64,000 bases of DNA. It comes from Blasia pusilla. Taxonomy: Eukaryota. The notes beneath the pieces are model-generated. The model ran no database searches. It saw nothing but the letters and a program-made list of their open reading frames with translations, and had not been told where the DNA came from. Location of the stretch: assembly GCA_050084515.1 (NCBI GenBank), contig CM114271.1:21824001-21888000 (forward strand), read 5' to 3'. Positions 1-64,000 of the stretch are shown one piece after another. Position 1 is the stretch's first letter. Every line of letters starts with the position of its first letter. A program made the position numbers and the translations under genes.

Positions 1-949
1 CAGTTCTCATGCCTCCCTCAACTCCACCGACTCTATGGATAGCAGTCCTAGCTATACTCTAGTAACGGCTCCAACCTAGTGGCACTAGCTCCTCCACACT
101 AGCGGCACCCCAAACATTTCCAACCTCTAACTGAGGGAAAGTTGTACCATGTCACCTCTTCCTTGCCTTGAACCACGTTCACTCACAAGGGGTATCAGAA
201 CTTCAGTTCCGATTGAATGAAGAGCTCTCCTCCTCCTCACTCCTTCTCACTTTCCAACCGAGGGCTATCAGAACTTAAGTTTTGATGCCTCACACAACAT
301 CTTCAATGTTGCTCTCCTGCCTTTTCACATCGGTGATCCGCTCAACTTAGAGAATCCATGCGACTATATGGAATCTTTTTGGAATATTTCTCAAATGAGC
401 TTTGTTTTTGGTCTCGTTTTCACAATTGGACTCAAATTTTTGTGATCTTTCCAATGGCGGTTTCAACTCTCGTAAAATCCTGCACAATCAACACCATTGT
501 GCCCTCCTTAATTCCATTCTTGCTTGATTATCGTCTTGCCCAACATTCATCCGATTTGGTCCAAAATCAAGCACCCCTCACTCAAATCAGCAACGAAGTG
601 CCCAGGCACTTGCTGACTTGCCCACACTCAATCACGTCATGATTGACACTGATTTCCTCACCATAATTGTCTCAAGAACTCCTTCCCTACAATCTGATCC
701 TCAATTGCTCCACTCTTGAGCAACTCCACCAAGATTGAGAAGCCTCCCCCTCTTCAAATCTTGTCAAATCTGTCGCATCGCACAGATTTCTCAATTTTGA
801 ACATCTGACTTTGATTTCAACAATTATTTTTCCCCATGTCCTCCCACATGGTCAAGATACACTAGCTTGCAATTCTTGCAAACCCCACAATACCACAATT
901 GTGCTCTACACCACAAATTGAGTCCCACGTTCTCTTCTATTGAGAACCA

Positions 950-1589
950 GTGTGCATCTCCTTAGGATATAAAGTTGAATATGCATTGTAGGCTCGGATG
1001 AAATGTGCAATCAACCCTCGGTCATCCAAAAAGCCATGTTCATGAAGCAGATACACATTGTTGTAACAGTAAGAGAAAGTGTACACAAAGACTCTCAAAA
1101 GATGTGTGATCTTTCTTATTGATTGCTCCTAGCCCACTCTTTAAAAGAGAATCTAGGCTCAATACATGCAAGCTGCATTGTATCACGGATCCCAACACGG
1201 GTGTGTAATCCTAAGGAGATGAGCTCCAAATGAGCTTTATCCGAGGTATACCGCCCTTTGGGCACCTCCATGGGTGACCTATACACACAGATTACCTCCC
1301 TTCTACCAAGTCACTACCAACTTGTAATACACATATACTAGCTTCCTAACAACTACACATGTGGTCCCGTCATGAGACCAACTATCAACTAACCAACGAC
1401 CCTATAGGTCCAAGTGGAGCCATACATGGCTGGGAAGGTCAACCTCTCCAAGGTTGCCACTCCTCATAAAGGGAAGGATGACCTACACTCGTAGGTCACC
1501 TCCTAAGAGCAGGTCATATATGACCTCTCAAAATAGGGAAGTACAAGACCCTCGATACTATCTCCCCCTACACCTCATCTACCATGACC
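950..1589 (-). mobile_element. LTR of a Gypsy-type retrotransposon (probable 5' LTR of an element running off the left edge)
   Basis: The reverse complement (gtcatggtagatgag...gagggtcttgtacttccctattttgagaggtcatatatgacc...cccatggaggtgcccaaaggg...aagctcatt...) is colinear with the TG..CA-bounded LTR at 30195-30890. A possible degenerate PBS (tggttctcaatagag) follows on the minus strand. Confidence 0.65.
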
Positions 1590-1649
1590 TATCCCTATTG
1601 GAAATCCAAGGCGCTTAGTGCCTACACCCTTGAAGGCGTTTCCCGTTGT

Positions 1650-2450
1650 GAAGAAAGGTGGTTCTCAGTACATTGAATACTTTGATAAGATGGAAAGCAA
1701 GTCTTTTGGAAGCAAAAAGGTGGAGTTCCAACAATGAGCGCAGTAGTGGAGGAAGACGATTGAGGAATTGGACCGAGTGTTTCCTCATGGAAACCTTGAC
1801 GAAAAGGTACAAAACATGTGATTGAATCATAAGGCAACAAGAAATAAAGACTCGAGTACCAATAATAGGAGAATTTTGATAGCCCATCACATCACTTCAT
1901 CGTTCTCTCAGACATTGGAGAATTTTTGGCCTGTAACCAAACAAAACATTCAAGTTCCTATTATCTTTGGAAGTGGAATTCTTCATAATCGAGGTAACTA
2001 TTGTGGGCCCACTAGATTCAGGCCTAGAGTTGGTATGTTATCAATGGAGGAAACAGAAGTTGTATCGGTAGATTTCAATGTTGGAGACTTTGTCATAATT
2101 AGACCTATATGGATAAAGACAAGAAAGAAATAAATATCCCATATGGATGGGAAAACTTCTAGTCGGAGTTGGTGTAGATTCTAATTTCAAAATTCAATAT
2201 TGGTGGCCATTGAATATATTTGGAAGAAGGAACATTGCCCCAAGCATGAGATATCAAAATTGGGATAGAAAGAAATAGGAGAAGAATATTAGTGAAAAAC
2301 CGATGTTATTTCCACATGATGCAATGATAATATATTTTGCTAATTGAAGATATGTAGTGGAGGGTGGACTAGCGTGTATCCCTACTGATGTGGCTAATTT
2401 CATAATGTCTAGAATAACCTTTGACACTAACCTAGTACTGGAAGATTGAG
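1650..2450 (+). pseudogene. Degenerate coding remnant, probably transposon-derived
   Basis: ORF 1822-2133 (..ENFWPVTK..YCGPTRFRP..VGDFVIIRP) continues across stops and frameshifts into YPIWMGKLL..FKIQYWWP-like text. It looks protein-like but the family is not confidently recognised. Confidence 0.3.
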
Positions 2451-3024
2451 TTCATTAACAACACCATCACTCAATCTTAATTACAATTTATTATAATGTT
2501 GTTCAAATTCATCACTTTATTTCATAAAGTGTGTTAAATTTAGTAACATTAAAATTATGTTTGAAATTAAATATAATTATAATTTTCTTGGTATAATTAA
2601 TGTTGTGGATCATGTGTAATTTTTGGAGGATATTAAATATTATTTATTATTTATTTAAATAATTATGTTTGTAGATGTGACATGAGATTATAGAATAAAT
2701 GGTTATGTTTAAGCTTTCATTGTTTGAATCCATGTTATTCCCAAATTACTCTCGTTTAGGATCTACCTCTAACTTACATGAAGAAGTAGAATTACCTTAC
2801 AACCCTAAACACTTAATTATTTGAACTAACTCTTGGAAGTTTCTCCACAATATACCAATTGATGATTTCAAGCCAATTTCTTAAATCCATCCATAATTAT
2901 ATATTCATCTATTTAGACATTAGATGAAAACCCAGTTTACAACATCCTATCTAGTAGGTCCCATATCCTACTTCCTTCATACATCTTAAGATCCATCCTT
3001 AGGTCGTATATCCTATCACTGTAC

Positions 3025-3465
3025 ATCCTAAACCCTGAGCCACAAATCCTAAGCCATACACTCGTAAGCTATATATCTTATGAATTCATTGGCCATAAAC
3101 ACCAAGAAATACACCCAAATCATATTAAACCCTAAACCCTTAGTCATACACCCTAAACGCTAAACCCTAAGCCGTATGCCCTACATCTTAAACTCAACCA
3201 TACACCATAAGGCCTAAGCCCGATACCGTAAACCCTAAGCTATATAACCCACACCTCAAGGGTAAGCCTTGGAATCCTAAGCCATACACCCTAAGTCCTA
3301 AACCTAAACTATAAGCCCTACACCCTAAGTCCTAAACCGTATATCCCAAACCCTATGCCCATAGACCTTAAGCCTAAGCCATACACCGCTAGCCATGCAT
3401 CCCACACCTTAAATCCTAAACCCTTGGTTGTAGACCCTAACCCATACACTCTAGACCCTAAAGCT
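3025..3465 (+). repeat. Degenerate interstitial telomere-like (CCCTAAA-type) repeat tract
   Basis: Dense aaccctaa/ccctaag/cctaaac variants, e.g. aaaccctaaaccct (~3127) and ccctaaacgctaaaccctaag (~3151). Confidence 0.7.
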
Positions 3466-3814
3466 AATCAATTGACCATAAACATTAAAATGTTTGGAGT
3501 TAACCCTTTAGTAACAATGCCCAAATTTTACGTCGAAAATTGACTATCCATGAATCTTCTTATGTCCATGAATAATGATATCAAAACAAACTAGGTTTTC
3601 TAAAGGACTACATTTGTCAAAATCGATGTTCTATGTGTTATTAAAACATTTTATATAGGGGACAAATATATTTTTTTAAAATTTGTCCACCACCACCACC
3701 TCAAAATACTAATATGTATATTGAGGCAAGCATAAGGGTCATCATGAAATAGAATGGAGAACTAGTTTTTATCCAACTCTAAAACTTTCAAAGGAATAAA
3801 AATTCACTCTTACT

Positions 3815-3903
3815 CAAAGAAGTGAAGGATTAGGTTATGAGTAACCTAATCCTTCACTTCTTTGCTCTACTTTTATATATATATATATATAAAAGTAGAG
3901 CAA
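3815..3903. repeat. Two abutting perfect inverted repeats
   Basis: 23-bp arms at 3815-3837 and 3842-3864 around a tgag loop, overlapping a 42-bp perfect palindrome at 3862-3903 centred on (AT)8. Confidence 0.9.
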
Positions 3904-4803
3904 TGCAAACATTTAAATCTCTCCAGTATAGTAACTAGTAGTTATCCTTCCCACAAATCATACTTGGAGGAATAGAATAATATCAATGTAATTTATACAA
4001 TGATAGTTTACATTTCGGAATATGATTTTACTAGTATAGGGATGTGCATATTGATTTCATATATTTTAATTGTCAAAATAATGAATAAGTTGACTAACAA
4101 TGTTACTAGTGTCCCAAGAGGAGTACAATCTCGTATGACATGGTCCATTCATTGTCCTAGAAAGAATGTACTAAGATTTAATTTCTGAAAAGTGTCTCCA
4201 AAGATCCTTTACCATTCGATATAGATGTTTGAAAGTTTTCCAATATCAAAATTGAAAGTACGACTGAGTTTTCAATTTGCGCTAGAAAAGCGCCACATGC
4301 GTAATATTCAGAACAATTTTCCACGTCAAAGAAGGAAAGTTGCTAGTTTTATTGCCAGGCACTTGCACATGCAATCATGGCAAAAATCTTGAATTCGAAC
4401 GTTATTTTCTACTGCCTGCTATGATCCCCTTACTGATCTCAATTCCATTGTTTCTACCCTCGCTTGCGCGAGCAGTAGCAAGGAACAACTATTTACATTC
4501 CGAAAATGAAAAGACCAGCTCCAAAAAATCCTGTGTTGTAATACCTTCGATTGTAAGGTTCAAGTGTTCGACTCAATTTAATTACTCTAGATTTCTCATT
4601 CTCAACATTTGTTGAATCCGCTGCAATAGTTCCTTCATCATCTTAGTACTGCTGTTCCTCATTTGTTTACGGTACACAGCGCAATCGCGCTGGCACAAAA
4701 CTCTTCTCAAATTTTTTATCATGCACCACCCTTTTAGAGAGATTGTAGATCCGGTGAATGGGACGGGAGGAATTCTCCACTGTCGTTGAAGCTTTACACA
4801 TAG

Positions 4804-7800
4804 TTACAGATCTGCCAGCAGAAGAACTTCGATCTCTTCCAAAGACCGTCCCTTCGTCTCCATCACATTCTTTTTCACGAAGATAGCAGCTACCAAACAT
4901 ACGGCCGAGAAGGAAGAATACAGCACACTTGGACCGAGTTGTTGAAGTGCTTGTAAGAAAAATAAGCCCACGAGAAAGTTTACAATCTGCACAAGTCGCA
5001 CAACGCATGCGTATCATCTTTAGGCCCTATATACCCAACGGATATGGTATTTTGATCAAATCGTCACTTTCTGTGAATTGGAGTTAGTTCAAGTCACCGC
5101 GCTGTTCTCTCGTGTGTTCACTATGTCACATATAGAAGAAAGTTCATCATTTCTTACCCATCCAGAGCCAAATTAAGACTTTACTCTAGATCAGACATTA
5201 CTAGCCTTGAATTATTGGATCAGAGCCGCCTATGACCAGTAAGGATATTACATACCCAATGAACGCACATTGCCACCGACATTGCTTTTGCTCTGATTCG
5301 ACTTGCGAATATTTCAGGCAGTAAGAGGGCTGGCACAGGTCCTGCTCCGAGGGCGAACATAAACACATAGCTGCGAACAAGAATAACCACGTCGTGCCAG
5401 TTTCCCCATTCATTTGGGGCGTGAGTTCGTGTGAAATTGACTTGCATAAACAAAAAACCTGGCTATATGTAAATTACGTGGGAGTTGGAAAATCAGCCTT
5501 GAACTTTAAACACTTAGATGGAGGTGAAGACAAAGATAATAAGCATTCAATGCAGATGCCAAGAACTGCTAGTTGGTTAAAGAAGATTACTCACGATAGC
5601 GTAGCAAAAAGTGACAGAGTACCCTGGATTGGAGCTAAGAATGGAACTCCAGCCGCAGCTGCCTGCAGAGCCATAGCACAAGCCTGCAGTTCATATGTCC
5701 AAGGAAAAATCAAGTTCCTTACAAGTTGGCAATTAATTAGTCTACGCTACTAAAAATATTTTGTATACACAATTTTAATAAGTTTTCGAAACGAAAGAGG
5801 ATAGTGAAATCCAATATGAGGTAAACATCGTAGTAGTTACCGGTACCACAGCAAATACCTACAGGATTCATGTCTGGACGTCACATTGGACTAGGAGATG
5901 ACAGCTGATTCCAGGATAGGTCAATGAAGACAAGCAATTGTGAACGTACCATTCCACTAAAACTCCATATCATGAGGTTACGCCGCCCCTGTTTATCCAT
6001 CAGAAATGTAGCCACGCAAGACGCTGTTGATAAAAGTTCAAAGAGCACATTAATTGAGGAAGCTGGACAGTTCTCAGAGACATTTGTCTGTCTTTCTTTC
6101 TATTTATAAGCGTATTCTGTAATTTCAAAAGAGATATAAAACATGCTACTCCAAGGTTCAAATTGATATCGATAACCCAAGTAGATGACATTCAAGGCTT
6201 CTTACCTATAAGATTCACAACACCCACGCAGACGCTTGCGGCCACATTGGAAGTGACACCCGCGTTCTTAAAGACCACCGACGAGAAATAGAACACGGCG
6301 TTTATACCAGATAGCTGTTGAAACGCAAATAACGCTACACCAATGCTGACAACTGCAAACCCAGGGATTTCACTGTCATTCAAGATGTGCTGCTGGATCT
6401 CACAGTCATTCGAAAGTACTGGAAACAACTCGCATGTTTGCATAGGATAATTTTACATTGGAGCGTTGCGTTCCACGTTACACCTTTCTAGAAAACAAAT
6501 TGAACATTAATTCTTGTCATATTTCAAATGGGATTTCCTTCTCAAATTCCAGCACTACACATCCATTTTGAGTATGAAGTAACATTTTGAGTCTGCAGGC
6601 ACACCTTTCAAATATTTCCGATCCATCAATGCACTCCACGACGCCTCTCCGGAATCTTCTCTTTCTTCACCGCGCACAAGGGCAGCCATTGCACGTTTCG
6701 AATGCTGTTGCCCCAGTAGTCTTTCCAGCTCATGTTCAGCTTCATGCCATTGTGATTGCTGCAACAATCCAATGCAAGCTTCAGCAAAACTTGACGACGT
6801 GAAAAACAGCGAGCTCCCTCTTATCACATTCGACTCGTGTGCACAAAGTGGTTACTTTTACGTAGAGTGAAAGACGATGGTATATGATCTGGGCTATAGA
6901 GAGGCATGGTCTAATTGTAGGGCCAAAGAGACTTGGAAGTAGAAAATATTGAAACGCTCGACGTTTTAAGTTAAGTAGTTTTTGCAAACATGTAAAGGAG
7001 AACCTTTTTGCCAAAGAGTGGTTACAACGATCTTCGAGATTCATAACAAGATAATTAAAGGGTTCAATAGATAAAGGCAAACCCTACTCAGAAACCGAAG
7101 TCGTGACTCTATCATCAGAAGCTTATAACGAGGTTGGATGGTGCAAGTAATATTTGGGGAAGGTATGAAGTTCCTCAGAGTGTGCGCCTTAATTCCAGGA
7201 AGATATAGAGCGAGTGAAACTAACAAACCTTGAAGAGCCAGCGAGGACTTTCGGAACAATACTCCATACCCAAAGCTAGCATTGCAGCAGGAATAGTTGG
7301 AATCCAAAAGCAAGCTCGCCACCTGTAAAGTACGAAACGATTCAGATCTGTTGCAAAGTGGAAAAAAGTTGACGGTTGTGGTAGTATACAAGTATTCATG
7401 AGCGAGAATTCACATCACTTCAGCAGAAAGGAAAAAGAAAGGCACCCATCAACGATTATAATAGAGCGGGATAACTTTCAATGTACCAGCCGGGAATGGT
7501 CGTAACTGGAAGACCAGCCAAAATAGATCCTAGAATACCAACACATGTTGCCACTTGTAACAAACTTCCATAAGCACCACGGACAGCGGTTGGGGAAATC
7601 TGCAGAAAGAATAAAAGACAGCTCAATTATTCAGAACATATTTTAACTGCTAATTCTTTTAACTGCATGATACAATCACTATGATAGTTCACAAATTGCA
7701 AGTATTTAGGGACATGATGGTCCATTGGAGAATGCCTCAAGGAAAGGATTACCAATTAGTTGGATTAAGACATGATTTTATCCCCAATTCGCTTGGAGAT

Positions 7801-10216
7801 TTGAGTCAGTCACTACTGCCAATCGCATGGAAGACATCAACTCAGACACTGAAACACGATTCTATGAGTCTTGATGGGCTAGTGGTTCAGCACGTCTCTA
7901 TATAAGTGTGTGACCCAATTTCTTCGCAAAAAATTAGTTCATAGCGTGTGAACTAGTATTTTATGCTTTAGAAACTTTCAGATTTGTAAGTCAGTAAACG
8001 TCAACAATTGAAAATTCATACCTCAGATACATATAAGGCTGCCACTGGACCAGCTATTCCAAGGCCTACGCCGACTAGCAACCGTCCGAAAAGCATGACC
8101 AAAAGAGTTGGAGATACCGCGCTGAAATTAACACATACAGACACATCTTGACTTGGTTATTTCAGAAAAAAGAACAAGAAATGATTTCTAGTCCACGGGA
8201 GGCCTACCTGACCTATGGGACCCCTGCTACATGTGATATTGACATCACATGTGACAGACACCTTCACATCTAGATTTCAAACATTTCTGTTCCGGGTTCC
8301 CATGGAGGAGATATGGTTTTTGAGCGAAGACCTGGAACTTTTTATCCAAATTTTCAACCCGGTAGCATAATCAAGACACACACACGTGAAAGCTCACATG
8401 GCGTACATGGACCATCCATGTACTTTCCCCTTGGCAGAGTAGGGGAGAGTTGAACCGAGGACCTCTTTGAAAGGACCTTGTGTCAGTTTAGTTTAGGTAA
8501 CCTCTTGGTCATCTACGGAGACAGGTCTTCATGCTGGCTGCGTTAAACTGAAACATTAGTGTAGCAACCGCAATTCCACATTCATACCTCTTGAAACATG
8601 TGCACGAAGGAACTTTAATTTACCTCAAAATAGAACCTACAATCATTGGGGCTGTGCTCAATTGGAAGGCTCGTCTGCGTCCGTACGCATCAGCAACTGA
8701 GCCGCTGGTTGAACATCCTGCGAAGGCACCGATTAAGCAAGAACTAACCACGGAACCTGCATACGAAATGGAACAGAATGTTTAGGTGCAAATATATTAT
8801 TTCGCTTCCTCAATACAAACGGGTGCTAGTTTGAACCAACGAAATAAGTGACATCTACATGGCTGATCATAAAAATTCGCTTGATTACCTTGGGCCAGAG
8901 CATTTCCTGCAAATCCAAGGTCGTAGGTGATGTAATCTAGTGGTACGTTCACCACTCTGTCGAATCATTCATCCCACATTCCACACATTAGAAAAGAGCA
9001 TTCCAGCGGATTAAAGTCCAATTCGTGATCCAGAAGACAATCTAGCGCATTCCGAGTGAATGGAATCAAGAGAAACATCCCCTCCATGCGGAGAATCGAT
9101 GTAAAGCACAGCCAGATTATTTCTACTTTGTTTTTTCTCTCTAAAATTTGTGAACTCACCCTAAATGATAGCCGAATAAAATTGAGGCTATCGTCGCCAC
9201 GCACACGTGAGGCAGGGAAAGCTGCCAAGGGGGGTTCGATGCGATCGAATCCGAGACTTCATACGCCAAGTACGCTGCATTACAGTTTGTGCGTCATTCA
9301 GTTCTAATTTGCATGTTCCAAGAAATCAAAACCAGAAGAGCACAGCTTCACCTGGAAACCTTCGCAAGTTTCTTAGATCGTCGAAGGCGACTCGTGATAC
9401 ATTCGATTCAATCGTAGCGCAGACCACGGTGACTTCTCAGCGAGTTGTGAAGTGAAAGCTATTCGTTAAAAGGCTGATGACAAAGTAGTTTTGGAGGTTC
9501 CAATTTAGGCTGAGGTCCACACAACATTAATGCTTCCTTGTATGATACATAGCCAGACGATCTCTGCTGGTGCTAGCGGACTGGTTCATTAGCTAACCAA
9601 CATTAAAAAGTTAAAGCTTAGACTACCTATGCATCCCCATGGCATGAAGGTTCGGGTTTAGCATACGTTCCTGTCCCCAATGATAAGACATGTGTTCTTG
9701 GGCGCCAATAATGTCACTAGTTTGAATCATACCTGCAGCAGCCCGAACACGCTCTGCGTCTGTGGTCATTTCGCGGACTTGAGGAAAACGTTTGTAGGAG
9801 GCATCAGCCATGTTTGGTCGAGACCTCATTGGCCACCACTGTGCGACGTCGTTGCTGAACAACGGAAGAGCAAATGTGCTATCAGGTTCAGCTTCACCCG
9901 TTCCCCCTTGCTGTGCTCGTATCCCGATTGATAGATCTTTCGCGGGATGAATGTTGGTGGCTCCTACAGACACATTCTGCTTTCCGCGTGAGCTTGACGA
10001 TTTCCAGAATGAAGAACGAGGGAGGGAAGTGAATAGAGATGCGCTCGTGGTGGGAATTGGAGCGGACACCGAGGACGATGAAAATGAAGATACTGGAGTA
10101 GCTGTGATGGAAGAGGGTGAGCACGAGCACAGGGAGTGCGAGGGAGGCGAAGGAGGCTGAAAGAAGACATTCAGTTGGTGCGATCCTGCTCCGCTTGCGA
10201 CAGTTTGCAAGTTCAT
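4804..10216 (-). CDS. Plastidic glucose transporter-like MFS sugar porter (pGlcT clade), about 13 exons
   Basis: Spliced GT-AG exons give a Ser-rich transit-peptide-like N-terminus, then WQLSLPHVCVATIASILFGYHLG|VVNVPL..|ADAYGRRRAFQL..|LYVSE|ISPTAVRGAYGS..|ESPRWLFK|..QQLSGINAVFYFSS..|MDKQGRR..|FALGAGPVPALLLPEIFASRIRAKA..|METKGRSLEEIE; stop at 4804. The exon 1 donor is uncertain (9667 fits the reading frame). Confidence 0.92.
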
Positions 10217-11466
10217 GATGTCTGACAGATTCCGGAAAAGAGAAAAGGAGGTACTCGACGAAGGCTTTAGCACGCTTACTTCAAGAGAGTTATTGCGTCG
10301 CTCGCTCGCTTTAGTATGGTCGATTACAATAAGAGTTTCCTTCGACTCCTTCTCTATTTCGTCTTGTTTCCTTAGCTTCCGGGGTACCTCGACCGTACTT
10401 CAAGAGATAGGAGTGACATGTATGCTGGGGTGGGACTATAAGCCCTGCACAGACTTGAAAGTTGTGTGAGTCCGATGGATTGACAGCGATTGCTGCTCGG
10501 TGGGAAGAATAGGAACGAAGTGCGCAGTGGAGTGGAGGAGCGGGGCCGGTCCATTTAGAGCGGCGCGCTCGAGGTGGACAGGCCAAGTGTCGGGCGGAGA
10601 TCGTACCTTGTGCGCGCGCGGCGTGGCCTGTCACAATTGCCTGGCGTCCACGTAGTCACACTGCCATGTCCTCGTGTGAAGTTTCGAGAGGAGTGAACGG
10701 AAGGCCGGTCCTTCACGGTTGCGCTGTCAACGTTGGTAGCTTTCAGGATCTCTCCGAAGTATGGCCTTCCGGAAAGGCCACACGGTGCGCTCGCTGCGAT
10801 TCCATGATTTGCCACACGTCTGAGCGCTGGGATTCGAATTGTGAGGCGGGCAGGAATCTGTGGGGACGTTGGGCCCCAGGGACGAGAAGGACTCTGGACA
10901 GCTTGGTTCGTAACCTTGTTCACACTCCACGTATGCGAGGCAGTCGCTAGGTTGAACGAGCGGTGGTTGCGCGTCGACTTGTGGCAGAATGCGGAGTTAT
11001 GACACAATCGTGAAAAGTGACGAAGGGAGATGTTGCCCTCGCGTTTCGCCGTCTGTTAGTCTACCGGCACGCAGGCACGCTAGCTACGAGCATCGTTGGC
11101 CTTTTGACATGTCGGTTCCAATCATTTTTCTCTGTTAATGAAGATGGAGTTGGGAATTCGTCATCCCTCGGATCGTAACGAAATGGCCCCGATGCGGGTC
11201 GAGGATGATGAGTAGAAGAGTGGCTATTGTATTCCCGGCGACGTCTGGATTCGGATGTTCGAATTACGCAGTAAGTGGGTGTCGGATGAGAATACTTGTT
11301 CGATCCGTAGCAGAGAGGTGGTCGGTCGTAAGGGTGCGGTGCCGTGCGGTGAGTCGTTCATGACGGGATCGTAGTTGTATCTCCATGTTGTGTGGAACGA
11401 TAAGGGACGGGAGCTAGTTTTCGAATGAAAAATATTTGTCAAATGGTTGCAAGATGAGTTGAAGAC

Positions 11467-14301
11467 ATGGAAGCCCCAGTTGCTGAAGTCAATGAGGCGC
11501 TCACAAGCTCGAGACCTACCTATGCGTTAAATCCTGATCAACTTTCACGCTATGTCGACTCGACTCCTTTCACCGAGGGAGAAATTTTAAATCTCCATAA
11601 AAAATTCCACGTACTTTCCCACTTCCCCTCTTAAGAAGAATTGAACAGGACTTCAAAAGAGAGAAACAAATATAATGATCATGACAATGAATTAGAGCTC
11701 ACAGAGTGATTGAATTCCCGTTGTGCACTCAGCCTTGCTTCTTAGAACCTGAGGTGGCAGACTATCAAATCTCCCGACATGGCGACCGGAAGTGATTGCA
11801 AAACGATCTTGATCTTCAGGAAGCAAGTCGTTTCTGATAATTGATGCAAGCACAACCCGCCCTCTCGAGCAGGTTAATTCAGTAAGACCGGTTGTCCACA
11901 GGGAGGAGGTCCAGAGAGTACTGCATTAGAGGTAGAGATTTAAATGGTTTGCTTGTAGGAAACCCTAGTTTGAAGACCGCGGTATTTCGTCCAATTGACA
12001 CCAACTACGATCCAATCTGTTTTAATTTCCCGGAAAAGAGCAGTTGCTGTTTCCTCGACCAAGGAGAGGCTTTCCTCCTTATCAGAAGCTCTGGAATTCT
12101 AGGTACAGCTCAGGAGCGTAGCCAACGATCGGACACCAATCCTCGCTCATATCACCGATGCTTGAAGACAGCCTTCGCCACGTCCCCCGCCTTCTTTCCA
12201 CTGATTCATCGCGCCCTTCTGATATCGCGTCAATGCGATGCCCATCTTACTTTTAAGGTGACCATGGGTAGGCTGAAAAAAATTCCGTAACAAGGTTTGA
12301 GCCTGGATTGGTATGAATCTATGAAAGTTGATTGCATAAACATCGATGAGTCATGAGAAATTGAGAAGCAGCGATAAGAATTTCAAAAATCTAAACATTC
12401 TTTTCCATGCAAATGAGAATATTATTCTTTTGAGGCGGGCTGATTGAACTGGAAACTTTCTGCATGTATGGCAGGAGCTGAGTCGAGATGGGCTGGACAG
12501 AATATTACACGACGAGCTGATTCAAGTCGAGCAGATGCGAGCAAATCCTTTCGCTTCTAGGATCTGTGAGTTGTTTAGCGAGGATGGCTCTGGAGTTCTC
12601 ACGTTTGAAAACTTCCTCAATATGATGTCGGTGTTTTCTCTTCACACTCGACCGGAAGTGAAAATGGTTTGGGCTTTTGCGATGTGGGACTTCGACGGCG
12701 ATGACGTCATCGGTCCTGGTAAGCTCTGCATCTCATCACATCTCATCTCCAGCTTTGACCTCCAGCCAACCTCAGTCGATCGCACTCCAACCCTTTTTTA
12801 TATGTGTGGTCCTGTACCTCAGGGATACGTAAAGAAGATCTTCTTCCACGATCAATAGTACTCGAGCGTTCTAGAGTTTATTTCATATGATTAAACAGAC
12901 TCCTCAAAAAAGTGACCTAGCAGGCAAGCCGAGAGTAGTGTCGGAAGGCAAATGAATGCCAGGAGAAAAGCTTAGTATATTCCTCATACAAACATACGAT
13001 CGCAGTGCCTTTTCTCCTGGCATTCAAAAAGTTCCCACTGTAACTTTCTAGTTCCTAGATCCGCAGCCTTTCTCTCTTCACTGGGAGCCTTGCGAGACTT
13101 GTAATTCGGTCCGTTTCTCTACTAACCTGACATAGATACAAGGGACGCTGCATGGTCCAAGCTGTCCAGAGAGTACTATTGTATCATCGATGCATGTTCT
13201 GAGTATAACTTGAAGTAGGACCCACATCGTTGCTCTCTCCACTTGGAGCCTTGCAAGACTTGTAATGTCGTCCGTTTCTTTAGTTACATACATAGGATAG
13301 ATATAAGGGACGCTCCATATGATCCAATTTGTCCAGATAGTACTACAGTATCAGTGATGCATGTGCACGTTTCCGACCCTGTAATTTGTTTCTACTTCTT
13401 CCTGCTTAGAGGGGGAAGTTCAAGATGGGGAGGAGCACCCCAAGCACAAGTGTTACGGGTCGAAAGACTGTTAGAATCCGAACACAACGGGAATAATTTT
13501 TAATCGCATGCATCTGTAAACATCAAGTCGTCCAAAATCAGTTAGAATGTTCCAAAGGGAGCAATTAAACACAGCATCATTTGATGAATTTATGAAGAGC
13601 TGGGGAGTGAGAAGTGTGTCAAGATGAGGTCGTGAAAGGCACGGTCTTAACGCCGTGCCTTTCCAGGGATCTCCCGTGGAATGCAGTAGTAAAGAAGGTC
13701 GTTCTCTTCTTGAAGTTCATGAACTGAGGACGTTGGTTCCATGAGAGCACTCGTGTAAACTAGGATTCTAGTGCATGTATGCAGATCTTCCACCATCATT
13801 GAAAGCATCTAACCCCGTCTACTAAAACTACCAATGAGGAAGACACACCTGAAAGCTCCACTGCGTATGCTCATGCACGTCCAGTGTTTACAGTAGGTCT
13901 ACGCTGGGGTCACCGTTTGACTTATCTAAAGTAAGGCCTACATTCTGTCCAGAGACTCTAGCTTCGATGAGGCACAAGAAGAGAAAAGCCAAACATAGAC
14001 TCTAGCTTCGATAGAGGCACAAGAAGTTGTAAGTCACTGACAGACGGCTCCGCGCGCAGGTGACATAAGGTATGGACTGAATCTAATAACCTGCTCTGGA
14101 GTTGCAATGAGCCCAAGCCTGAAGATTTTGACTCGAGTGCCTTCGGCCGCTGCGTTGGAAGACCATGAATTGGATGGCTTGGTGAATGAGGTTGTGAGAG
14201 AGTTGGACCCTGAGGGCTATGGTCTGGGCTATCACGACTTTCGGTCCATTCTTGCTCGTATGCCAGACTTTATTACCAACTTTCGCATGTCATTCTGGTA
14301 A
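11467..14301 (+). CDS. Calcium- and integrin-binding (CIB2/3-like) EF-hand protein; exons 11467-11610, 12475-12718, 14060-14301
   Basis: The exons join in frame: ..YVDSTPFTEGEILNLHKKFH|..MRANPFASRICELFSEDGSGVLTFENFLNMMSVFS..KMVWAFAMWDFDGDDVIGPG|DI..VVRELDPEGYGLGYHDFRSILARMPDFITNFRMSFW*. This matches CIB-family motifs (NPF..RI..FSEDG.G.LTF; C-terminal A..PDF..F.I). Confidence 0.85.
13074..13363 (+). repeat. Diverged ~160-bp direct duplication in CIB intron 2
   Basis: ggagccttgc(g/a)agacttgtaat..gtccgtttct..aagggacgct..tgtccaga(g/t)agtacta..gatgcatg occurs twice (~13075 and ~13235). Confidence 0.8.
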
Positions 14302-15399
14302 TGTCCCGACACACTGCTTCCATCTCAAAGAATCCGACGCCAACTCCGCAGAAAGGAGTCCGGATAGTTTACGGATGCCTACTTCGACGAGTGGAACTCT
14401 ACTGGAGACCTCGAGCATTTCGCTTCAGTTCTCCTTGCAGTCAGTCAGGATTATGACTGCTTTCACATAGCATCAGTAATAATCAACTTTCATTTTATTC
14501 TACATTCGTAGCTCGCTAGCTTCAGCCTGTCAATCTCTCAACCGTCGCGTTTCTGAATCCTCAACTCTTCCCCACGGGGGAAAAGTTCGGGGAACGTCAC
14601 TCGTCGTTGAGTGAAGCTTGTTTAATAATACTAAGTTTTTAAAATTTTATTGAATAAATAATAATATCATTTGAAAGACAAAATCATTTTTCGGACGTCC
14701 TTAAGAAAACTGCACACCAAAATAGGTGCCTTTTTTCCAAACTGGAATCCACCGTAACCAGGGCATCCGAGACCTCCGAACTCCGGCGTATCCGCATTTG
14801 AGTAGCCCTAATACGTGAATAGCTTTCCGACGTACTGGTGCTAAACTAGCGGGAGATTAGATCCTAATTCTTGGGGGCTGAAGTTAGAGACGCTCTTTAG
14901 GAAACCCACTTGATTGACTTCGTGAGCTTGCTGCATTGAAATGGGTTTCTTGAAGGCCCCGACGTCGCCACCTGCGACCAGAAGTGACCATAATTTTCTC
15001 CCCAGCGAGCAACGATTTCTCAACATCCAAACCTGAAAAATATTCTAGAGTCTTCATTCCTTGGATCATAACTTTGACGTCGTGCTCCATGTCACTCCAC
15101 ATTAAGTATTGAGATGCCCTTTGCATCATCATTGACTTGTCAAGTTCTTGTGCCAAATTCTCTTTTGAATAAATTTAAACTAATGAGTTTTATAAGAAAT
15201 TCATATGAAATTTGTTAAATATCATTTGCATACGTATTATTACATAATATGTAATTGTTTTTTTATACAATATCAATTTTTTCGACACATGGGTAGATCC
15301 ACACACAAACAAAATATATTAATAAATGTACATTAAGATCATGCATTCATCCCTTGTACGTTTAGCGTTTGTGGATATAGGGCGGTTTCCTAGTAGATC

Positions 15400-16100
15400 A
15401 TTTATATGATCCGAGGTTGTTAGTGGCATAGATGAGTTAGATCAGGAGAGGCTCGGGGTGAGTCTAAATGTTGACTGTGCGTGAGGCGGGGTGTGTCATC
15501 AGGGGATCAACATTAGCACGTAAGCTAGTGAGGAGTGTGGAGTGTGCTCAAGCACTCAGACTCTTCATGAATCTGAGTGCTTGAGCACGTGAGGCAGGGT
15601 TATCATTACGGCGTTCTTCTTGGGCTCGTGGTAGTTTGACCAATAATAGTGCAATTATACGGAGTGGAATGAGGTATGGAGGGGATTCGAGTGACGAACT
15701 TCCCCGACTTCAATCTGTGGTTGGATCGTCATCATTGGACAACGAGTCTAATGACAAGATTGTAGGCAGAGGCAATGACTCATCAAGAGAGATGGACGAC
15801 ATGAGCCACAAAAGCATGCGTCGTTTCTTGGGTGTGGTAGCCCCGGTAGGCACCATCGACTTAGATGATTTCATCCAGGATTTTGACATGTGGTATGATT
15901 TCCAGGAGATTCAAGCCCCTACATGATTAAACCTTCTAGGGTCGTGCGATGGATGATTATTGGGAGTTCCGGTGTTTACACACAGTATAGATTGATGCCT
16001 TGAAGGTGTATTGAGCTCTAGGATATGTATCCACTATTGATTGTGAGGCGTACAATGGGGTAGTGGGAGAGGATAGACCTACACCATTAACCCGGGGACT
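15400..16100 (+). mobile_element. Gypsy leader and 5' gag fragment (DNMT-bearing family)
   Basis: MDDMSHKSMRRFLGVVAPVGTIDLDDFIQDFDMWYDFQE is homologous to the gag start at ~22340. A perfect 17-bp hairpin lies at 15544-15588. Confidence 0.7.
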
Positions 16101-16104
16101 AGAT

Positions 16105-18830
16105 TATCATACGCATACACATCGCTGGTCACATCTACACACCATACAACATTGATATTCCCTACACACGGGTCGATCTACTTATAAATAAAATATACAC
16201 TCACGCCTATACATCGAGAGTCAAGACCACACAACAAAATCAGAGGAAAAAGGTCTCATTCGGTCTAAAACTCCACTTTTGAATCTATATTGGCATATCA
16301 AGCCACATCCACTCTCCGTTATGAGGGAATCCGGACGCTAGCACCTTAGTTTTTACATATACATGCAAGAGTGGTGCTCCTAAGGCCCAACATGACTTGG
16401 GAAAGCCATCTCTCCCTCTCGTTTAGCCTTGGGGGACGAGTCAAAAGGCTTTTTTGCCAAAAATAGCCATCCCACTGGTAACCTGCGTGCACAAGTTGTC
16501 GAGTGATCGTTGACTTGGTCAATAGGTCACCTGACTGACTAAGACCAAAATAGGGAAATATTTAGAGACAATGTTCCCAATGCAACGGGCATGTTGCCAA
16601 CCTCATCGGACATCTAAGAATATAGCTACACCCAAACCCCGCTAACCCTCTATGTTGTCGGCGCGATAGAACCCTATCTATCGACTAACTAAGATGTGAT
16701 AGTTGTTGTGCGCATACACATTGCTACAAAATCCAAGTCGTTGGTCACATCTACACACCACACAACGCCGATCTTCCCAACGCACGGGTTGATCCAATCA
16801 TATATGAAATATACGCTTACGCTTATACATCAAGACTACACAACCTTCCCTTAGCTGGTAGTTGGATCCCCCTAACTCCAGATAGTAGACATCGCATCTA
16901 CTTATTATCATCTACTACTCCATACACATTGGTGCCGTCATCCCGCCCCGCAACATCTCCCAACACATACTCTTATGTGGATCTCACTCATCTATCTCCA
17001 CCTAGAGATATCGATATATCCAAATTGATGTCATCTTGCAACATTATAGCTACCCACCCTTTTGGTTCCTCCAAAGAGATCTAACACTCTTGCATCCTCC
17101 TTTAGACGTTGCCACACAACAAGTGTAGTACTCAAAGATAACCAAATTGGAGTGTTTCGCTTAGTTAGTCCGACAAGTACACTGTATCACGCGTACGTAG
17201 CGCTTCCTACTTGATTCGGGATCGCAACCCTTGATATTAGGGAAGGCGGCATGTTTGGCATTGGGGTTATGGAAAGGTGACAGTGAGCCTTGTCCATTTC
17301 ACATACGTATAGACCTGTATTGGGGGTCTGTCATCCACACAATACATGACTCGACCTGAGTTAGTCGTTAGACTCCAACCAAAGCGAAACCCTGTAATTT
17401 GGTTATCTATCAACACTACACATGGTGTCATCATGGCTCGCTCTATCGTTGGCCTAGTTGGTACCTCTACCAACTTCGCCGCCGCAACATGCCATAACTA
17501 GGCGGGGGACATCCCAAGCACATGCTCTGAGGGCAGTTCCACCACCTCCTCACCAACCATCTCGGAACAAGAGGTTGTCATCTCTCCACGTACACTCACA
17601 CAACATGGTAGCCAACCAGAACATCTCCGTTGGTACAACTCTCATCGTCGCTAACTCCATGGCAAAAAACAACAGAGTCTGGCTCACTCTATTGGCCACC
17701 TCCAACAATGTGATCGATATAGGCTTCACCCGAGCCAGCATAGGAGTCATCTCACCAATTCTTTGTGATGTCGACGCACCTGCCTCACCTGTGGGCAGTA
17801 TAGGTCGTCTAGGCACCATCGATGGTATGTGCAGTGCCTCTAACAACAAAAATTACTGGGAACCCTGGCCTGTTGCCCATCACTTCCCTAATGTGGATTT
17901 ATCTTCACCCCACCTCCCAAGGGCTCAGTCACTTTCATAGCACCCCGAGTCACCACCGCAGCAACCTCTACGTGAGCCGCACAACACATAAACCTCAACC
18001 CTACATAATCCTCCCCTCTATCCTGATACAATATGGAGGCTCAAGCCACACTAGCTACCCTCGGCTTTGTGCTTGCCATTGGCTACATCATTGTCATGGC
18101 AGCCATCTTCTTCTCCAATTGATTGATATATGTCAAGAGCGATGTATCGGCTACACATCCTCCATCTATTCAGATTGGTGGTGGGACCCTACCACCATGA
18201 TTGTCAACTCCTTGATCTAAACCAACTCTCTTGCATCCAAGTCCTTGGCCTACTTATGGACGTAGCTTTTGGAAAGGATCAAAACACCTATCCCTAGTGT
18301 GACCTTATCGGTGACAATGGTCATACTACAACTATGGTGGGACCATCCTAAGTTGCTCCTAAACACTTAGAGGCACCCTAGGCCCTCTACCATGTTGTGG
18401 GCAGTCTCTCTACCTATGGGCCCCACCACACATCCAAAAAGCCATATTTGGTCCCTGTTGGGCAACGTATGTTGGTACGGGCGATTGCCTCATCGCCTCA
18501 CAATACCGGTCCTACTCTCTTGGCCTCACTAGTGCATGTTGGGGCATCTATGGGGCTACTCCTACTTGTGGACCCGTTGAATCTCGTGAAAATCTCATGG
18601 TCATCACTTGCTCCTTACACATTTTGAGCTAAATCCACTTATCTTGCACTCTCCTCCGTCATTCCCAATCCAGAACCCCGTACAAGTATTGAACTAAATA
18701 TGCTTCAATCACTCAATATGTGATGATCAGTTGCCGCATGCGCGTGAATGCCTCTCTCAAACTCTCACCCAATCTCCACCAAAACTCTTGCTAGAATCTT
18801 CAGCTTATCAATTCATACCTTGTGCATTAG
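16105..18830 (-). mobile_element. Copy A: internally deleted Gypsy derivative (gag, inverted protease piece, DNMT motif I/II remnant, PPT-like tract, short LTR-end units)
   Basis: The minus strand is colinear with 22755-25400. RVLDLFGG is at 17067-17090 and RYL*VEIDE at 16987-17013. The protease motif LLDSGSQPLILGK at ~17207 is on the plus strand. LTR-end units lie at ~16704-16845 and ~16105-16235. Confidence 0.75.
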
Positions 18831-19229
18831 TTCATTGGTTTTAGCGTGTTTTGGAATGGGGCAGTAGTGGTTTCACGTGGAGCAGCACAAATTGATTCTA
18901 GATGGGTATCACTTTGCAGAGCATACAAGATAACCTGCCAGGGCAGACATTGGGACATATCTCGAGTGCGATGGGATCGATATGGATCATCTAGGGGGCC
19001 AAGACTCTCAAGTTCTCCTTCTTTCTCAATCCCCATCTACAATCATGAAGAGGAGCCACTGGTTAGCCCCGTGAAATCTTTTGTACACGAACCGATGAGA
19101 GTTAGGAACATTTTTGTAAATGACAAGGCGGAAGAGATCATAGACTAGAATTTGTAGTTTAGGAAATCCAATGTAAACATCTGAATTGCAAATGGATTTC
19201 AATAAACGAATTTAAATGTGTTTCTCAAA

Positions 19230-20210
19230 CTTTTTTGCTATCAGTTTGAGTGCTTTTTGAGCTATCAGTTTCCGACTTACGAAAACTTGTATTTTTGGAA
19301 TACATGTATTTTTTTTCACACTGCCTCCAACTTATCAGATTTTGACAATTCGAAACTTTTCTTTTGCTATTCCATGTATGGTGTTCAGATGGTGTTTGTG
19401 ATAACCTATTCCTGCAACCTATCATATTCCAACAAGTTGCATGTTTGAATGTGGATTTCCTATCATTTCTTCATATGGATGTGAAGTTGTTTCCTGAAAT
19501 TTTGCAGTTGTCATGTCTTGCTACCTCTCGGATACCAACAGCTTGCAAGCAGTCTTTTTTTTTTCGTAATTCTTTCTTTTTTCTTAGCCTTGATGAGCCA
19601 TGTTTGTTTTCATTTTTTCTTCGTCTCATGTCTTGCAACGTGTCGGATTCCGACGGGTTGCATGTCTGAATGGAACCTGTGTGCTTCCTAGCATTTCTTC
19701 ATATGGATGTTTCTTTTTTCTTACATCATGCCTTGCAGCCTGTCAGATTCCGACGGGTTGCATGTCTGAATGGAACTTATGTGTTTCCTACCTTTCTCTG
19801 CCTTCACATGTATGTTATGTTCCTATTTCCTTCAATTTTTCAATGGCCATGTATTTCCTCTCATTATTTTCCTTGTTTGGATTTGGACGAGTTGCAGGTC
19901 TGGATGGAACCTCTGTGTTTATGATCCTTTCCGCATATGTATTTCTAGTTTTAGGGTAGAATTTTACAATGGTCATGTCTAACATGTCTAATTCCAAGAG
20001 GTTGCTTGTAGTGTCTCTAGTAACCTCGTTCATTCTTTTTTCTTACCCCCTTTTTCTTACATCCTATCATGCAATCCTTCAGATTCCGACAAGTTCCATG
20101 TTAGGATGATTTCCTTCTATTCATTTCATTCACTTTATTTTTTTTAATCATGTGTTGCTTCTACGTTTCTTCACTTTTGACGTCTTGCAACCTATCAGAT
20201 TCCGACTGGT
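19230..20210 (+). repeat. Degenerate T-rich tandem array with a recurring tcagattccgac(gggttgcatgtctgaatggaac) core
   Basis: The core recurs at ~19264, 19335, 19643, 19743, 20078 and 20195; the best-preserved pair is about 100 bp apart. Confidence 0.7.
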
Positions 20211-22299
20211 TAGTTTGGTGATTGCTTCTCTTTTCCTCTCAGTCCTTCCTTTTAGGCATTCTTGTTGGCTTCCTTAACTTTTAACATGTGTGTTTAAGCA
20301 CAATTCTAAACACCATCAACCTTCTACAGACTCCATATACCTATTCTTGAGCCAAGTCTTCTAACTCATTCGTGGCCTCCAAGTCTTCTGAGTCATTGTT
20401 GGAAATATTGCAATCCTTCACTTTCTATCAACTTCACCAAATCACCTCTCCTCTTTTTCAATTCCCTTATCTCCAAGACTATCATGATTGGTTGTTGAAT
20501 TCTGACAACGTATTGGGAATGAGGATGAGAGTCTTGGGCTAGAGCCCATAGTCAAAGTGTATTTTGAACGGCTTTGATTAGTTCTGTAGTGATAAAATCC
20601 CATCTCATGGATTTGCATTGATAAGATACCCTCCTTCCCTATAACATTGGCCTACACAAAGAGTGATTTAAGCATGTCTGAAGTGATCTCCACTATTCCA
20701 TCTTCACATCCTGATGTGAAAAATGATGTTAGTTTTTGCCCCAACCTGGTCCACTTGTTACTCTCTTCAAAACATTTCTGACTCTCATTCTGAGATCAAA
20801 GAGACTCTCATCCTCATTCCCAACCTTCTGGCATTTGAAGTAGAGGAGAAAATTCAAAAATGGTGAAAATTTTGAAGAGAGATTAAGGATTTTGTCTTTT
20901 TTAGAAGAGACACTCTCCTAAACCCTAGACCCTAAACCCTAAACCCTCTTCCTCTCCTCTCTTCTTCTCTCCTGCCAAAATACCAGCCCCCGGTCGGGGC
21001 ATGGGTGCATTAGGAGGAAGGGAGTGCATAAGGGCCCGTGTGAGCCCGCCTTCATGGGGAAAGAGGGATCGGCTCATGGGGAAGTGTGCCATGGGCAACC
21101 ACAGAGTTGGGTCATAGGTTCGGGAGCCAAAAGCTAGGAATCACGGGCAAACGGAGTTAGGAGTGTGTGGGCGTAAGGGCTACAGATAGAGACAAGGACT
21201 CACGCATGGAAAGGGTGCCTCTATGTGCATAGGGAGGCGTGCACCTAAGGTGTGAGTGTAGAATTCTGAAGGAAAAAGGAAGAGTTGTGGCATAAGGACG
21301 CTTGTTGCATGTGCCACTCGGGTGTACAAGGTAGGTGCAAGGAGTGGGAGTGAATTGAGGGTTGGGGTTGGGTGATTCTGCATAGGGAGGCGCACGTTGA
21401 TGCGTGTAAGGATAGAACGGGAAGAGTAGGGAGTAAGCGGGGCTAGTCAGGTGGCCCAAATAGCCGCGAGTTGAGCAAGAGATGGGAGGAGGCTATCACA
21501 CAGGTGCAGAGCAAGGAAGGAGACATGTAAGGGCGCCGCATAGTGCAACGTGCTTGCAAGAAGGGGGAGTTGCATAGGTCGTCGAGCTAGGGAGCGAGCA
21601 AGGAAGAGCTGCATACGTATTCTAAGTGGGCAACATGGTTGGTTGGAGGAAGTTGTGATAAACAGATAGACGAGATTGGATCCAGACCTGGTGATTCAAC
21701 AACTACTCAGTTAGTAAGGCAATACATGGTGGGATTCGTAGGAGGGGATGGAGTTAGACATTGGACCTGGTAGGACATAACAGGAATAGCCGGTCATTGG
21801 AGAACAACATGGTTGAGGGGAGTTGCAATTTTCCCGCATTAGTAGGACTTTTGAGAGCAGGTTTTGCCAATATGCATTTGCTACCTAGTTGGAGAGAGTT
21901 TGTGATGGAGTGTTACTAGTGGAGGCACACACGCTAATGTTGATGGATAGTCCACATCTATTGACGGGACGTTCGACGTGTTGTTCAAGGAGATTCTCGT
22001 GTTGTGGAGGTTATCGCTATGTGGAGCAAGAAATGTTGATTGTGCAATATATTGATGGCGAGCGTGTTCACATTATCCATTTGAGTCCCTTTAGCCCACA
22101 CTTGTCTCGTATTATTGAGGGTGTTGGGTATCGGGTAGAGCTTAGGCTATATTGGTGTAGTGATAAATGGCGAGTGTAGTCTCCTTGCATGTGTAGCATG
22201 TTGGTGGATATAATGCAGTTGCCCAAGTAGGGGTTGCATGTATGGCCCGAGAGAGTGTGTCAATAGCTTAGGTAAGCTAGTTTGGGAGGCTCAGGGTGA

Positions 22300-25200
22300 G
22301 CCCGAGTGTTAAGTGTGGGTGAGGCCAGATACGTCATCTGAGATGGACGATATGGGCCATGGAGGCATGCGTCATTTCTCGGGTGCCGTGGGTGCCATCA
22401 ACTTAGATGAATTCATCCGGAGTTTGACACATGGTACGACTTCTAGGAGATATATATGAGCTCCTACATGGTTCATCCTTTCATGGCGTGGAAGGGTTTG
22501 TTTCAGCATTTAGAGGGTCCTCCGATGGATGACTACATGGAGTTTCAGTCTTTATACTTAGTAGAGATTGATGCTTGGAGGATGTATTGGGCTCTAGGGT
22601 ATGTGTCCACTAGTGGCCACGAGGCATATGATGCAATTGTGAGAGGGGAGAGGCCTACACCATCACCCAGGGACTTGATGGAGAGGATGGGAGTGAGGAT
22701 GGTAAGGCGACAAAGTCCTTTTGTGCTAGAGGTTCACCCAATTTCAATCTTATAGTGGAGTTCTTTCAACAATTAGGGAGGAGCTATCTGGGCGTGCGGA
22801 CCGACAAGCTGAAGAGTCTACAAGATTTTCAACGGAGATCAGATAAGAGTCTGAGAGAGGCGTTCATGCACATACGGCAATTGATCATTGCCATATATGG
22901 AGTGACTCAGGCACAGTCAATGCACTTTTGGTACGGGGTGTTGGACCAAGAGCTACGAAGGAGAGTCTGAGATGCAATATTGCTTCACACTGAGAAGCCC
23001 ACATTGAAGGTGATCTTCGAGTTGTTTGATCGAGCGGGTAGAGCTCAACATGAAAGAGGAGTATGTGGTGACCACGGGATTTTCAGGGGATTCGATAGAT
23101 CCAAGGGATTCGACAGATCCATGAGTAGAAGTAGCCCCATAGGTACCCTAGCATGCACCAATACCGCGGGAACAAGCCAGTGGGCCAAAGGAGCAGGGCA
23201 GTTATTATGAGCCCATGAGGCAACAACCCGTATCGACATATGTTGGCCAATAGGGATTGGCTTGTTGGACCCATAGGCAGAGGGATTACCCACAGCATGG
23301 TAGAGGGTCTAGGGTGCCCCTGGGTATTCAGGAGCCACCTAGGATGGCCCCATCACAATTGTAGTGTGACCAATACCACCGATATGGTCACACTAGGGAT
23401 AGGTGTTTTGATCTTCGCGGACGGCTACGGCCAGAGGTAGGCCGAGGGCTTGGGGGCAAGAGAGTTGGTAGAGATCAAGGAGTTGATGATCATGGTGGTG
23501 GGGCTCCACCACGTACCACTCAAAGGAGATGGAGGATGTGCATCTGATGCAGCACTCCTCACTCGCATCGATGAATTGGAGCAGAGGATTGTTGCCATGG
23601 CGATGATGCAATTCGTGACAGGTACAAAGCCAAGGGTCGCTAGTATGGCTCTAGTCTCCACATTGTATCAGGATATGGGGAGTATTATGCATGCTTGAGG
23701 TTTATATGCAGTGCAGCTCAGGTCGAGGTTGTTGCGGTGATGACTCAGGGTGTTGCAAGAGTGATCAATCCATTGAGAGGTGGGGTGGAGATAGACCCAC
23801 AGGAGGGAACCAATGGGCAATAGGCTAGGGTTACCCAGTCGCTTCTGTTGTCTATGGCACTTCACATATTTTCAATGGTGCATAGACAATTAGTAGAGCC
23901 CATAGGTGAGATAGGTGCGTCCATATCACAAGGAGTTGGAAAGATGACTCCTATACCAGATATGGTGGAAGCAATGTTGACCATGTTAACGTTGTTGGAG
24001 GTGGCCACTAGGGTGAGCCATGCTCCGTTATTTTCCGTCATAGAGTTGGTAACAAAGGGAGTTGGACCAACAAAGGTGTTTTGGCTGGCCGCCACATTGT
24101 ATGAGTGTGGAGAGGTGGCTACCCCTTGTTCGGAGGTTCTTGTTTGAGGAGGCCATGGACCTACCCTAGGAGCATGTGCTCGAGATGTCCCCCACTCAAT
24201 CATAGCATGCTTTAGCAGCAAAGTTGGTGGATATGATCGCTAGGTCAGCAATAGAGCGAGCCATGATGACACTCGGTGTGGTGTTGTTAGAAAACTGAGT
24301 TGGAGTGTTTTACTTGGTTAGTCCTACGGGTATCGTGTACCACCCGCACCGCGTCCTACTTGATCCAAGAGCATAGCCCCTGATGTTGGGGAAGCTCGTG
24401 GAGAAGGCTATGTGTTTGGCATCAGGGTTATGGAAAGACGACATTGAGCCTTTTCCCTTTTAGATACAGAACTTTATTGGGGGTGTGTCAACTCCGTAGT
24501 TCATGACTCGACATAAGTTAGTTGTTAGACTCTAGCCCGAGCATAAGTCAGATAGTTTGATGGTGCGCACTTCGGCGATTATGATACCAACAGAGTGGTA
24601 TGATGTGTTGGTAGGGAGTACAATGTTGTACCCACTTGGTTTTATTCTTGATTTTTGGAGGAGATGGTTTCTTATTGGCCACGGTGGCAATTAGGTGATG
24701 GACAGGTGAACCATCTAGTGGTACAATTTGCGTAGTGGTGGTTGACCACATGATGATATATTGACCATGCTGGTAGCATTCATATGTGGTGTTAGTTGAC
24801 CAAGTGAGTTATCGGTGAGGAGCACCCATGCGGAGGACATTCCCATAGAAGATAGTCCCATGAAGAGACATGCCATTGTGGGTGTCTCTTCCCATGGTGC
24901 AAGGACTTCTTTACCGTTGTGGGTACAAGCCTAAAGTTATAGAGGAGTGGAGATGAGCTCATGAGGCAAGCGTGGAGCCGTGCTTGTGTCTTGGAGTAGA
25001 TAGGGTCAGTGATGGTCGTGTTCTTGGAATGGAGGGTTGATATCTTTGTATACCACTCTTGTTATGTGGCAGCCTCTGGATGAGGGTGTGAGAGTGTTAG
25101 ATCTCGTCGGATGGGATCAACACGGAAGGTAGTTGCGATGTTACAGTGTTGCGGGGATGACGGCACCGATGGTGCTAGATGTGTATAGAGTAGTAGATCA

Positions 25201-25550
25201 CATCATGTAAATGTGATGTCTGCTATTTGGGGTTAGGGGGACCCAACTTCCAGCTAGGAGGACGGTTGTGTGGTCTCGATGTATATGGGTGAGTATATTT
25301 CATTTATGAATGGATCAACCCGTCTGTTGGGAAGATCCATGTTGTGTGGTGTGTAGATGTGACTAGGGATGTGGATTTTGAAGCGATGTGTATGCGCACG
25401 ACAGTGTTGTGTGGTCTTGATGTATATGCATGAATGTATTTCGTTTATGAATGGATCTACCCGTGTATTGGGAAGATTAGTGTTGTGTGGAGTGTAAATG
25501 TGACTAGTAATATGGATTGTAATTCTTTACCAATGTGAATTGGCACGACA
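22300..25550 (+). mobile_element. Copy B: internally deleted Gypsy derivative (gag, protease, DNMT motif I remnant, PPT-like tract, doubled ~140-bp LTR-end unit)
   Basis: Gag (PFMAWKGLFQHLEGPPMDDY..FFQQLGRSYLGVRTDKLKSLQDFQR..FWYGVLDQELRRRV), protease VLLDPRA*PLMLGK (~24353, decayed DSGA), LYPLGFILDFW, and VRVLDLVG/GINT (25088-25125). Then aggaggacggt|tgtgtgg..gcacgaca occurs twice. Confidence 0.8.
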
Positions 25551-25559
25551 CCACCCTCC

Positions 25560-28500
25560 TCTTCTTCAGAGTCATGAGAGAGACTTGGAAGCCGATGATT
25601 GGTCCTAGGTTGACATGAGCGGTGAAGAGACGAGGTTCTTGTGGAAATTCAGGGACTGCTTTGCACAAAGTATGCAAGGTTGGCTGAAGGGTTCAAGTAT
25701 TTGGATCAAGTTGGATAGTGATACGCCTAACTTCTGAAGACCTTACATATCTTTTGATAGGGAGTGAGCCTTGATTCCATGTAGGAGTTGAGACTTGGTT
25801 GACATTGGACTGGTGGAGAGATCGCTTGGAGAGTATGCATCTGCCACAATTATGATGGCAACGAAGGACATGCATAATGGCTAGTGGATTGATAGGCGGA
25901 TGTCTGGGGATTAACGTCTTATCAATCGGCATACAAAGTCCAATCTCTATGCTATGCCTCATCCTGAGGAGATCTTTGATGACTTGGGGCATGCAAAGAT
26001 CTTCAATTTTTTGGATCTCTGTATTGGCTATCATTAGTTTCCCATCATGGTGGAAGACATGGAGGAGAAAGCATTTTGGGGGATAGATTCTTTCAGAAAG
26101 AATTGTTTGTACCAATGGCAGTTCTTACCATTTGGGTTGAAGAATACCCTTGTGGGTTTTCAACAAGTTATGGATAGGATTTTGGATAGTTTGGATTTAG
26201 CAAGATGTTATATCGATGAAATTATTGTCTTTAGTGCCACAATTGAGGCGCATGAGAGACATCTAGAGGAGGTATTTTGACCATTGTAGTTACATGGATT
26301 AAAGGTAGATCCATGCAAGTGCAAGTTCTTTCATGACCACATCGAGTATCTTGGACAAACCATTTATCCAGGGATAGTACAAATGTAAGTTAAGTTCGAG
26401 CTTTCATGGGATTGGGGAACTACTAACGACGCTACATGATCGAAGGGCTTTAGTGCGATTACGTAGGCATTGACTTTGCTTGACTAGGAGTGTTTTTGGG
26501 GAGATGATCAAGATCAAGCATTTCAAAAGCTGAAGGACATGTTGACATCCTCACCCAATTAAAGGCGACCTATGTGTGGTCGTCGATCTGTTCCAATAAC
26601 GTACGGATTGGAGTATGTTGGGATTAGGAGCGGTGCTCATTCAACGAGAGGATGAAGGCAAGGAGTTTAGAATGGGATATGTAAGTTGCTCAAACAAAAA
26701 TGTGGAGTCGAAGTACAATTCCTATGAAGGGGAGTACTTAGTTGAAGTGTGGACAATGGCCCATTTCAGATGTTATTTGTTTGAGAATCCTTTCAGGCTC
26801 ATCACTAATCATCAACCACTCAAATGGTTGATGGAGTGTGACAAACTCACAAGGATGCTTGCCTAATGGGCACTCTTATTGAAGGAGTATGATTTTCAGG
26901 TTATCCATCGCTCATGATATCTGAATTAGGATGCGGACGGATATCGGTTGAGCTATAACCCCTGTACAAGCCAGAGTGATGCAACATACTAGAGCTATGT
27001 GCCATGGTGAGAGTGATGAGGAGATGATGTTGGGTTGGCACGCATCTTCCTATTTATGTCAGTTGGCTATATTTGACAAGTAGGAGGCATCCACTCCAAG
27101 AGGGAGGTTAGATGGTGAGTTCTTAGATCCGGATGCTAGTGAGGAGTCGACAGGGACTCGAGAGATCCATGATGGTGAGATGATCTTAGAGTACCTATGC
27201 ACTGGTATATATCTAGGCAAGTACAGGGAGTGCTAGAGAGTGGGATCAATTCCTACAACAAGCCAGGAGGTTCAGGTGGGTGGAAAAGCATGTGCTTCCA
27301 GTTTGGAAGGCTAGACGAGTGTAGATGGTGTCATATCCTCCGCAACGAGCACGAGTCGTGAGATATGCTCACGAGGATTTTATCCATTTTGGAGTCAAGC
27401 ATATATATAGCTTGCTTAAAATTCATAATTGGTGGCGTGGTAAGCAAATTGATGTTCATCAGTTTGTAGTGAGATGCATCATATGTGACAGGATGCGAGT
27501 ATCGTTCAATGCTCTGACACCACACTTGCATCCTTTATCGATCATGGGATTAGGATATCACTAGAGTTTGGACTTTGCACGGCCTTTACCATTCCTGAGA
27601 TATATAGTAGTACATGTTGGTCATGGTGGGGCACTTCTCCAAGTGGATCGTGTTGGTAGCTTTGTCAGACATGTCAAGTGAGGGAGCGGTGTCGTGTCGA
27701 GAGCCTTTCTTTGAGTAAGGGCGGACCTTCTAGCTACAACAGATGTAATTAATGCAAATCAAACTCTATAAGAAGTTCTCCTTTTTTGGTACATAATTAT
27801 TATGTAAATCCTCCATTCTCTCACGACAAGAATCACGAATGGTAGTGCCGAGATAATCACTTCTTCATAATATGGAACCCCAAAATTCCTAACTATGAAG
27901 TCCCTGTAAACTACTTTACGTTTGTACACAAGGTAAATAGCACAACTAGTGTTAAACCCCACTCGAGCAAGCCTATTGATGTCCATGGATTGCTATATAA
28001 GGACACACAAAGTACAATCCCATGTCCTTCCTTATGTGACTATAGGAAGAATCACCGGAGTTGGAGATTGCATGACTTGGTTCATGAAAATCTCCCCAAT
28101 GTGATAAACTAGATAGTAAATGAACCAATGCCTATCTACAAAGAGAATTTTGATGTGGTATGGATTAAGGAAAGGAAAATCGGGGACAATTCGTGCTCCA
28201 TCCCTATCTGTACTTGACGGACATCCTCTACTCTCCTCTAGAATGGGGTTTGGCGGAGTTTCTCTCCCAAGAGGGGTAATCCATTCTCATTGGGAAAATA
28301 ATAAGCCAAACCATCCACTATTTCTAGTATGATTAAAATCCCCTAAGATGACAAGTATCGCATCTCCATACACACCACACTCTAGAATCCTTTCGAAGAA
28401 TAGATCATGGTCAAGTTACTCTCCCAAGAAAGATAATCCACTCTCATTGGAAGAGCAAGCAATCCCAAAGCCATCCACTCAAGAGTGACAGGAGAAACTC

Positions 28501-30070
28501 AATATGTGAAGTAGAAGGTGAAGAATCCTTGAAGGTCCCTCCTTTTTATATACTTACAAGGGATCCACAAGAATACAAAATAGGGCTAATCTTATCTTGT
28601 GCTACACGGCTTCCTCTCAAGACTTAACCAAACATATTTTGACACAAGTAGATTGCCTCTTATCTCTTCCAAAATATCCTCTTTTACTCATTTCATATCT
28701 TCCAAACTATCCTAACTACCCTAGCCACCAACCAAGACTACTTTTATTTTTCTTTTCATTAAAGCATCAACCCCACTACTTTACTTTTATAATCCCATAT
28801 TTTATTTATTACCTCTTTTCCTAAAGTTGGGCCCGTACAAATCAGCCACCCTAAAGAGGTTTAAACATATGAACTTCATTTTTCTAGGCTAATTTATTTA
28901 ATACTAATAAAACCTCTCTCTAACACTTAATGATAGATGAGTTTACATATTGGGTGATTTTATTATACGACAAGGGCTTATGCATTTCATGATTGTTTGA
29001 GTGTTTAGTCCTTTCAGTGCACCAATAGAGGCGTTGACAGACGAAGATATTGAGTTTAGGGATGACTTTCAAGCCTTATATGATCACGCGCTTCGAGATT
29101 ATTGTACATCTTCTCGAGATCATGCGGATGCAGGTGGTTTGGCAGAGAGAATTATACATGCAATGAAGAGAGGATTGCACAAGTTTGGTCTACAAAGAGC
29201 ACACTTAGGAGATTGAGACCTATAATTTTCATGATTGGTGATGGATTATCGCTTCCGTCGGCATGCATCATTGGCATCATTTTCACCATATTTCTTGCTC
29301 TATCGGAGAGAGCCAGATTTATCGTCAACTATTTGACAAGATGTGGTTGATGGAATCTCCGAATCCTTGGTCGATAGCCTCCTCCAAGCGTAGTTGCATA
29401 TCTCAGAATATCGCGATGTTAAGCAATAGCCCTCAAATATCATAGGCATTACTCTCCGAAAGAGCTCAATCCGTCGAGGATATGCTCGCACCCATACGTT
29501 TAGATTTTTTAGATCAAGTACCATCCTAGTAATTATGACTACCTAGAGCAAACGGTGCCAACACTATTTGACATGCATATGACTGTATGACGTACTATTC
29601 TATGAGTGCAAGAGATTTTACCTCCAAGAGTATTTTTTTTAGATGGTTATAATGGTACCGATTAGAAAGATCATGTGCGTAATTGTGCGCCATATCATCT
29701 TCCAAATATAGATAGTAGTATTGATCGGAGGATTGCAGTTGTTCCTTCAGGCTTGAGATGTGTGTAGTGTGGATCCGCCATAGGATCAGCCACAATGCTA
29801 GTTTGTGATGGATGTTCTTGAGGATAGCATATGTCGTGTTTGACGTTGCCTCTTGACTTGGTTCCTCATGGATGTTGGTTTTGTCCCAGATGTATATAAG
29901 TGTGATAGATAGATTATAAGATGACTCTTGATGTTATGGGTTGCATGAAGATGACTAATGATGGGGCGACATATCACCCGATCTCCTGATACTAGCACCG
30001 AAAAGATGCATAGTATTTAGATTTGTTTTGTAGGCTATCTGGAATTAGAGGGATCTAACCACCAACTACG
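25560..30070 (+). mobile_element. Copy D: Ty3/Gypsy pol remnant RT-RNaseH-integrase-PHD (pseudogenised, split by a solo LTR)
   Basis: RT: LYQWQFLPFGLKN..FQQVMDRIL..RCYIDEIIVFS (26209 YIDE). RNase H: LGLGAVLIQ..YNSYEGE..ITNHQPLKWL. Integrase: HEDFIHFG..CIICDR, SLDFARPL, GLAERIIHAMKRGL. PHD at 29759-29893. Integrase after RNase H is the Gypsy order. Confidence 0.9.
27690..28972 (-). mobile_element. Solo LTR inserted in the integrase of copy D
   Basis: TGTCGTGT..ATACGACA termini with an imperfect TSD (AGCGG vs AG-GG). Integrase reads ..DMSSEGA | AYAF.. across the insertion. A TATA-like tatataaaaagg is on the minus strand at ~28545. Confidence 0.8.
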
Positions 30071-30194
30071 GGTATGATTGGGATTATCCAATCATTCATG
30101 TGTAGATATGTGAGGATTCATAATTAGATGGATCTTAGACTTGTGGGCATGATTGCCGATGTATATTGCTAGCCATATCTTTTCGCACAATAAT

Positions 30195-30890
30195 TGTCAT
30201 GGTAGATGAGACATAGAGCGAGATAATATCGAGGCCTTAGAGGGGTCTTGTACTTCCTTATTTTAAGAGGTCATATATGACCTACAAGTTTAGGTCACCC
30301 TTCCTTTAGGATCCAGAGGAGTGGCAAGCTTGAAAAGGTTGACCCTCATATCTTTTGTGTGTAGCCACTTGGGCCTATATAGTTGGTCTCATGAGAGGAC
30401 CAAATGTGTAGTTGTTAGGGAGTTAGTATCTTGTATACTCCATCGTTGGTGACCTGCTAGGAAGAGGTTATATGTGTGTACAGATCATCCATGGAGATGC
30501 CCAAGGGGAATATGCCTCTTATGAAGCTCATTCAAAGCTCATCTTCCTTGGATCAAACCCATGTTGGGATCTGTGATATAGCGCAACTTGCATGTATTGA
30601 GTCTGGATTCTCTCTTAAATAGTGGATTAGGATTGATTGGAGATCACACAAATGAAGAGTATATTTCAAACTTTCTCCTATTGTTACCGCAATGTGTATC
30701 ATTGAGTGGATGTTTAGATGAATCATAGTTGATTGCAAGTTTCATTAAGTTTCACATTCCATATCAACTTTGTATTGGGGTTTGCCCAACTGTTCATGTG
30801 TACGTATGTTAGGATTCATAGTTAGATGGATCTTAGACTTGTGTGCATGACCATCGATGTATGTTGATAGTGATATCTATTTGCACGACA
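30195..30890 (+). mobile_element. LTR (probable 3' LTR of copy D)
   Basis: TGTCATG..CACGACA termini and homology to 950-1589. Its last ~120 bp are also present at ~30075-30191. No TSD is seen. Confidence 0.7.
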
Positions 30891-32099
30891 AAGTAGTCAT
30901 AAAAATCTTATATATAAGATACTTATGTGAAAATAGAAAACTATGAGATTTGAAGGTCTTCTCATTGTGGTCAGTTTTATCCTATATATGATTATAATAG
31001 ATTATATATATATATATATATATATATGAATTTAATTTCAAACACTCTCATAGACTTGGACTTGGAAATTATAGAATTTCCATCCTTATATCTGCCCACG
31101 TACTCTCACCTTGGACAGACAGAAAGATGAGTGTCAAGGGAGTTGTGGCAATATGGGTAGAAAAAAAATAGGGGGCAACTAGAAGAGTAGTGGATCAAGG
31201 TGGATGGGACACAACATGGTGATGAATAAAATATGAGTTGGTCGAGGAAAATCTTTTGCAATGTGATAGGAGTTACGCGCTTCTAACAAGCATCCTTATC
31301 TAAATAGTAGTATGACAATTATTCTCACTCTTTGGTTAAGTTTGATAATGGACTCTCAACGTCCCAATTTTTTTGCTCCATATCAATAATTACAATAAGA
31401 GGGACTTTTGTGGGAAGGTGTTTGTCTCACCTCCACAATGAGCACAAAAGAGGAATACAAGGAGTATGATTGATCAGATTAAAGTCCAACAACTATCAAT
31501 AGAGGCCTAGAGTTCTCGAGATATATGTAGGGGGTGATTTTACCCTAAATATTATTACATAGATATTTACAGAACCACTAACCACACCTGTATTTTATAT
31601 ACCTCTATAATCAATAAAAATAATTGTATAATTGAACATATTTGTACATGAAACCCAATTCCATGGGATATGTGATATATGAAAAAGTATATTTATTTTT
31701 ACTTATAACATTCCTAAGAATTCTATCCCATGCAATGACTTTGCAAATTTCAAACAAAGGATGTTAAGAGTGCAATTTGTTCATGTTAGACTAGGGCGAG
31801 GATGTAAAAAAAACTCAACTTTGGAGTCACACCGTGTTTCTAAATTCTGCATTCTTCTAAATTTTCCTTTATTAAAAAAATTGAAACCTTAGAAAGAAAG
31901 GTAGGTTAGGCAATTGAATTGTCTCCAATCCAATCGAACATATCAATGTAGTGCCAAAATGCTTCTACGACTCCGCGTAGTAGAAAAATTCAGATGTTTA
32001 CAACTCTATTTTCAGTGAAATGAAAGTGTGCCTATAAAATCCATATCTACCTCTTTGTTCACAATTAGTTCATACAACGCAAACATATAGTTCATACAA

Positions 32100-35000
32100 C
32101 TCCTATTCATATAAAAGTTTTCCAATCTCATGAATATAAAAACTCGACTCACATCTGTAGAGCATGGAATGCATGAGATAGCCTCTCCTTTGTCTGCTGC
32201 ATACGAATGCTTCTTGGGTATATTGTATGACCCAAGTACTCAACGTGGTCGTAGAAGAACTTGCACTTGCCATGATGTAGCTTGAGCCCATGTAATTCCA
32301 ATGGTTGAAACACCTCCTCCAAATGTCACTCATACTCCTCAACTGTTACACTAAAGACTATGATATCATCAATATAATATCTCGCAAAATCCAGACCTGC
32401 CAAGATCCTATCCATGACCCTCTGAAATTATGCCCTGAAGTTCTTTAATCCAAATGATAAGAACCATCAATGGTATAAATAATCTTTCCCATGGGGATGG
32501 ATGCCCCAAAATATAATTTTCTTCATGTCCTCCAATATGACAGGCAGCTTATGATATATGGCTCGGACATCCAATGAACTCAAGATCTTTGCATGCCCTA
32601 AAACATCAAAGATCTCTTGAGGAATGGGAATGGCATACCTATCTCCATATTAAAGCCCTCCATATCATTGTACCTGTAGGATCGTCGAAAGATCGACTTG
32701 TCGCTAGAAAACTTAATGGGGATCCCTATACCGGGAACTTCACTCAAGAAAAGCCTCAACCTCTAGGGTAGTTCTCCGATTGGAACTATAGTTCCGAATG
32801 TTCCTACCCTTTAGGGTATCCGAATCATACATACTAAATACAAAATAGCTCTTATGACTCAAACTGAACTAATTTATCCAGTGATGATCTCCTCTTCTGA
32901 ACTTAGGGTCCATATATGGCTCCCAAGTCTTCATCGTGACTAATACAGGACTCTCTAGCACGGGTATCTATGATTTCTGTAGTGCAATCTCATCTCGAAC
33001 AACACAACTTAATTGCTCCGCTACAGGAAACTTCGCACTCTCCTCTCCTCTATGTGCGATACCATGTATCATGCTCGATGTTATGGTTGCCATCTCCCAG
33101 CATACTTATAAGACATCCCAAGAAGTCCAAGAGTGTCTCTCACGATCATCCTTGATATATCAATCTCCTCGGATCTTACCCTTGGCTACTATCAAAACCG
33201 TCTAGGTGGGCATGGAGCTCAAAGGTGCAATTGCAATAATCTTTTGTAACCTCATCCGACGCTACTTAGATACTGCTAAGCTGAGAATCCATGTCAAGGA
33301 GTTTCGTTTGATTGCCTAGACCAAGACTTGACGTTGAGATACCTCCAATATTTCTAGTATTGCCGTCATTCCTAGGAGAACCCCATCACTCGCTGTGACT
33401 TATTGGCATTGAGCTCCACCAATCGTTATACATGGTCAATATATGCATAAGAAGCAGAAAAACAAACAAATGTAGGAAAGGTTGTCCATGGCATGGCAAT
33501 TCTGTTGACCACTGTTAATAGAGAGCGATCATCGTGCCTCACTGCCTATGATTGTCGTCTTGGATCCAAAATAGAATCCACTAAAAGATGGGAGGGATGC
33601 TCAACTCGCACATATGCCTTCCTTAAGATCTCATGCAGAACCAAGTTGGTCCACCATAGATACGGGCGATGTGCTCATGGCCCTACACTCATTGCATCCA
33701 AGAAAATTGCATGGTCGATTCATACACGCACCTCATGTGCACTCGTCACCACTTGTGACCACGCATCACCCAAGATCGATAATTAATATTCCTCCAAATT
33801 TCACAAAATCCTCATCATCTTTTAAAATAGCCTCAATCGTGTATTAACTAATCCACTACCTTCTTCAATATTTGATTGGCCGCAACTTGGCCAACTTGGA
33901 TCTATATCTGCTCCAAGTCGTACGCCTCAACAAAGAAATATCCCTCATTAAGGAACTCTCGTACCCTTGTATGGCCGGCACATACAACAAGTCTGGAAAA
34001 TATTGGCATTATTACACCACATGTCGTAGTGAGATGCGCCTCGCAACCTCATCAAGATCCACATATAAGTAATGTTGCACACGCACTGTTGCGTGTAAAA
34101 CAACAACTAACCCAATGATGATCCCTCCAAACACATCCAACACTTGAATACTCTCCTCTGGGATGCATCCCACAATGCGTGTGGTATCCCAGGGTGACAT
34201 CATAGCACTCTCGCCTACCTCAATTTCGTGTGACCCATCACACTTTGGTGCAAATGCCTCGAGCCATCTACACGTGCCCATCAACCAAGCGTCAAAGCTC
34301 CTCACTTGAGCTCCACAAATGGATGACCCTTGGAATGTGAGGCAGAGACACCATTCCCGCGCTCACATAATGTAGCGGCTAGCTGGAAAACCTCTGTGGG
34401 CATACCTCCCAACATCGTAACATTGGAACTAAAAATTATGGGGTGTTGTACATAGCAATGTCCGCCTCCAACAACGTACTTGATACGGGCTTCTCTTAAG
34501 TACCAGCAATAGAAGTCTTCGCCCATAGTGCCTGCATACGAATAGTATCCACTCTTCGAGAACTTTAATCAAGACTCATCGATGGGATCCTCATCACCTT
34601 GGAAAAAGTAAAAGATTAAGGAAGCTTGGTTTGATTCCTGGCTTTTCCTCTCTGTGGATCCAACTCTAGGGATGCTCCACGTGTAAAAACAATGGCTGCC
34701 TCCATCTGTGCAACCTCACATATCCAACAAGGATTCTCCAAATCTTTGGTTGCACCATGTAATGTCAATGCCACTAATCTGCAGCAAGTAACCTCAATAC
34801 CATCGCGCCAATTCGCTATTGCAAGTGCTCTATGTGAGAGCCATCCCAACCTCACATCCTAAGTCTCCCTCGACTCGTCTAGGTGACATACCTCTACCTC
34901 CTATACGAGCAAATTCACCACCCCACAAGAAAATCTAGCTCCCACTCACTCTACTAGACCACTTTGTGCATGGCATGTAGGCCCACTCTGTGGCCTCGGT

Positions 35001-35619
35001 CCGGACATAACTCAAGATGTAAGCTAAAGCACCTAATGCTTGTATAACCATACCGATGACAATGATCACTTTGATATACTCTTGGTGCGGAACCATGTAC
35101 TCCTCTAGGAGATAGCACACATCCACTATATTGATGAATGCAATCCTACTAGCGATCGGCTCCACCACATGCCCAACAAGTATCTCTTGACTACAGTTGA
35201 TCCACATATGATGGCATGGGTCTCTTTCGCATATGCTTCAAATAATCCACTGTCTCAAAATCTACGTTGTTCTATTGGTAGTGAAGGCAATCATGATTGC
35301 TCTCCATACATGACTCATGGCTACTACACTCTCCTCAGCCATGTTGCATTCGATACACTCCGCCATCTTGAAGACATCTCCTAATGTAGGTGAGATGCAC
35401 ATAAAAAAATACCGCGTCCCTCACCCGTTTCCACAATTCTTGTTCCATCATCCCATACCATGCCTAAATGGCATGGGCCTCTTTCACCTCCTTAGTCACA
35501 CTAATTAGAGGATGCAAACGAGTAAATGCCTCCCGCAACTCTTCCCTCTACGCACATGGAACTCGTGGATACTCCACAGCTTCCATGTCCATAACCCTGT
35601 GATAATTCCTTTACAACTC
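32100..35619 (-). mobile_element. Copy C: Gypsy remnant gag-DNMT-RT (protease region deleted)
   Basis: Gag WYGMMEQELWKRVRDA (~35410-35460), the PTEVFQLAATLCE block shared with copies A and B, a DNMT domain at 33260-34160, and RT FGLKN..FQRVMDRILAGLDFARYYIDDIIVFS (YIDD at 32365-32376). Confidence 0.85.
33260..34160 (-). pseudogene. DNMT3-like C5 cytosine DNA methyltransferase domain inside the retrotransposon pol region (degenerate)
   Basis: Motifs occur in order: I IQVLDVFGGIIIGL; II HYLYVDLDE; III RDISLL; IV SWPSCGQS (PC>PS); GSGLVNTRLRLF*KMMRIL; VIII AIFLDAMSVGP*AHRPYLWWTNL; IX ELNANKSQRVMGF; X QRQVLV*AIKRNSLTWIL. Motif VI (ENV) is not recognisable. Confidence 0.85.
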
Positions 35620-35975
35620 TGTTGTCAAACTCCGTCTCAATCTCACACCCAAACCTCTGCTTGAGGTGCGATCACGAGTTTCCAACCAGTGTGATGGATT
35701 TTGATGTCCGCTCAACACGAAGCAATTGAGGGTGCGAATGGAGAAATCGAACTACAATAGTGCATCTTCATAGCCTTTGGCTGGCTGCTCTTCGGAACGT
35801 TGTCCCGAGTTCATCGATACACCTCAGGGTGATCTCCCTTCTTCATCTTCCCCTCGCCCTGACTCCAGTTTCACCTCCACACACAGATGCCACTCCTTGA
35901 CAACAACCTTTGGGTGTGCAGCTCCAGGTATAACTATCACACACTTTATGTGGATACAATAGCCCCCGCCTTTTC
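35620..35975 (-). mobile_element. Probable LTR with adjacent PPT of another element inserted into the gag of copy C
   Basis: Minus strand reads aaaaggcgggggct at TGTATCC....GACAACA (35958 to 35620), after which gag of copy C resumes directly. Confidence 0.45.
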
Positions 35976-37212
35976 ATAATGATATGTGTAAAATTTGTGC
36001 ACAACCCTTCCAAAAAAAAATGAAAGGTAGGTAGCAGATTTGATTCACAGGGAAAAATAGTATGGGTCCCCGGATAGCTTCACTTCTTATAGATAGACAC
36101 ATCTTATAAATTTTCACTTTCTACATTTAGGAGCCCCATGTCTCTAGTATAGATTAGTTTATGGTGCACGGTTAGATAGCATTAACAACTTTGGTATGGT
36201 CCTTCCTTACTACTAGATAATCATACCAACCTGATCCATTTGTTAAAGCTAAAACACAAGGGACCAAGGTTTAGACTCAGCACCCCACCCCATGAACCGG
36301 ATCTAATGTCGAGAGAGATGCTCGATTCTACATGTTCCATGAAAAAAAGCCGTTGGAAGCTGGAAACAGGGAGTATGAGATCACAAGAAGACGGTGAGCT
36401 TGGTTTCGGAATACAAGAAGGAGATAGCTAGGATTCGAGCACAGCGTAAGAGTAATAAATGAGCGAATGTGGGAGATTCTCACGCAGGGTCCAGAAGCAT
36501 AGGTAAGAGTAATAATGAGCGAATGGGGGAGATTCTCAAGCAGGGTCCATCAGAATAGGTTCAGGACATGAGAATGTAGCTAGCCTGTGTCTCGCGAGAA
36601 CGTGAAGATTACATAAAAGAAAACGTGAGGAAGCAGCAGATGAAGCAGCGAATAGGCGCGAGAATTCCAAAATGAAGCATAGTTGTTTTCAGTTTCGCCT
36701 CCGCAAGCCTAATTATTTGGGAAGTCTCTTGGTTGAAGAGCTTGCTCAAGAGCTTGGAAACCAAGGTTTCACGCAAATTCGCCATAACCGCCTCATGCTC
36801 TTTTTGCGAATTTTCGCACTCTTTTGTAAGGCAGGTCTGAAACATGAACATGTTAAAAACCTTGGTACTTGGAGAAACTCGCGCTAGCTAGAACACTTTA
36901 GTGGCATACATCTATGCACGTACAAAATTTGAATTGCAACTTGAAAGCTATCCGAATCCGAGACCTCGTATCTACCACCTACATCCCGTCAAAATAACGC
37001 TTCCGTTGTGATGTGGAGACTCATTAAAGTTGTAAGCTCCACTTGTGGCACTGACTACCAAGTGAAAGCATATGTGTAGCCCGAGAAATCCGATCAGGTG
37101 TACAACAACGCATAACTTCGGAGTTGGGCGTTTCTCCGTCGACGTACTGTTCGTATGCGTGCGGCTAGATCTAGCAGCCACTACTGCAATAGCATGCGCT
37201 TGTGCAAGTGGT

Positions 37213-40200
37213 CTAAAGGGCTGCGGCTCCAGCTGGCAAGGGGATCTGTGCTTCTTGACTCAGCAACTGCGGGGCCACACGAAACATGACGATGACGGTA
37301 GCCGTGGTTTATGTCAGTAGAAGAGTGCGTAAACGAAGTTCTCCAAAAACATGTTTGTCACTCAGCGATGCTCTTGAGTGATGTCTCAATGCACAGGTGG
37401 TGTGACCTGGTCATTTTAACCCAGGTAGCCTACAAGTTATCTATTCATGGAACGTCTTACTCCTACTTCAACTCATGCTGACACTCCTATCCTATGAATA
37501 CGCAATCTCATTGTGTTCCGCGGCAATACCTCCATAGTTCTATTGAAACGAGCTTTAATGCCCGCTATAAATTCCTGGGTATTTGACAACGGCAGTTGCT
37601 GCACGCAAACAAGTAGGTCAGAGCGGAACCCAAAGCAGTCTCCTAGATATGAAGAATTCAATCGCGCTCGTAAGCTTTTGCGCCTTCTAATAGAAGAATA
37701 GAGATTGATCCGACATAATACTGGTGAACCGGTAACCTGACTTGGAAAAGAGCGGCGAGAGAATACCTGAAGGAGCGAAGGGTGGTCTTTGGTCCGAAAT
37801 CCCTCGACGGGGACGCTTGTCATATACTTGGTTGCCGCTGGCAAAGTGAATCCCAATGAGCTATAAGACTAGTGGCATATTGCAGATTGGCATTGCTGCG
37901 TTATATCAATGACAACTATTCATGGGGTTTGTCAGGACAGTCCTGCTTACTTTGTTGAGTGTTACTGATGTCCCGGATTCCTTGAAAATTTGTTGCTAGT
38001 AAGGGGTAGCTTTTTTTAGCAGTACTTGTATCTCGGATCGCTTGAGACAATGGAGTTTCCGAGGAGAGGCACTCGCGAACAGTAGTCATGTCTCGTGGCT
38101 TTAGAGAGTTTGGCAATTGCAAGTGTGCTACTCCACTGTTGATCGTGTCTGTGTCAAAAGAAAACCTATCAGTGTGAACATCGAACTTATCCGATTATTA
38201 CCGGCTTGCTACATCAATCATCCCCACCTCTGAATCTTGATGGTATCTCCAACTTACAGTCTGGAGATTGCGACCTTGGCCACGTCAATATCTGTTCGCT
38301 TTTTTTATGTGGTGGGGATTCCCTTACAGGGCTTGAGCTCGTAGATTTCCTCGCCTGCGACAACCAGAAAATTCGAAAGTTGTGGAGTTTGCAGTTTGCC
38401 ACTAATTCATCCATCTCTGGGTCGGCATTGTTTGATCCGTGTGATCTGAACGAGATTTTAAGGAACTGATCTTTTGCAATCAAGAACTGCGCTTGAAATT
38501 AATGAATCGCACGGATACCTGATACGGTACAACCTTTTCCAGACTGTGAACCCGTCTCTCAAGGCTATCGAGCTTTTCCTGCACTAAGATGGATCAAAGA
38601 AATAGAAGATGAAGATGGAAGAGTAGATGTAAGATGTTCAGGCCGTTGGGGACTCCCGACAATATTTCTAAAGCTGCACAATGTCAATTGCAAACCGCAT
38701 AATCGGAATGAAATGAAATGCGGTGCTTCAGACGTCATTCGGTGTTGTGGAAGAGCACATACCTGCAGCGTTTCCTTCGCTTTTGTCACACCGTCTTCTA
38801 ATAATGCGAAACGAGCCTCAAGTCCCTCTGCCATGTCCATCTGTAAGACGTATTCGGAGGAAAATATACGCTTAGGGTCATAGCTATCCGACAGTAAGCA
38901 TGCAGGGATCAGCCCTCTTGAAATGGGGCTCGACACATTTAGGTCATGAATGTACTCACAATTCTTCGATATAACTCGTGATGATCATGCTGTTCAACAT
39001 GAACATCTCTCGATGGTGTTTGAGATCGCGGTTCTGTTGAATCTGCGTAAGTTACATGTTTCCCAGTGCCCTTGACGATCATTTTGGCACAGGTCGGTGA
39101 TAACCTAAGTGGCACCTGGATGAGGAATCCACATCATTGAGCTAAGTCACGAACTTGGTGAGAAGGTACGAACCCCGGCGCGACACAAGAGTCGACGTTT
39201 GAGAAATAGATCGTTTAGGTTCCCAAGGAATCTCTTACGGCCTTTCAAAGTTTCGCGAGAGGGAATTCCAGATTGCTAAAGATATGGTGGATCTGTTTCA
39301 ACTGTCACATGAACTTTGTCCAATGCGTGGCCCAGGTGCATATTTAAGCTTCTGGAACAATCTGAATCTCATGAATCGCCATCATCCTTCTACTTTAGGG
39401 AACTAATTGCCGTTTAATCAGATGAGAATAAGAAAGGCGAAGAGTAAGCGCCCTGAACTACTCCACGACTGTATGGTGACTGAGTTGGCCTAGACAAAAA
39501 CAGAGCAAAACAACGGGCATTGTCCAGACCCAAGGTGAAATTGCATACGAATTCTTCGTGCTTGGCCCGTGTTAGTGAAGGCAGGATGTTTGCAGATTTC
39601 ATTTGTTGCTCACATTGCTCCCGTTGGATAAGTCACTTCGGCGAGGTTCAGCTTCGTTGTCCGCACGATGAGGCAAAGGAACGGTTGAGGGAGGAGCGTC
39701 CGATATCTCAGGTATATCCACAGCTGCCGCATCCTGAATACAGAAGAGAGAAGAGAGGTCATAAACTGGAGCTGATTTGAGCGTGTTTGTTCGTGTGCCC
39801 AACACGTGATCCAAATTTAAATGTTTCACGTGGTAGTTGGTACCTTAAAACTCTGCGCAGTTTGTTCCCAAGCCTTCGTTTTCTGGTTTCGCAACTGAGT
39901 AACAATCGGTTCCTGCACGGCATCGTAGCATCGTTATCAGTCTCACACCTTCGCCCGTCACGACGCTCTAAAATGACCTACAGCATCGCAGTCAAGCTCG
40001 CTCGTAGTACGCAACATTCCAATATTGCTTAGTGTTCTGATCTTAAGTTCCATCCCAGAGTGTAACCTCACATACTCGAGGGTGGTTCACATTCGAATGC
40101 CTTGAGGCAACAGCCGACATAGTGTCATAGTTGACTTGTGTAAGCTCCACCTAATTATCAATTTCACAGCAGGGAAAGTTAGTCTACAGCTATTCTTAAG

Positions 40201-42120
40201 TCATGCAGGGGATGAAGAGATCAGCTAATATGGTTGGTCTAGTAGGCGTTCCAGGCCAGGTGTACTCTGTTTTCGTAAGCGACCATTTCCCCATGCACCG
40301 AACGAAACAATCCACGTCGTGAAACTGAACTCAACCTTCCCCGACATTCTTTCAATGTCGGGGAAGGTTGTGTTCAGGCAGATGTGGAGGAAACTCTTCA
40401 ACTACTTGTTTAGGAGTATGTTTCCGGCTAAGACATAACTGATCACAGCAATTGAACCGAGGACAAACCTTTACAGCGCCTTTCCTCTCGCGCCCAAGCT
40501 TCAGGAGCTCATTGTGCTTTCTCTTGCTCATCTGTTTGAACCGGCCACATTACCGTCAACTCCTATGAAGACATGAGTTCCGCCTACAGGTAGGTTGTCT
40601 TGTTTAAAGCAACCAGCAGTTAATCGTGTGCCATTACGTTTCGAATTGGTAGCTCTGCGACTAGAGTCTATGACTTGGTGGACACAGCGCCACTGACTAC
40701 ACTGGGTCTCATTACCTCATACCGTTTACTAAATAAATACTTAGGGGAAGAAATTCTGTCCAAGACTATTTGCCGACAGGTAGACAACATCGTAAAATAT
40801 TGAACAACAACGTAAACACTCAACTTCATTAAAACTCTTCCTCTTACTATTTCTGTGAATTGTTTGGGTAGATGCAAAGATCTAGTAGAAGCAGCTCCAG
40901 GGGGCACATAAATTGCAATAATGGAGTATCACCAGGAGTAGTGACTCATGGGCCAAAGATTCCCAGAGATCATTTGATCTGAGGTCCAGTGATGCACCTG
41001 TATAACATCGTGGATGAAGATCAATTTCCTCTCTGCGTATCCTCGTGAGAATATCTGCCCACTCTCCAAATAGCCACTAATGAACATTCTCACGAAAATT
41101 TGAAGTTCCAAATAAGGCTTCTACAGCTTATATTTAGGACAAGATTTCAATATACAGACGTTCTCGAGCAAAAGTTGATATTGAAGTGGTACTTGTCCCT
41201 CCCCACCACCCGGAAAACCCCGCTCTCACAGGGACTCTGTTTGCGGGGTTACGTAATGTTTCATGTACGGCATTACAAAGCATAAGATCAAATTATCCAG
41301 CAGAGAAAACTTAGTCTCGTATTTCATGAGCGACGCGAAACATAACAAGTACCTGAGCTATGGTCAAGGGACAGCGGTAATTGAATTCTTGTCGGAGAAA
41401 CCTCAGCATGCTCTCCACAAAGCGCTGAGCGGGTGCAACACGGGAAAGTCCGTGTAGATATCAGAGAGAGAGTCAATAATAGTATTCATCAATTACTTCA
41501 AAATTTTCAATGACTTTTAATAGAAATGTTACAAAGGAAGTACATCTGGATTCAATTCTAGCCAGTTGATTTGGTTAGCGCACCAAATCGCTCTTGGCAT
41601 ACAGCTCGTAGCCGTTTGCGGATAAGAAGCGGGCTAGGTGCCGAGAGTAACCCAGCAACGCATAGTGCAACAGCGGTAACAATACTGCTGGAACCCCCTG
41701 TTTCAGGCTGAACGCAGAGACGCACGACAGTAAGCTGAATATCATCAAATCCGTTACTCATTTCCGTCTAAACGCTCGAGTTGTATACCCTGATACGACA
41801 GCTTCTGAAATCACTTTAAATTTGACAATCAACTATATTCGAGAACCGCCTCTGCTTTACGCTGCACATGATTTCGACTGTCAGCTTGTACATTCCACTA
41901 AGGACTGGATGAGGTTGAGTATTAAAATGCGATTAAACTCTGTGAAAAAAAATTCATGAGATCAGATTCGCCTGAAGGTAGATTTGAAGGAAAGTTTGAA
42001 TCTGAATATCACAGGGAAGCGAAGCAAGTACCCTTGGATATCGAAGGGATGGGGATATTGAATAGAGAGAAGTTGCATACGCACGCGCTCCAAGTTACCG
42101 CGAATATCGCCGGTGGCCAT
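37213..42120 (-). CDS. CEP44: Centrosomal protein CEP44 homolog, multi-exon
   Basis: Exons 42032-42120, 41584-41707, 41353-41424, 40998-41054 and 40469-40531 splice in frame to MATGDIRGNLERVRMQLLSIQYPHPFDIQGLKQGVPAVLLPLLHYALLGYSRHLARFLSANGYELYAKSDLRFVESMLRFLRQEFNYRCPLTIAQIFSRGYAERKLIFIHDVIQMSKRKHNEL, matching the CEP44 N-terminal domain. Coiled-coil exons lie at ~38520-38840 and the C-terminus is TQEFIAGIKARFNRTME|LLSQE..* (37213-37266). Middle exons are only partly resolved. Confidence 0.9.
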
Positions 42121-42428
42121 GGACGCGAGGCGATCGAGGTTCTGCTTCCAGAGAGAGATAGACAATGAGCACGGATCGAGGTTTACGGGAGGATTGAGGC
42201 TTCCGCGCTTCATGCAAACGATGCAGGGCAGCAGCGGCAAGAAAGGCCGTAGGCGGGAGCCGCGGGAAGCGTTTCGCTGTGCATAAACGACGGAGAGCGC
42301 AGAAGGTGCGTGGGACGTCATCTGCTAACCCCGTTCATTCCAGAGTCGGCCCCTCTGTCCACTCTGGTGCTACATCGGCCCCACGCCTTCAATTATCCGG
42401 CTATGCCGCACGAGTTTATACGTAACTA

Positions 42429-44900
42429 CTAGCATAATGCCCGTGATTTTCCTCACGGTGAAAATAAGGGTAACGGAGGACGGAAATACACGTGTCAATA
42501 CGAGAGGGTTCCCGTATTGACACGTGTATTTCTTTTAATTATATTAGTATCTATATCTCTTTTAATTATATTAGTAAGGTGGTAAAAAAAAAAAAAGTGT
42601 TTCAAGAACAAATGTATAATTAAAAAAAATTTTAATGATGTCATATATAAATTCAAATTTTTTATTGATGTTTGTAGAATGTGAAATATTTTTTTTGTCC
42701 CATTGTTATGTGTCAAGAAGCTAGATGTTTTCAAATCAAGAAGACACTCTCCTGAGATAATATAGATGTAGATATTTCTTTTCAATTATTTTATAAATCA
42801 CATACATCATCCGAGAGTCTAGATCAACATTTCCGGCTGCCTCCTAAGAGCATCACGTTTCGGACCCGGAATGCTCCACCTTGCCGACTTGGTAGGGTTA
42901 GGTCCATCATCATTTCATTTTTAGTTTCTCTAATTTTTCATTTCTCTAATTAATTTTTTATAGGGTTTAGGATATATACATTTTAATTAGATATTTTATT
43001 TCAACCAAAGGATATTTTAATCGTTATCTTTTAGATATAATCTCTTTCCTTATTTGAACCCTTCATTATTTCCAATCGTAATGTGGATGCTATTTTTCCT
43101 GCTCTAGATAAGGTTATGTACAATTGATCATCAGAGAATAAACAAGCATGTGATTAAATTTCAGTTTTTTTTAGAATTTTACCTTGCGATTTATTAATAG
43201 TCATAGCAAAAATTGGACAAATAACAAGTTGAAATCTACATAAATCAAATGACAGTTAGATGCGATGAAAAGGATATGTGAAATAAAAATCCAATCTCCA
43301 ATATTTTTCCTTGTGATAATTTCAACATCTATGCAATGTTGCTTAAATCCACAAATCACCGATCTAGTCTCATTTGCTTGTCATAAGAGCATGATTGGCA
43401 CACCAATCTTCAAATACAACCTATATGAAGGTAATCTAGGAGACTAGCATGTGTTTTGAAATTCAATGGGATATATACAATTCATCCCCTCATTTGAAAT
43501 ACTAGAGTGTTGTACGTACTATGCACAAGTGAACTTCAATCTTTTAAAACATTCTAGTTTAGCGCCTCTAGTCCTTCTTTCCCTTCCTCATTTAATTTAA
43601 TTGTCTCCTCTTAACTTCACCCCCTCTTTTAAAATGACATGTCTCAACACCAGAAAAACCCTTAGAGGACACTTGTCAACACTAGAGAAGGGTTTTCTCT
43701 AACCTCATCCTCTTTTAATTATATAGATAATTACCACTAAGATAAATATGTTCTTGCATATAAATGTATTGTGAATTAGTGATAAGAAGTAATGTATAAT
43801 TAGTATCCCAAACCGCAAGAGAAAATATCCTAAAGAAAACATGTAGTGCACAGATTACCTGCCTAAGAAATTGAGACATAATATTTACATTTATATTGTC
43901 AACATCTTTATTTCTCGGTATCAAAATGGTAATATCTCTTAAGAAGTCAATGTCATGAAATTGGATAAGAGAATTATTATAAATAAGATGAATAAGATCA
44001 CATATCTTATTAATTTTGGAAAAAAATTCAAATGGAAATAGTATAAAGTCTTTATCCAAATGAGGGTACAAAGATACAAGACCATCTTCCACCTCTATTA
44101 ACCAATCAGCAAAAGGTTATTGTTGAGCATGCATATGATCCTTCCACCTTTGAACTTGCATGTTTGTTGTTAACTTTATCACATTTACATGAGACTATAG
44201 AGATAACCTCTTTAGAGTGGCTTGAATGATTTTTGGACAGTCCCCATGACAAACAACACTTGATATTTAATAAAATTCACCACCAAATATCAGGAGTTTT
44301 CCACCAAATGGTAATTGTCATAAATCAAGAGAGACCACGTCCATAATATCTTGTTAAGTGCGATTCACTCCCTCAAATGCTTGACAATAAGTCAAAAGAG
44401 CTTCATCCCATAGAATGAGCTTTGCAGCACGGATTAAACGTACTCCAACACTATTGACCCTTAAATTGAAAATAGAAGTAAATGGGAAATACATAGAGGT
44501 ATGAAAATGGTATGTATTCAAAGAATTGGATATTAAATGTAAAAAATGCTTACTTGCAAGTAGATTTCTTATGTAGATGGATAGAAGTCTTGAAGCGGGA
44601 ATATGTCGTACGTTATCTCTCCACTAATAAATCAACTATTTTTTATCAAGCTATAGGCAAAGCTATACCTCTTGCACACTTGCAAGCAAAAGGTTGTATA
44701 AAAAGATCTTTCCTATTCCACCTGGACCATCAATGAAAAATATTTCCGGAGATGGCAGAGCATCTTGGAAATTTTGATCGAGGTCATTATGTATGGCATC
44801 CCAAACAACATGTTGTCCTTAATTCAAACTCAATTCTTCCAATTATGGTCAATCATGTAAGTTGTGTGCATCACATGGTAGCTCATGAGTGGGTACCCCT
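42429..44900 (-). mobile_element. Helitron remnant: decayed PIF1 helicase plus intact 3' terminus
   Basis: Walker A FFIDGPGGIGKIFLYNLLLA (~44680-44740), RTTYSRFK, KLILWDEA, PFGGKLLIFGGEF, ILIPRNKDVDNIN, FAMTINKSQG and DQLYITLSR. The 3' hairpin ccgtga-ggaaaa-tcacgg is followed by CTAG|T at 42429-42432. Confidence 0.9.
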
Positions 44901-45049
44901 TCAGGAGTATTATATGGCACCATATAGTGCCTTGGCTTTACATTGGGCCACTTGCGCTTATAGAGCTTAACAAACCTTGCCATATACAAGGAGTGTCCCA
45001 TTGTGAGAAGACCTTTTCTTTTTTCATACATTTGGTAACTTTAAATAGT

Positions 45050-46200
45050 ATCATGTAGAGAGTTAGTAGAGAGAGAGTACATTAGTGCTTCACATGAGTA
45101 ATGACCTATCATCGGAAGGTGACATGTGTACACAAGTCACCCATGGAAGTGCCCAAGGGGCACTCATTGAAGCTCATTTTGTGACTTATCGTTCTATTAC
45201 GATATCCAGAGACACATTAGAGTGGAGATCTCATGTGATGCATGGATTCACTTATGTTTAGGATGGTCTAGAATTGTATACAAAGACAAGATTGTTACAT
45301 ATTTATGTGCATCTTTTTCACATCTAAATCATGTATGAGTGTTGGAGTGTCCCAAATTGCTAAGTCGTTGTCGCCTACGCTAGTGGGGACTTGGGAAGCA
45401 AGTCATGACTGTGGATCAAAGAAGGAGAGAACTTGGTGTGATCCACGCTAGTTGAAACCCAAACTAACTAGTTCGAGACTATTAAGGCCGGCCGAACGAG
45501 TTGTGGGAATAACGCTAGTCTAGAAGGGTACAATACCCTAAAATATTTTCTTGCTATCCCGTTACCATGTGTTAAGCATAGAGGTGTTTGCAAAACAAGA
45601 AGTTATCCTCCCTTGAAGTTGACATATGCATGTGATGTATCGCGCATATACATATTAACATCATGTGCACACATATAGTAGCAATTGAAACACAACATAA
45701 TAAATGATAGATTGGGAAATCACACTCCAAATCATACACAAGACCAACACATCTAAACCCTAACCTATGATTGGAAGGTTCAATCATAGACAAATGAACC
45801 TCTCCAAACTCTCCATATAGTAGCAATTGAAACACAACATAATAAATGATAGATTGGGAAATCACACTCCAAATCGTACACAAGACCAACACATCTAAAC
45901 CCTATCCTATGATTGGAAGGTTCAATCATAGACAAATGAACCTCTCCAAACTCTCCATATAAAATCACCACTTGTCCAACTTCTAGGGTGACCTATGCAC
46001 ATAGATCTCCCAAACAAGTAACCAAAACCCAACAATTCTTCCCATTGTCTCTCATGAACTTCCCCATAACCTCCTCACCAGATCCAAGAGACTATATTTA
46101 CACTTGGTGTCATTAATAAGACACCAACATGCCACCATCACCAACTAGCCTCTCTACACACATGGAGCTCCTTTGTCGACTTTACTATCTCATCCAACTA
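45050..46200. mobile_element. Cluster of LTR-like fragments in both orientations
   Basis: cacccatggaagtgcccaagggg..aagctcatt (~45140, +) and gggtgacctatgcacatagatctccc (~45986) resemble the LTR family at 950-1589 and 30195-30890. Confidence 0.5.
45672..45960 (+). repeat. Near-perfect 142-bp tandem duplication
   Basis: catatagtagcaattgaaac.. starts at 45672 and 45814, with 2 visible mismatches. Confidence 0.9.
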
Positions 46201-47013
46201 GACTACTAGTGATATGATTAGTGACTTTGCTAATACATTTACCTCCCATTTTAAATTTTTGAAACCCTAAACCCCACCTTCCTTCAATGACAAGAAAGAC
46301 AATAACATGTTGGTATATTGTCCATTAATGACATGCAACCTGACAAGTACAGAAAAGTCCTCTTTACACATCGAAGTTCACCTCTCATTGTCTCCCTCAC
46401 GTATACATTTTGATATTGTCAACGCATTGATTTGGTTGAAGTTTCATCAAGTGATCCTGATCTTTCTTCAACAACATCAGCTATGAAGATGGCATTTTTA
46501 AAGAAGGGACAAGAAGATGCATTCCACTCACAACAGTAGAGGGAAAAAGTCCCCTTGCAAAAAGTGAATCCCATCATTCCAATTTATATATATCCTCTTG
46601 GAGCATTTCAAATGGGAATATGCCAAAAAATGCTTCCAAGAGTGCTTCCAATTTTAAATGCTCTTCTCATGATCACCTAAGAATTATATCACTATCAGAA
46701 ATTTTAGGGCTTCAACAGGTGGGAGTGGATGTCAAAGAAACCTATGTGACATGACTAACAAAACTGAAGCTCATGCAGTAGAGCTGATTCTTCTAACTCC
46801 TACCGAAGTCTCATGCCCTTCCCTGCACCTTACCAAAGAGGTACTGATTTTTCTACTGATGTGCTGTTCTGCTGGAAGCCCGAATCTTTGGTGGCTTTTT
46901 GGGAGACGCTTGACCAGGTTGTCTCCAACATGTGAGGACTGTTGCAGAAAAATAAAACAGCCCTGCAACACTAAATCTTGAAATTCTGTACAAGATCCAG
47001 TCTCAAGTTTTGG

Positions 47014-50000
47014 CTACCAGGGTTGATGATCATCTGCGGGCGTGGCTGGATTTAGAGGCTTCCAGTTTGGCTTTGTATCCCAATAGATGTCATACCAAAT
47101 GTGGCCAGGAATCTTGTCCATTACACAACACCAAATGCTAGTGTACATCTTCACTCTTTTCATAAACTTTGCTCCACTCGCCTGCATGCATAGCAAAATT
47201 ACAATTCATGATCTACCATCATGGAATCTGCAACTCAATAATTTGACTCCAGTTACCAGCTGGAAGATAACAACCCTGAAACTCTTGAGATGTTGAAAAT
47301 TCATACCTCGTCAGAGAATCCACCGAAAGCTCCCACAACAGTGGAAAACTCAATCACCTCAGTTTCTCTATATGATAACAGCGCTTGCTTGATCTGCAGG
47401 AAATAGTCTCATTGAAGTTTAGACATCCGGACACAAACACATGGATCAGACCCAATCAGCTACTTGCAGAACTAAGAAACTCGATAATTGAACCTTGATG
47501 CTTGGACAGTTCAGCAAAATCAATGATCTGAGACACCAGAAAGCAGCTTAAAAATTTTTTAATTAGAGAACCTTACCTGCTCTTCGGTGCTATTCTGGGC
47601 TAGTCGCAAAATATTAGATCCAGATACTTCAGTCTGTTCTCTACCACATCCAGCTGAACCCTCCTCACAAAGTTCCACTTTCAGCGTTGATGCCTTCACC
47701 TGTTAATAGATGATGGCAAGACAAGAGTTCAGAACTGTCCAACTATTCCTTGCCTCCCCCCTGTAGAGACTGAGTAGCCAGACTTTTCTCTACTGACTGT
47801 GGACTCCTGTGCGCATCAAAAATCCTTTGCTAGGAATTCTTTCTGTATCTGGCTAATACAGGGAAGCTCTGCATAAACAACCTGTCTGACACCTGTTCAC
47901 GCTATAAGATTAAGTCTTCACTTCCTGATGTAGTACTAATTCCTTCACTTGCACCCTCCAACCATGGCTTGGGCTCTATGGTTGCACGGCCATTTAGCAG
48001 GCACCACTATTTTACCCATACCTCTAAAGTTTCTGCACAGATGAGTCTATGACTACAAGGATGTGCATTACAGGCAGTAGTTTGTGGGTGCAAGCTGTGC
48101 AGAGACCCTTCTTCCTCTGTAGAGATTGACTCCTAGAAAATTATAGGCATCTTAGGTTTTGAAGCCCCAGAGAATCAAGGATTTTCACCCAGCAACGTTC
48201 CTGTGTTCTCTTGCATCTCTCCCAAATTTTCTTATTCAGCATCTTGGTCAATGCCTCCAAAATTGGGTAAGATTCAGCACTTACTGGCATGAGGAAGAAC
48301 AAAGCAAGACACTGGTGACAGGAGAAGGCTTTTATATTGAAAAAAATAATTGTTTAGTGTGGTTTCTCGTAAAAAAGCAATGTAACTCTTATGATGGATC
48401 ACCAGTTACAAACCTTGCTGGGCAGCCGAGGATTTTCAAGGAAGGAATATTCTCGAAATCTGATGGTTGGACCGAATTCCACCACATCCCAATCTTTTAA
48501 CATTACAGAAACCTGCAATGCAAAAGCATTTCAACACCAATCACCTTCACACCCTAAGCAAGAAGTTTATTTGAAATATTTACACGAGTTGAAGAAATGA
48601 TTGTAATGAGACACTGGACAAGGGGCATAATCAGAAAGATTTACCTCAAAAATATGGTCCATGGGACACAAAAAAGGCTGGGGAGTTTTGGTTCCAACTA
48701 GGACACCAGGATGGCCAAACCACAGACGATCCAATCTGCACCACATTTTTGGCATAACCTGTAGTGTGACACTATTATCAGTGATAGCAGTAAGGCAAGA
48801 GGTTCAGCAACATATCAAATTTACAATTGATAGCTTCAGTATTATATACTGTAGAAAAAGAAAGTCCAAAAAAAAAATCTAAGAAATCTTGGAATAAATA
48901 AATAGATAATAGACTAAAGGACATGCAGTATACCAATGTCCGATTCAATGTGGAAGCGATTGCAAGAGCATTTCTGACTTGTACAAGCTGCACATGATTG
49001 TATCTCACATTCAGAACAGTTGGTTCATGGTGGAAAAATGCTTGTTCTATTATACTAGCCTTATAAACTAGAAAAAAGTTTTAACTCCAGGTAAAATTGA
49101 GATCCATGAAAAGCGCAGTGAACAATCTACGATCCAACTAATTCAGATGTAATAGTGACTGCACGAAGAGAAAATAAACAGTTTTTAATGCTTACGTACT
49201 TGATGATTAACAAGAGCAAAATGAGTTTCAACAGAGTGCACGCCTCCTCTCATGAGATTATCAGGAAGTGAGGGTGTGTAGGACAAAAATCCTCCTGCAA
49301 GAAATATAGCTTTCAGATTGCAACTCACACTAATCTCACGTAAAATCCCACATATAGAACCTCCAAAACAGGACATTGTGAACAAAAAGCGTTCCAGTTC
49401 CCTGCCAAGACGGATTAATGAGTTGATCAACATAGAGTTGTTCATTAAAGAGACCAAACTAAACCATAATGCTATGTAGACCATCTTGTAACTGTCTCCA
49501 TTCAAAAACGTGGAATTCCCCTTAGTAATGGAGAATTTGAGAGAGAAATCGTAACTCACCTGGAATATTGTAGTAATCCTCTGGATCTAAGAACAGCTTC
49601 GCTTCTCTTAGTCTATGTCGCTTCCCTTCCGTTCCTGCATACTGGAAGGTTGTGTGCACAGCATAGGGCTCCAGATGCAGCGTCTTGTACAACCCCTGTT
49701 CCCATATTGTATCCAACATTTAAGACCAAGTTCTGATGTTTGATTACCACGTATGACATAACAGGACCTTCAAAGAAACTTTATAACTCAATGTTGATAT
49801 TCCAGTATGAACTCTCTTTGCACAATGTACATACACTATGGTAATCAGAATACAACAGTTATTCTTCGGACACATGTTGAACATCCGGGACAATTAGATT
49901 TGCAGGACAACGATGTCTTCTTTTGCTGCCACTTTAACCGGCATGCATTAGCACACATGTATTTTAACTTTCAAGTCCCATCGCCTTCTTGGGTCCTTGT

Positions 50001-53000
50001 GGAAAATAAACCAGTTCATCATTGATTCAAACTCCTTACCTCTCTAAAGGTCCTACAGAGGAGACGGATTCTGTAACACTGGTACCATAAAGCAGTGTAC
50101 GACAACGCACACCAATGATGAAGTGACACAAAAAAATTTAACCTTTCTCTATTCACTATGTACAGGGAGATTTCAACAACGGGTGACGTTTCCTTGGGAC
50201 CAACTGTAGTCAAGGCCCAGGACGGGCTGTCCCCTCGACCACAAAAACGTGTAATAAGGACACCAAAACCCTCCTGTACATTGCATGAAGATCGGGAAAA
50301 CTCATTGTTTCGACATTCACTCAGGCTATTGGGATTACTATTTTATTGAAACCAACATTCTATGCTCCCCTGCTGCTCTGTGAATTATAATTCTCCCCAT
50401 TTCATTTGTGTCTAACTGGTTAAGGCCTTAGACTTTGTTGGCTCTTTGAGTCCCCAAAGTTTGTATTTTTTTTAGGGTTTTCCCAACCTCTTCAATCCAT
50501 GGTCTGTCTTTTTCTTATGCTTCTTATCACACAACTCTCCAGCTTCTACAGGCATAGTTCCAGATTTCTGTGTCATTTCCTCTGCTGCTTGACTTTCAAT
50601 TCTTATCAAGTAATCCCAAAGAACAAAATAGCATCATAGGACACTTTGTTGAAATTTGTTAATATCTAGTTTAGTTATGCTCTAAAAATAGTTAGTCAAA
50701 TACTAACTTAGTTGGATACTAATTTAGTTAGCTAGAGATAACTTAGTGTTCCTCTATCTTTTAGGGTAACCTTGAATTAGGGCAATTCTCGAGTTAGGGT
50801 TAGCCACCATCTGTTATTTAGGGTATGGATCTGTTCAAGAAGATCTAAGGGCCAGAAGTGCTCACCCTGATGTATATAATGTCTCTGTTTAGAGAGCAGA
50901 AGCCAATTCTACAGCATGCACAGTTTTGGTGAGGACTCCTGAGGCTCTTGGTCCTGCTGCAGAGTGATCAGAGAGTAGGAAGAGGAGATTGAGACTAATT
51001 GCTGTGCTTGCTAGAGCCTCACTGGAAGGCAGGTTGTTTTGTCTAGTATGCTGATGGAGATTGTTTGTGCTCAATGGTGAGCCATGTCTGATCTCTGAGC
51101 TGGTGACATGTGAGGACCTGTAGTGTGAGTGCAAGGTGTGGCTGAGTAGAATCCTTCTTAGTATCTCTTAGATAGTAAGAAGAGTCACATCATGGTAGGG
51201 CTCTGATTTGGCAATAGAGATAGGGACTGATTTGCTGATTGTGTACAAGCTGAAATCATGGATGGTCTAGCTGATGCTAGCTCTGACTTTGTACAAGGAG
51301 ATACTTCTGCTGGTCAATCATATTCTCACACTTGATGCTTTTCTGTACCTGCACAAAATATGTATGACCACTGCAAAAGATGCTGACAGGTAATATCCCA
51401 AGTCTCAGCGATCCATCATAAGCATAGAATAGTCCAGTCTCATCGTCCACAGCAGAGCCTACACGTTTCTTCATGAGGTCATTGAACCCATTCTGATCCC
51501 AAATACTGTCGTCAGCTAGTAGCTGCTCTTTCCATTCTGCAGCCATAGCTTTGGCAGCAACTGTTGGACGCCAGTAAAGAATTCCAATGTTATACGCACC
51601 AAATGCTGTTACACAGCAACCGCAAAAATTAGTGTGAGTTATTAATAGAGTCCATCCTCTTCATTACACCAAATCACAAGGGCTGATGTAGGGTATATAT
51701 GAGCTCAATGCTACTGCAGACTGCTCCATCTGACAGCTCTGCCACCTGAAGACAGGACTCTTTGAGCTACATTATAGTGCTACGTCAAAGAAGTCAAATT
51801 CATCCAAAGTCGTGCAAATTACACAGAGAAATGTGCAAACCTTGGTTCCAAATCTCTAGTTTGTCGTCATCCACTGTATTTGCCACCTCATCACTAGATG
51901 TTAGCACATCTGCTGCTGGATACCGCTCCATATATGGGAGAGGATTCTGTTTCGCAGAAGTAAGTTGGAAGAATACAAATTTTACTTGGCCGTCAGAAGA
52001 AAAATTGATGTGTTAACATGAACTTCAGGAGTATTGGACCAAAAGAGAAGGAACAGAAATATCGACAGGCAGACATTGGGAGACAACTTTATGTTGGAAC
52101 TGTTGGCATGGCTACTCTCAGGTTTCTTGCTTCATCCAATGAAACTCATACCCAAGATTCTGCAAGGCAACACCCACATTGTTTTTCCTGCGCCAAAATC
52201 TGTCATCTCACAGCCTTTTCAGATCTTTTTAACACAAATCTGCTTCGACTTATCATACAGCTAGGGCATAATCAAGATAACCGAGCCAATAATGAGACCC
52301 TCAACTTCTGCTTGCAATTGGTAAAAAAACAAAAGGCAAGTTTAAACGGCCGACCTTCAACCAGACCATATCCGTATCACACATGAGTAGCTCATACTCA
52401 AGTGAAAGAAATGCATTGACCAATATGACTTTCTCCCGCCCCATCTTGTGGAATGAGGGAGTTCCCCAACCAACATCAAATGTCTTCATGTTGCTTCCCA
52501 TATCAAAAACAGGAATTCCAACCCTGTATAATGCTTCCAGCAGCTGCACATCCATCGCCCCTACATCATTTCAAACAATAAACAATATTGAGACAGATTC
52601 CCAGCGGATATTGAACCAACATCTGACACAAACCAAGGTAACATCCCCTATAACCACCTTGCAGGACTTCAGAATCAGAGACATGGGTACGACATACGGA
52701 CTTTAGTTCTGGCCCAACAGTGAAAACTCCAAGTAACTGGCATAAAATGCCTTAGGATCTCCACATAGCTGGAAAATAACAGTTGTGCGGTCCTTGGAAG
52801 GCAACAGAGAAACTTTTGCACCCAGATTTGCTGAGACTTAATGTGCGGCAACAATTGGTGCAGGCATTTTATAAAGAGAAGGCTACAAACGGCCAAGTGG
52901 AAGCTGAATAACTAGATGGATGGCATTTATTGCAAGGCATTGACTACTAAATCTATCTGTCATGCGTCCTGGATACCCAAGTCACATAAATCATCCATAC

Positions 53001-54433
53001 ATGGTATGATACCACTAAAAGTCAGTACTCTTGAAAGTAATAAAAAGTTGTGTCTTCTGAAAACCCAAGGGCATTCACAGAGTGAGGCGTTACCAACAAG
53101 AAGATTTGTAACTCCGTTGTCAGTCAAACTCTTCACCCATGACCGAACGAAACCCATGAAAGCATGGTTGGCAAATGTAACCACTATGACGTTTTTCTTT
53201 GCACGATACTCAACCATTTCTCTCTTGAGCGCAAATGCTTCCTGTGGCGGCATTTGGCTGTCAGCTTCTGGAGCGTCCCAAATTGGTCTCTTCAATGCTT
53301 CATGCAGAGGAGGTTCTGAGCGTGCTTTGATGCTGGGCTCAACACCATTCTCCTTACCACCCTCGTTTGTATCACCACCAGGAGACTTCCTTGTGACATC
53401 TGGGCTGATCGCAATTCCGGGTGAATCTTCATTTCCTTCCTTCCCTTCTTGTGCGTTCCTGACTTTCCCAAGCTCAGCGGAATCAGTTTCCTTTTCAGAC
53501 GACGCTCGTGGCTGTTCTTCGTCGCTGTCTATCTTGATCTTATCGACTTCCCCCTTTTTTCCAGGGGGGTTCTCTGACTTCAGATCGTCCTTCACTGTAT
53601 GAAAATCTGCAAAGACAAGAGCAGATATTACTTATTTGAGTTGAACTGTGATAACAAGAGGACCCTAAACGCAAACTACAGTTCCTGAACTCCGGAAACA
53701 GTTCTAGTCAACTGTAGAACCCATCGACCTGAGCACTGGCTCTCCGGGGATGTACCCAATGTCTGCAGAACAGTAATCAATTTTTGAGCTAAGATGTACA
53801 GTACCACCTTAGAACATCCCTCAAAGTTCTCTGCAACAAAAGTTGACCACGACATATCAAACTGAATCGAACATGGTCAAAAATTCTCATGTAAGGTCAT
53901 CAACTGATTGTTTGGGCAAGAAAAATGTTGACCAGTGCGCTACTGTACTGATATCAACTAAGGAACTGTACAGTCCCAATGAATTATTGGGACCCTACAA
54001 TTGCTCGACGCAAACGGGCTCCTCTGAATTCAGGTACCAGGGCAAAGTGTTTGACTAGAAAGTTAGTTGAGTCCGTGCACTATCAGATTGTCGAAAAAAA
54101 ATCATGAGAACTAGACGGAAGAGACTTAAGACCTTATCCGTACTACCTTTTCCCCAATTCAACACAATCAGATCCAGTAGAAATAACAAGAATTTCTGAT
54201 GACTTGGTCCAAAGACCCTTACCTGTATTATCTCTGTACACAACAGAGGGCGAAGTTGAGGCTAGAGAAGGCTGTCCAAATTCTTGAATGCGTGACTGCA
54301 ATTCCCAGTAAAGCGGTCGGCCTAGATAGTAGGAAGCTATCAACATGCCAATCACGAGACCGAGACGCACTCCCACCTTGAGGGGCTTCATCACTCCCAC
54401 GCGGCATTCAACTCCCCAAAACGAGCTCACCAT
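47014..54433 (-). CDS. XEG113: Extensin beta-arabinosyltransferase XEG113-like (GT77 nucleotide-diphospho-sugar transferase), about 13 exons
   Basis: TM anchor, acidic stem, then RPIWDAP..VIVVTFANHAFMGFVRSWV..LLVG|AMD..DVGWGTPSFHKMGREKV..LLMCDTDMVWLK|NPLPY..|YNIGI..IWDQNGFNDL..LGILPVSIFCSGHTYFVQ|..HTTFQYAGTEGKRHRLRE..|MPKMWCRLDRLWFGHPG..|WCCV..PGHIWYDIYWDTKPNWKP..PW*. The start may be 54433 or 54391. Confidence 0.93.
50647..51328. mobile_element. Solo LTR in an XEG113 intron
   Basis: TGTTGAA..TTCTCA termini flanked by a perfect 5-bp TSD CACTT (50642-50646 and 51329-51333), with an internal tatataa. Confidence 0.8.
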
Positions 54434-56639
54434 CCACTCCCAAATGCCATGCGATTCGCGACTAAAGGACGACACCTAGACCATGATGTAAGAACTATGA
54501 ACGTCTCGCAGGGCCATGGCAAGCGTCGGTGGGATGAAGTGCCGTAAACCTTGCCCTGCGAAGTTCATCATCGCGATCAATTATTTGTCTAAAGGACACT
54601 CCGAGGGCACAAGTGCTTCAAAATTGGAGTCTAGAGCTGGTGAATGCTCGCAAGGAACCGGAAACTAAGACTCAGGCCCTTCTATTGAACCACGCTCCGG
54701 CATCGAATGTAATGTTCACAGCTGTACACTCGATCCTACCGGAACATTTGCAGTTCTCGGAACACAACTGAAGTCGCGACTTGATAACACACTATCCCAC
54801 AGGAATCCACCAAAACCCGAACCTCTTCATATCGGTTCTGGAGTCCTCCTCAAGCGATCAGTTCTACGTACTCAAAGAAGGACCAGACTTCAGCGACAAA
54901 CACGGATGCGACAGATCCAGCAACAATGTCTCCTCCTGAACGAAGAGTGACCAGTCCACTTGAGTACAAAATCATCTGCTCGTCTTGATGTCCCCGTGTA
55001 CGCTGGAAGTTCGTGCGCGCTTCTTCTTTCAGGGAAGTAAAGGGAAAATGTGTCTGTTGGTGGATCGCAGTCTGATTGCAGTGTTGTTGACTTTCTCGCC
55101 AAACCGAAACTCCGAAATCGTTCCTCTAATAGCTTAAGGAGAGGACCCAGTGATTGGCAATCATCGATTGATAGAAGCGACAAATTCGCTTGATTTCTTC
55201 CTTCTTTTCGAAATCTGCGGAGTCAAATTCGCCGCCGCCTCCGCTACAGTGCCTCTCTCCCCCTGTCACTCCCTCTCACTTTCTACTGCACTAACTCGCT
55301 GTGCACGATCTCCGGTGCGGGTTTCAGTTGTGGATTTTCTTGGCATCGACCCTCTGGGCTTCGTGACCATTGCCTGCCTCGTCGCAAAATTCGTGAGCGA
55401 CGAGGCTCGTTTTTTCCTTCGCGTTGCCCACATTCCATCGCTTCTACCAAAGCTGCACACTGTCTTTCCCTTTCCTGTCGCTGTCTTCGTATTCACTGTA
55501 ATTTTTCCACGCTACCCGCCCCGGCCCGCCCTGCCCTGCCCACTCTGGGAGCGTTCGAAATGTTTCTGAGCTGCCCCGCGTTCTGCACATGCCACATGTC
55601 TGCCCCTGAGAATAACACACATGGGTTCAGTCATGGGTTCAGTGCTCTAGTCGTACGTTGGCCAGAGGGACACTTTCATATGACGATTATCATAGTATGG
55701 GATATTATTAAAAGAGTTTCAGACGCATACATACGTGTTATACATTATAGGTTTAACAGGAGCTCAGAGTTAAGTTAAGGGGACGGTTTCACAGGTGCTT
55801 AGCATGGGCACTTGCTAATGATTACTTAGTAGCGACGGGGTTCCATTCGCGTGTATCAAAAATGAATTTCAACTCGATCATCTGTATAATTAAAAGAGGA
55901 TGGGATTAAATGAAATTTTTAATCCACTCATGTCGACACATGGTTTTAGGAGTTCTTAGGCACATGTCATTTTAAGAGAGACTTTCAATTAAGAAGGGAC
56001 AATTAATTAAAATGAGGAACGGAAATGCAGGAATTTGCTTAAGTGGCCCCCTGCCCTACTTATGTTGCTTAAGTGGCCCCCCTACGAAATCTCTTGCTTG
56101 AGTGGCCCCCATGAACTGCCACGTCAGAGTTCCCACCGGTTGGTAGAAATGTTCTTCTACGTAGTTACTCTAGCCCAAATGTTTTGGATATTGGAACAAT
56201 CCGAGTTAGGGTTTGTCACTTTGAGTTAGGACTGTTGATCATGCAAATCGTGATCAACACTCATTTTTTCGATCTCGGCACATGTTAATTTGTTTACTAA
56301 TCAGTGTTTACTGTTCATAAGCTTGATTAGAGAATGGATGGTGTCCAGCTACCCAAACATCCTGACCTCTCATGTACTAATGACGATTTTCCAGACTTGA
56401 GCAGACAACATTTTCCTCTGGATGACAATGGATTTTCTGGTTCTAGTCGCAAAGACCAAAATTGTGGATCTTATGAACGAAGGCCATCATCAATAGAGTC
56501 ATCAGCTGCTTTCGAGTTATGGCGAGCCTCCACGTCCAAGAATGATCCCTGTCTCGAAGGGTTCAGCCTGGAAGAAGGTAAGATGACGCCGGGTTTAGCG
56601 GGCGTCAAAATAGCCGCCGAGATGGAAACTCGATCCAGA

Positions 56640-57955
56640 AATGATGATTATTGTCGCAATAGCCGCCACCATAATCGAAATAGCCGCTGTTGTAGATTAT
56701 TCGTTTTCTGAGAGGTGATCCTACTCAGAATAGCGGGGAAAATATCCGCCGTTGTAGTGATTTTGATTTCCTGAGATGTAAGCCTCCTCACAGTATAGCC
56801 GCCGAATTAGCTACCGTGGTAGTTTTGTAGTTATCCTGAGAGGGTCGCCTTCTCAAAATAGCCTCCGAATTAGCCGCCGTTGTAGTATTATTGTTGTCTT
56901 GAGAGTTGAGCCTAGTCATAAGAGTGCTCGACTTAGCCGCATTTGTAATTGATTTCCTTTCTTAAGAGCTTAGCCTACTGAGAATAACCATCGAGATAGC
57001 CGCCGTTGTTGTTGTTTTGTTGTCATGAGAGGCGAGCCAACTCAGAATAGCCTCCAAATTAGCCGCCGTTGTAGTTTTTTTGTTCTCTTTAGAGGTGAGC
57101 CAACTCAGAATAGCCGCCAAATTACCCTCCGTTGTAGTTTTTTTTATCTTTTCATAGGTGAGCTAACTCAGATTTGTCGCCGAATTAGCCGCTGTTGTAG
57201 TTGTTTTGTTGTCTTCAGAGGTGAGCTAACTCAGAATAGTCACCGAATTAGCCACCGCTGTAGATGTCTAACTTTCCCTAGAGGTGAGCCAACTCAGAAT
57301 AGCCGCCGAATTAGCCGCCCTTGTAGTTGTTTTGGTTTCGGGAGAGATTGGGCTTCTCAGAATAACCATCCAAATAGCCGCCGTTGTTGTCGTTTTTTTT
57401 TCATGAGAGGCGAGCCAACTCAGAATAGCCACCAAATTAGCCGCCGTTGTAATTGTTTTTGTTCTCCTCAGAGGTGAGCTAACTCAGATTTATCGCCGAA
57501 TTAGCCGCCGTTGTAGTTGTTTTGTTCTCTTCAGAGGTGAGCTAACTTAGAATAGTCACCGAATTAGCCACCGTTGTAGATGTCTAACTTTCACTAGAGG
57601 TGAGCCAACTCAGAATAGCCGCTGAATTAGCCGTCATTGTAGGTGGTTTGGGTTTTGGGAGATATTGGGCTACATCGACTAGCCTCCGAAATAGCTGCCG
57701 TTGTAGTAATTTTGTTCTCTTCAAAGGTGAGGCTACTCATAGTATCCTCCGTTGTAGTTGTTTGTACTCCTGATAGATGAGCCTACTCAAAGCAGTTGCC
57801 GTTGCAGTAAGAGGTGATAGTACTCAGAATAGCCGCCTAAATAGCAGCCATTGCAGTTGTTTTGTACTCCTGAAAGGTCAGCCTACTCTGAATAGCCGCC
57901 TTTGCAGTTGTCTTGTACTTCTCAGAGGTTAGCCTACTCACAATAGCCGCCGCAG
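56640..57955 (+). repeat. 63-bp tandem array (about 20 units) with higher-order structure
   Basis: Unit approximately agaggtgagccaactcagaatagccgccgaattagccgccgttgtagttgttttgttgtcttc. It shifts 3 nt per 60-nt line, and the variant series restarts at 57025 and 57403 (378 bp, 6 units). Confidence 0.9.
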
Positions 57956-58027
57956 TGGATATTTGGATGACATAATGTAAGTCTTCATTTTACGATTTGT
58001 ATTGGCGTGGCGTAGTCATCAGCCGCT

Positions 58028-61000
58028 GTGAAAGTTAGATTCATTAACAACCCTGGGTCATCATGTGCAGTAAGGAGGCATGCCGAGCGGATACAATTGA
58101 AGCAAGTGTTCTGTAGCTTCGATGAGTTTGAGTTTTCACTAGATTGTTGGTGCTCGCTGAATTATAGAGCAAAGCATTGCGCACGCAGCAAGAAATGGTA
58201 CCGGCTTAGAATATGTAGATTTGGCGCAAAGATCAGAGGCAAAGGCCTTCCTATTTTCCATGAGGACAAACCCTCTAGCGGTTCGACGACTTCAAGAAAT
58301 GGGACGTATCCTAAGAGGGAGGATACTCTTGTGAAGAAATGTAGTTTTGTATGCCATGGTATTAACAACATGTCCGACACGGGAGGATTGGAGGAAAATA
58401 TTCAGGAATATTCAACGGCTGCTAATCACAGTGGAAAGAAGTCGCATGATGTTAGGGGGAGCACGGCTGTTAATGTCAATGAAGTTGCACTTAATGTGTG
58501 TGAATCCTCGCTTGGAGATATTGGGGGACATAGTGAAGAATTTCAAGACCCACGTATCTCGAGGCTTGCATGTGGAATGGGGATCGGAGACCTCAACATA
58601 GTAAGAGGCCGAACCAGCCAATTTTCAAGAATTCTTTCTCGGAACCAAGCGTAAGCTTAGACGTTCCCACGGAGAAAAGGAGAAAGAGTGGTGAAGCGAG
58701 AGTCCCCACCGCCAGGAATGGGGCATGTGGTCAATTTGCTAGGTACATACTCTCAGGGAAGGAGAATGGTACATCATGTAAAGATGATGTTTGTGAGTGG
58801 AGGGTCCGTTGCCAACGACATAAAAGTACAGGCCTATGTGAGATAACGGTGTGTAATTTGGAACACACTTGTCCGGGGCACATTCATACATGGAGGGGTC
58901 CTACTCACAAGGCAAAGTGGTTATCAATGGTATTAGCAGATAGGGTTGTAAACCAACCAAGCATCCCTGTAGGTAGCCTTGTAGAAGTCCTTGCAGACGC
59001 ATAAGAAGCTTAACAACTTACTTTCTGCATGGAGATGCAAAGAAATATGTCGGGATTGGATGAATGGAGGTGAACGAAAGCAGGTTTCCATTTGATTCCG
59101 TCTTTCATACAGCAAAAAGGAAGTCGACCCCTTTGCCACCGCTACTTGGGATGTTTGGAATTTAGAATCTGCCATCTTCAAGAGGCTATTTATTTGTCCA
59201 TCCGCCATGAAGAACATCATTCCTTATGTGCAAAAGGTAGTTGGATTGGGTGCGTGCCATACAAAGAATAGGAAGTATCCATGAAGATTTTCATTGCGTC
59301 CATGTTGGATGGAAATGCCAATACGATCATTTTGGCATTTGGCATATCTCCTCATGAGAACAATGAGGAATGGGAATAGTTTTGTGCACATCCAAGAAAG
59401 CCATCCGACTTTAGATGATCCTGCATTGTTATTGTTTCATATAGACAAAAGGGCCTTTTACACGCCGTGCGTACAATATTCCCCCAAAATATACATAGCA
59501 TGTGTGCCCAACATTTGAGACAAAATGTTCGAACACGGTATGGAAAAAGTTGCCGAAGGATTTTTCATTGCCTCGCTTTTACGCCAGACCAGGAGAAGTA
59601 AGCAAACTATCCATTTCATTCTTCCTTACATTTTGCATGTGCGAGTCTTGCATATTCAGTGAGGTGGAATATTGCATAGGCTGCGACTCATTTGGACTGC
59701 TCTCCTCTATAGGACGGTGGCTATTCACAGTAAAGATGATTGCTATTCCCTAAAGGATAGCCACTGTTAGGACGGCTGCTATTTCCTATAGGCTATTCAC
59801 TGTTAGGATGGCTGGTAAATTGATACCTTGTTAGGAGGACGGAGGCTAATCAAGACAAATTCGATCTCTAGATTCCAATCCTTTTAGGACGGCGGCTATT
59901 TTCAGCTAAATTGGCGTCTGAATTTGAACCCTTTGTGGTCGGCGGCTAATGACAGATTATTTTTTGATTGCGTTATTCACAGTTATGCAGCGGTTAACAA
60001 TGGCTAACAACCATTGAGGAACTTGTTTTCCAGGTATGACATGTGGATTAACGAATTGGAAAGGCATCATATTCAACGAATAGTCGATGACCGCATACAT
60101 ACGAGAGATAGGACCAGAGAAGTTTGCAAGGTGTGCATTCCCTTTGCCACACTATGGCAAAGTGAGTTCAAATCTTGTAGAGGTCATAAATTCCGCCATC
60201 AAACCTATCAGGGAGGGACCTCCACTTGTCATTGCTCGTGAGTTGTGGAATTACATAATTAAAACTTACGCAGCAAGAAAAGTAGAGGCATGTCACCCAG
60301 AGAAGTTCTCCAACAAACTGACTACTTATGCATTTATTCGTTATCGAGAGAATAAAGCCAAATGTCAAAGTTTTGATGTAGTAGCCTCAGATGCAACAAA
60401 TGCACATGTCACTTCCACAAGTAGTGCACACCAATTTCATGTCCGCTTGCATCCTGAGTGCAGTTGTTCATCCCTAGAGTTCCAAGATACTTGTTGGCCA
60501 TGTACGCATGTAATGGCTTGGGATGTCATTACTGGAATGGACTCACAGAAACTTGTTGATCCTATCTGGACCAATGACTTCATAAGGAAGATCTACAAAA
60601 GCAGTATACCGATTGTGAAGAGTGACGAACTTATACCATCTTGGGATTTCCGACCTCCCCTTCCTGCAGTTCGGCGTGGTAAACATCGTTATGTGCGCAT
60701 TCCTGGTGGAAGAGGTGGCGAGATACAAAGAGGACAAGGAGGTGGTGAAGAGATTTCTTATCCTGTATATGAAGAGTTTGTGAATGAAGATGATGTTGGG
60801 AGTGCCCAGCCTGAGTATATCCCACAACGAGGTCCGTTAGGTATTCGTAACGGGCGTAGGGCACCAACGACAAGGGTTGCCCGCACTTTTGAAAGACGTT
60901 GTGGCCATTGTGGACTTCAAGGGCATAATCGGAAAACGTGCCAAGTGTTGAAAGCGGACCAACTTGTAGGGAGATCTATATCTGATGTCCCAACACGAAG

Positions 61001-61424
61001 ACGTCTTGATGCAAGTCGGTTTGTAGCAGAGTATGGAAATCAGAGTAGGCTTTACTCAGGAGTGGAAAGTTTATATTCCCAAGAGACTAGAGCAGATACT
61101 ACTGAAGAACTTAATGTAAAGGGTAGTGTTGTATCAGGGGGAAATTTGGTGCAGTCTACCATGGAGAATGTTTCCACTCCTATGGATCTTGGTAATAGCG
61201 CCTCTAATCGCATACCAAATAGTCTAGTATTTCCGTGTGTTTCTCTTGTTTATGGGAAGTCTGAATCTGATGAAGAGTCTGATGACTGTGAGGAGCAAAA
61301 TACTGGCATATCCTTGGTAGAACTTGGTACTGATTCCCAGTGGAATCCAGAGGAAGAAGCATTTTATATTAGCTTGGCAGAGGAAGCTGCGAAAGAATGT
61401 AAGATTGCAGAAAGAAATCTATAA
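58028..61424 (+). pseudogene. MuDR/MULE transposase with SWIM and CCHC zinc fingers (frameshifted)
   Basis: CKDDVCEWRVRC..LEHTC; VVGLGACHTK (first catalytic D replaced by G); DGNANTIILAFGI..ENNEEWE*F; CAQHL; YGKVSSNLVEVINS; SWIM CSCSSLEFQDTCWPCTH; CGHCGLQGHNRKTC. Stops and frameshifts occur in the 5' half. Confidence 0.88.
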
Positions 61425-61699
61425 ACTCAGATGGAATTGTCATATGTAGCCCATTGGTGTGCAAAATTATGATATTTGTTCATGTTGGAATGCAAAGTAT
61501 GTTCTCAGTGACGTAATAAAGTTCACAAACCATAATGGACCAAACCCTTCCCGGTTCAAGAAGAAACAGGCTTGGAGTGACGCCTATTCTCCATGATTGC
61601 TAATCACACGCCGAGAACTAAATCACCAAACGTTATACCTCGCTCTTTCTGAGGCTTTTGTTTGTTTAACTCCCTTCCCTCCCTCTCCTACCTTCTCCA

Positions 61700-63160
61700 C
61701 TCAAGCCCGACGGCTATTCTCTAGATGGCTGCTATTCACAGGCCCGGCGGCTATTGTCGGGACGGTTGCTATTCACAGGTCCGACGGCTACTCTCGGGAC
61801 GGCGGCTTTTATCGGGCCGGCGGCTATGTTTTAGGCGGCTGGCTCTTCTCTGGACGGCTGCTAATCACAGTCCGACGGCTAATCTCTGGACGGCGGCTAA
61901 TCACAGGCCGGCGGATATTGTTGGGACGGCGGCTATTTTCTAGGCGGTCGCTATACACAAAGCCGGCGCCATGTTGTAGGCGGCTACTTTCTGGTTTCTT
62001 CTCTCGACGGCCGCTAATCATAGGCTGGCTCTTCCGGCGGCAATCTCTCGACGGGCGGCTAATCACGGATATTTGCCGCGGCTAATCTCTGGATGGCGGA
62101 TATTGTTGGGACGGCGGCTATTTTCTAGGCGGCTGCTATACACACGCCGACGGCTATGTTCTAGGCGGCCGGTTTTTCTTCGACGGGCCGATAATCTTTG
62201 GGGGGCGGCTATTTTCCGGCTATGTTCTAGCTCTAATCACAGGCCGGGCAGATATTGTTGGCACGGCGGCTATTTTAGGCGGTCGCTATACACAAAGCCG
62301 GCGGCGGCTATGTTGTAGGCGGTCTTTGAGGCAGCGGCTATTTTCTCGACGACTATACACACGCCGCTAATCTAGAGGTCGGCGGCGGCTATTAATCGAC
62401 GGCGGATATTGCTGGACGGGGCTAATCTGCGACGGCAGCTAATCAGTCGGGCGGATATTGTTGGCACGGGCTTAGGTTGGAGGTTACTTTCTTTAGGCGC
62501 TATGGTGTTTATACACAAAGCCGGGAGTGGGTTTATGTTGTAGGCGATTCCGTCTTTTTCTTCTTCGACGGCCGCTAATCACGGTCCGCGGCTAATCACA
62601 GCCGTGGGCTAATACTCTCGACGGGCGGATATTGCCGGACGGGCGGTTATTTTCTAGGCGATCGCTATACACACGCCGGTTTCCTCCATTCCCTCCTTTA
62701 TTTGTTCTAGGCGGCCTTCCTTATTTTTCCTTCTTCTTCGACATGGGCGGCTATTCACTTATTTTCCCCCTCTTCTTCAATTTTCTTCCTCTCCTCCCTT
62801 ATTGTTGACGGGCTGCTTTATTCCCATCCTTATTTTTCCTCCCTCTTCTTGAATAGCTTCATGTTTCAGAAATTTTCTTATGACGGCTCGCTCCCTTCAT
62901 AATCACTTTCTTTTCCCTCCCCTTCCTTTTTGCTCCCTCGGCTTCAATTATTCTCTTCCACGGAGGCTAATCACAGCCGGAGGCTAAGTCTTTCGACGGC
63001 GGATATTAGGATTGAGAGGGGCGGCTCCACCCCTATATTTTCTAGGGTCGATTATTCTATACACACGCCATTGGGCGGCTATGTTCTAGGCTAAACTCCT
63101 CTATGACAAACCACGCCGTCACACTCTGAAATTCTTTCTTCTCTCGACGGGCGGTTATGA
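61700..63160 (+). repeat. ggcggcta-motif subterminal array, inverted relative to the left array
   Basis: Dozens of (gac)ggcggcta(tt/at) motifs, the reverse complement of tagccgcc in 56640-57955. Confidence 0.8.
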
Positions 63161-63497
63161 TGAACCCAAAGCTCATTTTGAGGATCCACGACTGAAATAG
63201 AGATTATCTTATCTTGTGCCACTATTCATTTTGACACAAGTAGATTTCCTCTTATCTCTTCCAAAATATCCTCTTTTACCCACATGATATTTTCCAAATT
63301 GCCCTAACTAACCTGCCACCAACCAAGACTACTTTTGCTTTTCATTAAAGACTACTTTACTTTTAAGTCGTCTTTATTTATTACCTCCTTTTCCTAAAGT
63401 TGGCTACAAAGGGCGGAATAGCCGCAGAAATTTTCAGAGCCGCTAATCACATCCTCCCTCTCCTTCCATTTTATTTTATTCTACACCTCCTCTCCTC

Positions 63498-63940
63498 TGT
63501 CATGAACATACGGATTATGTCGTAGAGTATAGTGTGCTAGTAGAGGCCATTCCTTATGTAGGACCGTAGTGGCTTGGTAGAGATGCGGACTTTTTATACA
63601 TAGGGTTGGGGTTACATTTAGGTGGGGTGACTTTCCCCAAAAGAGGGCCCGCTCTTAGGTTGGAGGATATATAGGTGGAGTGCACTCAATCTTTGGAAAG
63701 TTCTTTGAGTTGAGCCTTGGCTATGGTGTTTCCCGCAAGCTTCGACCTAGATTCTCCCATCGTGGAGTGGGTTTGGCGCGATTGTATGTGATTCTATACG
63801 TGTTTTATGATAGTAGGTCTTTCATGGATTTCAAGTTGTGGTACACTGGTGTTTGTGGATACTCTCGTCTATGTTATGTAGGTATGTGAGTATGGTATGT
63901 CAGCCATGTATGCTGTATGGCGATGTGGATTCGCACGACA
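63498..63940 (+). mobile_element. Probable solo LTR
   Basis: TGTCATG..GCACGACA termini flanked by cctc on both sides. The 3' end resembles the gcacgaca LTR ends of copies B and D. Confidence 0.55.
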
Positions 63941-64000
63941 CCTCCCTTCATGTTTCCTCCATTCCCTCCTTTATTTTTCCCTCCCCTTCATTTATTTTTC

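Follow-up and report, generated by a model that had tools for sequence, protein, structure and literature searches.

A PHD finger at the C-terminal end of pol in a decayed Ty3/Gypsy element of Blasia pusilla, and its pairing with a DNMT3-like methyltransferase in related elements

Copy D and its terminal PHD finger

The 64 kb stretch of DNA analysed here (the window) carries a dead Ty3/Gypsy copy, designated copy D, which extends from gag to a PHD finger at positions 22342–29899. The finger, a Cys4-His-Cys3 motif at 29759–29896 (+), is pseudogenised and is the last domain and true C-terminus of the copy D pol. With stops read as X, the translation of 29759–29893 (+) displays the pattern C-x2-C-x11-C-x2-C-x4-H-x2-C-x14-C-x2-C, in which all eight zinc ligands are kept, and a Trp is situated two residues ahead of the seventh Cys. 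There are three internal stops (29765–29767 TAG, 29819–29821 TGA and 29825–29827 TAG), which spare the zinc ligands. Thus the canonical C4HC3 finger with a conserved Trp and three stops that was claimed in a preliminary description of this DNA is confirmed by the translation, and a regular expression for C4HC3 finds exactly one site across the six frames of the window. The Pfam PF00628 profile, which the same description proposed to run on the read-through translation, scores 34.1 bits (E-value = 2.7e-8), above its gathering threshold of 24, and aligns over the full profile, positions 1–47 of 47. A TAA stop of pol follows at 29897–29899 (+), one codon past the last Cys pair by translation, and relatives of the same type end 2–14 residues past the last Cys of their PHD. 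The finger does not have an intact coding sequence; it is a relic, and the domain no longer works.

The position of the finger in pol is given by comparison with related proteins. P0008, a 1083 aa protein consisting of reverse transcriptase (RT), RNase H, integrase and PHD, aligns with copy D (tblastn) in two segments, residues 90–776 with 25654–27694 and residues 782–1080 with 29001–29893. Because P0008 is colinear with copy D over RT, RNase H, integrase and PHD, the finger is the real end of one pol. In the intact relative P0005, residues 467–590, which contain the integrase C-terminal domain and the PHD, match 29516–29893 with 52% identity. The placement of the PHD after the integrase at the 3′ end of pol, as first proposed, is upheld by this colinearity, but the integrase that precedes the finger is interrupted and not continuous. 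The three stops and the lack of an open frame might suggest that the pattern arose by chance or belongs to a broken host gene beside the element. The odds of this are negligible, as the Pfam score is above threshold and the C4HC3 pattern occurs in 0 of 200 simulated windows (first-order Markov), and it is refuted by the colinearity with the pol of relatives to the last residues and by the same junction in 81 relatives.

The upstream part of copy D begins with a gag region at 22342–24138 (+) (tblastn, P0012 positions 2–565), the start of which is placed by Marchantia gag-protease-DNMT proteins (tblastn). It is followed by an aspartic protease region at 24206–24729 (+) (tblastn, P0012 positions 586–757 and P0020 positions 99–270). 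The next segment, 24731–25111 (+), represents the linker between the protease and a DNA methyltransferase (DNMT) and ends at the first residues of DNMT motif I (BLASTP, P0025 positions 587–701; P0015 positions 829–858). The Sphagnum protein P0025 aligns with this segment with an E-value = 4e-6 for the pair, and the alignment stops at the start of motif I. Since the alignment reaches motif I, copy D descends from a DNMT-bearing element, and the segment is the remnant of a lost DNMT. The DNMT body itself is missing in copy D; positions 271–712 of P0020 find no match there (tblastn). At the site where the body is expected there is a non-coding stretch, 25147–25520 (+), which includes a 141 nt tandem duplication. 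This stretch is related to copy D's own 3′ block (30004–30199) and to 16697–16955 (−) in another copy, copy B.

The RT is found at 25654–26637 (+) with 13 in-frame stops (Pfam RVT_1, 68.6 bits; tblastn, P0008 positions 90–433), and RNase H at 26591–26986 (+) (Pfam RT_RNaseH, 74 bits; tblastn, P0008 positions 424–549, 60% identity). The integrase zinc-binding domain and the first half of the catalytic core are situated at 27238–27694 (+) (Pfam Integrase_H2C2, 34.3 bits; tblastn, P0008 positions 624–776). The core is then split by about 1.3 kb of unrelated DNA, 27695–29000, over which the P0008 alignment jumps from residue 776 at 27694 to residue 782 at 29001. The insertion carries a 63–66 nt duplication (28257–28319 and 28414–28479), and one of its blocks recurs at 63228–63403. 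It shows no match to the 185 collected proteins, and integrase-like motifs that can be seen in it by eye correspond to no Pfam family. The second half of the catalytic core follows at 29001–29345 (+) (tblastn, P0005 positions 294–408, 56.5% identity). The piece between the core and the C-terminal domain, approximately 190 nt at about 29346–29530 (−), is inverted in place; P0005 (positions 408–469) and P0008 (positions 934–959) match only its minus strand, with plus-strand matches on both sides, and an open minus-strand frame extends over 29300–29542. The integrase C-terminal (beta-barrel) domain, with a linker of about 20 residues to the PHD, occupies 29516–29758 (+) (tblastn, P0005 positions 467–590, P0008 positions 957–1080 and P0026 positions 2221–2344).

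The order protease, RT, RNase H and integrase (Pfam, tblastn) identifies copy D as Ty3/Gypsy. The Chromo family is absent from the three forward frames of 23000–30003 (Pfam, E ≤ 0.1), so that copy D is not a chromovirus and carries a PHD finger instead. Its pol displays 30 in-frame stops in 928 codons and a CpG observed/expected ratio of 0.52. No LTR pair is found between 18800–22400 and 29890–33500 with word sizes down to 7, and the copy is old. A reading in which 27500–28330 is a complete integrase and 29001–29900 a second, foreign fragment was dropped, with P0008 and P0005 colinear over both sides of the 1.3 kb gap. As the integrase halves are 1.3 kb apart, copy D may be a chimera of two copies. 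With its stops, its split integrase and a DNMT deleted after the first motif, copy D is an inert relic.

Other copies in the window and related proteins

A second copy, copy C, is found on the minus strand and consists of gag, DNMT and RT, where it ends; it has no RNase H, integrase or PHD. Its DNMT3-like domain, upstream of the RT, is at 33007–34323 (−) (tblastn, P0012 positions 862–1278, P0020 positions 321–694 and P0026 positions 952–1238), and its RT is at 32111–32646 (−) (Pfam RVT_1, 55.6 bits; tblastn). Thus a DNMT3-like domain inside pol, the mark of Gypsy-DNMT3 elements, is present in copy C and not in copy D. Pfam DNA_methylase gives no hit in copy C at E ≤ 0.1 and a scan for PCQ/ENV motifs is also negative; the DNMT is visible only by comparison with the family proteins. 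The RTs of copies C and D share a 72% nucleotide identity, and the identity between copies is about 72%.

Copy B (15792–18790, both strands) consists of scrambled gag and protease fragments of copy D's family (tblastn, P0012 and P0015; blastn to copy D, 67–80%). Past the end of the copy D pol there is a 3′ non-coding block, 30004–30199 (+), which aligns locally with 16697–16913 (−) and contains a 33-mer at 30035–30067. The 33-mer is found again in copy B at 16853–16885 (−) with 5 of 33 mismatches, and more weakly within copy D at 25223–25255 (+) with 9 mismatches. The preliminary description had this 3′ UTR block in common with copies A and B; copy B does hold one related copy, but none is found in copy A, and no convincing copy is present at the window start. 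A 446-residue frame at 60084–61424 was considered as a MULE transposase, a guess that has no Pfam support, and was set aside.

No copy in the 64 kb window carries DNMT and PHD together. The two are found together in related proteins. The integrase segment 29001–29510, used as a query, gives 10 homologues, of which six carry a PHD, five of these with rve as well; Marchantia polymorpha and Sphagnum fallax both contribute to the PHD-bearing homologues, one of which is P0008. In P0007, a gene model from Marchantia, the N-terminal part is DNMT-like and the protein ends in integrase and PHD; the N-terminal part matches the minus strand of copy C. A search with this N-terminal part yields 27 proteins, many of which are Marchantia models with Pfam DNA_methylase; in six long polyproteins among them, the precomputed annotation lists DNA_methylase together with RT, RNase H, integrase and PHD. 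Pfam finds all five domains within a single protein in P0026, P0028, P0032 and P0037. The order is protease-DNMT-RT-RNase H-integrase-PHD in P0026 (type I) and RT-RNase H-DNMT-integrase-PHD in P0028, P0032 and P0037 (type II), both by Pfam.

A phmmer search with P0008 against 1.84 billion cluster representatives (50%-identity clusters) was used to extend the set; the best 150 were taken, 148 of them new, and these were annotated with family-specific HMMs built from family members. Among the 148 clusters nearest P0008, 66 have a PHD behind the integrase C-terminal domain, and 50 show both of these and a DNMT-like region in one protein. The order RT-RNase H-DNMT-integrase-PHD is found in 40, DNMT-RT-RNase H-integrase-PHD in six, and N-terminally cut forms that still show DNMT and PHD make up four. 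In a further 13 clusters the order is RT-RNase H-integrase-PHD and a DNMT is not seen; several of these start just before the RT and may be cut. P0075 and P0125 are long and keep the PHD, and no DNMT-like region is detected upstream of or within their pol (family HMM; Pfam for P0075). The other clusters are mostly ordinary Gypsy models in concatenated form. Since Pfam gives no DNMT call in P0044, falls just under its cutoff in P0071 (20.5 vs 22 bits) and misses copy C, many of the DNMT calls rest on the family HMM.

The junction of integrase C-terminal domain and PHD occurs in 81 of the 185 collected relatives, with the full C4HC3 pattern in 77 of the 81, and hosts named among the relatives are Marchantia, Riccia, Sphagnum and Closterium sp. 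NIES-54, the last being the single organism name obtained for 20 proteins looked up in their clusters. The PHD directly follows the integrase C-terminal domain whether the DNMT is situated before the RT or between RNase H and integrase. Thus the proposal that single elements contain both DNMT and PHD holds (four proteins by Pfam, 50 of the 148 nearest clusters by family HMMs). The pairing of a histone reader with a DNA-methylation writer in this family, put forward at the same time, stands at the family level as co-occurrence of the two domains but not for the copies in the window, none of which has both; that the finger reads histones is a prediction from sequence.

RT sequences were compared in a quick IQ-TREE tree of 90 rows, with SH-aLRT as its only support measure and with copy C filling 43% of the columns. 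In this tree copies D and C are sisters (SH-aLRT 98) and group with P0008 and P0039 (99), and the group adjoins the DNMT-bearing P0062, P0064 and P0026. A separation of PHD-bearing and DNMT-bearing elements into different RT clades, which would have spoken against the pairing, is not seen, as copy D carries the PHD and its sister copy C the DNMT. The type II proteins form a separate RT clade (SH-aLRT 99; 51 rows). A DNMT at two places in pol, in two RT clades with the same integrase-PHD junction, would mean either that a DNMT was captured more than once or that it changed its position in an ancestor that already had the PHD.

Among solved structures, the catalytic domains of DNMT3A, DNMT3B and DNMT3C match the Marchantia DNMT best (E-value = 2e-6), and the alignment takes in motif I, motif IV (Pro-Cys) and motif VI (Glu-Asn-Val). 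In an alignment of 22 domains of type I and 55 of type II, most sequences retain the Cys of motif IV and the Glu-Asn of motif VI, with a few exceptions. Motif IV reads Glu-Cys and not Pro-Cys in many type II proteins, so that methyltransferase activity is not assured. The lineage of copy D has intact members in which a single polyprotein comprises protease, DNMT3-like cytosine methyltransferase, RT, RNase H, integrase and PHD.

Predicted class of the finger and its possible role

The PHD of P0004, a family member, was compared with solved structures. A phmmer search of the PDB gives matches to the PHD fingers of CHD4, MLL3, PHF12, KDM5B/5A PHD1, DPF3, PHF21A, ATXR5, KAT6A, UHRF1, AIRE and BAZ2A/B, with E-values down to 1e-18. 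ING, BPTF and TAF3 are absent among the 60 PDB matches listed. The solved fingers nearest to that of the family (CHD4, KDM5 PHD1, AIRE, PHF21A, DPF3 and others) are ones that we take to be readers of the unmodified H3 tail. In PHD fingers known to read H3K4me3, the Trp of the cage precedes the zinc-binding His by two residues. This position is a Gly in 69 of the 77 family PHDs and also in the PHD of the window, and a Trp is found adjacent to the His in 45 of the 77. The nearest solved relatives and the missing cage Trp both place the family PHD, as a predicted member, in the subclass that reads the unmodified H3 tail.

In an AlphaFold model of P0004 (mean pLDDT 80.5), the integrase core is followed by a long helix and a beta domain of five strands, and the finger comes last, at pLDDT 84–90. 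The five beta strands are at residues 270–320, immediately before the PHD. A fold search with the model matches PFV and Ty3 integrases; the search is dominated by integrases and does not inform on the class of the PHD.

A reading of methylated H3K4 by the finger, which would steer integration to active promoters, draws on the fact that the PHD class includes H3K4me3 readers and on the Trp beside the His in 45 of 77 family members. No classic H3K4me3 reader appears by name among the 60 solved relatives listed, and a Gly is at the cage position in 69 of 77; we regard this reading as highly improbable. Some PHD-like fingers bind other partners, and the finger could in principle be a zinc module of the integrase that is structural or binds proteins or nucleic acids and has nothing to do with histones. 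The likeness to bona fide histone-tail readers extends over the whole domain with E-values down to 1e-18, which argues against such a module and makes it improbable, though less so than the reading of methylated H3K4.

The explanation that appears to fit the whole of the data best, to which we give a probability of about 70%, is that the finger of the dead copy D belonged to the integrase of a DNMT3-bearing lineage, in whose live elements it would tether integration. In live elements the PHD would be retained on the mature integrase. There it may tether the integration complex by docking it on nucleosomes, in the manner of a chromodomain in chromoviruses. The docking sites would be nucleosomes with an H3 tail unmethylated at K4, i.e. 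away from active promoters, and the DNMT might then methylate DNA in or around the new copy. Since the nearest solved PHD fingers appear to read the unmodified H3 tail, tethering to H3K4-unmethylated chromatin is the likeliest role. The mechanistic part taken by itself, with the PHD on the mature integrase, docking at H3K4-unmethylated nucleosomes and a DNMT that then acts locally, extends from domain content and order to function, and we put its chances at roughly even.

The main rival has the PHD serving the DNMT. In animal DNMT3A, DNMT3B and DNMT3L the ADD domain is a PHD-type zinc finger that reads H3K4me0; it is found with the DNMT3 catalytic domain, and it gates catalysis. By analogy, the PHD could bring the DNMT to H3K4-unmethylated chromatin or release it there, in an uncleaved polyprotein or a complex, and reader and writer would then work as a single machine. 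The presence of both domains in 50 of the 148 nearest clusters is consistent with this, as is the combination of a DNMT3-like DNMT with a PHD that resembles readers of unmodified H3. The lineage of copy D and animal DNMT3 share the pairing of a PHD-type finger with a DNMT3-type catalytic domain, but in animal DNMT3 both are neighbours within a single mature protein, whereas in the lineage of copy D they are far apart in the polyprotein and the finger is on the integrase. The PHD is always directly after the integrase C-terminal domain and never beside the DNMT, with RT, RNase H or integrase between them, and it is kept in the long P0075 and P0125, in which no DNMT-like region is detected. That the PHD stays after the integrase wherever the DNMT lies, and persists without a DNMT, argues that it acts for the integrase; a PHD in the service of the DNMT is unlikely, but is the least unlikely of the alternatives considered here. 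The tethering of integration by the PHD is thus the reading preferred.

Known systems and meaning of the finding

Both Gypsy-DNMT3 elements and algal retrotransposons with a PHD finger have been published before. The KnitGypsy-Dnmt3 elements, which are Gypsy elements that carry a DNMT3 domain, are described from the charophyte Klebsormidium nitens (de Mendoza et al. 2018, PMC5890265), where the acquisition is placed "in the K. nitens lineage" and the legend of Fig. 4 refers to DIRS-like repeats in these elements; a 2026 preprint names them "streptophyte Gypsy-DNMT3" (bioRxiv 10.64898/2026.05.21.726589). As far as they are described there, these elements are like the lineage of copy D in having a Ty3/Gypsy pol and a DNMT3-like, non-rearranged methyltransferase in the polyprotein and in being found in streptophytes. 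A difference is that the named relatives found here are from Marchantia, Riccia, Sphagnum and Closterium. Neither the main text nor the legends of PMC5890265 mention the word PHD, the figures and supplements of which may show one. In the literature searched, DNMT-bearing Gypsy elements are nowhere described with a PHD behind their integrase, and such elements are not described from liverworts or mosses.

Chromoviruses are Ty3/Gypsy elements with a chromodomain at the C-terminus of the integrase that directs integration (Gao et al. 2008, as cited in PMC6673714). By this account they share with the lineage of copy D a small histone-reader domain directly after the integrase C-terminal domain, but the domain is a PHD in the latter and not a chromodomain, and the likely mark would be unmodified H3K4 as against H3K9 methylation. 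PHD fingers are also known from retrotransposons, as stated in PMC6673714 and PMC8557442, both of which cite REM1 of Chlamydomonas as a PHD-bearing LTR retrotransposon (Perez-Alegre 2005). Gypsy-7a_cRei of Chlamydomonas is given with the order RT, RNase H, PHD, integrase (PMC9940879). As they are portrayed in these sources, the Chlamydomonas elements and the lineage of copy D are both LTR retrotransposons of the green lineage in which a PHD has been added to pol as an accessory domain. The PHD of Gypsy-7a_cRei is between RNase H and integrase, and no DNMT is reported for it in the text cited, whereas the PHD of the lineage of copy D is after the integrase. The Gypsy-7a_cRei order matches that of the "type IV" relatives, P0151 and four others.

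The preprint cited above also describes elements that join methyltransferases to a chromodomain, which occur in Cymbomonas and Euglena and whose DNMT is placed as the sister of DNMT4 (bioRxiv 10.64898/2026.05.21.726589). According to that description they too are retrotransposons with DNA-methylation writers and a histone reader, but the reader is a chromodomain and the DNMT a DNMT4-sister enzyme, where the lineage of copy D has a PHD and a DNMT3-like DNMT.

Taken alone, the feature in the window is an inert relic. Retrotransposons that encode a DNMT are known. A conserved putative reader finger on the integrase of DNMT elements is a testable handle on the targeting of such enzymes and their use to the element, on the choice of chromatin, here H3K4-unmethylated and silent, and on self-marking. 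A wider and doubtful possibility, for which the chances are well below even, is that the relatives form a large, old Ty3/Gypsy clade, extending from environmental eukaryotes to charophytes, liverworts and mosses, with a complete reader-writer kit, an integrase-fused PHD predicted for unmodified H3K4 and a DNMT3-like methyltransferase, that would choose H3K4-unmethylated chromatin and methylate there. If true, the logic of host DNMT3, an ADD and a catalytic domain, would be split over two pol products. An integrase that uses a PHD for tethering would be another example, independent of the chromoviruses, of tethering through a histone reader. The range of DNMT-bearing Gypsy elements would also widen beyond a single charophyte to include land plants, among which Marchantia offers genetics and chromatin maps.

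Rearrangements in the copy D integrase

The integrase region of copy D, a dead Ty3/Gypsy element, is split by a 1.3 kb insert at positions 27695-29000. The insert gives no match among 185 related proteins and no Pfam family. It contains an internal duplication of 63-66 nt, and its block 28636-28830 is repeated at 63228-63403 with 82% identity. Further downstream, a segment of approximately 190 nt (29346-29530, minus strand), situated within the frame 29300-29542, is an integrase piece that has been inverted in place. The inverted piece carries an open frame of 80 residues on the minus strand, whereas the plus-strand integrase parts on either side of it display many stops.

Other repeats and host-gene sequences in the window

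A 600 nt repeat with 70% identity is found at 30196-30775 and, on the minus strand, at 967-1588. The former begins 300 nt past the end of the copy D pol, and the repeat may represent a terminal part of the copy D family, or belong to another element. At 56711-57897, a 63 nt unit is repeated in an array of 17 or more copies with 60-90% likeness, which overlaps a 167-residue open frame (56974-57477). A 142 nt unit is duplicated in tandem at 45672-45955, the copies being 99% identical; this pair is far younger than all other repeats in the window.

Host-gene exons are represented by EF-hand matches at 12448-12855 on the plus strand, which are weak and fall under the Pfam cutoffs, and by a Pfam match to a nucleotide-diphospho-sugar transferase (50 bits) at 51280-51660 on the minus strand. 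At 446 residues, the frame at 60084-61424 (plus strand) is the longest open one in the window; it shows no Pfam family at E<=0.01, and a likeness to the end of a MULE-type transposase, seen by eye, is unsupported. The window is a stretch of plant-like genome made up of genes plus repeats.

Polyproteins with other placements of the PHD finger or methyltransferase

The relative P0151 is a polyprotein of a Gypsy element in which gag and protease are followed by a Dam adenine methyltransferase (47 bits), then RT, RNase H, PHD and integrase. Its PHD is located between RNase H and integrase, an order found in 4 further proteins. LTR elements with an adenine methylase are described in a 2026 preprint (bioRxiv 10.64898/2026.05.21.726589); its main text makes no mention of a PHD finger.

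A second architecture, RT-RNase H-DNMT-integrase-PHD (type II), is displayed by P0028, P0032, P0037, P0044 and 43 others, all from environmental assemblies, and these proteins form their own clade in the RT tree. Most carry a C-terminal tail of 100-500 residues beyond the PHD; a Pfam scan of the P0044 tail yields no family. Most type II DNMT regions retain the motif IV Cys and the motif VI Glu-Asn. In 20 of the 55 regions aligned, motif IV reads Gly-Trp-Glu-Cys-Gln-Asp, with Glu replacing the conserved Pro of C5 methyltransferases. A Trp ahead of motif IV and a Trp-Thr-Asn at the end of a later motif are common to these DNMTs and to those of type I, where the DNMT lies between protease and RT. 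The sharing of these features hints that the DNMTs in both placements go back to a single origin.

Follow-up and report, generated by a model that had tools for sequence, protein, structure and literature searches.

A decayed DNMT3-like methyltransferase domain, probably of an old Ty3/Gypsy-type element, in Blasia pusilla

Main finding

In a 64-kb stretch of Blasia pusilla DNA (the window, i.e. the whole stretch analysed), we identified a C5-cytosine methyltransferase domain on the minus strand at positions 34158-33235, which is full-length yet broken. This domain is very probably the DNMT of an old, dead copy (copy A) of a Ty3/Gypsy-type element, whose family carries a DNMT3-like methyltransferase between the protease (PR) and the reverse transcriptase (RT). 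The family is a genuine further member of the published kind of DNMT3-carrying Gypsy elements, and its members are present in liverworts, in Sphagnum mosses and in the alga Closterium.

Structure of copy A and related copies in the window

The preliminary description had placed the domain within a Ty3/Gypsy element, with gag and RT on either side, and this layout was reproduced. By tblastn, gag, DNMT and RT of Marchantia polyproteins align in the same order along positions 35547-32111 of the window. The gag-like region (34577-35547, minus strand) was matched by P0261 (aa 185-369 to 35544-35008; E 4.5e-16) and P0262 (aa 402-488 to 34798-34577; E 6.6e-8); Pfam detected no gag domain in this part of the window, and Retrotrans_gag was sub-threshold in P0262 (E 0.054). 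The next matched segment (34294-34433, minus strand) comprises a pre-protease remnant and the junction of a deletion that removed the protease. P0198 aligns with the remnant at 34433-34338 (aa 76-108; E 0.15), P0279 matches it with aa 400-432 (E 0.006), and past the junction the alignment resumes at 34293 (P0204 aa 102) and 34200 (P0198 aa 342). Residues 109-341 of P0198, which hold a DSGA protease, have no counterpart in copy A; about 235 aa, the protease among them, have been deleted, and no protease lies between gag and DNMT.

The linker directly before DNMT (SPWDTTRIV..., 34159-34293, minus strand) was delimited by alignments of P0204 (aa 102-206 to 34293-33985; E 3e-14) and P0263 (aa 321-455 to 34323-33928), and the DNMT-RT linker (33007-33234, minus strand) by that of P0262 (aa 1161-1278 to 33384-33007). 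The RT, with its YIDD motif, occupies 32111-32925 (minus strand), as revealed by Pfam (PF00078, RVT_1; E 9.9e-15, 32601-32221) and by alignment with P0270 (aa 551-703 to 32646-32188, 60% identity). No minus-strand pol matches were found below 32111: copy A ends after the RT, without RNase H or integrase, and retains only gag, DNMT and RT.

Two further copies of the same family were located by tblastn. Copy B (22342-29896, plus strand; Marchantia and Sphagnum polyproteins as queries) contains (i) gag, followed by a protease at 24206-24729, (ii) a DNMT reduced to its motif I (stub, 25037-25115), after which come about 460 nt of unrelated DNA, (iii) an RT at 25574-26583 and RNase H to 26986, (iv) an integrase at 27220-27697 and 29001-29384, and (v) a PHD finger at 29759-29896 (PF00628, 33.5 bits). 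In the window, RNase H and RT are 62% and 60% identical, respectively, to the Marchantia copies. The stub, LISLYTTLVMWQPLDEGVRVLDLVG, was aligned to LSPLVTTPIVWEYSPEGVCLLDLFG, and the family DNMT HMM had no match on the plus strand, copy B included. Since copy B keeps both the pre-DNMT linker and the motif-I stub, its DNMT was lost by deletion. Copy C (15630-18892, both strands) consists of rearranged gag and protease fragments and shares 76% nucleotide identity with copy B over 1043 nt. The window thus holds three decayed family copies, 24-26% diverged from each other.

Architecture of the family

The arrangement protease-DNMT and/or DNMT-RT(-integrase) was found in 39 of 287 DNMT-bearing relatives, and models with protease-DNMT-RT(-integrase) architecture include proteins of Marchantia polymorpha, Riccia, Calypogeia, Sphagnum and Closterium. 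The arrangements include CCHC-PR-DNMT-RT-RNaseH-integrase within one ORF (P0098) and PR-DNMT-RT-IN (P0279, Sphagnum fallax). Other models cover parts of this order: DNMT-RT-RNaseH (P0263 and P0270, Marchantia), a DSGA protease upstream of DNMT (P0198 and P0220), and DNMT running into the N-terminus of RT (P0191, Riccia). Two classes of relatives were distinguished: class 1, with the order PR-DNMT-RT, and class 2, with RNaseH-DNMT-integrase-PHD, in which the PHD finger ends the protein and a Tudor domain is present in some members as well. Among the proteins searched (of up to 2030 aa), none was a full-length polyprotein of a named land plant; the Marchantia models are 949-1333 aa long and many are flagged as partial.

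The integrase domains of the family are of the DDE type (rve, Integrase_H2C2), and the Gypsy order of Pol, protease-RT-RNaseH-integrase, was observed in copy B, P0098 and P0279. Neither a repeat search nor self-blastn revealed flanking direct repeats for copies A or B, or LTRs for any copy in the window, which is weak evidence given the age (about 25% divergence) and the truncation of these copies; the assignment to LTR elements is accordingly based on domain order and homology.

Reference annotations list many of the bryophyte models as genes, and their catalytic motifs are conserved, as would be expected if they were domesticated, retroelement-derived host genes and copy A a pseudogene of one of them. 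We consider this very improbable. The Marchantia models are multi-copy and near-identical (86-98% identity of DNMT among 12 rows, with one cluster of 18 members) and include gag, protease, RT and RNase H domains, and the divergence of the three window copies is what a transposing family would leave behind.

Even less credit can be given to a one-off event, in which copy A alone captured, or received by insertion, part of a host DNMT3 gene and the family itself has no methyltransferase. The failure of the DNMT HMM to match copy B would fit such an event, but the linker and stub at 25037-25115 are still there, 39 database proteins from several species share the PR-DNMT and/or DNMT-RT arrangement, and the flanks on either side of the copy A domain are collinear with those polyproteins. 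The reading of DNMT as part of the element and not a one-off capture was supported: such relatives have it between protease and RT.

The methyltransferase domain of copy A

The methyltransferase peptides quoted in the preliminary description were all recovered, at the places given there, in minus-strand translations. Three pieces were delimited with a family HMM (355 positions), constructed from 61 full-length domains of the family and run on the six-frame translation of the window: motifs I-III (33901-34158, minus strand; HMM 3-88, E 3.7e-17), which retain FGG and contain two in-frame stops; motifs IV-IX (33369-33896, minus strand; HMM 100-297, E 1.1e-34), in a second frame, with P-S-C in motif IV, the ENV region deleted and AHRPYLWWTNL kept; and motif X (SQRQVLVxAIKRNSLTW; 33235-33381, minus strand; HMM 294-342, E 0.0012), in a third frame. 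The motif numbers applied here to copy A and to the family are textbook labels. The three matches are collinear and together span positions 3-342 of the 355, and the sole additional match in the six frames was noise (E 1.7). Tblastn of P0113 against the window gave E 3e-47, with 46% identity between its residues 5-91 and the motif I-III piece, and P0191 aa 188-250 aligned with the motif X piece (33384-33196).

Motif I (IQVLDVFGG) lies within an intact 116-aa ORF (34362-34012), and VFGGIIIGL at about 34140 occupies the FGG column of the family alignment, in agreement with the FxGxG pattern. Motifs IV to X, from 33896 downwards, are in a different frame from motif I. Overall, the domain has accumulated two frameshifts and 11 stops, its Pro-Cys is disrupted and ENV (the Glu-Asn-Val of motif VI) is lost within an 11-column alignment gap. 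That the copy is dead and lacks ENV, as originally described, was confirmed, and judging from its sequence copy A itself would do nothing. The Cys-to-Ser change of that description is one of two options. In motif IV the residues are W-P-S-C-G-Q-S (cca agt tgc), and the Pro-Cys pair is broken: the Cys may have been replaced by Ser, or a Ser codon may have been inserted ahead of a surviving Cys, the latter being possible because a 9-nt repeat, ccaagttgS, lies alongside. IIDLG, a string in frame 2 at about 33780, was also considered as a protease active site; this reading was dropped, since the family protease (LLDSGAQ) sits upstream of DNMT and is deleted in copy A.

Direct searches with copy A itself were negative. 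PF00145 gave no match (E<=1) to three read-through translations of the domain, and Pfam analysis of the domain in two frames and of the three whole minus frames over 28-37.9 kb yielded RVT_1 only. In phmmer searches of PDB (E<=10), the first DNMT piece produced six chance matches (E 0.18-0.68), none of them a methyltransferase, and the second piece produced no matches. None of 243 candidates scored in a word-indexed protein search (longer proteins) with the 116-aa ORF, and Rfam found nothing across the whole window.

As copy A's own translation has no PF00145 or PDB methyltransferase match, its identification relies on its relatives. A database of 1.84 billion proteins was searched with the frame bearing motifs IV-IX, and 112 proteins were found at E<=1e-3, including 14 at E<=1e-10 (best 1.1e-27). 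Of 14 relatives recovered with this query and scanned, 12 carried PF00145 above the gathering score, and in two other scans the cut-off was exceeded in 9/10 and 6/8 of the proteins. PF00145 had been named beforehand as the search that could refute the domain; the stretch itself gave no match, a result that transitive homology overrides. Sequence comparison thus establishes copy A as homologous, over the whole length of the domain, to a family of DNMT3-like domains. Chance resemblance, i.e. short motif-like strings in the decayed protease or linker of an ordinary Gypsy element, would account for the empty Pfam and PDB searches, but is practically dismissed by HMM matches of E 1e-34 and 4e-17, in order over 3-342 of 355 positions, and by the 112 database relatives.

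Affinity to DNMT3

The suggestion that the domain is DNMT3-like and non-permuted was borne out at the level of the family. In a comparison of the family profile with PDB, DNMT3A was the best match (79.7 bits, E 2e-21), followed by DRM (43 bits, 2e-10), M.HhaI (34 bits, 1e-7) and DNMT2 (20 bits); DNMT1 was absent from the matches at E<=1. The alignment with DNMT3A comprised three stretches in identical order in query and target, and the pieces of copy A follow the same non-permuted order (HMM 3-88, 100-297 and 294-342). An AlphaFold model of one intact relative reached a pLDDT of 84.9, and in a Foldseek search with this model all the listed top matches were DNMT3A, 3B or 3C (E 2.7e-16, TM 0.75). 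The profile and fold comparisons support the view that the family is DNMT3-like, closer to DNMT3 than to DRM, DNMT1, DNMT2 and the bacterial enzymes.

The cellular DNMT3A/3B/3C of animals are the best profile and fold matches, and the family shares with DNMT3 the motif order I-IV-VI-VIII-IX-X. Unlike cellular DNMT3, its domain has no PWWP or ADD beside it and forms part of a retroelement polyprotein; it does not have the permutation of DRM. Among 106 family domains, ENV is present in 70 and motif IV reads P-C in 62; in 34 it reads E-C, in contrast to the P-C of cellular DNMT3A/3B/3C and of plant DNMT3 and DRM.

Distribution of the family

All 12 species-named rows among 120 listed relatives were from bryophytes. 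In a second set of 35 rows, 17 were species-named: 14 from Marchantia polymorpha and one each from Calypogeia, Sphagnum fallax and Closterium. Many relatives are metagenome proteins without a species name, and no Klebsormidium protein occurred among the named matches. Copy A falls in a 33-row clade with a support of 100; all named bryophyte rows lie within it and its species-named rows are all bryophyte. The Closterium rows form part of a distant clade. The DNMT of copy A is 42-49% identical to the Marchantia, Calypogeia and Sphagnum copies and 24-27% identical to those of Closterium; because it is about equally distant from the first three, it was not placed more closely. On these sequence grounds the host would be a land plant, probably a bryophyte, and a streptophyte alga as the source of the window, with the element as another algal Gypsy-DNMT3 of the published sort, is unlikely. 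Liverwort and Sphagnum DNMT domains are 69-77% identical, i.e. as close as those of two liverworts. Nine of the 12 Marchantia rows have the three catalytic motifs FGG, PCQ and ENV intact. A word search of sequencing runs listed four DNA runs of one study, each containing 0.05-0.12 of the words, and no RNA run.

Relation to known elements and possible role

The statement in the preliminary description that a retrotransposon-borne DNMT had been reported from Klebsormidium proved right: DNMT3-carrying Gypsy elements of this alga are published (de Mendoza et al. 2018; PMC5890265). As described there, KnitGypsy-Dnmt3 of Klebsormidium nitens resembles our family in being a streptophyte element with a non-permuted DNMT3-type domain within Pol, a Gypsy domain composition and catalytic residues kept in intact copies. 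The authors regard the capture as confined to the lineage of K. nitens, whereas the hosts of the present family are Marchantia, Riccia, Calypogeia, Sphagnum and Closterium. The literature searched, exclusive of supplements, contained no description of a DNMT3-carrying Gypsy element from a land plant, in line with the preliminary description to that extent, and no mention of six Marchantia model names was found.

SymbioDIRS-Dnmt3 of Symbiodinium also carries a DNMT3-type domain in Pol, but it is a dinoflagellate DIRS element with a tyrosine recombinase, in contrast to the DDE integrase of our family (PMC5890265). Retrotransposons with reader domains (chromoviruses, PHD-bearing elements, CopiaMBD) are likewise known, the readers being thought to be used in targeting (PMC6673714), and copy B and the class-2 relatives resemble them in having a PHD finger, which in copy B follows the integrase. 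As PHD-bearing retrotransposons are in print there, we no longer regard the PHD finger as a novelty. What distinguishes the present family from these elements is that one polyprotein combines a PHD reader with a DNMT3 writer.

A transposon equipped with a de novo methyltransferase is paradoxical, since cytosine methylation is the host's main anti-transposon weapon. The enzyme of intact relatives would be translated as part of Pol, would travel with RT and integrase, and might methylate the element's own new cDNA or its fresh insertion. By analogy, such a function of the Pol-borne DNMT may be tentatively proposed; alternatively, the enzyme may methylate host targets or have a non-catalytic role. 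Self-methylation of cDNA is a published hypothesis for elements of this kind, based on SymbioDIRS-Dnmt3, which methylated CG de novo in yeast; the activity of KnitGypsy-Dnmt3, the only streptophyte enzyme of the kind assayed, was inconclusive in yeast (PMC5890265).

A broader scenario, which we regard as rather doubtful, would be one old Gypsy lineage with a DNMT3 writer and a C-terminal PHD reader, in existence since before the split of Zygnematophyceae and land plants, still transposing in bryophytes (e.g. Marchantia polymorpha) and methylating its own cDNA or insertions. Were it true, the 69-77% identity between liverworts and Sphagnum would mean either that the enzyme is under strong selection or that the element has passed from one bryophyte to another.

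The gene models of Marchantia polymorpha, a land plant that is haploid, can be transformed and has good methylome resources, include many near-identical family copies with intact motifs. If these copies are active, the role of transposon-encoded DNMT3s would be directly testable in this species. Having automatic names such as 'DNA (cytosine-5-)-methyltransferase', the models could be mistaken for host DNMT3 genes when the methylation machinery of plants is surveyed.

As for the other ORFs of the window, Pfam analysis of six of them gave weak EF-hand matches only, and a 223-aa host ORF provided a Nucleotid_trans/Streptophyta lead only (score 0.81).

Methyltransferase domain of the relic element

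Copy A, an element remnant on the minus strand, is collinear with the polyproteins of its database relatives from the gag-like region (35547-34577) through the pre-DNMT linker (34293-34159), the C5-cytosine methyltransferase (DNMT) domain (34158-33235) and a second linker (to 33007) to the RT (32925-32111). A stretch of approximately 235 aa that contains the protease is missing between 34338 and 34293, and nothing of the element is left after the RT. A Pfam scan of the three minus frames (28-37.9 kb) revealed RVT_1 alone (32601-32221; E 9.9e-15), which, with the gag-like region, confirmed the gag and RT flanks of the domain. The motif strings quoted in the preliminary description, which had proposed a Ty3/Gypsy retrotransposon with its own DNMT3-like methyltransferase at 33260-34160, were present in minus-strand translations in three frames: IQVLDVFGGIIIGL...HYLYVDLDE is encoded in a motif-I ORF of 116 aa (34362-34012), WPSCGQS, GSGLVNTRLRLF*KMMRIL, IFLDAMSVGP*AHRPYLWWTNL and QRVMGF lie in a second frame from 33896, and QRQVL lies in the third.

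Neither PF00145 (the Pfam family of these enzymes) nor any other Pfam family matched three read-through translations of the stretch at E<=1, no methyltransferase was found at E<=10 among all PDB chains (phmmer), and the motif-I ORF had no match in a word-indexed protein search. Despite these failed direct tests, the methyltransferase identity was rescued because relatives carry it. The motif IV-IX frame (stops as X) produced 112 matches at E<=1e-3 among 1.84 billion representative proteins (14 at E<=1e-10, best 1.1e-27), and PF00145 exceeded the gathering score in 12 of 14 matches scanned. P0113, which clusters with the best match and has motif I, PCQ and ENV all intact, aligned with the window in two pieces (joint E 3e-47). 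A family HMM (355 positions, from 61 full-length family domains), searched against the six-frame translation of the window, matched exactly three collinear minus-strand places, 34158-33901 (HMM 3-88, E 3.7e-17), 33896-33369 (100-297, E 1.1e-34) and 33381-33235 (294-342, E 0.0012); the sole further match (E 1.7) was noise. The proposed assignment thus failed with PF00145 on the stretch itself, but stood through the relatives and the family profile.

Although 11 stops and 2 frameshifts interrupt it, the domain is complete in length. Its motif IV is P-S-C (cca agt tgc), which reflects either a Cys to Ser change or a Ser codon inserted ahead of a surviving Cys; the motif is therefore disrupted, as had been claimed, although the plain substitution is only one of two readings. 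ENV falls within an 11-column alignment gap, in agreement with its proposed loss. With the protease and post-RT regions also missing, copy A is what remains of a dead member of a Ty3/Gypsy-type family that carries DNMT3.

Type of methyltransferase

Searching PDB with a profile built from 18 relatives placed DNMT3A first (79.7 bits, E 2e-21; 3B and 3C close behind), followed by DRM (43 bits, E 2e-10), M.HhaI (34 bits, E 1e-7) and DNMT2 (20 bits, E 1e-3), with DNMT1 absent at E<=1. Profile and target agree in the order of the three stretches that matched (motif I; IV-VIII; IX-X). For the intact Calypogeia relative P0153, an AlphaFold2 model (25-row alignment, pLDDT 84.9, pTM 0.85) gave top listed Foldseek matches that were all DNMT3A/3B/3C methyltransferase domains (best E 2.7e-16, TM 0.75 on target, 22% identity). 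The profile ranking, collinear motif order and predicted fold support the claim that the family enzyme is DNMT3-like and non-permuted.

Position of the domain in polyproteins

Probing of 287 domain-carrying proteins for protease, RT/RNase H and integrase (phmmer) distinguished class 1, with protease-DNMT and/or DNMT-RT(-integrase) order (39 proteins), and class 2, with RT/RNaseH-DNMT-integrase order (43); the other 205, mostly short fragments, contained DNMT only. Class 1 includes every named-species protein with flanking domains, and all class-2 proteins come from metagenome records. P0098 and P0131 each encode zf-CCHC, aspartyl protease, DNMT, RVT_1, RT_RNaseH, Integrase_H2C2 and rve in a single ORF. 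The order DNMT-RT-RNaseH was found in Marchantia P0263 and P0270, an LLDSGAQ protease upstream of DNMT in Sphagnum P0198 and Calypogeia P0220, and DNMT continuing into the RT N-terminus in Riccia P0191. The class-1 order in 39 proteins and the collinearity of the window indicate that the domain is part of an element family and no one-off. The two positions could reflect either one capture plus a move or two captures.

At the end of the polyprotein, after the integrase, the family has a PHD finger, as seen in copy B (below) and often in class-2 proteins, some of which add a Tudor domain (e.g. P0023, P0060, P0063, P0071 among relatives). A single retroelement protein thus unites a reader of histones with a writer of DNA methylation. 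PMC6673714 already reports PHD fingers in retrotransposons.

Distribution and phylogeny

All species-named near-length matches (12 named among 120 listed of 297) were bryophyte, the listed sources being Sphagnum troendelagicum, S. tenellum, Calypogeia fissa, Marchantia polymorpha, M. paleacea and Riccia sorocarpa. Species names were carried by 17 of 35 longer proteins (Marchantia polymorpha 14, Calypogeia, Sphagnum fallax and Closterium 1 each); other searches added two Closterium proteins. Motif integrity was assessed in rows that cover at least 70% of the domain, and 9/12 from Marchantia retained FGG, PCQ and ENV. Cysteine and ENV were both present in 64/106, cysteine accompanied a variant motif VI in 34/106, and E-C occurred at motif IV in 34/106, the equal counts not implying overlap.

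In a FastTree phylogeny (107 rows; local support only, midpoint root, several long branches flagged), the window copy forms a long branch (0.9) in a 33-row clade (support 100) holding every named bryophyte row. All 40 class-2 rows fall in one 46-row clade (support 99), whose other 6 rows are DNMT only, and Closterium rows lie outside both clades. The window domain shares 42-49% identity with bryophyte copies and 24-27% with those of Closterium. The host of the window would accordingly be a land plant, probably a bryophyte. Marchantia rows form a tight clade (end branches 0.003-0.07, mutual identity 86-98%), a pattern suggestive of recent amplification.

Marchantia-Sphagnum DNMT identity (69-77%) is as close as Marchantia-Calypogeia (66-77%). 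Between a moss and a liverwort this is a high value for a domain of a transposon, and it suggests that the domain is strongly constrained or has been transferred between bryophytes.

The text of de Mendoza et al. 2018 (PMC5890265) bears out the DNMT-carrying retrotransposons cited in the preliminary description, those of dinoflagellates and of the alga Klebsormidium nitens, where DNMT3 lies inside a Gypsy-type element treated as a capture in that lineage; its main text does not mention Marchantia. There the Klebsormidium enzyme was inconclusive in a yeast assay, dinoflagellate DIRS enzymes methylated CG, and self-methylation of cDNA was proposed for DNMT3-carrying elements; the way the domain would serve the present family is likewise inferred. 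The accessible parts of later texts (PMC12344493; bioRxiv 10.64898/2026.05.21.726589) speak of "streptophytes" only. As the preliminary description had supposed, the literature searched gave no land-plant description of a DNMT3-carrying Gypsy element, a point on which supplements and figures may bear, and six Marchantia gene ids were found in no paper. That description was real in its observation and essentially right in interpretation: the kind is already known from a charophyte, and its bryophyte presence appears undescribed in the literature searched. The interest lies in this presence, which includes numerous copies with intact motifs in a model liverwort, rather than in copy A.

Related copies and other features of the window

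Copy B (22342-29896, plus strand) retains gag, protease, RT, RNase H, integrase and a terminal PHD finger (29759-29896; PF00628, 33.5 bits). Its DNMT remnant is the linker and a motif-I stub (25037-25115), behind which lie ~460 nt of unrelated sequence with an internal duplication; the domain was lost through deletion. Copy C (15630-18892) comprises rearranged gag and protease fragments. Nucleotide identity is 74% between the RTs of A and B and 76% between the gags of B and C; the copies are old, and no LTR pair was found for them in the window.

The replacing sequence of copy B (25179-25518, plus) contains a tandem duplication (25265-25377/25406-25518, 85% identical) and recurs within the copy C jumble (16118-16929, minus; 81-84% identity); it is either an independent short repeat or the signature of a DNMT-deleted subfamily that has spread. 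In the three copies (15630-35547) CpG observed/expected is 0.52-0.61 and TpG+CpA 1.24-1.26, a depletion that fits methylation-driven decay in the host; the gene-like stretch at 9600-13000 has a CpG value of 1.0, without depletion.

An exon-like ORF (12448-12858, plus) with weak EF-hand matches, all under Pfam cut-offs, probably belongs to a host gene for a calcium-binding protein. Long open frames of 212, 155 and 446 aa (58016-61424, plus), with no Pfam match at E<=0.01, include a zinc-finger-like CxC...CxH string of the kind typical of MULE/SWIM transposases. A tandem array at 56711-57897 (plus) repeats a 63-nt unit ~17-19 times at 60-90% identity, and a smaller GC-rich repeat set has an 18-nt spacing (61857-62322, plus).
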